64,000 bases of DNA from positions 128,001 to 192,000 of the forward strand of contig CAVVHS010000008.1 in assembly GCA_963748215.1 (NCBI GenBank). Reading direction: 5' to 3'. The notes below the pieces were generated by a model that saw only the letters and a program-made list of their open reading frames with translations, made no database searches and was not told the origin of the DNA. Position numbers and translations under genes: made by a program. This document shows positions 1 to 64,000 of the stretch, piece after piece. Each line of letters begins with the position of its first letter. Position 1 is the first letter of the stretch. This stretch comes from an uncultured Gammaproteobacteria bacterium (GTDB lineage: Bacteria > Pseudomonadota > Gammaproteobacteria > UBA9214).

Positions 1-1
1 C

Positions 2-193
2 GGCGAATTACTGGAAGTGGATACGGACAATGCCGAAGGACGTGCGGCTTTTCGCGAAGACTGGGAACAGCGCCGCGAGGAACTTCAGCAACTCGCCTAC
101 CGGCTGGGGCTCGGCCTGATACCCGTCAGCACATCGGATGACGTGCACCGCACCTTGATTACAGGACTGCGGCACTACCGGGGAAGACGCTAG
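2..193 (+). CDS. DUF58 family protein, C-terminal end (truncated by window)
   Basis: Frame 2 open from window start (GELLEVDTDNAEGRAAFREDWEQRREELQQLAYRLGLGLIPVST...) to TAG at 191-193; position before DUF4381/VWA genes is typical of MoxR-Bat operons. Confidence 0.7.
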   Translation, partial: GELLEVDTDNAEGRAAFREDWEQRREELQQLAYRLGLGLIPVSTSDDVHRTLITGLRHYRGRR

Positions 194-198
194 CCCGC

Positions 199-762
199 AT
201 GGAAAATACTACCGCGATTTTACGCGACATCCACGAACTGGACGCGATCCCGTGGTGGCCGCCGGCTCCCGGCTGGTGGATTGTCTTCGGCCTGCTGCTG
301 CTCTTGCTCGTCGCCGCGGCGCTCCGTTACTGGCTGCGCTACAGCGGCCTCATGCCGGGCTGGCGCGGCGATGCCCGCCGCCAGCTGCGCGCCCTGCGCA
401 AGGCCTTGCGCCAGGAAGACCCCCGCGCCATCGCCGGCCGCCTGTCCACACTGCTGCGCCGTATTGCCATGGCGCGAGGCGGGCGGCGCCAGGCCGCCGG
501 GCTGTCCGGCGATCGCTGGCTCAACTGGCTGGAAGAAAACGACAGTACCGGTTTCAGCTGGACGAAGCGTGGCCGGATACTGCTGCAGGCCCCCTACATG
601 CCACCGACATGGGTTGTGGAACGCAAGGATGTGGCACGGCTGGTCGTCGCCGCACGGCGCTGGGTCGATGCGGTAACCCCGGCTGACCGCAAACCGGCGA
701 TACGCTGGCGCGAAAAGCTTGCAATGTACGGTATCAACCTGCGGAGCAGGCATCATGTTTAG
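199..762 (+). CDS. DUF4381 family membrane protein
   Basis: LRDIH...WWPPAPGWW motif, TM helix, LLRRIA and L(S/T)G..WL..L motifs; Bat operon context. Confidence 0.85.
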   Translation: MENTTAILRDIHELDAIPWWPPAPGWWIVFGLLLLLLVAAALRYWLRYSGLMPGWRGDARRQLRALRKALRQEDPRAIAGRLSTLLRRIAMARGGRRQAAGLSGDRWLNWLEENDSTGFSWTKRGRILLQAPYMPPTWVVERKDVARLVVAARRWVDAVTPADRKPAIRWREKLAMYGINLRSRHHV

Positions 763-1792
763 TTTTTCCTGGCCGTGGGCTGCCCTGCTGCTGCCCCTTC
801 CGCTACTGGTGCGCTGGTTCTGGCCGCGCCCGCATGGCGCAACCGATGCCTACACCCACGGCGACAGTTCCACCCTCCTGCACCCGGCGCTGGGACGACT
901 GGCATCCACGTTCGTTGCCGCTCGCTCGCTCACCCATGCCGGCAGCCGCCTGCAGATTGTCATGCTGTCCCTGGTATGGGCGGCACTGGTTGTCGCCATG
1001 ATGCAGCCGCAATGGCTGGAACCCTATACGGAAATCCGCACCGAGGGCTATGACCTGATGCTTGCCGTCGATACATCGCGCTCGATGGAGGCGCTGGACT
1101 TCACGGTCGACAACCGCCAGGTCACGCGCATGGCGGTTATCAAGGGTGTGCTGGAGCGCTTCGTCAAGGCCCGCGACGGCGACCGCATCGGTATTGTGGT
1201 GTTCGGCAGCCAGGCGTTTGTGCTGTCTCCCATGACACAGGATTTGCAGGCCCTGCACAGCCTGCTGGACAGTGTCGTTGCGCGCATGGCCGGTGACGGT
1301 ACCGCAATCGGCGATGCCATTGGACTGAGCGTGAAAAAACTGCGCGAACGCCCCGAGGGTTCGCGCGTGCTGATCCTGGTCACCGATGGCGAGAATACCG
1401 AGGGCAGCATGCCGCCGAACCTGGCCGCGCAGCTCGCTGCACACGAAGGTATCCGCATCTACACCATCGGCGTCGGCAGCAAGGGGCTGGTGCCATTCAT
1501 GGAAGATGGCCGTATGACCCAGGTCAAGATGGAAATCGACGAGGACCTGCTCACCGAGGTAGCGGCAATCACGGGCGGCGCCTATTTCCGTGCCACCGAC
1601 AGTGGCGCGCTCGAGCAGATCTACCAGCAGATCGACGCACTGGAAAAGACCCAGGCCGAATCACGCACCGTGATGATTCCGCAACCGCTCTACCGCTGGC
1701 CGCTGGGAGCGGCGCTGCTGCTCCTGTTGCTGCTTGGACTGTTCCCCAACGGTATACCACGATCGTGGTTCACGAGACCTGCCCATGGCTGA
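755..1792 (+). CDS. batA: BatA-like VWA domain protein
   Basis: N-terminal F.WPW helix, MIDAS DTSRSM, GTAIGDA, LVTDGEN, IAAITGG-type motif; ATG at 755 overlaps the upstream stop. Confidence 0.88.
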   Translation: MFSFSWPWAALLLPLPLLVRWFWPRPHGATDAYTHGDSSTLLHPALGRLASTFVAARSLTHAGSRLQIVMLSLVWAALVVAMMQPQWLEPYTEIRTEGYDLMLAVDTSRSMEALDFTVDNRQVTRMAVIKGVLERFVKARDGDRIGIVVFGSQAFVLSPMTQDLQALHSLLDSVVARMAGDGTAIGDAIGLSVKKLRERPEGSRVLILVTDGENTEGSMPPNLAAQLAAHEGIRIYTIGVGSKGLVPFMEDGRMTQVKMEIDEDLLTEVAAITGGAYFRATDSGALEQIYQQIDALEKTQAESRTVMIPQPLYRWPLGAALLLLLLLGLFPNGIPRSWFTRPAHG

Positions 1793-2822
1793 CCTGCTGC
1801 CCGCCATCCATTTCAGCGAACCGGCCTGGCTATGGGCATTGCTGTTGTGCATACCGGTTGCCCTGTGGCTGATCCTGACCCGCAATCTCAGCAAGCGTAA
1901 CGAACGCATGCAGCTATACGCGGATCAACACCTGTTGCCGCATCTGCTGGGCCGTTCGGAGATTACCACCGGTACGCAATGGCGACGCTACGCACACTGG
2001 TCCCTCGTCTGGGTGCTGCTGGTACTGGCCATGGCCGGTCCGCGCTGGGATTTCACCGATGTAAAGCTGTTCCGTCCCGGCACCAACCTGGTGGTGCTGT
2101 TCGATCTCTCGCGCTCCATGATCGTGTCAGATGTGCAACCCTCGCGGCTGGCGCGTGCCCAGCAGGAACTGGCTGACCTGCTGGATCGCAATCGCGGCAT
2201 CCGCATCGGCGTAATCGGGTTTGCCTCGATTGCCCAGGTCGTCGCACCGGTAACCGAGGACATGAACGGTATCCGTCGGGTGCTGCCGGCGCTCGACACG
2301 AGCCTGGTGCAATTGCCGGGCAGCCGGCTGGTGCATGCGCTCGACCGCGCCGGTGAACTGCTCGCCGGTCAGTCGAAGGACAGTATCAACTCGCTGCTGA
2401 TCATCACCGATGGTGATTTCGATGAGCCTGGCCTGGAGCAGCATTTGCAGGAATTTGCTGCGCGCGGGGTGCGCGTGCATATCCTCGGCATCGGCACGCC
2501 GGAGGGTGATGCCGTTCCCGGCCGGGAAGGCCAGTGGATCAAGGACAGGAGCGGCCAACCGGTCGTTTCAAGGCTCAACGAGCCCTTGTTGAAAACCCTG
2601 GCGACTGCCGGAGCGGGAATTTACCAGCGCGCCGATTACCGCCAGCGCGATACCGACCGGATCCTGGAAGAGGTGAAGGCGCAGGCGCTGCCCGGCGGCG
2701 AACTCAATGAACGCACGCGGGTCTGGAATGAACGCTTCCACTGGCTTGCCGGGCTGGCGCTGCTGTTGCTGCTGCCGCTGTTTCGCCGCACCCTGCCGGG
2801 TTTCCAGGTGCGCAGCTCATGA
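1785..2822 (+). CDS. batB: BatB-like VWA domain protein
   Basis: DLSRSM..DV.PSRL, ITDGD, GIGTPEG motifs; overlaps batA stop. Confidence 0.85.
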   Translation: MADLLPAIHFSEPAWLWALLLCIPVALWLILTRNLSKRNERMQLYADQHLLPHLLGRSEITTGTQWRRYAHWSLVWVLLVLAMAGPRWDFTDVKLFRPGTNLVVLFDLSRSMIVSDVQPSRLARAQQELADLLDRNRGIRIGVIGFASIAQVVAPVTEDMNGIRRVLPALDTSLVQLPGSRLVHALDRAGELLAGQSKDSINSLLIITDGDFDEPGLEQHLQEFAARGVRVHILGIGTPEGDAVPGREGQWIKDRSGQPVVSRLNEPLLKTLATAGAGIYQRADYRQRDTDRILEEVKAQALPGGELNERTRVWNERFHWLAGLALLLLLPLFRRTLPGFQVRSS

Positions 2823-4582
2823 AACGGCAAACGATCCTCGTCACGTACCTGCTGACCGGCCTGCTGGCCGGCGCGACAACCGTCAAGGCGTCCTGGTTCA
2901 GGAACACTGAGCAGGAAGCGGCCAGCAAGTACCGGGAAGGCGAATACAGCGAAGCCGCACAGGATTTCAGCGATGCTTACCGGCGTGGCGTCGCACTCTA
3001 CCGTGCGGGACGCTACACGGAAGCGGGCGATGCCTTTGCCAGTGTCGAGCGCGAAGACGTCAAGCCGGACGCGTTGTATAACCTGGGCAACAGCCGCTAC
3101 AAGCGCAGCGACTACGAAGGCGCGGTCGAAGCCTACCAGGCAGCACTGGCGCTGCAACCGAAAGACGCCGACACGTCGCACAATCTGTCACTGGCGAAGC
3201 GGATGCTGGAACAGACCGTGAACGAGGACCTGGAACAGGAAAAGTCCGAGCAGCCACCCGAGGAAGAAGAGCAGCAAGAAGAAGAAAAAGAACAGCAGGA
3301 GTCCGAGGAGTCCTCCAGCGAGGAGCAGCAGGAGTCCGAGGAGTCCTCCAGCGAGGAGCAGCAGGAATCCGAAGAATCCTCCGGCGAGGAGCAGCAGGAG
3401 TCCGAGGAGTCCTCCGGCGACCAGCAGCAGGAGTCCGAGGAGTCCTCCGGCGACCAGCAGCAGGAGTCCGAGGAGTCCTCCGGTGACCAGCAGCAGGAGT
3501 CCGAGGAGTCCTCCGGCGACCAGCAGCAGGAATCCGAGGAGTCCTCCGGCGACCAGCAGCAGGAATCCGAGGAGTCCTCCGGCGACCAGCAGCAGGAATC
3601 CGAGCAGTCCTCCGGTGACCAGCAGCAGGAATCCGAGGAGTCCTCCGGCGACCAGCAGCAGGAGTCCGAGGAGTCCTCCGGTGACCAGCAGCAGGAGTCC
3701 GAGCAGTCCTCCGGTGACCAGCAGCAGGAATCCGAGCAGTCCTCCGGTGACCAGCAGCAGGAGTCCGAGCAGTCCTCCGGCGACCAGCAGCAGGAGTCCG
3801 AGCAGTCCTCCGGTGACCAGCAGCAGGAGTCCGAGGAGTCCGCCGGTGACCAGCAGCAGGAGTCCGAGGAGTCCTCCGGCGACCAGCAGCAGGAGTCCGA
3901 GCAGTCCGCCGGTGACCAGCAGCAGGAATCCGAGCAGTCCGCCGGTGACCAGGAACAGGAGTCCGCGGATTCAAAAGGCGATCAACAGGATGACTCCGAC
4001 AAGTCCGCCGGCGACCAGGAACGGGAAAGCGAGCCATCGGCCGGTGACCGGGAAGAGGATGCCGACACCGGATCAAAGGAGGATAAATCTGCCAGCGACA
4101 AGTCCGAATCCGTTGAAGATCAGCAGGAAAAGGGAGATTCTGGCGAGCAGGATGAACAAAAAGGTGTTAATCTCGGAATAGATAAAACTGATCAGGAATC
4201 AGATCTGGGCGAAGCTGGCGATACCGGAGGAGGACCGGAAGATCGGGACCAGGAGCAAGCCGGGGCCAACTCGGACAAATCGGCCGGCCCGGGTGGGCTG
4301 CCAGACGAGATATCCGAGGAACAGGCAGCGGCCAGCCAGGCGGTAGAGCGCTTCGACCAGCTGGACACCGGCTCCGGCGATGCAGACCAGGGAAATCCGC
4401 AGGACGGCATACCGGACAAGGACGGGGTCCCCGGTACCAGCATCTCCATGACGGTAATGGATCAGTGGCTGGAACAGATCGAAGGCGACCCGGCCCACCT
4501 GTTACGCAACCAGTTCAGGATAGCGGAACAGCTGGAGATGCAACGCAATCGTCGCCAGCTGATGGAAACGCGTCCGTGGTAA
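2819..4582 (+). CDS. BatC-like TPR protein with very long acidic repeat linker
   Basis: Signal peptide, TPR motifs (ALYNLGNS, YEGAVEAYQAAL, HNLSLAK), low-complexity E/S/Q/D tract, C-terminal QWL..I.GDP..LLR.QF...PW motif. Confidence 0.85.
   Translation: MKRQTILVTYLLTGLLAGATTVKASWFRNTEQEAASKYREGEYSEAAQDFSDAYRRGVALYRAGRYTEAGDAFASVEREDVKPDALYNLGNSRYKRSDYEGAVEAYQAALALQPKDADTSHNLSLAKRMLEQTVNEDLEQEKSEQPPEEEEQQEEEKEQQESEESSSEEQQESEESSSEEQQESEESSGEEQQESEESSGDQQQESEESSGDQQQESEESSGDQQQESEESSGDQQQESEESSGDQQQESEESSGDQQQESEQSSGDQQQESEESSGDQQQESEESSGDQQQESEQSSGDQQQESEQSSGDQQQESEQSSGDQQQESEQSSGDQQQESEESAGDQQQESEESSGDQQQESEQSAGDQQQESEQSAGDQEQESADSKGDQQDDSDKSAGDQERESEPSAGDREEDADTGSKEDKSASDKSESVEDQQEKGDSGEQDEQKGVNLGIDKTDQESDLGEAGDTGGGPEDRDQEQAGANSDKSAGPGGLPDEISEEQAAASQAVERFDQLDTGSGDADQGNPQDGIPDKDGVPGTSISMTVMDQWLEQIEGDPAHLLRNQFRIAEQLEMQRNRRQLMETRPW
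3299..3958 (+). repeat. Tandem coding repeat, 20 x 33 nt (ESE(E/Q)SSGDQQQ), followed by about 3 degenerate units
   Basis: Unit gagtccgaggagtcctccggcgaccagcagcag repeated in exact 33-nt register. Confidence 0.95.
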
Positions 4583-4661
4583 CACTGGTGACCGGCGACG
4601 CGACCTGAGCGGCGGACAGCGAGACGATTACGAGGAAGTAGACGGGGGCAATCACTTGAGT

Positions 4662-6305
4662 ATGGTTACAACGTTACGTATCGGTATCATTTTCCTGCTG
4701 GCAAGCTTGTCAGTTTCACTGGCGCACGCCGCCGGTTTTTCAATGGGCAGTAGCAAGCCTCATGGTAAAGACGGTTACACCACCAATCGTCCCTGGGGCA
4801 ACATCGAACCCAGCAAACCCGCACCGCAATATCAGCCCCCGCAACCGTTACCCGGCAGCTACTATCCCGGCGCTGCACCCGGCACTGGCTGGTATTCGGC
4901 ACAGTTGCCTGCCAGCAGCGCTGCAGGCAATAGCGCGCCAGTTGTCGAGGTCGACGTCGACGGATCGGTGTTCTATGAACAGCAGAACATCGTCTACACG
5001 GTCCACGTCGTAAGCGACGGCAATCTCGCCTTGCTGGATGCCGAGTTACCGCGCATCGAGGGAGCGGCAATGGAACTGATCGACGGTCCCGTCGCCAGCA
5101 CGCGCTCCAGCGGATACAGTCGTACACCTCAAATCGTCAATACCTATCGCTACAAACTGATGCCGCTGCATTCCGGCAAGGTCGTCATTCCGGCAATCCG
5201 GTTCACCGGCACACACGCTGCCGGCAAACAGTCGAATAATCCGCAGGGCAACAAATTCACCATCGCCGCTGCCAGGCCGCTGACCCTGCAGGTGAGACCG
5301 GCCGATTCCGCAGTCCAGCCCTGGCTGCCACTGTACGACCTGCGACTGCAAACCGACCTGGAGCAGGAAGGACCTGCCAAGGCCGGCCAACCGGTCACCC
5401 TCACCCTGGAACTGACCGCACGCGGGGCACTGGGCACCCAGCTTCCGTCGCTGGCTCACCAGCTCGAAAGTCCCCATTACCGTGTGTATCGGGATACGAC
5501 CACCACCAGGAGCGGCATTTCGTCCAACGGTCGGTACCTGACCGGCAGCCGCAAGGAAACCTACACTCTCATCCCGCTCGAGGATGGCTGGATACGCCTT
5601 CCGGAGATCAACGTCGCGTGGTGGGACATCGACATGCAGACAGCACGGCTTGCCGGCTTGCCGCCCACGCAGTCCAGCGGCGCTGCGACCTCCGGCCTGA
5701 CTGCAACCGGTACCGGACAGACATCCCTGTTCCCGGCCTATTTCTGGATACCCATGGTGATCGCGCTGGCCCTGATCGCCGGCTTCTGGCTGGGCGCCTG
5801 GCACCGCACCCGACCACTGGTCAATCGAGCCGGCGCCTGGTTATCGGCAACCGGCCAGGGCGCTGTGCAACGCGGCCAGCGTCTCGGCAGCATGATCTCG
5901 CCGTTACGACACCTGCGCCGGCTGCGTATGGCATTCGCCCTGCTGATGCCGAAGTCGGTCAGGATCTGGATGTGCACGCATTGCCTGGCAACCGAGGACA
6001 ACCCGCAAGCCTGGTGCACGGAATTCAAGAGCCGCGTGTGCAAGCATCTCGACATATCCTCGCATGCCTCGCTCACCAGCATTACCGAGAAACTCATCGC
6101 GACCAGTCCCAGCGCCGAACCGGCCAGGCTGCGCGAACTGGCGCATTCGCTCGACGGCGCACTCTACGGTGACCGGACGCTCGATTTCCCCGCCTGGAAA
6201 CGCGAACTGAGACAGCAGCTGCGCCCGCACCTGCTACGCCGCAACCGTGCACGCACACCCCGCAAGACAAACACACTGCCGGCGCTCAATCCGACCTCGG
6301 CCTGA
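4662..6305 (+). CDS. batD: BatD family protein
   Basis: Signal peptide, repeated beta-rich modules (Y.L.P...G...IP; ETYTLIP..G.I.LP.I.V.WWD), C-terminal TM; last gene of the Bat operon. Confidence 0.8.
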   Translation: MVTTLRIGIIFLLASLSVSLAHAAGFSMGSSKPHGKDGYTTNRPWGNIEPSKPAPQYQPPQPLPGSYYPGAAPGTGWYSAQLPASSAAGNSAPVVEVDVDGSVFYEQQNIVYTVHVVSDGNLALLDAELPRIEGAAMELIDGPVASTRSSGYSRTPQIVNTYRYKLMPLHSGKVVIPAIRFTGTHAAGKQSNNPQGNKFTIAAARPLTLQVRPADSAVQPWLPLYDLRLQTDLEQEGPAKAGQPVTLTLELTARGALGTQLPSLAHQLESPHYRVYRDTTTTRSGISSNGRYLTGSRKETYTLIPLEDGWIRLPEINVAWWDIDMQTARLAGLPPTQSSGAATSGLTATGTGQTSLFPAYFWIPMVIALALIAGFWLGAWHRTRPLVNRAGAWLSATGQGAVQRGQRLGSMISPLRHLRRLRMAFALLMPKSVRIWMCTHCLATEDNPQAWCTEFKSRVCKHLDISSHASLTSITEKLIATSPSAEPARLRELAHSLDGALYGDRTLDFPAWKRELRQQLRPHLLRRNRARTPRKTNTLPALNPTSA

Positions 6306-6322
6306 GACTGTTCCTGACTGTC

Positions 6323-6346
6323 GCGGCGGGCTCCTGCGCCCGCCGC
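6323..6346. terminator. Hairpin between convergent batD and polX
   Basis: gcggcgggc-N6-gcccgccgc 9-bp perfect stem; no clear U-tract. Confidence 0.5.
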
Positions 6347-6350
6347 CGGT

Positions 6351-8078
6351 TTATCGGCCGGTCGCGCGTTTCAGCAGCGGCCTGAGTTGCCGAAGCGTGC
6401 GGCTGTTGAGCACGTCCTGTTTTTCCAGCCAGCCGCGCCGCGCCTGCCCCACGCCGTAGGCGAGGTTCGCGAAATCCCGGGTACTGTGGGCATCGGAATT
6501 CACCGCGACGAGCACCCCTTCATCCCGCGCCATCTGGCAATACACATCCAGCAGATCGAGTCGCTCCGGGTGCGCGTTGAGTTCCAGGAAACAGCCGCGT
6601 TCGCGCGCCTTGCGGATGACCTTGAGCATGTCGATGTCATACGGCTCGCGACTTTCGAGCAAGCGGCCGGTTGGATGCGCAAGCAGGGTAAAATGCGGAC
6701 GGTCCATGGCACGCAGGATGCGGTCCGTCTGTTCTGCGCGTGACAGTGTGAAGTTGCTGTGCACTGCCCCGATCACCAGGTCCAGTTCACCGAGCACGTC
6801 ATCGGGCAGGTCGAGCCGTCCGTCTTCCAGGATGTCGACCTCCACGCCCTTGAGCAGCGTGATGCCGTCGAGCTCCTCATTCAGTCGATCGATCTCGTGC
6901 ATCTGCTTGCGCAGTCGCTTCGGATCGAGACCGTGCGCAACCGTAAGCCGGCGTGAATGTTCCGTGATCGCGAGGTAGCCGAGGCCGTAGTGCTGTGCGG
7001 CCTGTGCCATCTCGCGCAGGCTGTTATGTCCGTCAGTGGTCGTGGTGTGCGCGTGCAGGTCGCCCCTGAGATCGGCCAGCGTCACCAGCTTCGGCAACTT
7101 GCCGGCACGCGCCGCCTCGAGTTCGCCACGGTTTTCGCGCAGCTCCGGATCGATCCACGGCAGGCCCACGCTGCGATAGACCGATTTCTCGGTCGCGCCA
7201 GCCGTGCGGCGCTTGCCCCGGAACACACCGTATTCACTGATCTTGAGCTTGCGCTCCTGCGCCAGCCGACGCAGTGCGATGTTGTGCTCGCGCGAACCGG
7301 TGAAGTAAAGCAAGGCCGCGCCAAAACAGTTTTCCTCTACGACGCGCACATCCACCTGCAGCCCGGACCTGAGCATCAGCGTGGCGCGCGTGGGGCCGCT
7401 GGCGAGCACCTTTTCGACCTCCTCGTACAAAACCACACGGTCCATGACCCCGGCGGCTTCCGCGGTGACCAGGATGTCGAGGTCACCGACTGTCTCGCGA
7501 GCGCGGCGATAGCTGCCGGCCAGCACGACCTGTTTCACACCGGGGATCCGCTGCAGCCAGGCCTGCAACGGTTCGGCATACTGCGCGGCCACGGCCAGTT
7601 TGAAGCGCGGCTGTTCCGCAACCTGCCTGGACACCGCCTCCAGTATGACCTGCTCGGTCCTGGCACCGAAGCCGGGCAGCTCGCGAATACGCCCGTCACG
7701 CGCGGCACGCGCCAGCTGCTCAAGCGTATGGACGTCAAGCTCGTGATACAGCGTGCTCACGCGTTTCGGACCGAGACCGCGAATCTTCAGCAACCCGGTG
7801 ACGGAATGCGGAACCTGCCGGTGCAGCTTGTCGAGCATCCGGCACTTGCCCGTCCCGGCAATTTCCTCGATGCGAGCGGCGAGATCGGTGCCGATAGCAG
7901 GCAGTTCGGTCAGGTCATCCCCCCTGGCCAGCATGTCCGCCACCGCCTCGCCCATGCCCTGCAACTGGCGCGCGGCATTACGATAGGCACGCACCCGGAA
8001 CGGGTTTTCATTCTGGATCTCGAGCAGGTCGGCGATTTCCACGAATACGGCGGCAATGTCGGCGTTATGAACGGACAT
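6351..8078 (-). CDS. polX: DNA polymerase X / PHP 3'-5' exonuclease
   Basis: ENPFRVRAYR, HhH motifs GLGPK and GFGAR, GSYRR.RETVGDLDIL, LYFTGS, PHP motifs DLHAHT, ITEHS, NSDAH. Confidence 0.95.
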   Translation of the reverse strand: MSVHNADIAAVFVEIADLLEIQNENPFRVRAYRNAARQLQGMGEAVADMLARGDDLTELPAIGTDLAARIEEIAGTGKCRMLDKLHRQVPHSVTGLLKIRGLGPKRVSTLYHELDVHTLEQLARAARDGRIRELPGFGARTEQVILEAVSRQVAEQPRFKLAVAAQYAEPLQAWLQRIPGVKQVVLAGSYRRARETVGDLDILVTAEAAGVMDRVVLYEEVEKVLASGPTRATLMLRSGLQVDVRVVEENCFGAALLYFTGSREHNIALRRLAQERKLKISEYGVFRGKRRTAGATEKSVYRSVGLPWIDPELRENRGELEAARAGKLPKLVTLADLRGDLHAHTTTTDGHNSLREMAQAAQHYGLGYLAITEHSRRLTVAHGLDPKRLRKQMHEIDRLNEELDGITLLKGVEVDILEDGRLDLPDDVLGELDLVIGAVHSNFTLSRAEQTDRILRAMDRPHFTLLAHPTGRLLESREPYDIDMLKVIRKARERGCFLELNAHPERLDLLDVYCQMARDEGVLVAVNSDAHSTRDFANLAYGVGQARRGWLEKQDVLNSRTLRQLRPLLKRATGR

Positions 8079-8326
8079 GCTCCTAGCCCGCATTTCTCAC
8101 CGGGATCCCGGATGCTGGCGCAGGGCTCGCATGTCCGGACGCCGCTCTGGAATGAAAGAGGTAGCCGTAGCTACCACTTGAGTGAAGAGCAAGTACGGGC
8201 ATGCGAGAACCAGCCAGGGCCGGGATAGGCGGTGGCCGATAACACACTGTTTGTTGGCGAATGGGTATTAGCTTCATGGTTTCAGCTCATTATGTCGGAT
8301 AACAGCCGCCCGGTGAGAAATGCGGG

Positions 8327-9757
8327 CTAGCCCTTGATACAGACCAGCGGCTCCAGCCGCGCCACCTTGCGCGCCAGGCCGGCGGCATCGGCCGCATCCA
8401 CCACGGAGCCGACGTCCTTGTACGCGCCCGGCGCCTCCTCGGCCACGCCGCGTCCCGACGGACTGCGGATCAGGATGCCGCGCGCGGCCAGCTCGTCGAT
8501 GACCTGGCGACCGTGCCAGGTCTTGTGGGCCTGGTGACGGCTCATGGCGCGCCCGGCGCCGTGACAGGCGGAACTCCAGGACAGGGCCTCGCCGGCACTG
8601 GTGCCGGCCAGGACATAGGACGCGGTCCCCATCGAGCCGCCGATCAGCACCGGCTGACCCGTGGCGCGCAATGCATCGGGCAGATCGGCATGACCGGGAC
8701 CGAAGGCACGCGTGGCACCCTTGCGGTGCACGTGAAGCAGGCGGGGTTCGCCGGCCACGACATGTTGCTCGACCTTGCAGGTGTTGTGCGACACGTCGTA
8801 CAGCAGCGTCAGCTCTGCCTCCGGCAGCACCCGCGCGAAGACATTGCGCACCAGATGGGTGAGAATCTGCCGGTTGGCCAGCGCGCAGTTGATCCCGGCA
8901 CGCATCGCGCCGAGGTATTCCTCACCGATGGGGGAATCGATCGGCGCGCAGGCCAGTTCACGGTCCGGCAACGTGATGCCGTACTGCGCGGCAGCGATAA
9001 CCATGCGTTTCAGGAACTCGGTGCCGATCTGGTGTCCCAGGCCACGCGAGCCGCAATGGATGCTGACCACCACCTCGTTCTCGCGCAATCCCATAACCTG
9101 TGCCGCCCCGGCGTCGAACACCTGAACGACCTTCTGCACTTCTAGATAGTGATTGCCGCTGCCCAGCGTGCCCATTTCGTCACGCTGGCGCCGCTTGGCG
9201 TGGTCGGATACGCAACCCGGCCTGGCACCGGCCATGCGGCCGCGCTCCTCGGTGCGCTCCAGGTCGGCATCACACCCATAGCCCTGCTGTACCGCCCACT
9301 GTGCACCTCCCAGCAGCATGGCGTTCATACTCGCGGAATTCAGGTGGATCGTGCCGCTGCTGCCGAGACCGGCGGGAATGTCGCGATACAGACTGTCGGC
9401 CAGTGTTTTCTGCACCGCCATGACAGCGTCGGCCTGCAACCCGGTCAGCAGGCATCGTACGCCGCAGGAAATGTCGAAGCCGACGCCGCCGGCCGAGACC
9501 ACGCCGCCGTCGCCGGCATCGAAGGCGGCCACGCCGCCGATGGGAAAACCGTAACCCCAGTGCGCGTCGGGCATGGCATAGGATGCCTGCACGATGCCGG
9601 GCAGCATGGCCACGTTGCAGACCTGCTCGTAGACCTTGAGATCCATGTCGCGGATCAGGGTCTCGTCCGCGTAGATCAGCGCCGGCACGCGCATGGCGCC
9701 GTGCGGGGCGATCTGCCAGGCATATTCGGTATGACGGTTGAACAGCGATATATCCAT
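8327..9757 (-). CDS. rtcB: RtcB RNA ligase (archaeal-like, archease-associated)
   Basis: MPDAHWGYGFPIGGV, GVGFDISCG, GTLGSGNHY, HCGSRG, HRKGAT, CHGAGR, EEAPGAYK. Confidence 0.97.
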   Translation of the reverse strand: MDISLFNRHTEYAWQIAPHGAMRVPALIYADETLIRDMDLKVYEQVCNVAMLPGIVQASYAMPDAHWGYGFPIGGVAAFDAGDGGVVSAGGVGFDISCGVRCLLTGLQADAVMAVQKTLADSLYRDIPAGLGSSGTIHLNSASMNAMLLGGAQWAVQQGYGCDADLERTEERGRMAGARPGCVSDHAKRRQRDEMGTLGSGNHYLEVQKVVQVFDAGAAQVMGLRENEVVVSIHCGSRGLGHQIGTEFLKRMVIAAAQYGITLPDRELACAPIDSPIGEEYLGAMRAGINCALANRQILTHLVRNVFARVLPEAELTLLYDVSHNTCKVEQHVVAGEPRLLHVHRKGATRAFGPGHADLPDALRATGQPVLIGGSMGTASYVLAGTSAGEALSWSSACHGAGRAMSRHQAHKTWHGRQVIDELAARGILIRSPSGRGVAEEAPGAYKDVGSVVDAADAAGLARKVARLEPLVCIKG

Positions 9758-9814
9758 ATGCTCACCTGCCGGTCCGGCACCCGGATCGTGTCAGTGCAGA
9801 CTGGGTGTCTGGCT

Positions 9815-10237
9815 TCAGACATCCACCACGCATTGCGCGACCCAGCTGCCATCCGCTTCCTGCGCCACGCGCAAGGCGGTGTAGGTTGCACCCTTGACCT
9901 CGACCGCCGGGCGATGCCGTGCGCTGTCCAGTGCTTCGCCCCAGGCACGCGCCGTGAGCACCTCGCCGCTGATGTGCACGTCGTAGCGCGCGAACAGCCA
10001 GTGGCGTGTGGCCATTTCGTACAGCAGCGCGTTGAGCCAGTCCACCAGCAGCAATTCGTCATCCGGCGCCTGGCAACTGATCCTGACCATACCACCAGCG
10101 GAAATCCCGGTCGGCTCGGTAATCACGGCGGACAGGGCAACGGCCGCCTGCTCGAATGCCTGCTCCCGGGTCGCGCCGTAACCGCGTACCCCGATATCCG
10201 CACCGTGCGGGAAATGCTCCCAGCGCGCAAGCTGCAT
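9815..10237 (-). CDS. Archease
   Basis: [31 protein letters not shown]-terminus; directly upstream of rtcB. Confidence 0.93.
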
Positions 10238-10474
10238 GGTCAGCAGCAAATCCGCGGCAGTCCTGCGCGGCTGCATGCACAACGGCGAACCCCATCGGTA
10301 TCACGGCTTGCATTTCCACACATGGTAAATATATAGCACCGTTACCGGCACAGAGACATGACGACCGTCAATCCCGCCCCACTACCACCGGCAGGCATCA
10401 CGCAACCGGCCACGCGAGCCGGCAGAATCGCAGTCAGGGCACCGGACAAGCACATCCAGACCGCTGCGCCCGGG

Positions 10475-11233
10475 TTACTCAACGGGGCCGGGCAGCGGCA
10501 TGCTGATGGCCGCGACCAGGCGCTCGGCACGCTCGAAGTGGCTGCCCTTCCAGTAGATCTGCCCGCATTCTGTACAGCGCCGGAATTCCTCATAGTATTT
10601 GCGCGTCTTTGGCTGCAGTTCGGCCACGACCGCCTGCTTGTCGACGATTTCCAGCACACCGTTACAACGCGTGCAGCGGGTAAAGGGTCTGACCAGGCTA
10701 TACAGGTCCAGCCTGGCGAGCACCTCCCTCACCTGCGTGCGGGGCTGATCGGCGCGCACGAAATACCCATGCGTAATGATCCGCTGCTGCAGCAGGGCAC
10801 GGTCGCGGGTCAGCACGATGCGCGACTCCTCGACCGAAATCCGCGCGATCTCGATGTCTGTCAGGTCGTTCCCGTAGCGACTGTCGAATCCCAGCAGGCG
10901 CAGATAGCGCGCCAGCCGCCCGAGATTGACGTCGACGACGAAGCGTGGTGTGCGCAGTGGTGCGGGGCGCAGGCGGATGACCGGGCTGATATCCATACCC
11001 TCGAAGACCGGATAGACGCTGATACGGTCTCCTGCATTGACGATATAGGAAAAATCGACGGATTCGCCGTTGACCAGGATCAGGTCCACCTCGGTATGCG
11101 GCACGCCGAACGATTCGATCATGTCCTTGATCGAAGTGCGCCGGTTGCAGGCATGTACGATGTCGCTCCTGCGCAAGGCGGGCGCGAGGAAATCGTTCAG
11201 CTCCGCGTAAAAACGCAGGGTTACCTCGGCCAT
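10475..11233 (-). CDS. Ubiquitin-like + Mut7-C RNase (PIN-like) + Zn ribbon protein
   Basis: RFYAELNDFL...GVPHTEVDLILVNG (Ub-Mut7C), D.NLGRLARYLRLLGFD, LTRDR, RCTRCNG/CTECGQIYWKGSH. Confidence 0.92.
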   Translation of the reverse strand: MAEVTLRFYAELNDFLAPALRRSDIVHACNRRTSIKDMIESFGVPHTEVDLILVNGESVDFSYIVNAGDRISVYPVFEGMDISPVIRLRPAPLRTPRFVVDVNLGRLARYLRLLGFDSRYGNDLTDIEIARISVEESRIVLTRDRALLQQRIITHGYFVRADQPRTQVREVLARLDLYSLVRPFTRCTRCNGVLEIVDKQAVVAELQPKTRKYYEEFRRCTECGQIYWKGSHFERAERLVAAISMPLPGPVE

Positions 11234-11288
11234 TCCTCCCTCGCCCTGCCGGGCCGTGTCCAGGGCCGGCCTGATACATCACCGCCGC

Positions 11289-12444
11289 TCACAGCTCGTT
11301 GAGTTCCACGGACGGATTGTTGAACAGCTTGCGCCTGACCTCGTCAAAATAATCAGGAAGATAGCGATCCCGGATCCGGACCGGCAGCCGGTCGAGTCGC
11401 GGGAAAGGCAACGCCGGGTAGGTGAACAGGAATTCCATCAGGAAACCGACATTCTGTGCCAGCTGCCCGCAATAGCGCGGATTATGGCGCTGCCTGATGA
11501 TCCGCTCCTCGTGCATGCAGCGACCTATCTCGCTCTCCAGCATCTCCAGATAGCTGGTGACGATGATTTCCAGGTTGATGCTTTCCTCGCCGGACTGCAC
11601 GAATTCCCGGAACGCCGCGTTTGCCTGGCCAGGCGTGTAACCATGCGCGCCGAACACCTGCAGCATCCTGTCATGCAGTGGCTCGGCAAGAACTTTGTCC
11701 TTGTCCGGGTGGTAGCCGACGACCAGGTTGGTGGCCCGGTAGTTTCCGTCATGGCGCTCCTGTTCAATCAGCGTACAGCCGCCATCCTGCAGCAGCGATG
11801 TCAGCCGCTCCAGTTCGTGCGTCTCCAGGATCACCTTGAGTCCCGCGACATCGTTGATGGCCTGGCCGTCCGGCAACTGTATGGCGGGATTATCGTGCAG
11901 CAGCACCAGCAGTCGCTGCTCAGCCTGCTGCAGTGCCTCCGGTGCCGCCTCCTGCTGCCACACACCGCCTGCCGATTCCGTGCCGCCACCCATATATAGC
12001 CAGTCCACCAGACGGCGCGCGGTCTTTTCCGCCAGGCGCCGAATGCGCTTGATGCGGCTGGACCCTGACATAGCAGGCGTCACCCTGCCCGTCATGGAAA
12101 TACAGGGTGCCGTGAAACGGCGTGTCGCGAAAATAATGGCCGGGATCACCTGCGTAGGCGGTGGCCAGTTCCGCGCAGCGGGCACAGTGTGACGGCAGGA
12201 TCCTGCTGATCCGGTCCCGGAGTGCACCCTTGGTCGCAACTGTCTCCATGCGCAGAGCTGTACCGTGCAGGCCGGCAAAAAGATCTGCGGAAAAACGGCC
12301 AAGACAGCGTGTAACATAAACATTGTTGAAGTGCACCAGGCGCAGGATTTCATCCACATCACCGGGTTGCAGTGTGTCGCGCATCCAGCGCCGAATCACG
12401 TCACTGAGGCGGTCGCGGTGCAGGAAACTGTTGATACGGATCAT
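11289..12444 (-). CDS. Uncharacterised protein with divergent RelA/SpoT-like nucleotidyltransferase motifs; split by one extra base near 12066
   Basis: ORFs 11920..12480 and 11289..12362 join into one reading frame (...DACYV-GSSRIKRIRRLAEK...) if one base is removed; motifs RIKRIRRLAEK, INDVAGLKVI, GNYRATN, LEIIVT, SEIGRCMH. Confidence 0.55.
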
Positions 12445-13049
12445 GCGGCAGTCATCCGGCGCCAGACGGTAGCCGGCCACAGCGTGTCGTTACAACACCG
12501 TACATTTTGCGCGATCATATACAGCTGCATAAACCATACCTCGCTCGCTTTTCAAACCGGCCTGCTGTTTTGCGGCGATCAACACGATCCCTGCGGGTAC
12601 GCTGTGGCCAGGCGGGTTTGGAACGCTGATTCATCACCCTGCCATGCCGGCTGAATGTCGTCGATCACCTACATTCAGATTTGCATCCTGTGTAAGCCGG
12701 TGATTTCAATGACATCGCAAGTGTATCTGAAACACGACACAGGCGTGCGCACACGTCGATCGGCAATCTTTGCCCGATTTGTGCACAACAAATAAACATA
12801 CAAAACAGCAGACTGCGAATTCTGTGCGAGCGTTTTGCATTCAGCGGCCACTCCGGTCATAACGTCTTCATCCCATCGTCGCGGCCGGCCCGACTGCAAT
12901 TCCGTTGTGACCTGCGCACGGTTTCACGCCTGCCGTACTAAAGCTTTCTACCCGTTGTTTGCTGAAACCCCTTTATTTACTGTATTTGCGCACACACTCC
13001 AGAGCCGGACAAACCGGAACGCCATGCCGACCCCGTGCGCATTTTTTAC

Positions 13050-13065
13050 TGGCACGGACTTTGCA
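13050..13065 (+). promoter_or_regulatory. sigma54 (-24/-12) promoter
   Basis: TGGCAC-GGACT-TTGCA, perfect consensus, about 85 nt upstream of the ATG at 13149. Confidence 0.75.
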
Positions 13066-13148
13066 GACATCCCTGATAAAACATAACTCGCCCACAGGGC
13101 CTGCCGCATGACTGCCGCCGGCACCACATAAACAGAGTAACCTTTTTT

Positions 13149-15269
13149 ATGCTGAAACGATTTCTGGTTTTCCCGTTCGCTCGATTTCTTTTTCTTGCAT
13201 TCATCGCCGCACAATTGTCCGCCTGTGGTGGCGGATCCGGCACTGATACCGCATCCGTTACAGCCACAACCAGCAGCGTCGCCGATGTCACAGATAATGT
13301 CATGCTGGCTGGCAGTGTCGGCGACGGACCCGTCACCGGTGCCACCGTGGAGATATGGAGCACGCAGGGCCGCCTGATCGGCTCCATGAAAAGCGATAAT
13401 ACGGCGTCCTTCAATTCCAGCATCCGCGTCAGACGCTCGAGTTATCCGTTGTTGCTGAAAGTCAGGGGCGGTATCGATCTGGTGACAGGCAGTGCACCGG
13501 ATTTCCAGCTGGTCTCTGTGATGCCTGACCGGCACACGCGGCAGGTCAATATCAATCCCTTCTCGACCCTGATTGTCGGCATCACGCAGTCAATGCCGGG
13601 GGGTATTAATGCGAACAATATTCGTGCCGCACGGAAAATCGTGACAGACAAACTGGGTTTCGGCCTGGATCCGGACGTGATTGCCGACCCGATCAGCACA
13701 AGGATCACGGATCGCAACATTGCCAACCTGGTGAAGGCAAGCGAGGCCATGGGTGAGATGGTACGCCGTACCCGTGACCTGATCGCGACCACCGGCAGGA
13801 AGACCAGCGGTGATGCGGTACTGGCCGCAATTGCCGTGGACCTGCAGGATGGCAGCCTGGACGGACAGGGAACCCGGAACAGTGACCCGGACATCAGCGC
13901 CGTGGCGAAGGTGGTTTCCGGACAGGTACTGGTGGAAGCGCTGGCCAATACTCTGAAAGTCGGAGGCATTATCGCCACGCCTGTCATTGACCAGTCCATT
14001 GAAGCCACCCGTCCCGGCATCAGCAGCGACAATCTGACACAATCTGTACGCATTACCGATGGTATGCTGGAGCAAACGCGGACAGCGCTGGCAGCGGCCC
14101 GGGCCGTGGATTCCAGTGCCGAGGTCGCAGCAATCGAGTCCATCGTCAGCAAAATCAGTGCCGGCACAATGCCCGCAAATATCGCGACTGTCCTGCCCGC
14201 AGATGCTTCGCGTACGCTGGATAACGCCGTACTGCTGTCCTCGACGGCTGACGAAACACAACTCGCCGCTGTCAATGCAACTGGTGTACAGACAGGCAGT
14301 GACAATCACCCCCCCGCAGTACCGCTCCCGACAGAACCGGTGACGACAGCCCCTGTCACGACTGCACCGATAACGACTGACCCGTCCACCACCGGGGTTT
14401 CGTCACGCAGGACCTGGTCACACAGGACCTCATCACGCAGGACCTCATCACGGACGCCGGTTACGACTGAAACCGTCGCGACTGAACAGGTTGCGGCTGA
14501 ACCTGTCACGACAACTCCGGTCGCGACTGAACCGGTTGCGACCAAACCTGTCACGACAACTCCGGTCACGACTGAACCGGTTGCGGCTGAACCTGTCACG
14601 ACAACTCCGGTCACGACTGAACCGGTTGCGGCTGAACCTGTCACGACAACTCCGGTCACGACTGAACCGGTCACAAGCGACCCGGCAACAACCGGCCCGG
14701 TCACTACCGTACCCGTCAACAACGCCCCGGTGATCAGTGGTTCTCCCTCACGCTCGGTGACAGCCGGCACCGCCTACAGCTTCCAGCCGGTCGCCAGCGA
14801 TAGCGACCGGGACACCCTGAGCTTCAGTATCATCGGCAAGCCGGCCTGGGCCAGCTTCAATACCGCAACCGGGCGCCTCAGTGGCACACCGGGCGACAGT
14901 GACGCGGGAACCTACAGCAATATTGTGATCGCAGTGACCGACAGGACCGACACCGCGAGTCTGCAGGCATTCACCATCAGTGTCGTTCCGGCGCAGAATA
15001 CGGTTGGCAGTTTCAACCTGAGCTGGACAGCGCCTGTCGCGCGCGCCGATGGCACGCCGCTGTCGCTGGTGGATATCGGTGGCTATCGCATTTATTACGG
15101 CACCTCATCAGGCAACTATCCCGACACAATCGATGTCAGTGATGGCAGTGCGCAATCGGCGACTGTGAACAATCTTCCGGTCGGGACCTATCATATTGTG
15201 ATGACGACATATGACAGCAATGGACTGGAGAGCGCCAGATCCGCGGAGGTGGCGAAAGTCGCCCGGTAA
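13149..15269 (+). CDS. Surface lipoprotein with P/T-rich linker, putative Ig (He_PIG-like) domain and C-terminal FN3-like domain
   Basis: Lipobox LSA-C-GGG; NNAPVISGSP...Y.FQP.A.D.D.D.L.FSI...P.WA.FNT.TG.LSGTP; LSW.AP..R.DG..L...I.GY.IYYG. Confidence 0.85.
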   Translation: MLKRFLVFPFARFLFLAFIAAQLSACGGGSGTDTASVTATTSSVADVTDNVMLAGSVGDGPVTGATVEIWSTQGRLIGSMKSDNTASFNSSIRVRRSSYPLLLKVRGGIDLVTGSAPDFQLVSVMPDRHTRQVNINPFSTLIVGITQSMPGGINANNIRAARKIVTDKLGFGLDPDVIADPISTRITDRNIANLVKASEAMGEMVRRTRDLIATTGRKTSGDAVLAAIAVDLQDGSLDGQGTRNSDPDISAVAKVVSGQVLVEALANTLKVGGIIATPVIDQSIEATRPGISSDNLTQSVRITDGMLEQTRTALAAARAVDSSAEVAAIESIVSKISAGTMPANIATVLPADASRTLDNAVLLSSTADETQLAAVNATGVQTGSDNHPPAVPLPTEPVTTAPVTTAPITTDPSTTGVSSRRTWSHRTSSRRTSSRTPVTTETVATEQVAAEPVTTTPVATEPVATKPVTTTPVTTEPVAAEPVTTTPVTTEPVAAEPVTTTPVTTEPVTSDPATTGPVTTVPVNNAPVISGSPSRSVTAGTAYSFQPVASDSDRDTLSFSIIGKPAWASFNTATGRLSGTPGDSDAGTYSNIVIAVTDRTDTASLQAFTISVVPAQNTVGSFNLSWTAPVARADGTPLSLVDIGGYRIYYGTSSGNYPDTIDVSDGSAQSATVNNLPVGTYHIVMTTYDSNGLESARSAEVAKVAR
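14481..14670 (+). repeat. About 4 x 45-nt tandem coding repeat (TEPVAAEPVTTTPVT) within a longer 15-nt-period linker
   Basis: actgaaccggttgcggctgaacctgtcacgacaactccggtcacg repeated. Confidence 0.85.
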
Positions 15270-15503
15270 AGGCCTGTCATGAGCCGCAATAGCGGCAGGC
15301 TGACCCGCGGGCAAGCAAGGGAAAGAGAGAGGCAGTAACCCGAACTACTCTCTTTTCTCTTTGGCCATCGTCAAGTGTTTGGAGGTGCCACGCCGCGATC
15401 GGGCGCGGCGACGCAACAGGCAATCCACAACAGCCAGGACAGATGTGTTACGAATGTAACTGGCCTGTCCGGTGACTACACCACAGCCACGACAGCATGC
15501 CGT

Positions 15504-16103
15504 TCATGACTGCATGGCGCGAACCTGCCGGTAGCGGAAGCAACCGGTCACGTGATCGTTCACCAGCCCGGCGGCCTGCATGTAAGCGTAGCAGATGGTC
15601 GAACCCGTGAAACGAAAGCCGTTCGCACGAAGCGCCTTGCTCATGGCATCCGATTGCGTGGTACTGGCAGGCAGCTGCGTGACGGATCGCCAGCTGTTTT
15701 GTCGGCTGCAGCCGCCGACAAACTGCCAGATGAAGGCGTCGAACGAACCTTCACGTTCCTGCAGCTCCAGGAACTGCCGGGCATTGCCGATCGTCGCCTC
15801 GATCTTCTGCCGGTTGCGGATAATGCCGGCATTGCCAAGCAGCGCCTCCACCTTGCGGCGGGTGTAGCGCGCGATGCGCCCGGGATCGAAGTTATCGAAA
15901 GCCGCGCGGAAATTCTCACGCTTGTTGAGGACCGTCGACCAGCTGAGGCCGGCCTGGAAGGCGTCCAGTACCAGGAACTCGAAATGCTTGCGGTCGTCAT
16001 GTACCGGCACACCCCACTCGGTATCATGGTACGCAACCATGAGCGTGTTGCGCCCGGTGTTGCCGGGCCACTCGCAGCGCGGCAGGTCGGGATCGTACGA
16101 CAT
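15504..16103 (-). CDS. tag: DNA-3-methyladenine glycosylase I
   Basis: RCEW, YHDTEWG, FQAGLSW, IIRNRQKI, MQAAGLVNDH...C. Confidence 0.95.
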   Translation of the reverse strand: MSYDPDLPRCEWPGNTGRNTLMVAYHDTEWGVPVHDDRKHFEFLVLDAFQAGLSWSTVLNKRENFRAAFDNFDPGRIARYTRRKVEALLGNAGIIRNRQKIEATIGNARQFLELQEREGSFDAFIWQFVGGCSRQNSWRSVTQLPASTTQSDAMSKALRANGFRFTGSTICYAYMQAAGLVNDHVTGCFRYRQVRAMQS

Positions 16104-16279
16104 GGCGCAAGTATAGCGCCTGTTGATGCCGTTATTGACCAGGCTTGATTCCGGGCCAGGCGCACGATTACCCGCCACCGTTCACCCAACCGTCAATGCG
16201 CTCTGAGCACGTCGATAAACACACAGGGTTGCGCCGCCAGCATCACCCGACCGTTCCGCGCCGGGTTCCGTCATTTTTG

Positions 16280-16293
16280 TTGACCGGCATCAT
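16280..16293. promoter_or_regulatory. Possible FNR/CRP-family box upstream of usp
   Basis: TTGAC-CGGC-ATCAT, 8/10 match to TTGAT-N4-ATCAA. Confidence 0.4.
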
Positions 16294-16443
16294 TGCTGCA
16301 TCAAACGCACTTGTGTTAAGTATATGACAACATGGAAAAAGCGATATGATGCGCATGATGTGCCAGGGGGGCTTGGCACACGGCAGGCACTCAGTACGAA
16401 ACGCGACCACTGTTTGCGTCCTGCAAAGCGGAGGAGGTGTAGC

Positions 16444-17289
16444 ATGCTGGACAGTATTCTTTTACCCCTGGACGGTACCGAAATAGTCTCCGAGACACTG
16501 GATTACCTTCGGGAATTCGGCAAGGGATCGCCGCCGCAGCTGTTCCTCCTGCATGTAGAGGATCCAGCCGGTAAATCATTCACCGGTACCGCTGCAAAGG
16601 CCCATCCCTTACTGGCCGCATACCACGACACGCTGAGTGCCGAAGGCTGGAAGATCAGTGCCGAGTTGCGCAGCGGTGAGCCGGTCGAGGAAATTACCCG
16701 CTACGCCGTCCAGACCAGCCCGTCGATGCTGGTGATGTCAACGCATGGCCGCTCGGGACTGGAACATATTCGCGAGGGCAGCATTACCGAAAATGTCGTA
16801 CGCCAGTCACCCTGCCCGGTGCTGATCCTGCATTCCACACGCGCGGACACCGGCGATGTCAGGCACGAGCACTTGTTCCGTCGCATGCTGGTTCCACTGG
16901 ACGGTTCCGAGGTCTCCGCAGCTATCATGCCTTGCGTGGAAACATTCGCGAAACGCTTCAATGTCGAGGTAATACTGTTCCATGATCACCCGGAGTGTGA
17001 TGCGGTGGCTGAAGCCAGCAAGCGCAGGGAATTTCTTGACCAGCACGGCGTGGAACTGGCGAATGCAGGCATTGCGGTGCAACTGGACTGCTCGACACAC
17101 CGGCGCCCTGCCCAGGAAATCCTCCAGCGTATCGACGAGCTCGATATCGACATCGTTGCCATGGTGAGCCACGGTGCGGGCGGTGAACGCCGCGCACTGG
17201 AGGAATCGGTAACCGCAAATGTCATGCGCCATGCCAACCGACCCTTGCTGGTGTGGTCATCGGACCCGCAGTGTCCGCGCACCGGCTAG
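16444..17289 (+). CDS. Tandem-domain universal stress protein
   Basis: Two (I/M)L(L/V)PLDG domains, VMSTHGRSGL...GSITENVVR..PCPVL; RBS ggaggagg. Confidence 0.92.
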   Translation: MLDSILLPLDGTEIVSETLDYLREFGKGSPPQLFLLHVEDPAGKSFTGTAAKAHPLLAAYHDTLSAEGWKISAELRSGEPVEEITRYAVQTSPSMLVMSTHGRSGLEHIREGSITENVVRQSPCPVLILHSTRADTGDVRHEHLFRRMLVPLDGSEVSAAIMPCVETFAKRFNVEVILFHDHPECDAVAEASKRREFLDQHGVELANAGIAVQLDCSTHRRPAQEILQRIDELDIDIVAMVSHGAGGERRALEESVTANVMRHANRPLLVWSSDPQCPRTG

Positions 17290-17399
17290 CGACGCGACCC
17301 GTGCAGCGACCGGCTCATGTCGCCCTGCCCGGCTAAAGTGGTAGTATTGCACCTGGTGGATAAAAAGAGATTCACCGCCTGTCGATGAAAGGGGTAACA

Positions 17400-17711
17400 A
17401 TGATACGTTCCATGCAAACTGCAACCATCCTGTGCTGTGCGGCTCTGCTGTCAACTGGTCCGGCACAGGCCGAAACGTTCGACCGTGGTCAGGCACTGTA
17501 CGAAAACCATTGCCAGACCTGTCACGAAGAACAGGTACACATGCGCTACTCCAGGCGCGCGACCTCGATGGAGGATTTGCGCCAGCAGGTTAGCAGCTGG
17601 AGTTACCATGCAGCCCTCGGCTGGTCTGCCGAGGAAGTTACCGACGTGGTCGATTACCTTGACCGGGAGTTCTATCACTTCGCGGAACCGGCTGACAAAG
17701 ACGCCCGCTGA
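17400..17711 (+). CDS. Small periplasmic monoheme cytochrome c
   Basis: Signal peptide, G..LY...CQTCH, W...EV.DVV.YL...FY.F. Confidence 0.85.
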   Translation: MIRSMQTATILCCAALLSTGPAQAETFDRGQALYENHCQTCHEEQVHMRYSRRATSMEDLRQQVSSWSYHAALGWSAEEVTDVVDYLDREFYHFAEPADKDAR

Positions 17712-18008
17712 ACGAACCACCACGCTGACCGTAGCATCCTTGCCCGGTACCGGGTCGCGCCGCGCGAAGCGGCTGGCGCCTTGCGTCAATCCCTGCCCAT
17801 GAACGGCAGGGGCACTTCCAGCAATATGGCCAGCACGGCGGCCGCGAGAACCACCACCGCGATCACGGTCACAACGACCAGGTGACGCTCAAACTTCAGC
17901 ATGTTCTATCCCCTTTTCCTGTTTGTCCCCTTACGGACCCGGGGATGGCTGCCGGATTACGTGGCAGCGGGAGCATGGACGAATCGTTTCATGCAGCCAT
18001 CCCGCACG

Positions 18009-18932
18009 TCAGGTATGCATTCCCGATGCGCCGGCAGGCGACGTGTCGATGCGTTCGTAATCCGATATAACCTGGGCGCCGAACAGCAGGATGACAGCCG
18101 CCGCTTCGAGACTGAGCAGCAGGATCACCGCCGTGGCGAAGGTGCCATAGATGAAATTGACGATCGACAGGGTGGAAAAATACCATACCATGAAATGCCG
18201 CGTCAGTTCCCAGAGCACGGTCGCCGTAATGCCACCGATCAGGGCATGGTGCACGGCAAGCCGCCCGATCGGCATCACCAGGTAGAGCGAGGACAACAGC
18301 AGTATCTCACCGGTCACGCCCAGCGCGTAGATGATGCCGGCGTTGTGCCCCTGTAGCGACCAGGTATACCCCAGTAGCGTGAACGACTCGTCGTTGACGC
18401 CGTGCAGCATGCCACTGACCGTGCTTACCAGGAACATCCCGAGCGCCAGGCACAGGATATAGCAGTAGGGAATGATTGCCGACACCAGGAAATGCCGGCG
18501 ATGAATCGCCACGCGGTGAAAAAAGATCACCGACATGGCGTTCTCCAGCGTGGTGAAGGCGAACGAGCTGAACAGCAACAGCATGACCACCCCGAGTGAG
18601 CCCACCAGCTTCCAGTCGCGCAGGGACGCGGCAACCTGTGCCGTCAGATTGTCGGCCTGGCCGGGCGCTACCAGCACCAGGTATTCGCGGGTGGTATTAA
18701 GCAACAACTGCACCTCGACCAGCTGCGACAGCGAGATCAGGATGATTGCCAGCATGGGTACGATAGAGAGCAGTGTGTAATACGCCACGGCGCCGGCCAG
18801 CAGGAACCCCTGGTTGGCACGAAAGCCGCTGATGACGCCACTGGTAAATGCCCAGGGATGTCCGAGCACGTAGCGCAGGCGTCCGCTGCCGATGGCAAGG
18901 CGTTGTGAACTGGCTGTACGCGGATCAGGCAT
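18009..18932 (-). CDS. YihY/BrkB family membrane protein
   Basis: AGAVAYYTLLSIVP, multiple TMs, IYGTFA, LLFGAQ. Confidence 0.88.
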   Translation of the reverse strand: MPDPRTASSQRLAIGSGRLRYVLGHPWAFTSGVISGFRANQGFLLAGAVAYYTLLSIVPMLAIILISLSQLVEVQLLLNTTREYLVLVAPGQADNLTAQVAASLRDWKLVGSLGVVMLLLFSSFAFTTLENAMSVIFFHRVAIHRRHFLVSAIIPYCYILCLALGMFLVSTVSGMLHGVNDESFTLLGYTWSLQGHNAGIIYALGVTGEILLLSSLYLVMPIGRLAVHHALIGGITATVLWELTRHFMVWYFSTLSIVNFIYGTFATAVILLLSLEAAAVILLFGAQVISDYERIDTSPAGASGMHT

Positions 18933-18946
18933 GGCCGGCAGCCGGC

Positions 18947-19417
18947 TCAGGGCGTCGTGAACGGCAGGCCGGCTGCCTGCCAGTCCGCCAGCTGCATGTC
19001 GACGGCCACGACACGCGCCAGGCCGAGTTGCTGCAGCGCACTGGCAGCCAGCGCCGAGCGGCTGCCCCAGCCACAATACAGGTACAGTTCGGTGTCCGTA
19101 CCGGTGCGCTCCGGATAGCCGAGGTGGGACCAGATGCGAAACTCGATCACACCACGGGGAATATTGATGGCGCCGGGAATGTGGCCGGCATTGAATTCAT
19201 CGGGCTCGCGGACATCGATGACCAGGGCGTGCTGCGGGTGTTCTGCGATCCTGCCAAGGACCGCCTTGAACGCGGCCATGTCGATGCGGGTCACTCGCTG
19301 CTTCGCGCGGGCGACCAGCTCGTCGACCGCGACCGGCTGCTGCCCGGCTCCCGGGGCAGCCGGCGTGACCAGCAGGGCCAGGCACAGTGTCGCAAACGTA
19401 GCGCTACGAATTCTCAT
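18947..19417 (-). CDS. Exported single-domain rhodanese
   Basis: Signal peptide, IDVREPDEF..GHIPGA, active loop YCGWGSRS. Confidence 0.9.
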   Translation of the reverse strand: MRIRSATFATLCLALLVTPAAPGAGQQPVAVDELVARAKQRVTRIDMAAFKAVLGRIAEHPQHALVIDVREPDEFNAGHIPGAINIPRGVIEFRIWSHLGYPERTGTDTELYLYCGWGSRSALAASALQQLGLARVVAVDMQLADWQAAGLPFTTP

Positions 19418-19590
19418 TGGCCGTCAGTCTCCGCCGGCTGGCACTGGGCGGGCGCCCACCCTGCACCCGTTACTGGCTGTAAGCCTGCCGAATACAGTAC
19501 ACGCCGGCCGTGGTGCTGCCAAGTTCTGAACGGCCAGACGGGCCTGATGACGCATGCCACGCAATGACCGGCGTCGTGCGCACAAGCGGC

Positions 19591-20252
19591 TCAGGGCAGT
19601 TCCCGGGAGGCGCGCAGTGTGTCGCCACGCGCCATGGCATGCTCGACGAGGTGCATGGCGACATCCGCCATGGTCTTGAGCAACAGGAATACCACCAGCG
19701 CCATCACGCTGTTGCCGGCGAACTGGCCGCCCAGCACGATGATCAGGTGCATGGGAATGATGCGCAGGTAGGGAAAGAACATGATGTTGCCGATATTCGG
19801 GACCCGTCCCGCCTCGCGCGCACGGTGGTAGCGCCACGAAAACCGGTGATTGACATAAAACACCAGGATGCAGAGCACGACGCCGAGCAGCGGCTACGCC
19901 ACCGTGAATGCGCGCATCACTCGAACAGGAACACCAGGTAGCCGATGTGAAAAAGCCCGTAGTGCAGCGCAAAAAAGACCGCCGTCTGGCGCTGGGTCGC
20001 GCGCGTCGGCTGCACCGGCCTGTTGTTGATGCGGAAACCCTCGGTCGAGAAACGCTTGAGGCCGAGTATCCGGTGGACATTGAACCAGCCGATGATGACG
20101 CTCTGCCCCCAGTAGATCCACAGCAGCTCGGACAGATTCCAGTGCTGCAGCAAGGCCAGCACCAGCGTCACCAGGTTGGATAACAGCAGCCAGGTCACCG
20201 ACCTGTCGGTCACAAGCCTTCCGCTCGTGACAGGCGTGCTGCCGTATTCCAT
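19591..20252 (-). CDS. DUF6498-like membrane protein, interrupted by two single-base insertions near 19895-19922
   Basis: YW.QS.IIG.FN, FF..HYG.FH..Y and PY.RIIPMH..I motifs are spread over ORFs 19917..20252 and 19591..19878. Confidence 0.65.
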
Positions 20253-20901
20253 GTGCCGGTCTCCGGGATACCGCGTCCGCAGGATTGCTCAGGACTGTAA
20301 TCGGCGCTTGTAGCCGGAAATAAATCTACAGCGCCGAAACGTAGCAGGATCACGCCCCGGCCTGGCGGGGAAACGGTTTGACGAGGGTCAGCACGGCAGA
20401 GGGATTACCGCGAATTTCGCTGACACCCGTGTTTGCCGAAGTGGTAAAGCCGCCATGGCGCAACAGCTGTTGGAGCTTGGCTTCAAAATTGACAGATGTT
20501 TATGACCTCAAGCGTCGTTGCAGCGAGAATACCCCACCATTTATGTGATTCCATCGTCATTTCAGTTAGATACATAATTTTACAGCGATATATCAACTAC
20601 CACCCGTGGAACGGGTGGTATGATGAAATTCTGGAGGGTACGGGTTGTGAAAGCCCTGCAAGTCGTATCTGCATCCGGCGTTTTTCTTCCCGTTCCTGGT
20701 TTTGATGTAGGCCCGTGAAATTCCGCTTCACCTGCAGATACACACGGAAAATACGGACCGCCGACTTGCCTTTCAGCAATCCTGCCGCATGGGCCATACC
20801 GGACTTCGGCGGAATTATCAACCGCAACCCCGGATAACAGCTCCGCCGCAGCACCGGGACCAGGACCGTAACGTGCCAGCAACATGCAATCACCGGCTTT
20901 C

Positions 20902-20915
20902 ATGATTTACATCAA
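20902..20915. promoter_or_regulatory. FNR-type box upstream of the multiheme operon
   Basis: ATGAT-TTAC-ATCAA, 9/10 match, about 70 nt before the ATG at 20983. Confidence 0.6.
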
Positions 20916-20982
20916 GTGGCGGCGCGCGATATGTGGAATATTCCCTAGCTGCATAACAAGACTTTCACCACGACAATCGACC

Positions 20983-23958
20983 ATGATCTCTCCTGCAACT
21001 GCGGCCTGTCCAGTGTGCGTACTCCTGCTGCTGGTTGTCGTGAGCGGCACATTGGCCGCAGCACCAAAGCATGCCGGCGACATTCAAGCCCGCGAGCAAA
21101 CGGCAAGCGTCCGGGAGCACATGCCGGAGCACCCGCTCCATACCAATCACGCGTTTTTCTTCCACGAGCCGTTCGCGGACGGCCCGAGCGTCACCCGCGC
21201 CTGCCTGGAATGCCACCCCGACTCGGCCCGCGAGGTCATGCAGACCGCGCACTGGAACTGGCAGGGCGAGGAAGTCATGGTGCCCGGGCACGACGGCGCA
21301 GTGCGCATCGGCAAGCGCAACGTCATCAACAATTTCTGCATCGGCGTGCAGTCCAACTGGCCGGCCTGCACCATGTGCCACATCGGCTACGGCTGGGAAG
21401 ACGAGCAATTCGATTTCCAGGACGCCTCGCGGGTCGACTGCCTGGTGTGCCATGACAACAGCGGCACCTACCGGAAGAAAGTCCGCGGCGCCGGCATGCC
21501 CGACGAATCCGTCGACTTGCTGGCCGTCGCGCGCAGCGTGGGTATGCCACGCCGCCAGAACTGTGGCGGCTGTCACTTCCAGGGCGGCGGCGGCAATGCC
21601 GTCAAGCACGGTGATATGGACGAGACGCTGCTGTTCCCCAGCGAGCGCATCGATGTGCACATGGGCCGGTACGACATGCAGTGCGTCGACTGTCATCGCA
21701 CCGAGCACCACGTGATCCGGGGCCGGGCCATGGCGGTCAGCGTCGACGACAAGAACCGCGTGGCATGCACCGACTGCCATGCCGAAACACCGCATGCCGA
21801 CGTGCGCCTGAACGCCCATACCACGCGACTGGCCTGCCAGACCTGCCATATTCCGCACATGGCGGCCGACACCGGCACCAAGATGTTCTGGGACTGGTCG
21901 GAGGCCGGCCAGGACCTGGACATCACCGACGAGCACCGCTACCTGAAGATCAAGGGCCGCTTCACCTGGGCCAGGAAATTGCCGCCGGAATACCGCTGGT
22001 ACAACGAGACTTCGACCCGCTATATCACCGGCGACACCATCGATCCCGCCCGGCCGACCCGGATCACCGCCCCCTTGGGTGACCGCGATGACCCCGGTGC
22101 AAAGATATGGCCGTTCAAGGTGCACCGTGGCAAGCAGCCCTATGACACCGAAAACAACTACTTCCTGGTGCCCAATGTGCATGGCGACAAGGGCTTCTGG
22201 ACTGCGTTCGACTGGGAGACCGCCCTGCAGACGGGCGCAGAGATTACCGGCCTGCCCTACAGCGGGTCCTACAAATTCGCCCCGACCGAGATGTACTTTC
22301 CGCTGTCCCACATGGTCACCGATCCGGACGAGGCACTGCAATGCCGTGACTGTCATGGCGAACGCGGCCGCATCGACTGGGTCGCACTGGGCTACAGCAG
22401 TGATCCGCTTGGCCGTCCGCGCCTGGAACACGACCCTGTCTACCTGAACGATGCCGATGGCGTGCCGGTGACCGAATCGGGCGCGCCGCTGTCGGTAAGC
22501 GAGACCTGCGGGATGTGCCACGAACTCGAGGATGAGGACTTCGTCGCCAGCCACGGCTATCACAGCAGTGTGCAGGATGACCTGCTGCCGCCCGAACGGC
22601 GCCGGCTGATGCGCGACGGACCACGCATCCCGTCTGATGTGGACAACCAGATGAACTGCTTCCTGTGCCACCTGCAGGAGGCCGACCTTGACGGCCGGCA
22701 GGCCGCTATCGACGCCGGCGCTCCGGAATGGTCGATCAGCGCCACCTTGCTGGGCACGGGCCTGATCGCGGCATTACCAGACGGTTACCAGTGGAACAGC
22801 GAGCGGTTCGGTGAGGACGGCGAGACCGCCATCGACCTGCAACCGGTGTCCGAGGCGCAATGCGGCGCCTGCCACGGCATGGTCCATGACGGCGCCGACG
22901 CACTGCAGGTTACTCTGGGCACCGGGCAGTACTGGACCACGGAGACCACCGGCCAGGTGTTCTCGCCACAGCCGGTGCGGCTGTCCGGCATGAACCACAA
23001 GAACAAGGACACGCTCGACCTGGTGTGGGATGTGCATGCCGAACGCCTGGTCTCCTGCGGCGACTGCCATTACACGAGCAAGCGCCCCGAACGTCTGGCG
23101 GGTACGACTACGCCGGCGGGCGTGGTCCCGTCCGAGGGCGTCAAGCGCCGCTGCGAGAGCTGTCACAGCCTGGATGATACACATAGCTGGTTGCCGGAAG
23201 CGGCGCGCCACTACCATGCGGTCGCCTGCGAAGCCTGCCACGTACCGAGACTGGAAATGGGTGCAAGGGAAAGCATCGACAACACCGTCATGCAGCCGGA
23301 CGCCTCGCCATTGATCAGCTATCGCGGTATAGACGACACCAGCCTGGAAAATATCAGTGCCGCCTACATTACCGGCTACCGGCCCCTGCTGCGGGTCGGC
23401 AAGAGCGCGCTGGGCATGAACCAGGTACTGTCCTACAACCTGGTTACAGAATGGCACTGGGCAGACGGAGACAACCCCGCACCGCTTGCGGCACAACAGC
23501 TACGTGCGGCCTGGCTTGAGGATGGCGGCTACCCGGTTGCGATCATGGAAACCTTTGACGCCGATCACAACGGCCAGCTGGACCGGCAGGAGCTGCGCCT
23601 GGACGACAACAGCAAGCTGATGCTGATCAAGGAGCGGTTGCGTGCCGCGGGGGTGCGCAACCCGATGGTTCGCGGCGAGGTGCGCGCCTACCACATCCAT
23701 CACAATATCCGCCACGGCGCCCGGGTAAACCGCGACTGCACGGCCTGCCACCCGGACGACAAACAGGCCATGCCGGGATTCGAGCTGGCGCCCTATGTAC
23801 CGGCCGACGTGAAACCGGTGCTGATGCAGGACACAACCGAGATCGTCCTCGACGGCAGCTGGGACAAGACTGCGGACGGCAGCCTGCGCTTCGCGCCCGC
23901 ACGCGGCGTCGCGGAATCCTGGCAGGCGCAGGAGAACACCATACGGAGCGAACCATGA
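20983..23958 (+). CDS. 15-heme cytochrome c: octaheme tetrathionate reductase (OTR)-family domain fused to a second 7-heme OTR-like domain
   Basis: 15 CxxCH motifs; N-terminal half has OTR signature (VT.ACL.CH, HW.W, GK..V.NNFC, CT.CH.GYGW, GGGGNAVKHGD, DVHM, PFKVH.GKQPYD); signal peptide; start position uncertain. Confidence 0.88.
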   Translation: MISPATAACPVCVLLLLVVVSGTLAAAPKHAGDIQAREQTASVREHMPEHPLHTNHAFFFHEPFADGPSVTRACLECHPDSAREVMQTAHWNWQGEEVMVPGHDGAVRIGKRNVINNFCIGVQSNWPACTMCHIGYGWEDEQFDFQDASRVDCLVCHDNSGTYRKKVRGAGMPDESVDLLAVARSVGMPRRQNCGGCHFQGGGGNAVKHGDMDETLLFPSERIDVHMGRYDMQCVDCHRTEHHVIRGRAMAVSVDDKNRVACTDCHAETPHADVRLNAHTTRLACQTCHIPHMAADTGTKMFWDWSEAGQDLDITDEHRYLKIKGRFTWARKLPPEYRWYNETSTRYITGDTIDPARPTRITAPLGDRDDPGAKIWPFKVHRGKQPYDTENNYFLVPNVHGDKGFWTAFDWETALQTGAEITGLPYSGSYKFAPTEMYFPLSHMVTDPDEALQCRDCHGERGRIDWVALGYSSDPLGRPRLEHDPVYLNDADGVPVTESGAPLSVSETCGMCHELEDEDFVASHGYHSSVQDDLLPPERRRLMRDGPRIPSDVDNQMNCFLCHLQEADLDGRQAAIDAGAPEWSISATLLGTGLIAALPDGYQWNSERFGEDGETAIDLQPVSEAQCGACHGMVHDGADALQVTLGTGQYWTTETTGQVFSPQPVRLSGMNHKNKDTLDLVWDVHAERLVSCGDCHYTSKRPERLAGTTTPAGVVPSEGVKRRCESCHSLDDTHSWLPEAARHYHAVACEACHVPRLEMGARESIDNTVMQPDASPLISYRGIDDTSLENISAAYITGYRPLLRVGKSALGMNQVLSYNLVTEWHWADGDNPAPLAAQQLRAAWLEDGGYPVAIMETFDADHNGQLDRQELRLDDNSKLMLIKERLRAAGVRNPMVRGEVRAYHIHHNIRHGARVNRDCTACHPDDKQAMPGFELAPYVPADVKPVLMQDTTEIVLDGSWDKTADGSLRFAPARGVAESWQAQENTIRSEP

Positions 23959-24506
23959 ATGACATGTCCGACAAGATCAAATACTGGAATCCCTACCTGG
24001 GTGGCGCACTGCTGGGCGTCCTGCTGTTCCTGTCGTTTTTCATCACCGGCCACGGGCTGGGCGCCTCGGGCGGCGTCAATCGCATCACCGTCGCGATTCA
24101 GGACCTGGTCGTCCCCAAACATGTCGACAAGTCGCCCTATCTCGCGGAACTGGCCGGCGGTGACCGGGACCCGCTGCGCCACTGGATCGTACTGGAGGTG
24201 GCCGGGGTCATGCTCGGTGGCTTCGTGTCCGGCCTGCTGCGCGGCCGCGTGCGTCTGCAGACCTATCACGGCCCGCTGATCACACCGCGCACCCGCTGGG
24301 CCTTCGCCTTCGCGGGCGGCGTCCTGATGGGCTATGGCGCACGCCTGGCGCGCGGCTGCACCTCGGGCCAGGCGCTGAGCGGCGGGGCCGTCCTGTCGGT
24401 CGGCAGCTGGGCCTTCATGTTCGCCGTGTTTGCCGGCGGATACGCCCTGGCGTGGTTCGTCCGGCGCCTGTGGCAACCGGGAGACATAGCCGATGGCGCC
24501 CTTTGA
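23955..24506 (+). CDS. YeeE/YedE sulfur-compound transporter, first half
   Basis: YWNPYLGG, GLGASG, GG.LMG.GARLARGCTSG; ATGA overlap with upstream gene. Confidence 0.9.
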   Translation: MNDMSDKIKYWNPYLGGALLGVLLFLSFFITGHGLGASGGVNRITVAIQDLVVPKHVDKSPYLAELAGGDRDPLRHWIVLEVAGVMLGGFVSGLLRGRVRLQTYHGPLITPRTRWAFAFAGGVLMGYGARLARGCTSGQALSGGAVLSVGSWAFMFAVFAGGYALAWFVRRLWQPGDIADGAL

Positions 24507-25089
24507 TCTGACCACCACGCTCGGGGTCACCGGTTCCTACCTGGTCTACCTCGGTATCGGCTTCTGCTTCGGCTTCATCCTGGAATCCAGCGGCTTCGGG
24601 GATTCACGCAAGCTGGCCGCCCAGTTCTACTTCCGGGAACTGCGCGTGCTGAAGGTGATGTTCACCGCCATCGTGGTCGCGATGCTGCTGGTGTTCTGGG
24701 CCACGGCGCTGGGATGGCTTGATTACGACGACATCATGGTCAATGAAACCTGGTTGTGGCCCGGCATCGTCGGCGGTCTGATCATGGGTGTGGGCTTCAT
24801 CCTTGGTGGCTATTGCCCCGGCACCTCGCTGGTCAGCACGGCGACACTGAAGGTGGACGGCATGTTCTTTTTGCTTGGACTTTTTGTCGGGGTACTCGTC
24901 TTTGGTGAGACCGTGGGTTACATCAACGCGTTCTGGAACTCCAGCTACATGGGCCGCTTCATCCTGCCGGAACTGCTCGGACTCGAGATCGGGGTGGTGG
25001 TGTTGCTGGTGGTCTGTCTGGCCATCGCCATGTTCCTGGGATTTGGCTGGATCCAGCGACTGATCTACGGCCGGGGAGACCCGGAATGA
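24493..25089 (+). CDS. YeeE/YedE sulfur-compound transporter, second half
   Basis: G..FGF.LE..GF, VLKVMFTAI, GG.IMG.GF.LGGYCPGT. Confidence 0.9.
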   Translation: MAPFDLTTTLGVTGSYLVYLGIGFCFGFILESSGFGDSRKLAAQFYFRELRVLKVMFTAIVVAMLLVFWATALGWLDYDDIMVNETWLWPGIVGGLIMGVGFILGGYCPGTSLVSTATLKVDGMFFLLGLFVGVLVFGETVGYINAFWNSSYMGRFILPELLGLEIGVVVLLVVCLAIAMFLGFGWIQRLIYGRGDPE

Positions 25090-25736
25090 ACACCCTGTTC
25101 AACCCGCACAGCCTCGGCGCCGCCTTCCTGCTCGCGGCCGCAGCGGCACTGGCACTGCATGGCCAGCCCGATCTGGAACAGAAGTGGGCCTTCATGGCAC
25201 CGGAGTACGGCTCCCGGCTGACATATCGCGAGGTCTACATCGACCCGGCCGAGCTGCTGGACCTGATGAACAACGACTATATCGAGCTGGTCATTTACGA
25301 CGTGCGCGACGAGCGCGACTGGAACATGTTTCACCTGGTGGATGCCGAACGCATCGCCCTGGACGACCTGCCGGGACAACGGGAACGGTTACGCGCGCTG
25401 TCGGAGCTTGGCGTGGTCGTGATTGTCAGCAACGACGAAATTCTTGCAACGGAGGCCTGGAAACGGATAATGGCACTGGCCAAACCCAATGCTTACATCC
25501 TGGAGGGCGGCCTCAATCACTGGCTCAATATCTACGGCGTAACGAATGAAGAAGCCACGGATCATGCCACGGCCAGCCTGGCCGAACCGGACGGCACCCT
25601 GCGGCATCCGTTCAAGCTGGCGCTGGGTGCCCGGCATGCGGCGGCACGCCCGGATGAACACCGCGTGCCGCAACGGGAATATACCGCCAAAGTCAGACTG
25701 CTCAAGAAAGTCGCCAAGGCGGGCGGCTGTAACTAG
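25086..25736 (+). CDS. Rhodanese-fold protein with hydrophobic N-terminus, no active-loop Cys, C-terminal GGCN
   Basis: YDVRDE.DW..FHL..A, YILEGG...W; loop reads VIVSNDE; the only Cys is penultimate. Confidence 0.8.
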   Translation: MNTLFNPHSLGAAFLLAAAAALALHGQPDLEQKWAFMAPEYGSRLTYREVYIDPAELLDLMNNDYIELVIYDVRDERDWNMFHLVDAERIALDDLPGQRERLRALSELGVVVIVSNDEILATEAWKRIMALAKPNAYILEGGLNHWLNIYGVTNEEATDHATASLAEPDGTLRHPFKLALGARHAAARPDEHRVPQREYTAKVRLLKKVAKAGGCN

Positions 25737-25764
25737 ATCTGGAACACGGGAGACCCGAATCACC

Positions 25765-26701
25765 ATGAACATCAAACGCCTGCTTGTGATTTGCCTGCTT
25801 GCCTGGAGCGCCATCGTCGTACGGCGCCGGTGAAGAAGCTGTCGAGGAGAATCCCTGCCAGGGCATGGCGGAAGGCGAAGTCATGGGCGTGGAGGTCTGC
25901 AATGAATGTCACGCGGACCAGGTCACCGGCATGCGCATGAACTCGCACGGCCAGGCGGCGGATGCCCGGACACCCTTTGCCGGTGATGGCTGCGAAACCT
26001 GTCATGGACCGGGCACCACGCATTTCGAGGTGGAAGGCAACTGCATTATCAGCCTGCGCGGCAAGTTCGGCGAATCCGTGGAACTGCGCAACGACATTTG
26101 CCTCGACTGCCACAGCAGCGACATGATGCACTGGCCCGGCAGCACCCACGAAAGCGAGGACCTCGCCTGTACCAGCTGCCACGAAATTCACACCCCGGGC
26201 AAGGTACTGGAGCGCACGACCCAGGCCGAGGTGTGCTACCGGTGCCACAAGGACATCACGGGCACAAACCTTCCGGTCGTCCACGCACCCGATCCGGGAT
26301 GGCAAGGTGGTCTGCAGCGATTGCCACAATCCGCATGGCTCCGCGGGGCCTGCAGCACTGAAGCAAACCGGGCATCAACGAAACCTGTTACAGCTGTCAC
26401 GCCGAGAAGCGCGGCCCGTTCCTGTGGGAACATTTCCCGGTCACCGAGGACTGCACCCTGTGTCACCAGGCGCATGGCTCCAGCCACGAGTCGCTGCTGA
26501 ACCGGCAGCCTCCGCAACTCTGCCAGCAATGCCACCAGGACATCAGCACCCAGGGCCGGCAGGCATGTACGTCGTTTCCTGGACTTTGACGAACCCGCTG
26601 ATCCCGCACGCCGCCGCCTGATCGTGGGCGAGAGCTGCATGAACTGCCATTCACAAATACATGGTTCCAACCACCCGTCCGGTGTGAACCTGATGCGCTA
26701 A
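25765..26701 (+). CDS. mtrA: DmsE/MtrA/MtoA/PioA-family decaheme cytochrome c (four single-base frameshifts in this assembly)
   Basis: Reconstructed across frames: signal [94 protein letters not shown]; breaks near 25810, 26257, 26367, 26557. Confidence 0.9.
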
Positions 26702-26737
26702 GGAACTGCAACGGTATTCGTTACCAGGTAGCCGGCT

Positions 26738-28850
26738 ATGCACATGAAAATACCCGTTACGATGATCAGCCTGCTGGTCATGACCCTCAGCCCGGTTGCA
26801 ATCCGCGCACAGGAGACAGGCGCGCAGCCGGAACAAAATGATCCCCTGCTGTACAGCACGCTGGAAGCGGGTATCGGCTACAGCAGCGACGACGCCTACC
26901 GCTTTGGCCGTTACACCGGTCTGAAAGACGAAGGGCCATACCTGCTCGGTGACGTGGATGCCTACAGCTATACCGAAGACGGTCGATTCTGGAGCGCGCG
27001 CGGCACGAACCTCGGACTGGACTCCCGTTACCTGCGACTTGAGGGCGGCAGGCAGGGACAGCAGCAGTACTTCATCGAATACGACCGGCTGCCCAATTAT
27101 GAAAACAATACCGCGAGCACACCGTTCCTGGGTACCGGATCCGGCTCGCTGACGCTGCCCGCCGGCTTTGATATCACCACCAACCTGAACAGTTTCCTGC
27201 TGCCCTTCGATATCGAGACGACGCGGGAACGTATCGGTCTGGGTGCCCGGTTCGTCCCCCGGCGCAACTGGAAGCTGGACGTTGCCTTTCGGCACGAAAC
27301 CAAGGACGGGACTGACCGTATCGGCAGCGTCATAGCCAAAGGCATTGGCGGCGGTCCCGGTGACGGTCTGCTCACCAATGCCACCGCCGCCCTGTTGCCG
27401 GAACCCATCGACTACACCACCAAGCTGGTGGATGTGACGCTGCACTATGCGAAGGGCAAGGGCCAGTTCGATATCGCCTATCACCTGTCGCTGTTCGACA
27501 ATGGCATAGATGCGCTCAGCTGGGAGGACCCGTTTGCGACCCTGGTCGATGGCGTAATCGATGGCAGACAGTCCCTGGAACCGGACAACGAATTTCACCA
27601 GCTGGCCTTCACCGGGAGCTACCAGCTGCCCTATCAAAGCCAGATAACGGGTTTACTCTCCGCGGGCCGCATGACCCAGGACCAGGCCTTCCTGCCCTAC
27701 AGCGTTACTGCCGGCGCAGCGTTACCACGCAATTCGCTCGATGGCGAGGTATGGCTGACCACGGCCCAGCTCGCATGGAACAGCCGGCCCACGAGCAATC
27801 TGCGCCTCAATGCCCGCTACCGCTATGACGAGCGGGACAACAATTCACCGGTCGACATCGTATGCCTATATCGTTGCCGATGACCCTTCCGTTGCCTTTG
27901 CACCGGTTACGAATCGCCCACTCGGTTATCAACGCGACCAGTTTGACCTGACGCTCAACTACCGTATCAGCACCGGCATGAGTCTGCGCACCGGTTACCG
28001 CTACGATGCCATGTCCCGTGATTACCAGAATGCGGAACGTGCAGATACCAAGGAAAACACCCTGTTCGCGAAATGGAAGGTGGTGCCGCACGCAAAGGTG
28101 GATCTGTCCCTGAATGCCGAGGCAAGCAGCCGCGATGGCAACAACTACCAGCCACCCGTCGGAGAAAACCCGGCCCTGCGCAAATACCACCTTGCGGACC
28201 GTGGCCGTACCAAGATGGGCGCGGCAATGACTTTCATGCCCACCGAACAGCTGGACATCACGGCCAGCGCCGATTACATACGGGATGAATACCACAACTC
28301 GGACATCGGCCTGACAGAGGCGACCCAACCCACCTGGACGCTGGATATCGCCTGGCGGCCACATGAGTCTGTTACCACCAATGCCTGGTATACCCGCGAG
28401 GATATCGAGTCCAGCCAGGCGGGCGAGGATGCCGGCAGCGGCGCAATCCTCGGCATTCCCAACTGGACCGCGGATTTCGATGACACCGTGCACAGCGTGG
28501 GGCTGGGCGGCCGGGTGGACGGCATCCGCAACAAGTGGGATGTCGGCGCTGACATCGTGCATACCCGCACTGCCGGCGAGGTCGAGCTGGTCAACCAGGT
28601 GCCGGGCAGCGTCGTCACGCCCTACCCGGACCTGAAGACCTCACTGACCAGCCTGAAACTCTGGACCCGGTACCGCTACCGCAAGGACCTTTCCTGGAAA
28701 CTGGGCTACCGCTATGAACGCTACGCCGCGGACAACTGGGCACTGGACAACCTGCAGGCGGACAGTGTTGCGAATCTGCTGTTACTGGACGAGGAAACCC
28801 CGGACTACGACGTGCACGTCATCACGACGTCCGTCAGCTATCAGTTCTGA
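26738..28850 (+). CDS. mtrB: MtrB/PioB family outer-membrane porin (one frameshift near 27857)
   Basis: FGRYTGL, LGLDSR.L.LEGG.QG, EPIDY.T, PDN.FHQ, ENP.LRKY.LADR, C-terminal Phe (SYQF); follows decaheme gene. Confidence 0.92.
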
Positions 28851-28870
28851 TATAGCCACGCGCTGACGAA

Positions 28871-29951
28871 ATCGGCATAGGGGGCGGTCAGCATTGCTGA
28901 CCGTTCCCCTGCCACACCACCCGGCATGCGGGTCCGCACCGGGCGGTTCGAGAAGTTGAGGTCATGAGAGACGTGGCACTCCCAGCCGGTCGAAGTAGGC
29001 AATCGTCAGCACATGATGCACCGCGGAGAGGCTGTTATGCCACCAGCGGCGGCTCAGCGCCGCCACCGATTGCGCCACCCGGGGATTAGCTCCGAGCCGG
29101 AGCAGTTCCCGGTAGATCGTCTTGCCACGACGCCATTGCTTGAGGTGAAGGGCTCTCGGACGGCGACGTATCCACTCATCCAGCGATCGCCAGATTCGCG
29201 GGGTTTGTGCCAGCCCATAGTACCCTTTCCATCCCAACAGATAACGACGCAGTCTCTCGACCACCTCCGCCATACTGCGCCCGCCGTTGCGCCGGGTCAG
29301 TTGCCTGACCCTTTGCTTGAACGCCTCCAGCGCCTTCTCCGACACCCCGCGCCGTACCTCGCCATTCCCGGCCTGCCACAGGGCGTAGCCGAGAAACTTG
29401 CGGCTGAACACGCTGGCCACCGCACTCTTGGATTCATTGATCTTCAAGTGCAGTTTGTCGTAGCAGCGCCGCAGGAGCGCCATCACCCGCTCGCCCGCCT
29501 TCTGACTGCGTACATACACATGGCAGTCGTCGGCGTAGCGGGCAAAGCAATGCCCTCTGCGTTCCAGCTCACGATCCACCTCATCCAACAGCACGTTGGC
29601 CAGCAGCGGGTAGAGCGGGCCGCCTTGCGGCGTCCCCTCCACGCGCTCGATCACCACGCCGCCATCCATGATCCCCGCATTCAGGTAGGCCCGAACCAAC
29701 CGGATAACCCCGGCATCGTTCACGTTCTTGCTTACGCTACCTCGCCTTGATCACGAGAGCTTCGCGGCTTCATGCCCGCTCGCCCTGCTCGGCAGCGCCT
29801 TCTATCCGGTTCTTGTCCATCGGCTCGCAGCTTCGCTTCACGATTCCTCCCCACACTCGGTCACCCTTATGCAGTTGCGCTTCGCTTCGTTCGCCGTGAT
29901 CAACTTACGGTGGGACTTACACCCACAACAGTGCACCCGTGCCGGGCGCAC
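28871..29951 (-). mobile_element. Bacterial class C group II intron, internally deleted
   Basis: 5' end GTGCGCCCGG at 29951 just after a stem-loop; domain V gaaccgcccggtgcggacccgcatgccgggtggtgt and domain VI ending ...ctatgccgAT at 28871; only about 1.08 kb. Confidence 0.9.
28962..29731 (-). pseudogene. ltrA: Group II intron reverse transcriptase/maturase, N-terminally truncated
   Basis: GTPQGG, RYADD, FLGY, GWKGYY and maturase X domain present; RT0-RT3 missing; PQGGPLYPLL instead of PLSPLL. Confidence 0.88.
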
Positions 29952-29956
29952 ATGAT

Positions 29957-29982
29957 AAGGGCCGCATCATGCGGCCCTTTTT
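29957..29982. terminator. Rho-independent (probably bidirectional) terminator; intron target site
   Basis: aagggccgca-tca-tgcggccctt followed by T-run. Confidence 0.85.
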
Positions 29983-30003
29983 CATTCCCGGCTGCTCAGC
30001 CCG

Positions 30004-30372
30004 TCACTTGACGTGACACAGCTTGCATTTCTTCGGCTGTGGACCGGCCTCCCCGCCGTGCGCCACCGTGTATTCGTGACAACCGGCGCAGGTCGAATGA
30101 AACACCGTCTTGACCTTGGGCGCTTCAGCGTCTTTATCCCCATGGCATTCATGGCAGGGCTTGACGCGCTCGTCACCGGCCTCGAGGGTATGGTGACAGG
30201 TCGTGCACTCGGTGACAGTGAGATCGGCATGCATCTTGTGCAGGAAGGTCACCGTGCCCAGTTTCGTTTCGAACTGGATGACTTCCTTGTCGGATGGAAT
30301 GACCGGCTCTTCGGCGAGCACAACACCTGGCAGGCACATCACGGCAGCCAGCAGCATCAAATAACTTCGCAT
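30004..30372 (-). CDS. Tetraheme cytochrome c3-like (class III) periplasmic cytochrome
   Basis: Signal peptide; VTF.H..H, CTTCHH, CHECH, FH..CAGCH, GP...CKLCH. Confidence 0.9.
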   Translation of the reverse strand: MRSYLMLLAAVMCLPGVVLAEEPVIPSDKEVIQFETKLGTVTFLHKMHADLTVTECTTCHHTLEAGDERVKPCHECHGDKDAEAPKVKTVFHSTCAGCHEYTVAHGGEAGPQPKKCKLCHVK

Positions 30373-30767
30373 GATTTTCTCCAATAACTGAACAGACACA
30401 TCGATCAACCAAACCGCTGCCCCGGGCATCCCCGTGTCTGCACGAGGATAATTGGGACCCTCTACGTCACGCCAGACCATGATTCGGCATCGGGCCGGAA
30501 TTCCATTTTTTTCAACGCTGCTATTGTAGCAATTACCGGCCTGGATTTCCCCCGGTTCAGCAGTCCTCCGTCTGGGGGCCAGCATGACCCCGGACAGGGT
30601 TCGATGCGTGAGCTGCGGCACCAGAGACAGTTCAGATCATCCCGGCCGGTATCGACTGTCTGTCTGAAAATCAGGCACGACGGTGACACCTTGTGGTTTA
30701 ATCCGGGTCGGGACGCTACGAACACCGGCACCCCGCTGCACCCGATAACAGGATGGAGGAACCGGCC

Positions 30768-31070
30768 ATGCACGTCACGCTCGTTCATGTCACCGTGAAA
30801 CCCGGGCACATCGACGACTTCATCGAGGCGACGCGCCGCAACCACGAGGCCTCGGTGCAGGAACCGGGCAACCGGCGCTTCGACGTGCTGCAGTCATCCG
30901 ACGAACCGGCGCAGTTCGTACTCTACGAGGCCTATGCCAGTGCGAAGGACGCACAGGCGCACAAGCAGACGACGCACTATCTTGCCTGGCGGGACGCCGT
31001 GGCGGACTGGATGGCGGCACCGCGCCGGGGCGTATCCTACGCCGGCCTGTTCCCCCGGGCCCGGGCGTGA
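30768..31070 (+). CDS. ABM/LsrG-like dimeric alpha-beta barrel protein
   Basis: EPGN.RFDVLQ, FVLYEAY, HKQT.HY..WR. Confidence 0.88.
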   Translation: MHVTLVHVTVKPGHIDDFIEATRRNHEASVQEPGNRRFDVLQSSDEPAQFVLYEAYASAKDAQAHKQTTHYLAWRDAVADWMAAPRRGVSYAGLFPRARA

Positions 31071-32260
31071 ACACGCCTGCCTTCTCCATCGCGCGCCTGC
31101 CGCGCATCGAATTCGGTGCCGGCGCATTCGCCCGGACGCCCGACATCGTGGCACGCTTCGGCAGCCGCGTGATGCTGGTCACCGGTTCGCATTCCTTCCC
31201 GTCCACGCCACAGTGGGGCGAACTTATCGCCACCTTCGAGGCACGCAATGTCACCTGGCACCACGTCAGCATCGACGGCGAACCTTCGCCCCGGCTGATC
31301 GATGACGTCGTGTCGGAATACCGCGACACCGGCATCGACGTAGTGCTGGGCGTGGGCGGCGGCAGCGCACTGGATGCCGCCAAGGCCATCGCCGGCCTGC
31401 TGCGCGTGCAGCGCAGCGTCATGGACTACCTCGAGGGGGTCGGGCCGGAACTGCCCTATGGCGGACCGGCCGTGCCACTGATCGCCGCGCCCACGACCGC
31501 CGGTACCGGCAGCGAAGCCACCAAGAATGCCGTGCTGAGCCTGCAGGGTCGGGACGGTTTCAAGAAATCCTTTCGCGACGATCGGCTGGTGGCCGAGTAC
31601 GCCGTGGTCGATCCCGACCTGCTGGCGAGCTGCCCGCCGCGCGTCATCGCCGCCAATGGCATGGACGCGCTGACACAGTTGCTGGAATCCTTCGTCTCGT
31701 TGCGGGCCAATGCCTTCACCGATGCGCTTGCCACCAGTGGCCTGGAGGCCGTGCGCGACGGCCTGCTGCCCTGGTACGAAAGCGGTGCCGACGACAGGCC
31801 GGTGGCACGCTCGCGCATGGCCTACGCCGCCCTGCTGTCCGGGATCACGCTGGCGCAGTGCGGGCTGGGCTCGGTACATGGCCTGGCCTCACCGCTGGGC
31901 GCGTTCTACCCGATCCCGCACGGCGTGGTCTGCGGCACGCTGGTCGCGACCTGCACCGCGGTCAACATCGATGCACTGCAGGCGCGCGCTCCGGACAGCG
32001 TCGCACTCGACAGGTACGCCGAGGCCGCCGGCATCCTCTGCGGCCAGTCATTCAGCAGCCGCGCGGCCGCCTGGCGGGCGTTGGTCAACCTGCTCGCGGA
32101 ATGGACAGCACGCCTGGAACTGCCGCGCCTGGGCGATTATGGACTCGCTGAGAACGGCCTCGACCACGTCGTCGCGCATTCGCGCGGCAGCAGCATGAAG
32201 ACGAATCCGGTTTTGCTGACCGACGACGAAATCAGGACCTGCCTCCAGGAGCGGCTGTAA
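31067..32260 (+). CDS. Iron-containing alcohol dehydrogenase
   Basis: GGGSALDAAKA, PTTAGTGSEAT, GMDALTQ, GLGSVHG, IPHG. Confidence 0.93.
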   Translation: MNTPAFSIARLPRIEFGAGAFARTPDIVARFGSRVMLVTGSHSFPSTPQWGELIATFEARNVTWHHVSIDGEPSPRLIDDVVSEYRDTGIDVVLGVGGGSALDAAKAIAGLLRVQRSVMDYLEGVGPELPYGGPAVPLIAAPTTAGTGSEATKNAVLSLQGRDGFKKSFRDDRLVAEYAVVDPDLLASCPPRVIAANGMDALTQLLESFVSLRANAFTDALATSGLEAVRDGLLPWYESGADDRPVARSRMAYAALLSGITLAQCGLGSVHGLASPLGAFYPIPHGVVCGTLVATCTAVNIDALQARAPDSVALDRYAEAAGILCGQSFSSRAAAWRALVNLLAEWTARLELPRLGDYGLAENGLDHVVAHSRGSSMKTNPVLLTDDEIRTCLQERL

Positions 32261-32513
32261 ACGGGTTTATTCCGACCCGCCATGGGCATACGAAGCCATT
32301 ACCCGATTTTCGTGGCATTTAGACGCCACAGCACGACATTTCCTGGAAATTGCCAACGCATGCAGCACAAGCGATTGCCCGACGCGAGCAAAATTCATAC
32401 CGGTATTCCATTTTTGCCCGATTTTTCTGTATAAATATAAATAGATCCCCTGAAATGCCACACACGACGGGCAACCCGGGCAGGATCTGATCCACCCCCA
32501 CACGGAGCAGCTG

Positions 32514-34715
32514 GTGAAGGTTGTCTATGTCATTGCCTGGCTAACCATATTTGCCTTCCTTGGCTGGAGCGGCAATCTGCTGATGAGAATTCAGACCTAC
32601 TGGGCCGAAACGAATAATCTGCATTCCCAGCAGAAGGATCTCGGCACACTGACCACCGCACTGCAGAATCTGAACCGCCCCGGCAACGACGTGCTGGAAC
32701 ACTATCATGTGACATTCAACCAGGCGCAATTCGAGAACTATTCTCGCCAGTTCCAGACAGCGCTCGACGCGGTCATGAAATGGGCGCCGGGCGAGAAGAC
32801 ACTGGATCCACTGATCACAAGCCTGCATGAGGAGCAGACCAGCATGTCGGCGCGTTCCCTGGAAATCTTCGCGCTCGCCGGGGAGCGCGAGGCATTGCGT
32901 ATGGCTGGAGCGAGCCAGGATTCAATCAGGGAAAAGGAAACCCTGGCGGCGACCAACATGGCACGAATGGATCAGGCCTTCCAGAACGGGTTGCAAATCC
33001 TGCTCCTGGCCAAGGAATACGTGGTCGAGCAGGAACTGGAGATGGAATTACTGCAGCGCGACAACTTCAAAGAACTCTACATCATGCTGTTTGTCGCCCT
33101 GGTAGCATCAGGGCTTAGCGTGGAGCTGATACGACGTACCATCCGCCAGCGGGAAGCGCTCAGAGACAGCTCGACACGCATCAATGCGATTATGAATAAC
33201 GTGGTCGACGGTATCATCACCGTTGATGAAAAGGGTAGAGTCGAGTCATCCAATCCTGCAGCCGATTCCATGTTCGGATACAGGAAGAATGCACTTGTCG
33301 GATTGCCCTTCATAAACCTGCTTGAGCCGGCGTGTCAAAAGAGATACTTGGAACAGGTGAATGGCTACAAGGGCACGGCAGTGACGCCATTCACCCTTGT
33401 TGACTGCGAACAACCTGGAAAACGCAAGGACGACTCCTGCTTTCCGATGGATCTCGCGGTAAGTCAGGTGACAGTGCAGGGGCGGCGCCTGCTGATTCAT
33501 ATCGTGCGGGATATCACTGTACGCAGACGCGCAGAAGACAGTATGCGCCAGGCAGCAAGCGTGTTCGAGAATATCAATGAGGGCATTATTGTTACGGATG
33601 CGAACGGTACCATCCAGTCAGTCAATCCTGCATTTACCCAAATCACCCAGTACAGCAAGGAGGAGGCTGTAGGGAAGAATCCGCGCCTGCTGCAATCAGG
33701 CATTCAGGATAAGGCGTTCTACAAGGATATGTGGGCATCGATTCTTGAATCCGGCACCTGGCAAGGCGAGGTATGGAACCGGCGCAAGAACGGTGAAACC
33801 TATCCAGAGTGGCTTACCATCAACACCATCAAGGACGAACGGGGCCGCACAATAAACTATCTTGGTGTAACCTGGGACATTACGGAGCTGAAGGCATCCG
33901 AACGCATGATGGAAGAGTTTATTGCCACTGTCAGTCATGAATTGCGCACACCCTTGACCTCGGTACTCGGCTCCCTGGGACTGCTGATCCAGGGTGACGG
34001 CGGCCCGATACCGGACAAGGCGAACAAGCTTGTCCACATGGCATACAGCAACAGCGGTCGCCTGGTAAGGCTGGTCAGCGATATTCTCGACTTCGAGAAG
34101 ATGTCAGCCGGCAAGATGAAGTTCCAGCTCAAGGTGCAGAAATTACTGCCCCTGATACAGCAAACCATCAATAGTAACAGCGCAATCTCCGTACAGTCAG
34201 GGGTCACTATCGAGCTGGTGAAATCGACACATAATGTACTGGTGACATGTGACGCAGAACGGCTGATGCAGGCGGTAACGAATCTCCTGTCAAACGCCAT
34301 CAAATTCTCCACACCGGGTGATCGGGTCGAAGTCGCGGTCACCCGTCAGCAACAGAATATAAGGATCGCGGTTACCGATCACGGGCCGGGCATACCGGAG
34401 CATGCTCACGCGGAAATCTTCAAGAAGTTCACCCAGCTGGATGCGCCCAACCAGCAGCACAAGAGCGGAATCGGCCTGGGTCTGAGTATTGCGAAGCTCA
34501 TCACTCAGAAGCACGATGGGAACATTTATGTTGAATCCCGGCCCGGCGTACACACGACCTTCAGCATCGAGCTGCCTGAATTCCGGAATACTTCCGACAG
34601 CAGCAGGTCCACCTTGAAAGCCGGGCTGTTCCCAGTCATGCAGACAGTTGATACAGAGATGTATGATGCAGGCGGGGAAACAGGAAATCCCCCAATAAGC
34701 ATACCGAGGCATTAA
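32514..34715 (+). CDS. Membrane sensor histidine kinase with two PAS domains
   Basis: 2 TMs, two PAS/PAC, VSHELRTPL, NLLSNAIKF, DHGPGI, GIGLGL. Confidence 0.93.
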   Translation: MKVVYVIAWLTIFAFLGWSGNLLMRIQTYWAETNNLHSQQKDLGTLTTALQNLNRPGNDVLEHYHVTFNQAQFENYSRQFQTALDAVMKWAPGEKTLDPLITSLHEEQTSMSARSLEIFALAGEREALRMAGASQDSIREKETLAATNMARMDQAFQNGLQILLLAKEYVVEQELEMELLQRDNFKELYIMLFVALVASGLSVELIRRTIRQREALRDSSTRINAIMNNVVDGIITVDEKGRVESSNPAADSMFGYRKNALVGLPFINLLEPACQKRYLEQVNGYKGTAVTPFTLVDCEQPGKRKDDSCFPMDLAVSQVTVQGRRLLIHIVRDITVRRRAEDSMRQAASVFENINEGIIVTDANGTIQSVNPAFTQITQYSKEEAVGKNPRLLQSGIQDKAFYKDMWASILESGTWQGEVWNRRKNGETYPEWLTINTIKDERGRTINYLGVTWDITELKASERMMEEFIATVSHELRTPLTSVLGSLGLLIQGDGGPIPDKANKLVHMAYSNSGRLVRLVSDILDFEKMSAGKMKFQLKVQKLLPLIQQTINSNSAISVQSGVTIELVKSTHNVLVTCDAERLMQAVTNLLSNAIKFSTPGDRVEVAVTRQQQNIRIAVTDHGPGIPEHAHAEIFKKFTQLDAPNQQHKSGIGLGLSIAKLITQKHDGNIYVESRPGVHTTFSIELPEFRNTSDSSRSTLKAGLFPVMQTVDTEMYDAGGETGNPPISIPRH

Positions 34716-34790
34716 TCCGGGGATCCCGGCGACGACACCTTAACAACCCCGCGGGGACAGAGCGATTCGACCCTGCCGTGCAGGTCCTAT

Positions 34791-35486
34791 ATGCCAAATA
34801 CCGTTACGGAAAAAACGATGAAAGTCCTGGTCATAGAAGATGATGCAGATATCAGCAATATGCTGACCTATTACTTCGATGCAAAGGGCCATGAGGTCAT
34901 GAATGCACACGACGGACTGGATGCACTCAGACAGTTCAAGGACCAGAATCCAGACCTGATCCTGCTGGATATCATGCTGCCCAAACTGGATGGCTGGGCA
35001 GTACTTGAGGCCGTGCGTGCACAAAGCAAGGTGCCGGTAATCCTGCTAACCGCGCTGGGTGATACAGAGGATGTCGTGAAGGGCCTGTCACTCGGGGCCG
35101 ATGACTATTTACGTAAACCGTTCGAGATTCGGGAACTCGAGGCACGCATCATCAGCATAGCTCGACGCCTGGAACAGCCCCCACCAGACCTGATCAAATG
35201 CGGCAATATAACCATCAATGACCGCTCCAAGACCGTGACAATCGATAACAAGGAAGTATCGCTGTCGCCCAAGGAATATGATTTACTGAAACTACTGGCA
35301 AGCGACCCGGGCCGGGTATTTACCAACGCCGAAATCGTCGACCACATCTGGGAAGGCCACGACCGCGCAACCAGCATAGACGTCAAGCAGTGTATATACC
35401 ACCTGCGCAACCGGATTGAACACGAACCACAATCACCACAACTGATTCAGAACGTAAAGGGTTTTGGCTACAAGCTCGTTACCTGA
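34791..35486 (+). CDS. OmpR-family response regulator
   Basis: VIEDD, LLDIMLP, GADDYL.KPF, winged helix LSPKEY...VKGFGY. Confidence 0.95.
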   Translation: MPNTVTEKTMKVLVIEDDADISNMLTYYFDAKGHEVMNAHDGLDALRQFKDQNPDLILLDIMLPKLDGWAVLEAVRAQSKVPVILLTALGDTEDVVKGLSLGADDYLRKPFEIRELEARIISIARRLEQPPPDLIKCGNITINDRSKTVTIDNKEVSLSPKEYDLLKLLASDPGRVFTNAEIVDHIWEGHDRATSIDVKQCIYHLRNRIEHEPQSPQLIQNVKGFGYKLVT

Positions 35487-35936
35487 CATCCAGCACAGAT
35501 GCCGTGCACCCTCGCCGCCAGTCAAATACCTGTCTTCTACTCGCAGGCTACCTTTTTTCTACTTTTCAACCATGTAACGCTGATCATTAATTTTGTAGTG
35601 TGAAAGTCGAACGCTAGAGTGATTTACGAGCACCACACGCTTTGACACAAACCATGCTGCAATGAGAGATAACAGAAGATCGTATTGCCGCGTGGCGACT
35701 GATGTTTTGACACGACATGGCGACTCATACAATCAAGCAAGCTTATTCGAGCCGACTCCTGCAAAGAGATACACCGTCTGCCCGGGGTCAGTGGCACCTG
35801 GCGAGTATGGTAAGCATCATTGGCACAGGTTGCAGGCGCGAATTCCGCGAGTAGCAAGCCGCTGCGATTTAAAGGAGTGCATCACGTACGTGGGCGCGTA
35901 ACGACGCCGATCCTAACAACAATAGAGTACCCGGCA

Positions 35937-36122
35937 TTGAATAACATACGCGAAAGAAGAATCCAGGCAAAAGATCGACGCCGGTACAAACGGAATAGAT
36001 GGCCTTTTGTCGGCTTAAACTACAGAAATCGGGTTCCAGGCAAGGATAACCGCGGGATTCCGGACAGGCGAATAAACAACATACAGGCAGAATGGATAGA
36101 CGAGATGGTCATTGATACCTGA
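35937..36122 (+). CDS. Small Arg-rich protein with repeated (E/D)RR motifs
   Basis: ERRIQAKDRR...DNRGIPDRRINNIQAEW; start (TTG) uncertain. Confidence 0.45.
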   Translation: MNNIRERRIQAKDRRRYKRNRWPFVGLNYRNRVPGKDNRGIPDRRINNIQAEWIDEMVIDT

Positions 36123-36222
36123 TCTTGCATAGCGCGTTTTCCGTGGTGTCACTCACTCCCCAATGTTTGACGCCATAACTTGGACCAGGCGAAATCAGCT
36201 GAATAGTCTGAATCTGAGTCCT

Positions 36223-36250
36223 CCCCCCGTCTATGACGGGGGTTTTTTTT
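36223..36250 (+). terminator. Rho-independent terminator
   Basis: cccccgtc-tat-gacggggg followed by T8. Confidence 0.9.
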
Positions 36251-36424
36251 GATAAACGGGCGGGAGCAGAATCAATTGAACAGATGCTTGTCCGGAGCAG
36301 CAATGGTGTCTGACATCCGACGCGGCGACAAACGCAGTCTTTCCTTGCTCAGGGCATCGCAAATCGAACATTTCCGGTGCCACCGCTGTCATGCCATCGA
36401 ATCGTAACGGCGGGCAAGTCCCGA

Positions 36425-37102
36425 CTAGTCCACGCGCCGGGCGAACCAGATGATGTAGCGCGCACCTTTTGATCCGTGTGCGCGGACACGCACCTCGTCC
36501 ACCTCGAAGCCCACCTTGCGCAGTCGTTGCTGAAAGGCCGGGTCCGGGCCGGCCGACCAAACGGCCAGCACACCCTGCGGACAAAGCGTCGCATACGCCG
36601 CGTTCAGCCCGTCCTCGCCGTAAAGCCAGTCGTTCTCCTTGCGCGTGAGCCCCTCTGGGCCGTTATCCACGTCCAGCAGGATGGCATCGAAGGCCTGCCG
36701 GCCGTACGCCAGGAGGCGGGCAATATCCCCCGCATGCACGCTTACCCGCGGATCCCGCAGCGGATGTCCGGCACCCTCCCCCAGCGGCCCGCCGTTCCAT
36801 TCCACCACGGCCGGCACCAGTTCAGCCACCACCACCTCGGCCTGGTCACCGACGTGGCGCAGCGCCGCGGCCAGGGTAAAGCCCATACCCAGCCCGCCGA
36901 TGAGCAGGCGCGGTTTCAGGTTGTCCCCGAGCCGGGCGCAGGCCAGTTCGGCCAGCGCATCTTCAGAGCCGTGGGCACGGCTGTTCATCAGCTCGCCACG
37001 ACCCGCGATCCTGATCGAGAATTCGTCGCCACGCTGGTACAGGTGCAGCTCTCCGCCATCGCCGGGCACCTGTGCGCTGTCGAGCAGGTTCCAGGGCGTC
37101 AT
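36425..37102 (-). CDS. Spermidine-synthase-like SAM-dependent methyltransferase fold protein
   Basis: ELMNSR.HGSE, LIGGLGMGFT, ILLDVDNGP. Confidence 0.85.
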   Translation of the reverse strand: MTPWNLLDSAQVPGDGGELHLYQRGDEFSIRIAGRGELMNSRAHGSEDALAELACARLGDNLKPRLLIGGLGMGFTLAAALRHVGDQAEVVVAELVPAVVEWNGGPLGEGAGHPLRDPRVSVHAGDIARLLAYGRQAFDAILLDVDNGPEGLTRKENDWLYGEDGLNAAYATLCPQGVLAVWSAGPDPAFQQRLRKVGFEVDEVRVRAHGSKGARYIIWFARRVD

Positions 37103-37255
37103 GCGCAAACCGTTCCCGGGCGAGCGGCTCGCGGCCGGCAAGGTGAAAGGTATGCCTTAGGTTGCAAGGTGCGCTCCGCTGTCATGTCCGCGAGCGGATC
37201 GCCGGATCGGGGTTCGTTCATTCCACCTCGCGCCTTGCCGATGCACCCCATCCGA

Positions 37256-37540
37256 TCACGAACGCGGCGGCACCGGACCCTTGCCGGCAGCATCGTCCAC
37301 GTGCTTCTCGGCCTTTTTCACGCGAATCCTGTTGCCGCCGATGTCCTGTGCATTCAGCGCCTTGATGGCCACCCTGGCCTCGCCCGCACGGGGCATTTCG
37401 ACGAAGCCAAAGCCCTTGGATTTCCCCGTCGCCTTGTCCATCACCAGCGTGCAGGACTGTACGGCCCCGTACGTCTCGAACAGGGCCAGCAACTCGGCTT
37501 CCGTTGTCTCACGGGACAGGTTGCGCACCAGAATTTTCAT
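37256..37540 (-). CDS. RRM RNA-binding protein
   Basis: MKILVRNL, RNP1 KGFGFVEM. Confidence 0.92.
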   Translation of the reverse strand: MKILVRNLSRETTEAELLALFETYGAVQSCTLVMDKATGKSKGFGFVEMPRAGEARVAIKALNAQDIGGNRIRVKKAEKHVDDAAGKGPVPPRS

Positions 37541-37766
37541 AATTGCACCGGATAGATGTTCACGCGGGTAAATGACCCGTCTTCGCATGGGACCGTCGCC
37601 ACCCGGAAAACAGGGTTGGCCTGCGGCGGCCTGGCCCACCAGGCGGAAAGTGTATCCCTGTTTGACCGGCCCCGCTGCAGTTTCGTCTGGCGCGGGATCG
37701 GCAGCGGCGGCTGTTTTCCCGTTGCCAGCACATGGCACGTCAATTCCGCAGATGCAGCAACAGCAG

Positions 37767-39602
<1,836 letters not shown>

Positions 39603-40638
39603 CGCGCCCATTGTACCCGATGGGCCGCGGCTGGATGGGGTGGCCGGTCGGTTGACGGATCAGCGATGACTGTCTCCACTCCTCCGCCCATGGCGGGAAT
39701 TGATGTAAGCAGTTGAATTCAGGGTGACTACCGGCGGGCCTGAAGCACCGGACCGGCACCATGGGCGGCACTGGCGGGCTTCATCTATCTGTTTTTATTG
39801 GCTAATTGAGGAACGTCGCTGCCTGAATCGCAGGACATCGCACAACGGCTCCGCGCCGAAACCCATAACGCCCCGTGTCATAACGTATTACCCCCCTTTT
39901 GCACGGGTGGCGTGATCGCCTCGAACCGCAAACCTCGATACCTCGATTCGACGTTGTGTTCTGCTGCCGATTGCGGCGTTTCCATCACATTCACAGCCAG
40001 TTCCCCGGCAAAGTTGCATCCGCAAAGCCCATTTGTAAGCATGGCGCTGTCTACGGGACCGGGTGCAGTCCATACTCTCGACTCCTGCGTCCGTGGTGAC
40101 GGTGTAACCGGATGCCCTGCTCAAGGACCACGCCGGTTGCCGGAGCAGAATGTTTCGCGCTTGTACCGGGGCCGGGACGAGGCGGCGCCGGAGGTGGAAA
40201 CGGAGGGCTTCATCACCCCCAGCGTGCTGCTGAGGAATGGCAAGCATCGTCCGGCGGCACTCAACAGTGAAGCTGACTCAGTGACCGGCGGGCAACATGG
40301 ACATTATTCTGACTACGTGTTTGCTTGCCGGAAATGCAGGATTGCACGCATAGCCGGGACGGCAAGGAAGCCGGCCAGGTGAAAGGCGCGGTGTTACGAA
40401 GCAGGCAGCAGCGATCCGGCAAGAGGACGGGATATTTTACCCGCGCCACGGCGTCCGCCATGTCATCCCGGGGCGTGCACTGATGCCTGGCCTGTGAAGG
40501 TGTCGAAAGACGGACGCATGCCGGTCATGGCATCTTGTAGGCGAATAGTGTTCGGTGTTGATGAGCGTTCATGGAAATTCCCGGTGCACAGAGATACAGC
40601 TTGCAGGACATGCTCGAAAGATCAGGCCTAAAGGTTTC

Positions 40639-43150
40639 ATGATGAACTGGATCGACTGGACCCGGAGCCGCCTGCGTGGACGACCGGATAGCGAGCATGA
40701 GCAGGCGCTCATCCGCGTTGTCATCATGAGCCTGATCTTTCTCTATTTTTCAACCACGGAACTGGATCAGGTCACCCTGCTTGCCGGCAGCTATCTGGCC
40801 GTGTCAGCCGTTCTGTTCACCTGGATCCTGATTTCGCCGGCAATGAATGTGACCCGGCGGGTGCTGGGAATGGTCGGCGATATGGCAGGGGCCTCCTTCG
40901 GCCTGGCCCTGGCGGGCGATGCGGGTTCCCCGCTGGTCGCCCTTTACCTCTGGGTCATCGTCGGCAACGGGTTTCGCTATGGCGTGAACTATCTTGCGTT
41001 ATCCACGCTATTTGCCGTGGCTGGCTTTACTGCTGTCCTGGTGCTGGATCCATTCTGGTCAAGGCACTTCTGGTTCGGCTCCGGTTTGCTGATCACCCTG
41101 ACGCTGGTGCCGCTGTACATGGCCGGTTTGATTCGGAAACTGCATCGGGCGATCAAGGTGGCGGAGGAAGCCAGCCATACCAAATCACGGTTTCTGGCCA
41201 AAATGAGTCATGAACTTCGCACACCTCTCAACGGCATTATCGGCATGAGCGATTTGCTCACAACCACATCGCTCGACAAGGAACAGCAGGAATATGTCGG
41301 AGCCATTCAGACATCGGGGCATATCCTGCTGACATTGATCGAGGATATTCTCGATATTTCGAAAATTGAAGCCGGCAAGCTTGTCACCGAAACAGAGCCG
41401 TTTGACTTGCACGCGTTAGTGAACAACACCGTCAAGACATTTGCTTTCCAGGCCCGGGAAAAGGGTCTTTATCTGAATTGCCACATCGATCCTGCGACAC
41501 CCTTCCGCTTGCAGGGCGACGAATTGCATTTGCGACAGATTTTGATGAATTTGCTGAGTAATGCCATCAAGTTTACCGGGCAGGGCGGTGTCAATATCAT
41601 GGTTCACAGCCTTGAAAAGGCACCGGATGAGCGTGAGTGGATCCGTTTCAAGGTGACTGATACCGGCATCGGCCTTTCGGAAGAGGCCCAGCAGCAGATC
41701 TTCGAGAGTTTTGTCCAGGCCGATGCCTCGGTTACCCGCAAGTATGGCGGCACAGGTCTTGGAACAGCGATTTCCAGGGAATTGGCTACGCTGATGGGGG
41801 GCCGCATCGGCCTGGAAAGCGAGGAAGGCAAGGGAACGACGTTCTGGTTTGAACTGCCCTTTGAACGCCAGCCCGGTGCCAGCAAAGAGGAGCTTGCCCC
41901 TTCCTCTTTTTCCGATATGCGTGTGCTTGTGTTGCTGAGCGATGCTGTCATCCCGGAAGTGGGAAAGGCCCTGGAAAGATGGGGGGTGCAATTCGAAACC
42001 GTCGCGGGAACAGCGCAGCTGTTCTCCCGGCTCGTCGCCGCCAGTGAACGCTCCAGGCCTTTCAGCACCGTGATTGTCGAGAAAGAATTATTGAGCATGG
42101 GTCCCGCACAGCTTGCAGACTCCATCAAAGAGGAGACCATGCTTGCCGATGTGTCGTTGATTCTCGTCGAGTCAAGGCTTGATTCGGAGGACATGAAATC
42201 CCTGATGATGACGGGCTACTCTGCGGTACTGTATATACCGGTCAATGAATCTCTGCTGTTTAATGCGGTGCATGAGGCTTGCGCCGAACATTCGCCTGTG
42301 CCGGGCGTGGCCTCGATGGCCGACTACTTCAGGAAAAGAGATGCAGCCCGGGGCGCGCGCGTACTCGTGGCGGAAGATAACGAGGTGAACCAGACCGTGC
42401 TCAGGGCCATTCTGGAGCATGCCGGGCATCAGGTGCATATCGCAGGTGATGGCGAAGAGGCGCTGGATGTACTGACCGAAAGAGACACGGATTTTGATAT
42501 TGTGATTCTGGATATGAATATGCCGAAAATTTCCGGCCTGGATGTGCTCAAGGCCTATCACTTTATGGACACCGAAATGAATATGCCAGTGATCATGCTC
42601 TCGGCGAATGCCCTTCCGGAAACCATCGGGGAATGCCGGCAGGCCGGGGCCAATGATTATCTGACGAAGCCGGTTGATGCCAGGAGCCTGATTGAGGCCA
42701 TCGACAGGCTCACCCGGCCGGTGAGGGCGCATGACAGCGGCGTGGCTGATATCCAGCCGTTTCCGGCCGCAAAGGAAATCGCCAGGCCAGCATGGCGTTG
42801 TATTGATCCGGAATCGCTCGACAATCTGAAGAAGCTCTCGCCCAGGCCTGATTTTGTCCAGAGAGTGCTAAAGCAGTTCATGCATGACGGGGAAAAACAT
42901 CTTGCCGCACTGCAGGATGCCTCATCGTCCAATGATCAGGAAGCCTTCCTGGAAATTGTGCATGCATTCAAGGGAAGCGCGGCGACTCTAGGGGCAAGCT
43001 CGGTCGCCCGACAGTGTGTCGAGGCGGAAAACAAACAGCCGCAGGAACTGGATCGCGCAAGCATGAACGACTATGTTGCGCAGGTTGTCAGCGGTGTTTC
43101 ATGGCAGCTGCAAGGAACTGGAAGCATACCTGGAGCAAACCCGGCAGTAA
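40639..43150 (+). CDS. rpfC: RpfC-like hybrid sensor kinase (5 TM, HisKA, HATPase, pseudo-REC, REC, HPt); one extra base near 43090
   Basis: RPDSEHEQA, GNGFRYG, MSHELRTPLNG, YGGTGLG, ILDMNMP, VHAFKGSA; removing one base gives HPt end VVAVFHGSCKELEAYLEQTRQ* at 43150. Confidence 0.88.
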
Positions 43151-43538
43151 TTGTATCCGCTGTTTTGCAGGATCTCCTGGCGGGTGACAACAAGGCAGGC
43201 TTACCGCTGGACAGTTGCAAAGCGCCCTCGCTGGCCCGTAATCCAGCTGTCCTGCCGAATTACGGGCTGCCTACCTGGCCACCAAACCGGAATCCCGAAG
43301 CGTCTTCCATGGCCCGGAATCCTGTCAGACGTATGCTGTATGAACTGTGCGACGGGAAATACGCCCGACTTCCTCCGTGTGCTCCTTGTTTTGACATTAC
43401 ATGTACCTCGCAAAAGGGCAGGACAGCCGGACGCGCATAGGCGCGGCCAAGGGGCACGAATCATGCCAGGCCCGGCTCAATCCCGCAGACGCTTGGCCAT
43501 TTCCGCCACCCCGCCCTTTTGCAACTACACCCGTTATA

Positions 43539-44456
43539 TCAAATGGCCGTCCGCCTGCTCGCTGCAATTTCCTTGTGTCCGACAGGCTGCTGGCTGCGTT
43601 GTGATTTTGCGGATTGTCTTGCAACAAGGCGTTCCATCATGCGCAAGCTCTTGTCCTCAAGGCGCAATGCAGCGTCGACCCAGGCAGTGGTGATGCTCTT
43701 CAGTTCTTCGTAGGTCACCGGGTTGCAATACTGCCTGGCCCTGCGGAAAGCCCGAAAACCATTCTGGGCTCTCTCTTCCCGATGGATGTAGTCGAGGACG
43801 GCCTGTTCTCCCTGCCCGTCCTCGGCCAGCACATCGACAATGCCCATCTCATGCAATTCCCCGGCAGAATAGAGGCATCCGCCAAGAATCATCCGTTCCG
43901 CCTGGACTGCGCCGACCTTCCGTGAAAGGAAACTGTAGGCGCCCATACCGGGAAAGAGATTAAACAGAATTTCCGGCATACCCATTTTTGCACTGCGTTC
44001 GGCTACGAGCACATCCGCTGAAATGGCATATTCCATACCGCCACCCAGGGCATCACCCTGAACCAGGGTAATGGTTGTAATGTCCTTGCCAAGATGGGTG
44101 TAATGCTGAAACAGTGTATCGATGCATGAGATGGCATAGTGCATCAGGCCATCCCTGTCGCCGTTACGGATAAGTCCGATGAAGCGATTCAGGTCTCCCC
44201 CGAGATTGAACACACCCGGAACCCTGGATGCCAGCGCAATATAGCGCACATCGTCAGGGTATGATGGGCTGCTCAGCTCGTCATACCATTGCTGCATTTC
44301 GCTGATTAACGTCGGCGTGCAGCAAGGCAGCGGCTTGGCATCCATGTAATACCAGGCAAGCCGGTACTCTTCGTCGTACTGGATTTCCAGCTCCGTGTAT
44401 ACGTTGCGATGCATGTCGGGGTGCAATTGCTGGACTGCTTGTGGCAAGAGTTTCAT
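43539..44456 (-). CDS. rpfF: RpfF-type DSF synthase (crotonase fold)
   Basis: FNLGGDL, LVQGDALGGG.E, G.PEILFNLFPGMGAYS; convergent with rpfC. Confidence 0.9.
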   Translation of the reverse strand: MKLLPQAVQQLHPDMHRNVYTELEIQYDEEYRLAWYYMDAKPLPCCTPTLISEMQQWYDELSSPSYPDDVRYIALASRVPGVFNLGGDLNRFIGLIRNGDRDGLMHYAISCIDTLFQHYTHLGKDITTITLVQGDALGGGMEYAISADVLVAERSAKMGMPEILFNLFPGMGAYSFLSRKVGAVQAERMILGGCLYSAGELHEMGIVDVLAEDGQGEQAVLDYIHREERAQNGFRAFRRARQYCNPVTYEELKSITTAWVDAALRLEDKSLRMMERLVARQSAKSQRSQQPVGHKEIAASRRTAI

Positions 44457-45722
44457 CGTTTGTTGCTCCTTAGGTTGGCGGTGCGCTCAGTGTGATATGT
44501 ACCACGAGATGTGTGGACCTTCGATACGGATTTTGTTTGGTACCGGCACCCGGCAGGCAAATTGGCCTGCGTGGTTCCGGAATATGCTCCTCGGACAGGA
44601 AACGTGCCGATTATAAGCCAGCGGTGTCTGGCAGACCGGCGGGGTGAGGAAAGCCCCTGCGCACCGGCACAACAGCGCAGGCTGGCGGGCAAAGCAACGA
44701 CTGGCACGGAAAGACCGACAGGCTTTTGGCGGAGTTGTCCGGCAGGGGGCTGGACGATCCGGCTGCATGCTTCCAGGGCGTCGTTCGGTGCGCGTCGGGA
44801 TCTGCCGGGCACTTGCCGGGAGCTAGCACGCAACGCGACACGGCGGCGGAACCGGATAACCTGACCGAGGCCGCCAGCCGGGCGAAGAGAATCTCTCGTA
44901 ATAATCCCGTAGCGGCCATGCGCGCGGGGCGAACCCACCCAGGTGCCGCCTAATGGTCTGTTATAGACGGACGACACGGATCCACGGGTGGACCTGAACC
45001 ACCGACACCGGCAGTCTGTGCGGCAGTGCATGGCTGTTTTTTGTTGTTTACACGGCATTAAACGGGGCTTCGGTGGCCCCGGCGTCACAGCAGTGCATCA
45101 TCGTGTCCCGGGGAAGTCCCTTACGATGGGTTGAGGATGCTCGATCAGGCCGGCCTCATAAGCCACTGGACCCGACTTAAAGACATTCGCCACGGGGACG
45201 CACCTGAATGTGCCCGGCCCGGTCACGGCAGCGATCCGCGAAAATGTCATTCGGAAGTACGTCACGCGGTCCTGAATCACCTGTAACCGTCCATGTCGAA
45301 AAGGACGCGCCAGGAAAACGGCTTGCCCGGTGACACTTAGTCTTCCTGTGCCGCGACGAGGCACTGGCCATGCACAGAACCCTGCCGGAACGTTTCCGAG
45401 CCACCCCCGGGGTGAGGTGCGAAATTACGGGCTGCTGGAATAGCCTCGCTGGAATTTCATCAGTTACTGACGGGGATTCGCCGGCACATGGTAAAGGTCA
45501 GGAGTTCTCGAGGCATTTCGAACTGCGCCGCCCCCACTTACAATGAATCGTTTATTCAAATCGCACTGACCACGGCATCCGGCCTCTTTTGGCCCGCAGC
45601 GGATTTCATGCCTGGCTGCGTTTCGAACACATCGTCGATGCCGTCCGAAAAACAACGCCTGTCTGTTAAACTTGCATCGCCGGCCATACTGCAGCTGGCA
45701 ATGCCATGGAGACGAAAAAAAG

Positions 45723-46424
45723 ATGACCAGATTCCTTATGTTGGTGTTATCAGTCCTGTTCACATTCAGCGTGCAGGCCACCGGGTTACCGCCTGCATTC
45801 AAGGCCCATTACCTGGTCAAGAAGGGACCAATTGAACTCGGTCGCGCAACCCATGAACTGAAGTATGCTCCCGGCGGAGAACTGGTATACGAGTCCGGTT
45901 CCGACACGACCGGCCTGGCTGACCTGCTGTTCTCCGATCACATTCGGGAAACCACGCGACTGAAGCATGATGGCGCACGCCTGCTGCCGCTGGAATATCG
46001 CTATAATCGCAGCGGCAAGCGCAAGCGCACGATGTCACAGGAGTTCGACTGGACACTGGGCAAGGTCATCAGTCGTGTCGATGACACGGTTACCGAGTAT
46101 CCCCTGCCCCCCCATACGCTCGATCCGAGCGGTTACCAGGTCAGCCTGATGCTTGACCTTGAGAAGGGAGAACGGAAGTTCACTTACCCGATCTCGGGAA
46201 AGAATGACATACGCAGCTACGATATCGAGCATATCGGTGATGAACGCATCGATACCGTACTGGGAAAACTGAATACCGTTGTTATCCAGCGCAACGACAA
46301 GCGAATCACGACCATGTGGTGCGCCTACGATCTGCATTTTCTGCCTGTAAAAATCCAGCACGAAGAAAATGGCGGTGTCTTTACTGCTTACCTGGAATCG
46401 GTCGAAGGACTGGCCATGCCATGA
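45723..46424 (+). CDS. DUF3108 family exported protein
   Basis: Signal peptide, F.A.Y, P..Y.Y, D..GYQ..L, GE.I.T..G...TV, T.WCA..L..LPV.I. Confidence 0.8.
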   Translation: MTRFLMLVLSVLFTFSVQATGLPPAFKAHYLVKKGPIELGRATHELKYAPGGELVYESGSDTTGLADLLFSDHIRETTRLKHDGARLLPLEYRYNRSGKRKRTMSQEFDWTLGKVISRVDDTVTEYPLPPHTLDPSGYQVSLMLDLEKGERKFTYPISGKNDIRSYDIEHIGDERIDTVLGKLNTVVIQRNDKRITTMWCAYDLHFLPVKIQHEENGGVFTAYLESVEGLAMP

Positions 46425-46891
46425 CAACAGGCTGGCTCACTCACTGCAACGGCTGCAGGACCGGTACTGTCAAATCACCACATTCTGTGTGCTGTGGCAG
46501 GATCGGTGTGCGGCAATGACGGACGACAAGCCGGAATAATCCAGTGTCCGTTATTCATCGGTCGTCCATTTCTGACCTGCGCGGTCATACACACAGACAG
46601 ACCGGAGCCGAACTGACACAGGCCTGGGCCACAGAGTTATTGCCAGCGCACCTTCATGCAACTTCGACGTGGTAATCCACGGGGAAGACCGGCAATGCGC
46701 ATGGCCGGGGAATGGACTACGCACCATGGCAGCCCCTGCCCTTGAACACAAGCGCGGGATGCCCCTGTAGATCCATGACCTACATCGCCGTGCCTTACCG
46801 CTCCGGATTCGAGCATGATTATGCAGGTGTCTGTCAAAAATCGATTCTTGATGTCACGCTTATATCAAGCGGGATATATATTCCGGTTATT

Positions 46892-46914
46892 AACTGGAAT
46901 ATTTTATACCTGTT
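46892..46914. promoter_or_regulatory. Candidate Rrf2/NsrR-type operator upstream of the DsrC-like gene
   Basis: Imperfect 9-5-9 palindrome aactggaat-atttt-atacctgtt, with a related half-degenerate copy at 46867-46888. Confidence 0.4.
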
Positions 46915-46981
46915 TTAACATTATCAGGCTGTACCGTGAGGAGTCCAGCACCATTCCGGATTGACTGCGGGAGACAGGATC

Positions 46982-47626
46982 ATGCTGCGTATCCATGTAT
47001 CAATGAAATTCACCAACCAGCCGGTCAAGCGAACACCGGTGATTCTCTATCTCGATACCAACCCTGAACACCCGATCGAGGGTGCTACCGACCGCACTGG
47101 CACAGCGGAATTCGACATACCACCCGCGAGCGGCAAGGTGATGATTAACGGCGCCGCGCGCTACCATGGCCGCCTGGAGGGCGATGTGGATATCAGTCTC
47201 TGGTCACCAACCGACGCGGGCACGGTCGCCGAATCCGGGACACCCGGTGGCGATGCAGGCGGCAGCATCGCCTACCCCGGCATGCAGACCCGCACGCTCA
47301 GTATCGATGGAACCGAAGTACAGACCGACAGCGAGGGTTACCTGGTCAATCTCGATGACTGGTCGGAAGCCTTTGTGCGCGCAGAGGCCGAACACGAAGG
47401 CCTTGCGCTTACGGATGAAGTCTGGGAGGTGATCCGTTTCCTGCGGGATTTTTACGAGCAACACCGGGTCCAGGCCAATGTGCGTGAGATCATCAAGCAT
47501 TTCCGCAAGGTGTGGGGACCTGAGCTGGGCAGCAATCACCATCTGCATGCCATCTTTCCGCGAGGCGGCCCGCAGAAACAGGGCAACCGGCTGGCGGGAC
47601 TGCTGCGCACCAAGGGTGAACACTAG
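46982..47626 (+). CDS. TusE/DsrC-like protein lacking Cys, with extra N-terminal beta domain
   Basis: TDSEGYL..L.DW.E, W.VI.FLR.FY, L...FP.GGP.KQG.RLAGL; ends RTKGEH; about 100-aa N-terminal extension. Confidence 0.85.
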   Translation: MLRIHVSMKFTNQPVKRTPVILYLDTNPEHPIEGATDRTGTAEFDIPPASGKVMINGAARYHGRLEGDVDISLWSPTDAGTVAESGTPGGDAGGSIAYPGMQTRTLSIDGTEVQTDSEGYLVNLDDWSEAFVRAEAEHEGLALTDEVWEVIRFLRDFYEQHRVQANVREIIKHFRKVWGPELGSNHHLHAIFPRGGPQKQGNRLAGLLRTKGEH

Positions 47627-47827
47627 GAGCCTGTCGGATTTGGCACTGATCTACTGCGCCGGCGGGACAGCGGCCCATTTTCCGATCCTCCTCGTCAAAT
47701 AGCTACGGCTATTCTCCTCGAACGATCGAAAAAATGACCTCGTTCTCCCACCCGGCTCGCTACGATCGCCCAAGTCCGACAGGCTCCTAGCCCGCATGCG
47801 GCATCACGGGCGTCTTCAGGTTCGGGA

Positions 47828-48262
47828 CTATGCGATGTGCAATAACCGCACCATGGCCGAGCGGTTTGCAAGCAGGTCAGCCAGCGTGTAGGTATCGAGC
47901 ACGGCATAAAATGCCTGTACTGCCTTATGAAAGGCACCGCGCAGCTTGCACGCGCTTTCGATACGGCAGTCCGAAGCATCGGTTGAAAAGCATTCCACCA
48001 GCACGCTGCCCGCCTCTGACTTGCGGACTATCTCACCAATGCGGATACGGTCCGGAGCGATTTTGAGTTGTACCCCGCCCCCTTTGCCACGCGTCGTTGT
48101 CACATAACCCTGCGACGACAGAAACAGTATGATTTTCATCAGGTGATTTTTGGAAATGCCATAGGCTTCCGCAATTTCCCCCACGGACGCGCGCTGGTCG
48201 CGGTGCGTGCCAAGGTAGATCAATATGCGTAGCGAATAATCTGTAAATGTCGTCAGTCGCAT
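47828..48262 (-). CDS. nsrR: NsrR-like Rrf2 transcriptional regulator
   Basis: MRLTTFTDYSLR.LIYL, ISKNHLMK, RGKGGG, three Cys (VECF...CRI..AC.L). Confidence 0.9.
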   Translation of the reverse strand: MRLTTFTDYSLRILIYLGTHRDQRASVGEIAEAYGISKNHLMKIILFLSSQGYVTTTRGKGGGVQLKIAPDRIRIGEIVRKSEAGSVLVECFSTDASDCRIESACKLRGAFHKAVQAFYAVLDTYTLADLLANRSAMVRLLHIA

Positions 48263-48371
48263 GTAGGAGTACCAGTATTCACCCTGCCTGCAGGACCGGC
48301 TCGAGTCACAACATCTTCAACCACCGGTGGTTTGCCAGCGATACACATGGATTTAAACCGGCGGACAATAA

Positions 48372-48394
48372 TTGTAGTATATTATATACCTTTT
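48372..48394. promoter_or_regulatory. Candidate NsrR box between divergent nsrR and nnrS
   Basis: gtagtat-attat-atacctt resembles gATGyAT-N5-ATryATc and shares AT-ATTwT-ATACCT with the site at 46892. Confidence 0.4.
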
Positions 48395-48510
48395 CAAGGT
48401 TCTGTGTCTGAATTCCAGCGAACCCGGTCGTTACGAACAGACGGACGCAGCCTGTTGCCTTGCATCCGACCATGAAGATAGAAAACAACCCGAACCTGCA
48501 TTGAACCACT

Positions 48511-49716
48511 ATGATGACGCCAGTAACGAATATTGATGACCCGGAATCCAGACCCGTTCCCCGGTTCGCACTTTTCGAACTCGGTTTCAGGGCATTTTTT
48601 CTGTTCGCGGGCATTACCGCATTGCTGCTGGTGCCAATCTGGGTTTACGCCTATGTACGGGGCTATCTGGAGTTCGGCTATTACAGTGCCCTGACCTGGC
48701 ACAGTCATGAAATGATTTTCGGGTACGCAGCAGCGGTGATAGCAGGATTTCTACTGACCGCAGTGCGTAACTGGACCAACATCCAGACGCCCCGCGGAGT
48801 CGCGCTGGCAAGCCTGGTTGCGCTATGGCTGGCAGGCCGGGTGGTACCGTTCTTTTCCGGGGTGATGCCGCACTGGAGTATTGCTGTTGTGGACATGGCA
48901 TTTCTCCCTGTGCTTGCTGTCACCCTCTCGGTTCCGCTGCTGCGCAGCCGGCAGAAACACAATCTGGTATTTCTGTTCGTCCTCGCCGCCCTGACAGTGG
49001 CCAACATCATGGTGCATTTGCAGATCCTCGGGATTACCGAGGCAACAGCAAAACACGGCATCTATTTCGCCGTTTACCTGATCGTGCTCCTGATCGCGAT
49101 TCTCGGCGGACGGGTCATACCGTTCTTCACAGAGAAGGGCATTGTCGGCGCCAGAATCAGGCGATGGGCAACCGTCGAGTATGTTTCATTGGGCAGCCTG
49201 GGTGTATTGACAGTGCTGGATCTGGTGGACGCAGCGCCGCCAGCAGTTATCGTCTTTGCAATACTCACCGCGCTTGGACACGGGATACGGCTGTTTGGCT
49301 GGTACCAGCGGACGGTCTGGTCAGTCCCGTTACTCTGGGTGTTGCACCTGGGCTACGCCTGGCTGGTGGCGGGTTTCATACTGAAGGCGTTGTCTGCGGC
49401 CGAACTGATCAATCCCATGCTGGCTATCCATGCATTCACAGCAGGTGGCATTGGCACAATAACGCTCGGCATGATGGCGCGAGTAGCGCTAGGCCACACG
49501 GGGCGTGTATTACGCGCAGGACCGGCCATGACCTGGTCCTTTGTGCTTGCCAACCTTGCGGGTGTTTCACGGGTATTTTTATCGTTACTATCCCCTGGCA
49601 GATACAGCGAATGGATTGTATTGGCCGGCGTCTTGTGGAGTGTGGCGTTCGCGATATTCGTGATTACCTATTCCGGTATCCTGATTCAGCCTCGCCTAGA
49701 CGGGCGGCCGGGTTGA
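48511..49716 (+). CDS. nnrS: NnrS family membrane protein
   Basis: LGFRAFFL, WHSHEMIFGY, GFLLTAVRNWT, GGRVIPFFT, RVALGHTGR, PRLDGRPG. Confidence 0.95.
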   Translation: MMTPVTNIDDPESRPVPRFALFELGFRAFFLFAGITALLLVPIWVYAYVRGYLEFGYYSALTWHSHEMIFGYAAAVIAGFLLTAVRNWTNIQTPRGVALASLVALWLAGRVVPFFSGVMPHWSIAVVDMAFLPVLAVTLSVPLLRSRQKHNLVFLFVLAALTVANIMVHLQILGITEATAKHGIYFAVYLIVLLIAILGGRVIPFFTEKGIVGARIRRWATVEYVSLGSLGVLTVLDLVDAAPPAVIVFAILTALGHGIRLFGWYQRTVWSVPLLWVLHLGYAWLVAGFILKALSAAELINPMLAIHAFTAGGIGTITLGMMARVALGHTGRVLRAGPAMTWSFVLANLAGVSRVFLSLLSPGRYSEWIVLAGVLWSVAFAIFVITYSGILIQPRLDGRPG

Positions 49717-49834
49717 GGTTCCATCGGTTCGTCATCCTTGAGCTGAAACCCCTTGCATGACGTTCCACACCTGATAGCTTCAGACGAATATTTTCAGCAT
49801 TTTTCTGGCGGGATACCGTCATTGTTCAAGCCGG

Positions 49835-50032
49835 GTGCGCGATGCCGCGGTCGAAACACTGGAGGGTTTCCTGGAGTCACCCTCTCCATTTATCTATCGC
49901 GCCACCTTGCAGCCGGGTCAGGGACTGATCAGCAACAACGTCCTGCATGACCGATCCGGGTTTGACGACGATAAAGGGCACACCCGGCAGCTTTACCGGC
50001 TGCGCTATTACCAGCGCATGACTGCTACCTAG
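49835..50032 (+). pseudogene. C-terminal fragment of a TauD/TfdA-like dioxygenase
   Basis: L.PGQGLISNNVLHDRS.F.D...R.LYR.RYY.R; no N-terminal part or good start. Confidence 0.6.
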
Positions 50033-50131
50033 AAACCAAACGGGGTCAGCGCTCTTCTTCGTACAGATCAGGCTGAAATCCGGTTCGAGGATAGGAATAT
50101 GGCTACTGGACTCTTACCCAACCGGCTGCTG

Positions 50132-50599
50132 TCAGATATCCCATTGCCGCTTTATCTTCGAAGTATCGAACTCAGCCAGTTTGCGTAACAGCTCATCGCG
50201 GCTGGTTTTCAGGATATGACTGGCCATGGGCAGGAAGATATCCTCCTCTTTCTCATGATGCTTGATCATCTGGTAGTCGAGATGCGCCAGGCACTCGAGT
50301 ACGTGGTCCGAGTCCCGGGTCCTGATGACCCGCGCCGTGTCCCGGATCAGGCGGATGATATCGGTATGCTCCTCCCGCAGCGCCATGGTCGGACCCTGTG
50401 GTGCCTGGGGTGATGATTCATAGGCGGGATACAGCACCTCTTCCTCCAGGGCCATATGCCGCTTCAGGTGCGTAACGAGTTCATGGATTATCTGATCAAC
50501 GGCCCTCCAGTCCTCTGTTTCCACGGCATCCCGGCATCGGGACAGCAGGTTTTCATACAGGGAGTGTTCATGTACCAGCCAGTTGTCCGTGCGGTTCAT
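50132..50599 (-). CDS. Hemerythrin/HHE domain protein
   Basis: H...EE..LYP, EH, HH.KEE.IFLP. Confidence 0.88.
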   Translation of the reverse strand: MNRTDNWLVHEHSLYENLLSRCRDAVETEDWRAVDQIIHELVTHLKRHMALEEEVLYPAYESSPQAPQGPTMALREEHTDIIRLIRDTARVIRTRDSDHVLECLAHLDYQMIKHHEKEEDIFLPMASHILKTSRDELLRKLAEFDTSKIKRQWDI

Positions 50600-50626
50600 G
50601 GGCGGATAATCCTTATTACAGTCGTT

Positions 50627-51112
50627 CTAACCGAGTGTGCGTTCGTAGAGTGGCAAGGCCTGCCGTGCGAGCCGGCTTACCTGCCTGGGCAACCAGAGTG
50701 AATCCACGTCCAGGCCGTCCAGAAAATTCTTCACCTCCAGACCCAGTTCCGTGTCACCTTCCATGCGCAGCCGGCGCTGGAAAAACAGGGTATCGGCGTC
50801 CTCGCGCCGCGCGGTCAGCAGCAGGAACGCGTGCAGGGTGCCGGTAATGGACAGGTCGACCATGGCTTTCACCCGGCTGGCTGCCAGCGCCCCCTGCTGC
50901 AGGGTAATACAAAAGCTCAGTTGCATGTCGCGAACATGAATCCGTACGGTGCGCCCCTGGAGGAAGTCCAGTTCGCCGTTCCGCAAGGCACGGGCAAGAA
51001 TGCGGTTGAGGACGGTCACGACCGCCATGCCGTGCACCCCGCGTGGGATAATGGCAAGCGGCACTGACAACAGATGGGGGAACAGCGGTGCCCTGGTTTG
51101 TGAATCAGTCAT
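50627..51112 (-). CDS. ubiT: UbiT (SCP2 domain) anaerobic ubiquinone biosynthesis accessory factor
   Basis: G.LDFL.GR, R.ED.DTLFFQRRL..EGDTELGL.VKN.LD; FNR box upstream. Confidence 0.88.
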   Translation of the reverse strand: MTDSQTRAPLFPHLLSVPLAIIPRGVHGMAVVTVLNRILARALRNGELDFLQGRTVRIHVRDMQLSFCITLQQGALAASRVKAMVDLSITGTLHAFLLLTARREDADTLFFQRRLRMEGDTELGLEVKNFLDGLDVDSLWLPRQVSRLARQALPLYERTLG

Positions 51113-51195
51113 AGGTAGTCTCCTGCGTGCAGTCCCGGATCGACCGGGAGACCAGCGGATTCGCGTATTGTCCGTCATGTTCACGCAGCGCAGCC

Positions 51196-51209
51196 TTGAT
51201 TGTGATCAA
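51196..51209. promoter_or_regulatory. FNR box upstream of ubiT
   Basis: TTGAT-TGTG-ATCAA, perfect consensus. Confidence 0.85.
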
Positions 51210-51338
51210 GTCCCTCTACGCACATCGCCCGGTTCCTGCCCGGGCAAGCAAGATCCTGACAGTCAGCGCGCCTGGACCAGCCACAGCCGGGATTTGTCGT
51301 GAAAGTGCAGCCACCAGATGTATCAAAGGGATGAGAAT

Positions 51339-51387
51339 TGGTCGGGGCGAGAGGATTCCATCCTCCGCCCTCCGGCACGCCATGCCG
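51339..51387 (-). pseudogene. Decayed 3' half of tRNA-Pro(GGG); likely integration (att) scar
   Basis: Minus strand reads cggcatggcgtgccggagggcggaggatggaatcctctcgccccgacca, matching the anticodon arm, T-arm and acceptor end with CCA of proteobacterial tRNA-Pro(GGG); D-arm and 5' half absent. Confidence 0.7.
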
Positions 51388-51520
51388 CCACAAGGGTGAT
51401 ACTTATTGTTATTACTGTTAATTTCCGGGGTGGGCGTTACACCGGCCGCAGGAATTCCTGACCATACCGGATTCGAAAGCGGGGTAACCTTACCTGTCCG
51501 GTTTCGCTCGCCCCGCTCCG

Positions 51521-51619
51521 TCCCATGGCAACCGCCAGGATCATCAGTACGATGTAAACCTGCATGATCAGTGGGGGTAGAAATACCGACAGATCGGCAA
51601 ACGGATTGCTGGTAATCAT
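51521..51619 (-). pseudogene. aprM: N-terminal fragment of AprM (APS reductase membrane anchor)
   Basis: MITSNPFADLSVFLPPLIMQVYIVLMILAV with RBS ggaggg, recognised from memory of AprM N-termini; similarity stops after about 33 aa. Confidence 0.6.
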
Positions 51620-51978
51620 TTCAATTACCCTCCATCCTGGCCAGCTCTTTATGAACCAGGCTAACGACGGTATGGCCGCTTCGAGCGCCAGCCACCAACC
51701 GGGATATCCGTATGAGACAAGTCGATCAACGGACATGCATCAGCACTGTATCCCCGCCACCCTGTTCACGCTTCAGGTCGATGTTTAGGTAGCGGGTCTC
51801 GACTTCTCAAACGCGCTGCCACAGGAAGCTGTGGCGACCCCAGGCAACGCGACTTCAATCGATAATAACACCTCCTATTCTGCAGAAAATCATGCAGTGT
51901 ATAAAAAATATGGATCTTCCCCTGATTGAGTGGGTAACACATCAATTCAGACGAGACGCATTGCCTCTAATGGTAATA

Positions 51979-52184
51979 GGCCGAATTCATTCGGCCATTC
52001 ATGTTCCAGCAGGCGTGCTGCGGTGATATCCGTAAACAAAGGATGACGACCGCGGGTAACGGTGGTGATGCAATAGACGTGATGGTGCAGGGAATGACGC
52101 CCCCTGCGCAATGCGTCACAGGACAGGGCGACCTCCTTGTTTCCTATGGCAACAGGCTGTTGGCCGAATGAATTCGGCCCTGCA
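51979..52184 (-). mobile_element. RAYT (REP-associated tyrosine transposase) 5' fragment flanked by two inverted REP palindromes
   Basis: ggccgaattcattcggcc at 51979-51996 and its inverse at 52162-52179; between them LRRGRHS....YCITTVT.GR.PLF.D..AAR after RBS aggagg. Confidence 0.7.
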
Positions 52185-52363
52185 ACGGTAATCTACCCGC
52201 TCGATTTGGGTAAGAGTCAAAAATATTTGACGCCCTTTTCCCCCGCGTCTACGTACAGCTTGCAGCCACCGCCGAAAGCCACTCTGGCGCGTCCGGGAGC
52301 ATAATCGGCCATGTTTACCTGCGCCGGGCCTTTGGTGAAACCGCCTGTCTTTCCCTCGTGCAC

Positions 52364-53116
52364 TCAGCCCTGGTCGCCGCGCGCGCATGGTGCACGATAC
52401 GGCTCGGGAACATTCTCCGGGCATTCGCCACAGCGTTCATTGCCGGGCACGGCAAAGTCGATTTTGCGCGGATAAGGCAAGTCCATGTTTTCCATGATCC
52501 TGACAAATTCCTGCAGCGTCTTACCCTTGCCCAGGCGTGGATTGCGCGCCTTTTCCTGTCCAATCGTAGTAATGAAGCGACCCTCGTAATCGTGGCAGGG
52601 ATATACCAGCGTCTCGTCCGGCAGGGTAAAGAATTTCTCGTGAATACTGCGGTAAAGGGTTGCCGCATCGCCGGACTGAAAATCCGTGCGGCCGCAGGCA
52701 TCAATCAGCAGGGCGTCACCGCTGAACAGCAGCTTGTGCGTGCCGTTGTCGACAAGATAGGCATGATGGTGGCTGGTGTGGCCTGGCGTGAACAGCGGGT
52801 GCAGCACGATATTGCCTATACGGAATGGCTCACCCTCCCTGACGCCGATATCGGCACAGGGCAGTTCGTCAATGGCCGGAAAGACCATGCGGCTGCCGGT
52901 CAGTTCGCGCAGACGTCGCGCGCCTGTGAGGTGATCGGCATGAACATGCGTGTCGATCGTGTAGTCGAGCTTCAGACCCATCGCCTGCAGGATGGACACA
53001 TCGCGCTGCGCGGTATCCAGCACCGGGTCGATCAGTGCCGTTTTGCCGCTGTCCGGACAACTGACCAGATAGGTAAAGGTGCTCGAGTCGGGCTCGAATA
53101 ACTGCCTGAAGATCAT
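52364..53116 (-). CDS. sdo: ETHE1-type persulfide (sulfur) dioxygenase, MBL fold
   Basis: MIFRQLFEP.SST.TYL, IDPV, THVHADH.TG, TPGHT, GDALLI..CGRTDFQ, YP.HDY, EK..NPRL. Confidence 0.9.
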   Translation of the reverse strand: MIFRQLFEPDSSTFTYLVSCPDSGKTALIDPVLDTAQRDVSILQAMGLKLDYTIDTHVHADHLTGARRLRELTGSRMVFPAIDELPCADIGVREGEPFRIGNIVLHPLFTPGHTSHHHAYLVDNGTHKLLFSGDALLIDACGRTDFQSGDAATLYRSIHEKFFTLPDETLVYPCHDYEGRFITTIGQEKARNPRLGKGKTLQEFVRIMENMDLPYPRKIDFAVPGNERCGECPENVPEPYRAPCARGDQG

Positions 53117-53416
53117 ATGTCCTCCTGCGTGTGGCGATTTCGTCATTGTCGCCTGTAAACGATTGCCTGGACAGTCCTGCTCCCGAAGAAACCGCCCCTG
53201 GCCTGTCTACCCGCCAGGTCCTGCTGACATCCGCCTGAATCCATTAACCGCGGTCTCACTCCGCTTCAGCAGCTGGAATACTGGAAGCCTGTTACGCACA
53301 TCGCTCCGTGCCGGATACCACCCGTGGACAGGCGTGAAAGGCGCCGATCGGTCCGGACATACCAGGCATACGCGGTTTAATCGCATGCCGGGCCATGCCA
53401 GGCTTCGACCCGTCGC

Positions 53417-55051
53417 TTATCCATACACCCTGCGGCCCAGATGCTGTGCAAGGCGGCACATCACAGGTGAGGCGTCGTCGGCCTGCAAATGCACGTTGAT
53501 CACGCTCGGCCGGCCGGTCGTGGCCAGGGACCTGTGCAGGGCGTCCCCGAACTCATCCTCGGTTTTCGCACAGTAGCCGCTGGTGGGCCCGATCAGTTCG
53601 CCGATACGCTCATACTGCCACTCGGCGATATTGTTGAACGGGCCATCCAGGATGAAACGCTCCGTGCTGTAGCCATGATTGTTGAATACGATCACCACCG
53701 GGTCCAGGCCGAGGCGCGCGAACGTCGACAGTTCGGTGCCGGTCATCTGAAAGGCCCCGTCGCCCACCAGGATGAGCGGCCGCAACCCGGGCAGGGCGAT
53801 CTGCGCGCCCAGCGCCGCAGGGACAGCGAATCCCATTGAGGTATAAAAGGCCGATGCCAGGAAATGCGTGCGCTCGTGAACGCGCAGATCCAGCGCGGCA
53901 AACAGGCAATCCCCCACATCGCAGACCACGCTCATGTCCGGCGTCAACGCCGCGTTGAGGCTTGCGATCAGGCGCGCGATGGTCATGGGCTTGCCGGGCA
54001 CGGCCGCAGGCAGCTTCGGCTCGGGCACATGCTGTGGCCAGGCGCAGGCATGCGGGGTGACGACATCACATAGAGCGGCAAGAAAATCACGCAGATGGAC
54101 ATCGGTATAGCGATGATGGCCGATGGTCACCTGGTCCTGGCTGGCATGGATCAGTCGCGCCGGATCCAGTTGCGCGGTGAATATGCCGGTGTCGACGTCG
54201 TTGACCGTCGCACCCAGCATCAGGAGCAGGTCGGCACCCTCGACACGCGCGCGGACAGCTTCCGGTCCCATGGCGCCCTCGTAGACACCCAGATAGGCCG
54301 CGTGGCGTTCGCCGACTACGGATTTTCCGGTCAGGGTGGCAGCCACCGGGATACAGGCGTTCAGTACCAGCCGGGTCAGACTGTCCTGCAGTCCGCGGCG
54401 ATGGATCTCGACACCGGCCAGTATCATCGGCGTGCCTGCACGGTCGAGCCGCTGAAATGTCTCGTCAACGGCCTCGGCCAGTGCGCCGGGATCGCTGTTA
54501 TCAACTCCGGTCTCTGCGGCCGGGATCGGAAAACCTTCCACGTTAATCTGATCCCGGGGCAGTTCCAGGTATATCGGCTTGCTGTACCGGCGTGCTGCCT
54601 GCAGGCAGCGGTCGATATCACGGCAGGCGGTCAGCGGGTCATCGAGACTGGCGCTTGCACAGGTGATGCGCTCGAAGATCTCGCGCTGGAAGCGGAACGG
54701 GCCAAAGCGGTGATGTATCAGCGGGTCCTTCCGCTGCTCGTCGATTCCCGGCGCACCACTGATGACCACCACGGGCGAGGACTCCGCGTGCGCCCCGGCT
54801 ATCGCGTTGACCACGTTCAGGGCGCCGACGCCATAGGTCACTGCCAGCGCACCAATGCCGCGGCAGCGGGCGTAACCATCGGCCGCAAAGGCGGCGGTAT
54901 CCTCGCGGGTGGTGCCGATATGCCGGATCGGGCTGTGCAACAGTTTCCGGTAGAACCCCAGCACATAATCACCGGGCACGCCGAAGACATGGTCAACACC
55001 GGATGCCTGCAATTGACCCAACAGGTAATCAGCTATTGCGGGTGCTTTCAT
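53417..55051 (-). CDS. ThDP-dependent alpha-keto acid (indole/phenylpyruvate) decarboxylase
   Basis: FGVPGDY, AADGYAR, TYGVG.L, IHH, GDGAFQMTG...NN.GY..ER. Confidence 0.9.
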   Translation of the reverse strand: MKAPAIADYLLGQLQASGVDHVFGVPGDYVLGFYRKLLHSPIRHIGTTREDTAAFAADGYARCRGIGALAVTYGVGALNVVNAIAGAHAESSPVVVISGAPGIDEQRKDPLIHHRFGPFRFQREIFERITCASASLDDPLTACRDIDRCLQAARRYSKPIYLELPRDQINVEGFPIPAAETGVDNSDPGALAEAVDETFQRLDRAGTPMILAGVEIHRRGLQDSLTRLVLNACIPVAATLTGKSVVGERHAAYLGVYEGAMGPEAVRARVEGADLLLMLGATVNDVDTGIFTAQLDPARLIHASQDQVTIGHHRYTDVHLRDFLAALCDVVTPHACAWPQHVPEPKLPAAVPGKPMTIARLIASLNAALTPDMSVVCDVGDCLFAALDLRVHERTHFLASAFYTSMGFAVPAALGAQIALPGLRPLILVGDGAFQMTGTELSTFARLGLDPVVIVFNNHGYSTERFILDGPFNNIAEWQYERIGELIGPTSGYCAKTEDEFGDALHRSLATTGRPSVINVHLQADDASPVMCRLAQHLGRRVYG

Positions 55052-55125
55052 GAAATCCTCTTCTTGCAGCCGGTGTGTTTGACCTGCTCACAGGGACAAG
55101 GTTTTCGCAGCGCCATTTTTCACAT

Positions 55126-55689
55126 TCAGTCCAGCAGGCGACGACTCGCTCCTGACAAAGGATAGCGCTCCCTTTCGATTCGGTAATACGCCCGCAACAA
55201 ATCCTCCTCCAGCCCCGTCTGACGCCGGATTTCGTGCAGCGGCAAGTCGAGGTACGGACCGAAGTCGACCCGGTTCAGCGCCTGGCAACCGGAGATGCCA
55301 CCCAACCGCACGGCATCTCTGAAGATACACACCGCCGTATCGTCAAATGTATAAGGCGCCGGGTACACACGCCGCGCCAGCGTGCCGAACAGCCATTCCT
55401 CGAAGCAATGCACGCGCTTGGTGCTGCCCATGGTAAAGCCGATGGTAAAGGCCTCGTCCGCCGTGAGCAGGCCGCGTCCGAGCAGGATGTGGATGCGGTC
55501 ATGCGCCGCGAGGTCCACCGCGCCGTGAAACAGCGTCATACCGGGTAATCGGTACTTGGGGTTCTCCAGCAGACGCACGATCAGCGGAATCGCCCGCTGG
55601 CGGGTGCCAACGGCGGCCAGGCTGTCCAGACTGTGGCGCAGGGTCAAGTCACTGCGCGACAGGGGTATATGCCACTCCGACCAGTTCAT
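55126..55689 (-). CDS. Coq4-like protein
   Basis: HDRIHILLG.....DEA matches the HDxxH-x11-E metal motif; ATGA overlap with putA stop. Confidence 0.55.
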   Translation of the reverse strand: MNWSEWHIPLSRSDLTLRHSLDSLAAVGTRQRAIPLIVRLLENPKYRLPGMTLFHGAVDLAAHDRIHILLGRGLLTADEAFTIGFTMGSTKRVHCFEEWLFGTLARRVYPAPYTFDDTAVCIFRDAVRLGGISGCQALNRVDFGPYLDLPLHEIRRQTGLEEDLLRAYYRIERERYPLSGASRRLLD

Positions 55690-58607
55690 ACATCCTTCAC
55701 CTCAGGTGCAAAACCGCGCCGCGCGGTGTTTTCCGTGATACAGACCGTATCCGTGAACTGCCTGAGATAATCCGTCCCGCCGGCCTTGCTGCCCGTACCG
55801 CTCAGCCGGAAACCGCCGAACGGCTGGCGTGACACCAGTGCACCGGTGATCTTGCGGTTCAGGTACAGGTTGCCGGCCCGGAACGCCGTGCGGGCCAGCT
55901 CCAGGTGCACGGGACGCCGTGTATAGACACCACCCGTCAGGGCGTAGCGGGTACTGTTGGCCAGCTCAAGGGCCTGTTCGAAGGTGTCCGCCCGCAGCAC
56001 GGCCAGTACCGGCCCGAAGATCTCTTCCTGCGCGAGCGGATCATCCCCCGCGACATCCGTGAAGATGGCCGGTGAGAGGTAATAGCCTTCCTCTGGCAGG
56101 TCATCGCGCACCGGCGTGACCAACCGTGCCCGCAACCTGCCCGCGTCGATCACCTGTGCGATGCGCCGCTGGGCGACGGCATCGATGATCGGCCCCAGCA
56201 GCCGGCCGGGGTCCCGGGGATCACCGATGGTCAGGCTGGCCGTCGCCGCCTGCAAGCGTTCCATGAAATTCCCGTATATACCGCCCACCACGATCACCCG
56301 CGAGGCCGCGCTGCATTTCTGTCCCTGGTAACCGAAGGCGGACTGCAGCACACCCGGGATCGCGGCATCCAGATCGGCGTCGTCGTCGATGATGATGGCG
56401 TTCTTGCCGCCCAGTTCGGCTATCACCCGCTTGATGTGGTTCTGCCCCGGCGCAAACTGCGCACCGGTCTGGATCAGCTGCGTACCGACCTCGCGCGAAC
56501 CGGTAAAGGCAATGATGGCCACCTCGGGATGCGCAGCCAGGTACGCACCGGTTTCGCGGCCTGGACCGGGCAGGAAATTGACCACGCCCGGCGGAACACC
56601 GGCCTGCATGACCAGGTCCATGAAGCGCGCCGCGATCACCGGTGTCAGCGAGGACGGTTTCAGGATGGCGGTGTTGCCCGTGACGATGGTCGCCGCAAGC
56701 ATGCCGGTGAGTATGGCCAGCGGAAAATTCCACGGCGCAATCACCAGGCCGACACCCCGCGGCCGGTGTAGCAGGATGTTATGTTCGCCGCCCAGTTCGA
56801 CCACCTCGCCTGCAGTCAGCCGTACTGCCTGGTGCGCGTAATAGTTCAGAAAGTCGATTGCCTCGCAGACATCGGCATCCGCCTCGCACCAGTGCTTGCC
56901 GGCCTCCAGCACCTGCCAGGCGGCGTGGTAGTCGCGCCGCTCTACCAGCAACGCGGCAATCCGGCGCAGGTACCCGGCGCGTTCGTCTGCCGTCAATGCG
57001 CTCCACGCCGGCAAGGCCGCGCGTGCTGCCGCCAGTGCCTGGTCTGCCTGCGGCCGGCCAGCGCTGGCCACGGTACCGATGACCTGGTCGGGGTGGGCCG
57101 GGTTGACCGAGGTGATGTGTCCGGTGCCGGCGACCGGCTCGTGGTCGATGCGCAGCGTATAGTCCTGACCCAGTTCGGCGTGGACCGCCGCGAGGGCATC
57201 ACGCACGGCCGTGCGTTCCGGCGCGGCGACGAAACGGTGCACCGGCTGGTTGCGGAAGGTACGTGTATCGTCCGCAGCTGCCGGCAGCGCATGGACTTCC
57301 GGTCGTGCCAGACTGTGTACGTCACGCCTGATCCGGCCCATACCGGTATCGAGGATGGTCTGGCCACTGGTGTTCTCCAGCAGGCGGCGCACCAGGTAGG
57401 CCATGCCCGGCAGGGTTTCCCCGTACGGGACATACACCCGCAACGGGTAACCCAGCGCGACCAGTGCCTGTTTCAGGTCGTCCGCCATGCCGTACAACAT
57501 CTGGAACTCGTAAGCCCCGTCATCCAGACCATACCGTTCCGCCAGCGCCATGCCACAGGCCAGGCTGCGGACGTTGTGTGTTGCCACTGCCGGGAATACC
57601 GAATCACGATGCGCGAACAGGCGTTCGAGGCAGGCCTCGAAACAGGCATCGGTCCGAGCCTTGCGGTCCCATACCGGCAGCGTCCAGCCGTGCTGATGCG
57701 CAAGGATGGACTCCGCGTCCCAGTAGGCACCGCGCACCAGACGCACCTTGATCGGGGCACCGCGCAGCTTTGTCCAGTCCAGCAGTGCCTGCAGGCACTC
57801 CGGCGCATCGTGCAGGTAGGCCTGGACTACGATACCCGCATGCGGCCAGTCACGGAATTCCGGCTCCATGAGCAGTTCCCTGAAACACTGCAGGACGATG
57901 TGCTTGACATCGTAGTGTTCCATGTCGAACGTCAACCCGGCCTGTGCCGTGCGCGCCGCTGCGAGTATCGGACGCAGGCGGGCGCAGATGGCGTCGACAC
58001 TGCCACGCGGATCTGCCGGGTGGATACGGGAACTGAGTGAGGTGAGCTTAAGCGAGACCTCGGGCAGAACCGTACCGGCGCGGTCGCGTGGCAGGCCCGC
58101 CAGCAGATCGAGGTAGGCCTGTTGATACGCATCGGCCTCGCGCTCGCTGACCACAGCCTCGCCCAGCAGGTCGAGGCTGTAGTGCATGCCCCGGCTGCGC
58201 AGCCGCGCGAGGGTGCGCAGTGCACGCGGCAGGGTATTCCCGCCCATGAAGCGCCGTGACAGGCCACGCAGCGTGGCACGCACCAGCGGTGCGGCGATCG
58301 GAGCAGCCCAGGGCGCATCACTATGGCGCAGGCTCCAGTGGCTGACCGCCGGCCACGGCAGTTCCACGTCGGCAAAATATTCCTGCATGTGTGCGACCAG
58401 TACCGCGTCGTCCTGCAGCACCGGCAGTACGTCGATGAAGCGCAGCGTCTGCAAGCGAAACCCGGGGTCCTGGATCGCGCGCTCGACGAGTCCGTCGAGC
58501 CAGCCGCCACCTGCCGTTTTCGCTGCGAGGTCGGCCGAGTCGAGCAACCGGCTGCCCAGCGCGTGGATGCGTTCCTCGAGATCGGCCATCGCAACAGACA
58601 CCGGCAT
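55686..58607 (-). CDS. putA: Bifunctional proline dehydrogenase / P5C dehydrogenase
   Basis: DLLGE, DME, RLVRGAYWD, ATHN, YLVRRLLEN; PWNFP, AELGGKN, GQKCSA, EEIFGP; no DNA-binding RHH domain. Confidence 0.93.
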   Translation of the reverse strand: MPVSVAMADLEERIHALGSRLLDSADLAAKTAGGGWLDGLVERAIQDPGFRLQTLRFIDVLPVLQDDAVLVAHMQEYFADVELPWPAVSHWSLRHSDAPWAAPIAAPLVRATLRGLSRRFMGGNTLPRALRTLARLRSRGMHYSLDLLGEAVVSEREADAYQQAYLDLLAGLPRDRAGTVLPEVSLKLTSLSSRIHPADPRGSVDAICARLRPILAAARTAQAGLTFDMEHYDVKHIVLQCFRELLMEPEFRDWPHAGIVVQAYLHDAPECLQALLDWTKLRGAPIKVRLVRGAYWDAESILAHQHGWTLPVWDRKARTDACFEACLERLFAHRDSVFPAVATHNVRSLACGMALAERYGLDDGAYEFQMLYGMADDLKQALVALGYPLRVYVPYGETLPGMAYLVRRLLENTSGQTILDTGMGRIRRDVHSLARPEVHALPAAADDTRTFRNQPVHRFVAAPERTAVRDALAAVHAELGQDYTLRIDHEPVAGTGHITSVNPAHPDQVIGTVASAGRPQADQALAAARAALPAWSALTADERAGYLRRIAALLVERRDYHAAWQVLEAGKHWCEADADVCEAIDFLNYYAHQAVRLTAGEVVELGGEHNILLHRPRGVGLVIAPWNFPLAILTGMLAATIVTGNTAILKPSSLTPVIAARFMDLVMQAGVPPGVVNFLPGPGRETGAYLAAHPEVAIIAFTGSREVGTQLIQTGAQFAPGQNHIKRVIAELGGKNAIIIDDDADLDAAIPGVLQSAFGYQGQKCSAASRVIVVGGIYGNFMERLQAATASLTIGDPRDPGRLLGPIIDAVAQRRIAQVIDAGRLRARLVTPVRDDLPEEGYYLSPAIFTDVAGDDPLAQEEIFGPVLAVLRADTFEQALELANSTRYALTGGVYTRRPVHLELARTAFRAGNLYLNRKITGALVSRQPFGGFRLSGTGSKAGGTDYLRQFTDTVCITENTARRGFAPEVKDV

Positions 58608-58623
58608 TCCCGGGCCGGACCGT

Positions 58624-58827
58624 TCAGGCAACACGTGTAAACGTGTACTCGCTGCCCTGGCGCCGGGCCTTGATACCCGTACGTTCAAACAGGATTTCCT
58701 GCCCGTCATCGATATTGCGCGGGTCGCCGCAGACGGCAATAAAGCCTTCCCGGGTGACGCCGCAGTGTATGAGGCCGAGCTTGTCGTGTTTTGCGGGTGC
58801 CAGCGTCAGTGTGTCGGTATCAGACAT
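58624..58827 (-). CDS. Small hypothetical protein
   Basis: Strong RBS ggaggt, protein-like 67 aa, 17 nt upstream of putA. Confidence 0.65.
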   Translation of the reverse strand: MSDTDTLTLAPAKHDKLGLIHCGVTREGFIAVCGDPRNIDDGQEILFERTGIKARRQGSEYTFTRVA

Positions 58828-58909
58828 CGTTATTACCTCCTTCCCAGTGCATTGACCATCGCGCCCGGAAGCTGGACGGCTACCTGTAGTCTAGTTCAGG
58901 AACGCCGGG

Positions 58910-59404
58910 CTAGCGGTAGGCGGCATCCGCGCGCCGGACTGCCGCGATCTGCTGCTCATGGCGCTCGCCGATGGCCAGCAACTGCTCCTTGTGGATTTCC
59001 TCCTCGCCACGGTTCTCGAAGTGGAACTCGAAAATGCGCGTCAGCACGATGGCATCGGTAGGACAGGCCTTCTCGCAGAACCCGCAGTAGACGCACTTGA
59101 ACAGGTCGATGTCATAGCGCGTCGTGCGCCGGCTCCCGTCCGGCGCGAGCTCGGAATCGATCGTGATGCACACGGCCGGACATACCGCTTCACACAGCTT
59201 GCAGGCGATGCAGCGTTCCTCCCCGTTCGGGTAGCGACGCAAGGCATGCAGCCCGCGGAACCGCACCGATTGGGGCGTCTTCTCATCCGGATACTGCACA
59301 GTGATCTTGCGTGCAAAAAGGCGTCGACCCGTCAGCCACATGCCGCGCAGCAGCTCGAGCAGGAGCAGGCTTTTCAGGTATTGCGCCAGGGTGTTCATAG
59401 GCAT
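58910..59404 (-). CDS. nuoI: Stand-alone NADH:quinone oxidoreductase subunit I (2x[4Fe-4S])
   Basis: T.QYP.EK...[46 protein letters not shown]. Confidence 0.93.
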
Positions 59405-59591
59405 GATGCGGCTGCTGTGATGTCCCTTTCGGCATTGGGGATTTCCGGTCAGCAGTTCCCGGCATACATACTCAGCTTAGTCGAGAACCTGCCGTGTGTT
59501 GCACGCTATGTATTGCCGCATTGACAAACCGGAGGGTTGCGCTTGAATTAAGGAAGCGCTGCATGGCTATAAACAGGCCGGGACTCGAACG

Positions 59592-59984
59592 ATGCACTGT
59601 TTGCAGGATGTTGAAAGATTACTGGTGCACCTGCTGGTACTGACCGGCTGCCTGCTGGCGGTCGTCACGGCATTCGAGCCCCAGGCGACCGGCGCCTGGC
59701 ACCTGGTCGCCGCCTGGATGATGTGCGGCCTGATTCCGTACATTGTCTACGGAAGCATAACGACGATTCTCGATGGCTGCACGCTGCTGACGGCCGGGCT
59801 AGTGCTGCTGACGGCTGACCTGGTCGCACGCTACGGTCTTGGACTCACCGCCGCCGCACAACCGGACCTGCAGGCACCGGTCTGGCTGAGCACGGTGCTG
59901 GTGCTCGCAGTCCTGCCGGCGGGCACACTGGTCGGAACATGGCTTTCCCGGCTACCGGCCTGCCGGCGCAGCGCAAACCTGTGA
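59592..59984 (+). CDS. Hypothetical membrane protein (about 4 TM)
   Basis: Hydrophobic segments, IPY.VYG motif. Confidence 0.65.
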   Translation: MHCLQDVERLLVHLLVLTGCLLAVVTAFEPQATGAWHLVAAWMMCGLIPYIVYGSITTILDGCTLLTAGLVLLTADLVARYGLGLTAAAQPDLQAPVWLSTVLVLAVLPAGTLVGTWLSRLPACRRSANL

Positions 59985-60225
59985 GTGGCGAATTCGCGAC
60001 TATTACCCGGAAACGCTAGCCATACAGTCCGGTCCCCGAAAGTAACCGTCGCTGCACTTCCCTGCCATGAAGGACCTGCTATTCTTATAGACAGCCGGTT
60101 TCACTCGTAACCGGACTAACTGTTTATTACAGCAGACAAGCATTGCACAGGTAAGACAGCAGGTCATGCGCCTCACTCAGTGTCGCGACCGGCATGCAAT
60201 GCATCCGTCAGAGAAGTGCGGGAGA

Positions 60226-60690
60226 ATGATGATGACTGAACAACTCGACAAAACTGCAGTAGTCACCAACCTCAACAAGATTCTCGAACTGGAGCTTGCC
60301 GGTGTTGTGCGCTACACCCACTATGCCCTGATGATCTTCGGATTCAACCGCATCCCCATTGTTTCCTGGATGCAGGCGCAGGCCAATGAATCTCTGGCCC
60401 ATGCCCGGGAGGCCGGTGAGCTGATCACGCTGCTCGGCGAACATCCCTCGCTGGCTATCGGTCCACTGCTGGAAAGCCACAAGCACGACATCGGTGATAT
60501 CCTGCGCGAATCCCTGGAACACGAGCGGGCGTCGCTGGTGGCCTACCGGGAATTGCTCCTGCTGGTGGAGGGCCGCTCGGTACAATTGGAGGAGTATGCC
60601 CGCCGCATGATCTCCCTGGAAGAAATGCACCAGGGCGACGTGGATAAAATGTTGCGCAAACCGGGTGAAGTTGGCGTCTCCACTGATTGA
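60226..60690 (+). CDS. Ferritin/bacterioferritin-like protein
   Basis: LN.ILELELAGVVRY, E.L.HA, E...HE, EE.H; start is one of three tandem Met codons. Confidence 0.88.
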   Translation: MMMTEQLDKTAVVTNLNKILELELAGVVRYTHYALMIFGFNRIPIVSWMQAQANESLAHAREAGELITLLGEHPSLAIGPLLESHKHDIGDILRESLEHERASLVAYRELLLLVEGRSVQLEEYARRMISLEEMHQGDVDKMLRKPGEVGVSTD

Positions 60691-60742
60691 AGCCGACGAC
60701 AGTATTGGACGTTTACCGTATTGATTTGAATTGGGGGGATTT

Positions 60743-61108
60743 ATGGCTGATATCAATGCTTACATTACCAGACCGAGCCTTGACGCTCCCGAACGCATGG
60801 ATCGGCACAATGAGCTTGCACACTGGAACCGTGATAGCGCCATGGAATTGGCTGCACACGAGGGGATCATATTGGGCGACGGGCACTGGAAGGTGATCTT
60901 CTTTCTACGCCGCTACTACCTCGACCACGGATGGCCCGCCTATCCCCGCATCCTGATCCGCGATCTGGACAAAGCGTTCGCCGACGACGGCGGCACACGG
61001 TATCTCTACCGGCTGTTCCCGCGGGGCCCCCTGGCTCAGGGTACGTATATCGCCGGCTTATCCGTGCCGGCCAATGTGACGAACAAGTCATTCGGGTACA
61101 TGCAGTAG
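60743..61108 (+). CDS. TusE/DsrC-like protein lacking Cys
   Basis: A..EGI.L...HW.VI.FLR.YY, GG.RYLY.LFP.GP..QG..IAGL..P.....KSFG. Confidence 0.85.
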   Translation: MADINAYITRPSLDAPERMDRHNELAHWNRDSAMELAAHEGIILGDGHWKVIFFLRRYYLDHGWPAYPRILIRDLDKAFADDGGTRYLYRLFPRGPLAQGTYIAGLSVPANVTNKSFGYMQ

Positions 61109-62285
61109 CGGCACATGGCACGCCCGTGCAGCGCCACTTGATTTGCCCTGCCGAAGGCTTTCCTACCGATGCCGGCGATATCCATGGCATTGCTATCTGC
61201 CGCATGTTCATCATGGCCAACACATCCAGAGGCGCACCGAAAGACCCCGGCACTGACAATGATCCGCGCTTCAAGTAACACAGTGGCAAGCAAACCCGCG
61301 AATACAGGATACAGACGAAATCAAGGCAATCCTTTATACACCACTATCGCATCCCTTCGTCGAACGGCAGATCCGGACCATTCGTCGGGAATTCCCTGAC
61401 CGGACGCGCTTCTGATATACCAGCGGACTGGAACGAAAGCTGGCTGAATTTCACCAGTATTACAATTCGCACCCTGTACATGCTGCGCTCAAGGAAATCA
61501 CTCCCTCATCGACGCCCGGGTAAAGCATAAGTCGCCACACTGAGATCAGCCAATTCCAGGGGAAATCGCGTTTTCGTGGCCTTTATCAACTGTCTGCAGC
61601 TGAGAAACAGTTATCCGCCACACACAGGAACAAGCGCGTCGCGTTCTTCGCAATCGACGTTTACCTGCGCATGAACAGTTACAAGCCAAAGAACGATGCA
61701 AACAAGGTACGCCGGATCCTGATCGGACGGCTGAAACCAAATCGCTGTAATTTCGATGAAATGCTGCCGTGGAATCGTGCCCATGCGGTAAAGACAGGTT
61801 AAGGAAGGACAGTCCAGCATGCTGAGTGGGGTACAGGCTGACTTGATCCGGCAGAGCCGGAAAAACGGCCTGATGTTTCAGCATCAGGGAATAACACAGC
61901 AACAGGTCCACGGTGGCGCATTTTTCACCGGTGATGCGCGATAACTCAATCGTACGACTTCACGGAAGCCAAAAACTGCAACCCGCACAGAATTGCAACA
62001 TGCTACGGGACGCAGCGGAGCTGCCCGATCTGAAAACACAATCCGCTGACCTTTAATGAGATCCAGTCGACAGAATCCTGCAGGACAGGATGCGGCATCG
62101 AATCGTGTGCACCTCATCAATTAATATGATGAGCTATTTCCCGGGGAAGGCCTATAGTAATAGTCTAACCATTGCCACATCCTGTGCCGCCAGCCGGCAG
62201 CTTTACAAAAGATGGAGTTTCCGCAGGGAGCGGCGCATAACGCGCAGCCTTACGAGCGGCAGGCGATGAGTTACAGGAGCCAAAC

Positions 62286-62603
62286 ATGTCCACAGCATCA
62301 CCCGCCCGTAACACACCCGTCATCAAGTTCGAAAACCTGAACTGGATCGCCTCCGACCCACTGCCACGCGATCAGACCCAAAGCCACCGCTTGCACGAAC
62401 CCGAGCATCGCATCAACACTATCGACCCCATGACAGGCAACGATATCGAGAACGTCACGAGCCACCCCTCCCTGGAGGATGGTGAGCTGACTATGTATTT
62501 CGAAACTGATGATACCCGCAGGGCGTATATCGAAATGCCGCTCGATCATCCCAACCAGCATTTGCCTCATCCGGCCACCGATGACGATGACCGTGGCGGC
62601 TGA
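62286..62603 (+). CDS. Small protein with YHS-like motif
   Basis: RBS aggag; DP.TG..I......P....G.LT.YF......Y. Confidence 0.65.
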   Translation: MSTASPARNTPVIKFENLNWIASDPLPRDQTQSHRLHEPEHRINTIDPMTGNDIENVTSHPSLEDGELTMYFETDDTRRAYIEMPLDHPNQHLPHPATDDDDRGG

Positions 62604-62692
62604 AACACACAGGGCATAACCGTTCGCAAGAGCAGTCACCGAAGCACCGTTTTACCGGAAACAGCCAGCCACTACCGGCTGACACAAGAACC

Positions 62693-63661
62693 TTGATCGC
62701 TGACGAATCCCTGGATACAACCTGGCAGGACAGCATCTTCCGTCAACGTGAAGAACTGGCGAGGATGCTGCGCGAACCGCTTGCCCTGCTGGCAAAATGT
62801 TGCGTTCCGGTCTGGAGTGACCGGGACCGGCTCAATGCCGTGCTGCTGCAGGGCTTCTCGGGCATTCCGTATTGTTGCTACCTCTATGTCATCGACAACG
62901 GTGCCGTGCAGCTCAGCGATAACATCATCGATACCGGGCTCATGCCCGGGCACTTTCAACGCAATCGCGCCGAACGTCCCTATATGAAGGAAGCAATGCC
63001 GGCATGGGGTTTCCTGTTGTCGGATGCGTACATCAGCCTGTCCGCGCATCGGCCATCACTGACCGCGCTGCAAGTGGTTGCATCGGATGCCGGTACCCAG
63101 CTGGGCTATCTCGGTGCGGATTTTGACCTGCGCAGACTGCCGGTGACCTCGGCGCTATACCAGGAGCCAGGCAGATGGCGGCAGGTGAAAGGCGACCCGG
63201 CTATTCGCGGCGCCCTGTTTCAACAGACCCGCATCGAGAGTCCCATGGACCGGAATATTGATAATGCACTGTCTATCCTGGAGGAGCTGCTCACGGAGCG
63301 CGGCATCTTCCAGTGCCAGATTCACTTCTCGAGCAGCCAGGTCACGATCTGGACAAGCGATGATCCGCTGCGTTATCGCATCCTCGACCAGGAAGTGCTC
63401 GGGGATCCTGACATCTGCCTGCTGTACCCGTCACGGCCCTATCCCGTCGCCGCCACAATACCGCGCTCCGGGATCACCCGGATACTGGACGGGATGCAGG
63501 CGCTGCGCATGATCGACGCGAACATCTACCTGCGCACGGGCTCCATCAATATTTACAACGGCATGGTAAGCCTGACCTTTTCCTGCGACGGGTCGCATTA
63601 CATGCGCTACGACGAATTTCTTGCCAAGGGCACCGCCTTCTGGTCCGGTATTGCGGCTTGA
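62693..63661 (+). CDS. Soluble protein with PDC/Cache-like N-terminal domain
   Basis: R.R..RPY, LSDAYIS....RP.LTA, GYLGADF; conserved-looking C-terminal KGDPAIR and FSCDGSHYM; start uncertain. Confidence 0.7.
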   Translation: MIADESLDTTWQDSIFRQREELARMLREPLALLAKCCVPVWSDRDRLNAVLLQGFSGIPYCCYLYVIDNGAVQLSDNIIDTGLMPGHFQRNRAERPYMKEAMPAWGFLLSDAYISLSAHRPSLTALQVVASDAGTQLGYLGADFDLRRLPVTSALYQEPGRWRQVKGDPAIRGALFQQTRIESPMDRNIDNALSILEELLTERGIFQCQIHFSSSQVTIWTSDDPLRYRILDQEVLGDPDICLLYPSRPYPVAATIPRSGITRILDGMQALRMIDANIYLRTGSINIYNGMVSLTFSCDGSHYMRYDEFLAKGTAFWSGIAA

Positions 63662-64000
63662 GCAGGCAGTCGCCCGTATGCCCGGGCCCGGCACGTGATC
63701 GTTTACCTGTTGCGCCTGATGAAATTCGCACGCCTCGGGATCTTCCCGGTTCTCATCCCGCTATTGTGTCCAGGATGCAGCGATACGCTCAGGCCCCGGC
63801 GCTATCGTGCATATCGCCTGGCGGGCTTGAGAAAGCCGGGTCCCCGGCAGTCCATCGGGTTTCCCGATCTCCCGGTCACTTCGGCAGCAGCGCGTTAACT
63901 TCCTCAAAAATCCCCGGTTGACAGGATGTATGCACAGGTTCCCTTATCCCCGTGCGTATAGACCTTGTCTGCAACCTCGTGGATCTTTTTCCGCGCGGCA

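Follow-up and report, generated by a model that had tools for sequence, protein, structure and literature searches.

The stretch of DNA analyzed here (64,000 nucleotides, hereafter the window) comes from a sulfur-oxidizing sediment bacterium, and within positions 20902-28850 it carries an FNR-like box followed by six close-set genes. A group II intron remnant and a convergent cytochrome gene lie downstream of these.

20902-20915, no strand assigned: FNR/CRP-type box ATGATTTACATCAA (9/10 match to TTGAT-N4-ATCAA)
20983-23958, + strand: 15-heme cytochrome, 991 aa (15 CXXCH; TIGR04315 582 bits vs. cut-off 375)
23955-24506, + strand: YeeE/YedE half A (PmpA-like), 183 aa, with GCTSG (PF04143 89.7 bits, profile 175-309 of 310)
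24493-25089, + strand: YeeE/YedE half B (PmpB-like), 198 aa, with YCPGT (PF04143 50.7 bits, profile 10-148)
25086-25736, + strand: rhodanese-like protein, 216 aa, ending in KAGGCN (PF00581 31.8 bits vs. cut-off 22.2)
25765-26701, + strand: mtrA-type decaheme cytochrome (ten CXXCH over three frames; four +1 insertions)
26738-28850, + strand: mtrB/pioB-type outer-membrane porin (PF11854 on two ORFs; one +1 insertion)
28962-29870, - strand: group II intron remnant (truncated reverse transcriptase/maturase and D1-D4 RNA; TIGR04416 151-353 of 353)
30004-30372, - strand: tetraheme class III (c3-type) cytochrome with a signal peptide, convergent (PF02085 E 4.8e-13)

The genes of the cluster either overlap (by 4, 14 and 4 nt) or are separated by short gaps, of 28 nt between the rhodanese-like gene and mtrA (25737-25764) and of 36 nt between mtrA and mtrB (26702-26737). 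An earlier, sequence-only reading of this DNA had described six packed genes with just this spacing, and all six were recovered where it had placed them; motif and profile matches also agree with its assignment of YeeE halves bearing GCTSG and YCPGT, a GGC-tailed rhodanese-fold protein, a decaheme MtrA and an MtrB. Absent from it were the frameshift in mtrB, the c3-type seventh gene, the loss of the canonical rhodanese cysteine and a quinone-wired sister architecture, each of which is taken up below. Scans of positions 20300-30800 returned promoter-like and terminator-like sites in numbers near chance (3 vs. 2.6 expected and 5 vs. 7.2 expected, respectively), with no + strand site in either the rhodanese-mtrA or the mtrA-mtrB gap. 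The host genome (G000) carries soxB, dsrA and RuBisCO, and hosts of the module are named in their source records as, e.g., Thiohalobacterales or Thiogranum. Two DsrC-like genes and one NnrS gene occur elsewhere in the window.

The reading frame of the first gene is open from 20884, and its likely start, the ATG at 20983, gives a protein of 991 aa, the same as database entry P0132. Its CXXCH motifs divide into eight in the N-terminal half and seven in the C-terminal half, and the protein is predicted to be periplasmic, with an N-terminal octaheme OTR catalytic domain and a C-terminal heptaheme 'heme wire' domain. The N-terminal half of an orthologue aligns along its whole length with 1SP3 (E 4e-140), and the residues of the OTR site are conserved in this alignment (Lys56 in GK(K/R)N, aligned with GKRN, and Cys64 in NNFC), such that the family score (TIGR04315, PF11783), the eight hemes, the lysine ligand and the neighboring cysteine are all present. 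The C-terminal half, in an AF2 model with pLDDT 86.4, also resembles 1SP3 (Foldseek E 2e-7; VIA Z 9.7, rmsd 5.3 Å across 286 aa), and Foldseek returned no other significant match for it, all others having E of at least 0.56. Judged from this model, the fold of the C-terminal half is a diverged version of that of OTR, which bears out the earlier description of the protein as an OTR duplicate. Homologous proteins, 34-40% identical to the C-terminal half, occur as fusions to cytochrome b561. Databases label the cytochrome simply as 'octaheme', and our analysis shows that proteins annotated 'octaheme tetrathionate reductase' are 15-heme, two-domain enzymes. The host genome, which is 95.3% complete, contains this one OTR only.

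Following the cytochrome are two proteins that each correspond to part of a full-length YeeE, half A to its C-terminal half and half B to its N-terminal half. Both pass the PF04143 gathering score (27) and retain their cysteine motifs, and both fall below the thresholds of the more specific families, i.e., the TsuA/YeeE equivalog NF041049 (26.5 bits vs. cut-off 645) and the YedE selenium transporter NF033796 (YedE/FdhT; 46.2 bits vs. cut-off 350). A precedent for this division is given in PMC11582611, in which PmpA and PmpB are described as two halves of YeeE.

The fourth gene encodes a rhodanese-like protein that is predicted to be membrane-anchored or secreted. Its profile matches 6MXV at E 3.4e-6, placing it within the rhodanese fold; however, the canonical rhodanese cysteine is absent, Ser115 being the residue that aligns to the catalytic position (in the CGSGFRS loop of 6MXV), and no cysteine occurs at this position among the listed rows of an alignment of 43 diverse members. 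What is conserved lies instead at the C-terminus: G213, G214 and C215 are invariant in alignments A1 and A4, and a tail of the GGCG/GGCGG type is present in 125 of the best 150 representatives. Moreover, YeeE half B is fused to the rhodanese-like protein in loci L017, L018 and L028-L030, and all seven of the long database forms that were tested carry a YeeE N-terminal half, so that natural fusions establish an association of this protein with the channel.

Because this protein lacks the canonical catalytic cysteine, has an invariant GGCG(G) tail and is frequently fused to a YeeE half, we propose it as a candidate sulfur carrier that would function in the manner of SoxY, whose own C-terminal motif is Gly-Gly-Cys-Gly(-Gly). 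Any such likeness would not extend to the scaffold, as Pfam and NCBIfam scans for a SoxY fold or family returned rhodanese-type matches only. SoxY is described in PMC11237559 as a 'swinging arm' with a sulfur-binding cysteine, and the same source reports a divergent soxY situated beside otr in lucinid symbionts. According to PMC11582611, sulfur is proposed to move from the SoxY cysteine through the YeeE-like SoxT, with the hand-over from carrier to YeeE-type channel occurring 'by unknown means'. Rhodanese-like proteins with such a Cys tail thereby emerge as a large family that has no name: clustered at 50%, it has 611 representatives matching at E<=1e-3, with 101 matching at E<=1e-30, and a relative is encoded by 522 of the 598 pattern-matched stretches from the metagenome collection.

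In the source assembly, neither mtrA nor mtrB lies in one uninterrupted frame. Relative to the sequences of four relatives, mtrA contains four single-base insertions (at about 25817, 26257, 26370 and 26561), and mtrB contains one (at about 27860). Once the four bases are dropped, mtrA reads through without a stop codon to give 310 aa containing 10 CXXCH; with its one base dropped, mtrB likewise reads through without a stop codon, giving 703 aa that end in YQF. Because the corrected genes are full-length, display no sign of relaxed selection (dN/dS 0.14-0.22 for mtrA, the same as for intact orthologue pairs) and belong to an assembly in which dsrA and 5 of 56 other orthologues are also frame-split, the five breaks are probably sequencing or assembly errors.

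It is possible, if rather doubtful, that the source genome instead harbors a recently pseudogenized conduit, in which case the sulfur core would operate via other periplasmic cytochromes while mtrA and mtrB decay, and the neighboring group II intron remnant would mark a degrading region. The density of breaks is consistent with such decay: mtrAB has five within 3.1 kb, about 18 times the rate estimated elsewhere (6 in about 67 kb), and the 4.8 kb just 5' of mtrA is free of them. The truncated intron directly following mtrB and the splitting of the adjacent DUF6498 gene are consistent with it as well. However, all five changes are +1, with no stop codons introduced and no heme motif lost, the dN/dS values equal those of intact orthologues, and the frame-split genes of this assembly include essential ones such as dsrA. 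Four of the five insertion sites fall within 7 nt of CATC, as do only 4.6% of positions, which hints at a systematic base-calling error linked to this motif, yet the cluster has 41 CATC sites, the majority of which are without an insertion.

Treating the breaks as errors, the identity of the conduit is best seen in its orthologues. The largest fragment of mtrA in the window scores 105 bits against TIGR03508, under the cut-off of 192.2, whereas 281.6 bits are reached by an intact orthologue, whose match to 6R2Q_A has E 1e-71. The two mtrB reading frames (26738-27883 and 27810-28850) match PF11854 positions 1-311 (280 bits) and 312-635 (246 bits), and the intact orthologue in locus L003 reaches 452.6 bits against TIGR03509 (cut-off 240) and matches 6R2Q_B at E 4e-65. 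This is the single MtrB of the host genome. The sequence-only reading had noted that the window is without MtrC or a CymA/NapC-type protein, and this absence extends to the whole of the 95.3% complete genome, in which there were no matches to MtrC/OmcA (TIGR03507) or to NapC/CymA (PF03264); the genome therefore has neither the MtrC/OmcA lipoprotein nor the CymA/NapC quinol dehydrogenase that characterize the MtrCAB system of Shewanella.

The remnant between mtrB and the c3-type gene, whose RNA portion is recognized by RF02001 (56.9 bits at 29700-29870), is outside of the system. In other loci, the c3-type gene begins 67 nt (L016) or 30 nt (L014) after the mtrB match; its orthologues directly follow mtrB in L014, L016 and L025, and there is one more in L017. 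This gene is the seventh conserved member of the cluster, and its product likely serves as a periplasmic shuttle.

Linkage of the sulfur genes to mtrAB beyond the source genome, as the earlier reading had supposed, is upheld by the comparison of loci. The OTR cytochrome is located 5' of the two YeeE genes and the rhodanese-like gene in all 16 of the genome-contig loci that reach that far (the remaining four of 20 begin inside the module), and these four core genes are always together. Among 17 proteobacterial loci, mtrA and/or mtrB is adjacent to this core in 12 (3' of it and co-directional in nine, convergent in two and 5' of it in one); of the other five, two end too soon and three are informative and have no mtrAB nearby. 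In two of these three there is module-type mtrAB elsewhere in the genome, either unlinked (L039) or beside the OTR cytochrome on another contig (L040). In one proteobacterial genome (G042, locus L026) the module is present and no MtrB was found, the completeness of this genome being unreported. The module is not always a single operon, since mtrAB is convergent in L021, L024 and L057. The whole cluster occurs at 74-83% DNA identity in 6 of the 24 other genomes of the same genus that were searched.

If MtrAB were a general extracellular conduit that happens to lie beside an unrelated periplasmic sulfur operon, its adjacency would carry no meaning. It is true that many genomes of the order have MtrB but not the module (19 of 41 carrier-negative genomes score above the cut-off) and that gene order varies, with mtrAB sometimes convergent. 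This explanation was, however, already disfavored, and we regard it as very improbable: the module-linked MtrB proteins, 10 in all, group together with 100/100 support, separately from 12 further MtrB from the same bacterial family, and this clade follows the module whether mtrAB lies downstream of it, convergent to it, upstream of it or unlinked; furthermore, the host genome has no other MtrB. Among genomes of the order that do have the carrier gene, 12 of 13 possess MtrB, in keeping with a dedicated conduit.

The metagenome set further argues against fortuitous adjacency. It contains 80 loci, in 51 of which the region after the heme domain is covered. A cytochrome b is fused after the heme domain in 30 of these 51, and none of the 12 informative loci in this group has mtrAB or a c3-type gene; in contrast, the 21 loci with no cytochrome b include 13 that are informative, all of which have mtrAB and seven of which have the c3-type gene. 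Because the division between cytochrome b and mtrAB represents a single change on the YeeA tree, this either/or pattern reflects one event retained in two clades and not repeated, independent evidence. The membrane domain of the sister architecture is cytochrome b561/PhsC-like (PF01292 E 7.5e-27), with PhsC as its best match (NF011582 146.6 bits, below the cut-off of 204). Some relatives may still be connected to the quinone pool, since a different multiheme-cytochrome b fusion lies directly upstream in L025; a homologue of this fusion was not found in the host genome, and none of that genome's seven cytochrome b561 genes (open frames of 212-378 aa) coincides with an ORF having at least three CXXCH.

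The FNR-like box that the earlier reading had placed ahead of the operon begins 81 nt 5' of the start codon of the cytochrome, and, in addition to its 9/10 consensus match, it has a counterpart of equal quality 5' of the cytochrome in 8 of the 13 orthologous loci examined, whereas 0.027 would be expected per 430 nt based on the density in the window itself. Genes of the Crp/FNR family adjoin the cluster in L002, L016/L054, L025, L067 and L071.

These features can be assembled into a mechanism. The 15-heme cytochrome would perform two-electron sulfur-sulfur bond chemistry in the periplasm at its OTR-type site, with the Lys-ligated heme and neighboring cysteine, and the substrate or product would sit on the GGC(G) cysteine of the membrane-anchored rhodanese-like protein, acting as a SoxY-style swinging arm. 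The carrier would in turn rest on a two-piece channel of the YeeE/PmpAB type, allowing sulfur to cross the inner membrane. Electrons would travel along the seven extra hemes, probably to the c3-type cytochrome, and from there to the dedicated outer-membrane MtrA-MtrB conduit; the heme domain of the sister architecture is anchored instead to a quinone-reactive cytochrome b. Expression would probably be turned on at low oxygen via the FNR-type box. We consider it somewhat better than an even chance that the cluster, with this mechanism included, is a conserved seven-gene envelope module of sulfur-oxidizing Gammaproteobacteria.

With regard to the direction of electron flow, we lean slightly toward outward over inward. 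In the outward version, sulfide, polysulfide or thiosulfate would be oxidatively loaded on the carrier, and, wherever oxygen and nitrate are missing, electrons would exit to minerals, shuttles or partner cells. The thiosulfate/tetrathionate couple is of high potential and the Mtr hemes are of low potential, a poor fit, and outward flow would therefore need a donor of lower potential, such as sulfide.

Were electrons to flow inward, MtrAB would draw them from outside the cell, be it from Fe(II), sulfide minerals, reduced shuttles or a partner; in the periplasm, the 15-heme OTR would spend them on tetrathionate, polysulfide or a disulfide held by the carrier, and the reduced product (thiosulfate or sulfane sulfur) would be imported via the YeeE pair. 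With Mtr hemes of low potential and an S-S couple of high potential, this transfer would be downhill, and the conduit, in having no MtrC, resembles MtoAB and PioAB, which are electron-uptake conduits without MtrC. The cytochrome b of the sister architecture is nearest (albeit below cut-off) to that of the thiosulfate reductase PhsC, the quinol-oxidizing partner of a reductase, and OTR itself is known, from the Mowat 2004 and Atkinson 2007 papers cited in PMC11237559, to reduce tetrathionate, nitrite and hydroxylamine. Against this, a route ending in the periplasm conserves no obvious energy, and a sulfur oxidizer with the module under FNR-type control would more plausibly need a sink than an additional donor. 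Nor does the nearest relative of the cytochrome b settle the direction, in that cytochromes b of the HydC/FdnI/PhsC type run either way depending on the enzyme. On balance, we judge this complete inward scheme to be unlikely, though it is a serious competitor of the outward one.

A further alternative is that the substrate does not contain sulfur at all, with the OTR-type enzyme reducing nitrite or hydroxylamine or handling selenium or tellurium oxyanions, and with the YeeE/YedE pair and Cys-tailed protein serving selenium or metalloid transport. An NnrS gene is present in the window, there are weak matches to selenium families (46 bits vs. 350 for YedE/FdhT and 19 bits vs. 115 for rhodanese_LYCAU), and the activity of OTR on nitrite and hydroxylamine in vitro (PMC11237559) would be in line with this view. 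These selenium-family scores are, however, an order of magnitude under their cut-offs, the host possesses Sox and Dsr genes as well as the two DsrC-like genes in the window, and the cysteine tail is like that of the sulfur carrier SoxY. Additionally, regulators of the ArsR type, a family with known sulfane-sulfur sensors in sulfur oxidizers, adjoin the sister architecture in 10 loci. Taken together, we view a non-sulfur substrate as improbable.

Returning to sulfur as the substrate, the cluster suggests a so far undescribed link between sulfur chemistry in the envelope and electron partners outside of the cell, and this combination of genes was not found described in the literature searched, the coverage of which did not extend to subscription journals and supplements. 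A bolder and decidedly tentative reading, which we hold to be less probable than the module itself, is that the four-gene core represents an unrecognized periplasmic sulfur redox system in which an OTR-type multiheme enzyme would load sulfur onto, or unload it from, a SoxY-like arm on a rhodanese scaffold seated on a split YeeE, with two interchangeable outlets. These outlets may be a quinone-reactive cytochrome b (in Chloroflexota and others) or MtrAB with a c3-type shuttle (in sulfur-oxidizing Gammaproteobacteria). If true, the MtrAB version would allow chemolithoautotrophic sulfur oxidizers in anoxic sediment to pass the electrons gained from sulfur to minerals, shuttles or cable bacteria, and the carrier and channel would be a candidate route for sulfane sulfur on a carrier to cross the inner membrane, including its hand-over to a YeeE-type channel. 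The gene set is widespread, and a sulfur enzyme with its own conduit offers a concrete, testable set of genes for the activity of sulfur-oxidizing Gammaproteobacteria in sediment without oxygen or nitrate.

Each portion of the cluster has a counterpart among known systems, from which it also departs. Like the OTR of Shewanella oneidensis (1SP3), the cytochrome has eight CXXCH along with Lys56 and Cys64 in its N-terminal half; it differs in having a second, seven-heme domain of OTR fold fused to it and in its fixed partners, namely the YeeE halves, the Cys-tailed carrier, and either MtrAB or cytochrome b. CbcL-type proteins are fusions of multiheme cytochromes with cytochrome b, and the sister architecture, in which a homologue of the heme domain is joined to a cytochrome b561/PhsC-like domain, is similarly organized, whereas the protein in the window has lost, or never had, the membrane domain, and its heme domain is fused to OTR.

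As with PmpAB, there are two half-size proteins representing the C- and N-terminal halves of YeeE, each with a conserved cysteine, but those in the window are longer (183 and 198 aa vs. about 130), and their partner is predicted to be a periplasmic, Cys-tailed protein and not a cytoplasmic, TusA-like one. They are unlike the thiosulfate importer TsuA (YeeE) in being half-size and in scoring 26.5 bits against its cut-off of 645. The Sox system (SoxYZ, SoxXA and SoxT) offers a parallel to the core, in that a predicted periplasmic protein with a GGCG(G) tail stands beside a c-type cytochrome enzyme and a channel of the YeeE family; however, the carrier scaffold in the window is a rhodanese-like domain with a predicted membrane anchor, for which Pfam finds PF00581 only, the heme enzyme is of the OTR type and not SoxXA, and there is no SoxB-like hydrolase within the cluster.

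With MtrCAB, MtoAB and PioAB, the cluster shares side-by-side genes for a decaheme MtrA and an MtrB/PioB β-barrel, and its orthologues match the S. baltica complex 6R2Q; it differs from the MtrCAB of Shewanella in that its genome has no MtrC/OmcA and no CymA/NapC, and from all three in that its conduit is tied to a sulfur module and belongs to a clade separate from the 12 MtrB of the same family. In the DmsEFAB system of Shewanella, paralogues of MtrAB serve a catalytic enzyme, and the window likewise pairs a dedicated MtrAB paralogue with a specific oxidoreductase and not with a generic metal reductase. According to PMC9732548, dmsEFAB acts extracellularly. The OTR-type enzyme of the window, by analogy to the sister architecture, probably stays in the periplasm, since the heme domain there is anchored to an inner-membrane cytochrome b. 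It is also a multiheme cytochrome and not a molybdoenzyme, and, in contrast to DmsEFAB, it is accompanied by a sulfur channel and a putative carrier.

The six tightly packed genes behind an FNR-like box that the sequence-only reading had described, with their gaps of 28 and 36 nt, were recovered as follows, together with two elements beyond mtrB.

Features of the cluster in the window
20902-28850 (+), FNR-type box and six genes, with overlaps of 4, 14 and 4 nt and gaps of 28 and 36 nt
Likely start 20983 (+), gene 1, a 15-heme cytochrome with 15 CXXCH motifs; at 991 aa it has the length of database entry P0132
Genes 2 and 3 (+), half-size YeeE/YedE proteins; on the Pfam model, gene 2 (yeeA) covers the C-terminal half and gene 3 (yeeB) the N-terminal half
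Gene 4 (+), a rhodanese-like protein of 216 aa, with a hydrophobic N-terminal anchor and the C-terminus KAGGCN
Genes 5 and 6 (+), an MtrA-type decaheme cytochrome and an MtrB/PioB porin
28962-29870 (-), the remnant of a group II intron, lying between mtrB and the c3-type gene; its reverse transcriptase/maturase lacks the first ~150 residues
30004-30372, a seventh gene beyond mtrB, convergent, encoding a tetraheme class III (c3-type) cytochrome

The gene 1 product, at 582 bits, exceeds the cut-off (375) of the tetrathionate-reductase octaheme model (OTR), and the arrangement of the YeeE halves is the one given for the split PmpA/PmpB proteins in passages of a paper on YeeE-like transporters (PMC11582611). 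The intron remnant, whose D1-D4 RNA matches RF02001 (56.9 bits), occupies a position at which merely 30-70 nt separate mtrB from the c3-type gene in relatives. Directly upstream of the cluster, a DUF6498 gene (19591-20252, -) is broken into two ORFs (profile positions 8-96 and 116-203), and a small cytochrome c gene (17385-17711, +) and a second, conventional rhodanese-domain gene (18947-19417, -; PF00581, E 1.4e-15) lie 1.5-3.5 kb upstream. Farther off, an RtcB RNA ligase with archease (8327-10282, -) and a BatA-D-like operon (DUF4381, two VWA proteins, TPR, BatD; 199-6305, +) look ordinary.

The linkage of the sulfur genes to mtrAB, for which a synteny search with and without mtrAB had been suggested from the sequence, recurs in other genomes. 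Scanning one genome per species yielded 20 loci encoding the rhodanese-like protein, and in each of the 16 with sufficient sequence on that side, its gene directly follows those for the OTR cytochrome and the two YeeE halves. Of the loci, 17 are proteobacterial, and 12 of these have mtrA and/or mtrB adjacent (nine downstream on the same strand, two convergent and one upstream); two others end too early, and three are without nearby mtrAB. One of these three genomes (that of L039) has module-type mtrAB elsewhere, in a second (L040), mtrA-mtrB immediately precede the cytochrome gene on another contig, and a search of the third genome found no MtrB. A search of 24 other genomes of the genus recovered the complete cluster from 6, at 74-83% DNA identity; some of these genomes also contributed loci to the scan, such that the two counts overlap. 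In G002 and G006, every cluster gene is intact.

A maximum likelihood tree of 22 MtrB proteins groups the 10 copies that accompany the module in one clade (100/100) regardless of gene order, and the 12 further MtrB from the same bacterial family fall outside it. Of the 54 genomes in the order, 13 have the gene for the rhodanese-like carrier, and MtrB is present in 12 of these; MtrB above the cut-off is also found in 19 of the 41 carrier-negative genomes, and these proteins belong to other MtrB clades. Other MtrAB loci are common in the same family (L042-L047, L049-L052, L055 and L038; MtrB ~33-36% identical), and at L055 there is, alongside, a multiheme-cytochrome b fusion homologous (34% identity) to the fusion upstream of the module in L025. 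The genome bearing the window (G000) has neither such other MtrAB loci nor a fusion of this type.

With four same-genus relatives as reference, the window contains single-base insertions, four in mtrA and one in mtrB, and once these five bases are removed, both genes read through without a stop codon, to an MtrA of 310 aa that has ten heme motifs and an MtrB of 703 aa. A possible explanation is that mtrAB is truly decaying in this genome: the breaks are locally dense, with five in 3.1 kb, and there are none in the 4.8 kb directly upstream. However, dN/dS of the repaired reading against relatives (0.14-0.22 for mtrA, 0.23-0.26 for mtrB) is near that of intact orthologue pairs (0.12-0.22), and thus does not indicate relaxed selection. 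Nor are such breaks particular to these two genes. Elsewhere in G000 (9 contigs, 95.3% complete), 5 of 56 orthologues with a length of 200 aa or more, drawn from one relative's contig, are frame-split, amounting to six shifts in ~67 kb (C8 ~54315, 86069, 87840, 118562, 126846 and 140066, the last at ~12066 of the window), as is dsrA (C6:353160-354375), a core gene of a sulfur oxidiser, and the sequence appears to be indel-noisy throughout. In addition, CATC on the + strand lies within 7 nt of four of the five mtrAB insertions (25817, 26257, 26370 and 27860), against a background of 4.6% of positions, and this proximity may reflect a motif-linked base-calling artefact; most CATC sites are without an insertion. 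Taken together, the frame breaks in mtrAB are probably assembly errors.

Pfam has no dedicated family for the C-terminal 500 aa of the 15-heme cytochrome. Because an AlphaFold2 model of this heptaheme half (pLDDT 86.4) matches OTR (1SP3) and no other solved structure (Foldseek E 2e-7; VIA-align Z 9.7, rmsd 5.3 A, 286 residues), the heme domain is, by its predicted fold, a second OTR-fold domain, diverged and with seven hemes. By sequence, this domain has two kinds of relative: proteins of ~980 aa with the same build as the window protein, and proteins of 800-950 aa that carry a cytochrome b561 domain after the heme domain. Loci in two Chloroflexota genomes, both searched for MtrB with none found, encode the OTR as a protein of its own (516 aa), a heme-domain/cytochrome b fusion of 913 aa, YeeE half A, and one 410-aa protein in which YeeE half B and a rhodanese-like domain are fused.

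A metagenome scan, in which 522 of 598 pattern-matched stretches encoded a relative, gave 80 loci; 51 cover the interval between the heme domain and yeeA, which the other 29 do not reach. Loci were considered informative if mtrAB was found or at least 2.5 kb lay downstream.

Metagenome loci according to cytochrome b
Cytochrome b present: 30 loci, 12 informative; mtrAB in 0, c3-type gene in 0
Cytochrome b absent: 21 loci, 13 informative; mtrAB in 13, c3-type gene in 7

Since a single change on a quick YeeA tree suffices to explain this division, cytochrome b versus mtrAB is, as judged from that tree, one evolutionary switch kept since, and not many independent events. The neighbouring regulators differ as well: the cytochrome b form has ArsR-family genes beside it in 10 loci, and the MtrAB form has Crp/FNR-family genes in five distinct loci. 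An FNR-type box lies upstream of the cytochrome in 8 of 13 regions examined. The only 10/10 FNR-type box in the window, TTGATTGTGATCAA (51196-51209), begins 12 nt upstream of an SCP2-domain gene (50627-51184, -).

The family of the rhodanese-like carrier is large: in a library clustered at 50% identity, 611 representatives match at E<=1e-3, and 101 at E<=1e-30. In the alignment to the rhodanese structure 6MXV, the carrier has Ser115 in place of the canonical catalytic cysteine of the active-site loop, and none of the displayed rows in an alignment of 43 diverse members has cysteine in this column. The C-terminal Gly-Gly-Cys is invariant in the alignments, and a tail of the GGCG or GGCGG type terminates 125 of the 150 best representatives, the remainder being mostly fragments. 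Long forms proved to be fusions with the YeeE N-half in all seven tested, two shorter forms have a partial YeeE match, and YeeE-half/carrier fusions also occur in two gammaproteobacterial loci. SoxY carries Sox intermediates on a C-terminal arm, GGCGG. Its "swinging arm" and cysteine are treated in sections of PMC11237559, as is a divergent soxY adjoining otr in lucinid symbionts; sections of PMC11582611 propose a sulfur route from the SoxY cysteine through the YeeE-like SoxT channel, and describe the passage of SoxY-borne sulfur into the cytoplasm as occurring 'by unknown means'. From the GGC tail, the YeeE fusions and these SoxY/SoxT parallels, we infer that the rhodanese-like protein serves the split YeeE channel as a built-in carrier resembling SoxY. 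The window cytochrome retains the equivalents of Lys56 and Cys64 of the OTR site, and this site might load or unload the Cys-tailed carrier.

G000 has soxB, RuBisCO and the frame-split dsrA, and records of close relatives read Gammaproteobacteria, Thiohalobacterales or Thiogranum. Two DsrC-like genes (46961-47626 and 60731-61108, +), an Rrf2 regulator (47828-48262, -) and an NnrS gene (48511-49716, +) are also in the window, and at L026 a DsrC-like gene directly follows the module. The lack of MtrC and CymA/NapC, already noticed for the window, extends to G000, where a search of the 95.3% complete genome found no NapC/CymA, MtrC or second MtrB. Because a quinol dehydrogenase of known type is absent, the simplest candidate for the inner partner of the conduit is the 15-heme enzyme itself, and the c3-type cytochrome would be the shuttle. 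Sulfur-derived electrons would be exported outward at low oxygen, a direction that we favour given a sulfur-oxidising host and an FNR-like control element. The tetrathionate couple is of high potential, which would suit electrons flowing inward, as would the known reductase activity of OTR and the likeness of the sister form's cytochrome b to PhsC; the earlier caution that the direction is unreadable from sequence stands. Five more large ORFs in G000 with 5-10 CXXCH (671-2035 aa; C6:703149-706109, C6:710900-717004, C7:41530-46974, C6:473783-477238 and C5:88537-90549) could be extracellular or periplasmic electron carriers.

All parts of the module fall in known families. The literature searched, with subscription journals and supplements outside its coverage, gave no match for the combination of parts, a 15-heme two-domain OTR, the Cys-tailed rhodanese-like carrier family, or the choice between cytochrome b and dedicated MtrAB. 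The sulfur-carrier component is possibly new, and the MtrAB of the module is like DmsEFAB in being a porin-cytochrome conduit devoted to a specific enzyme.
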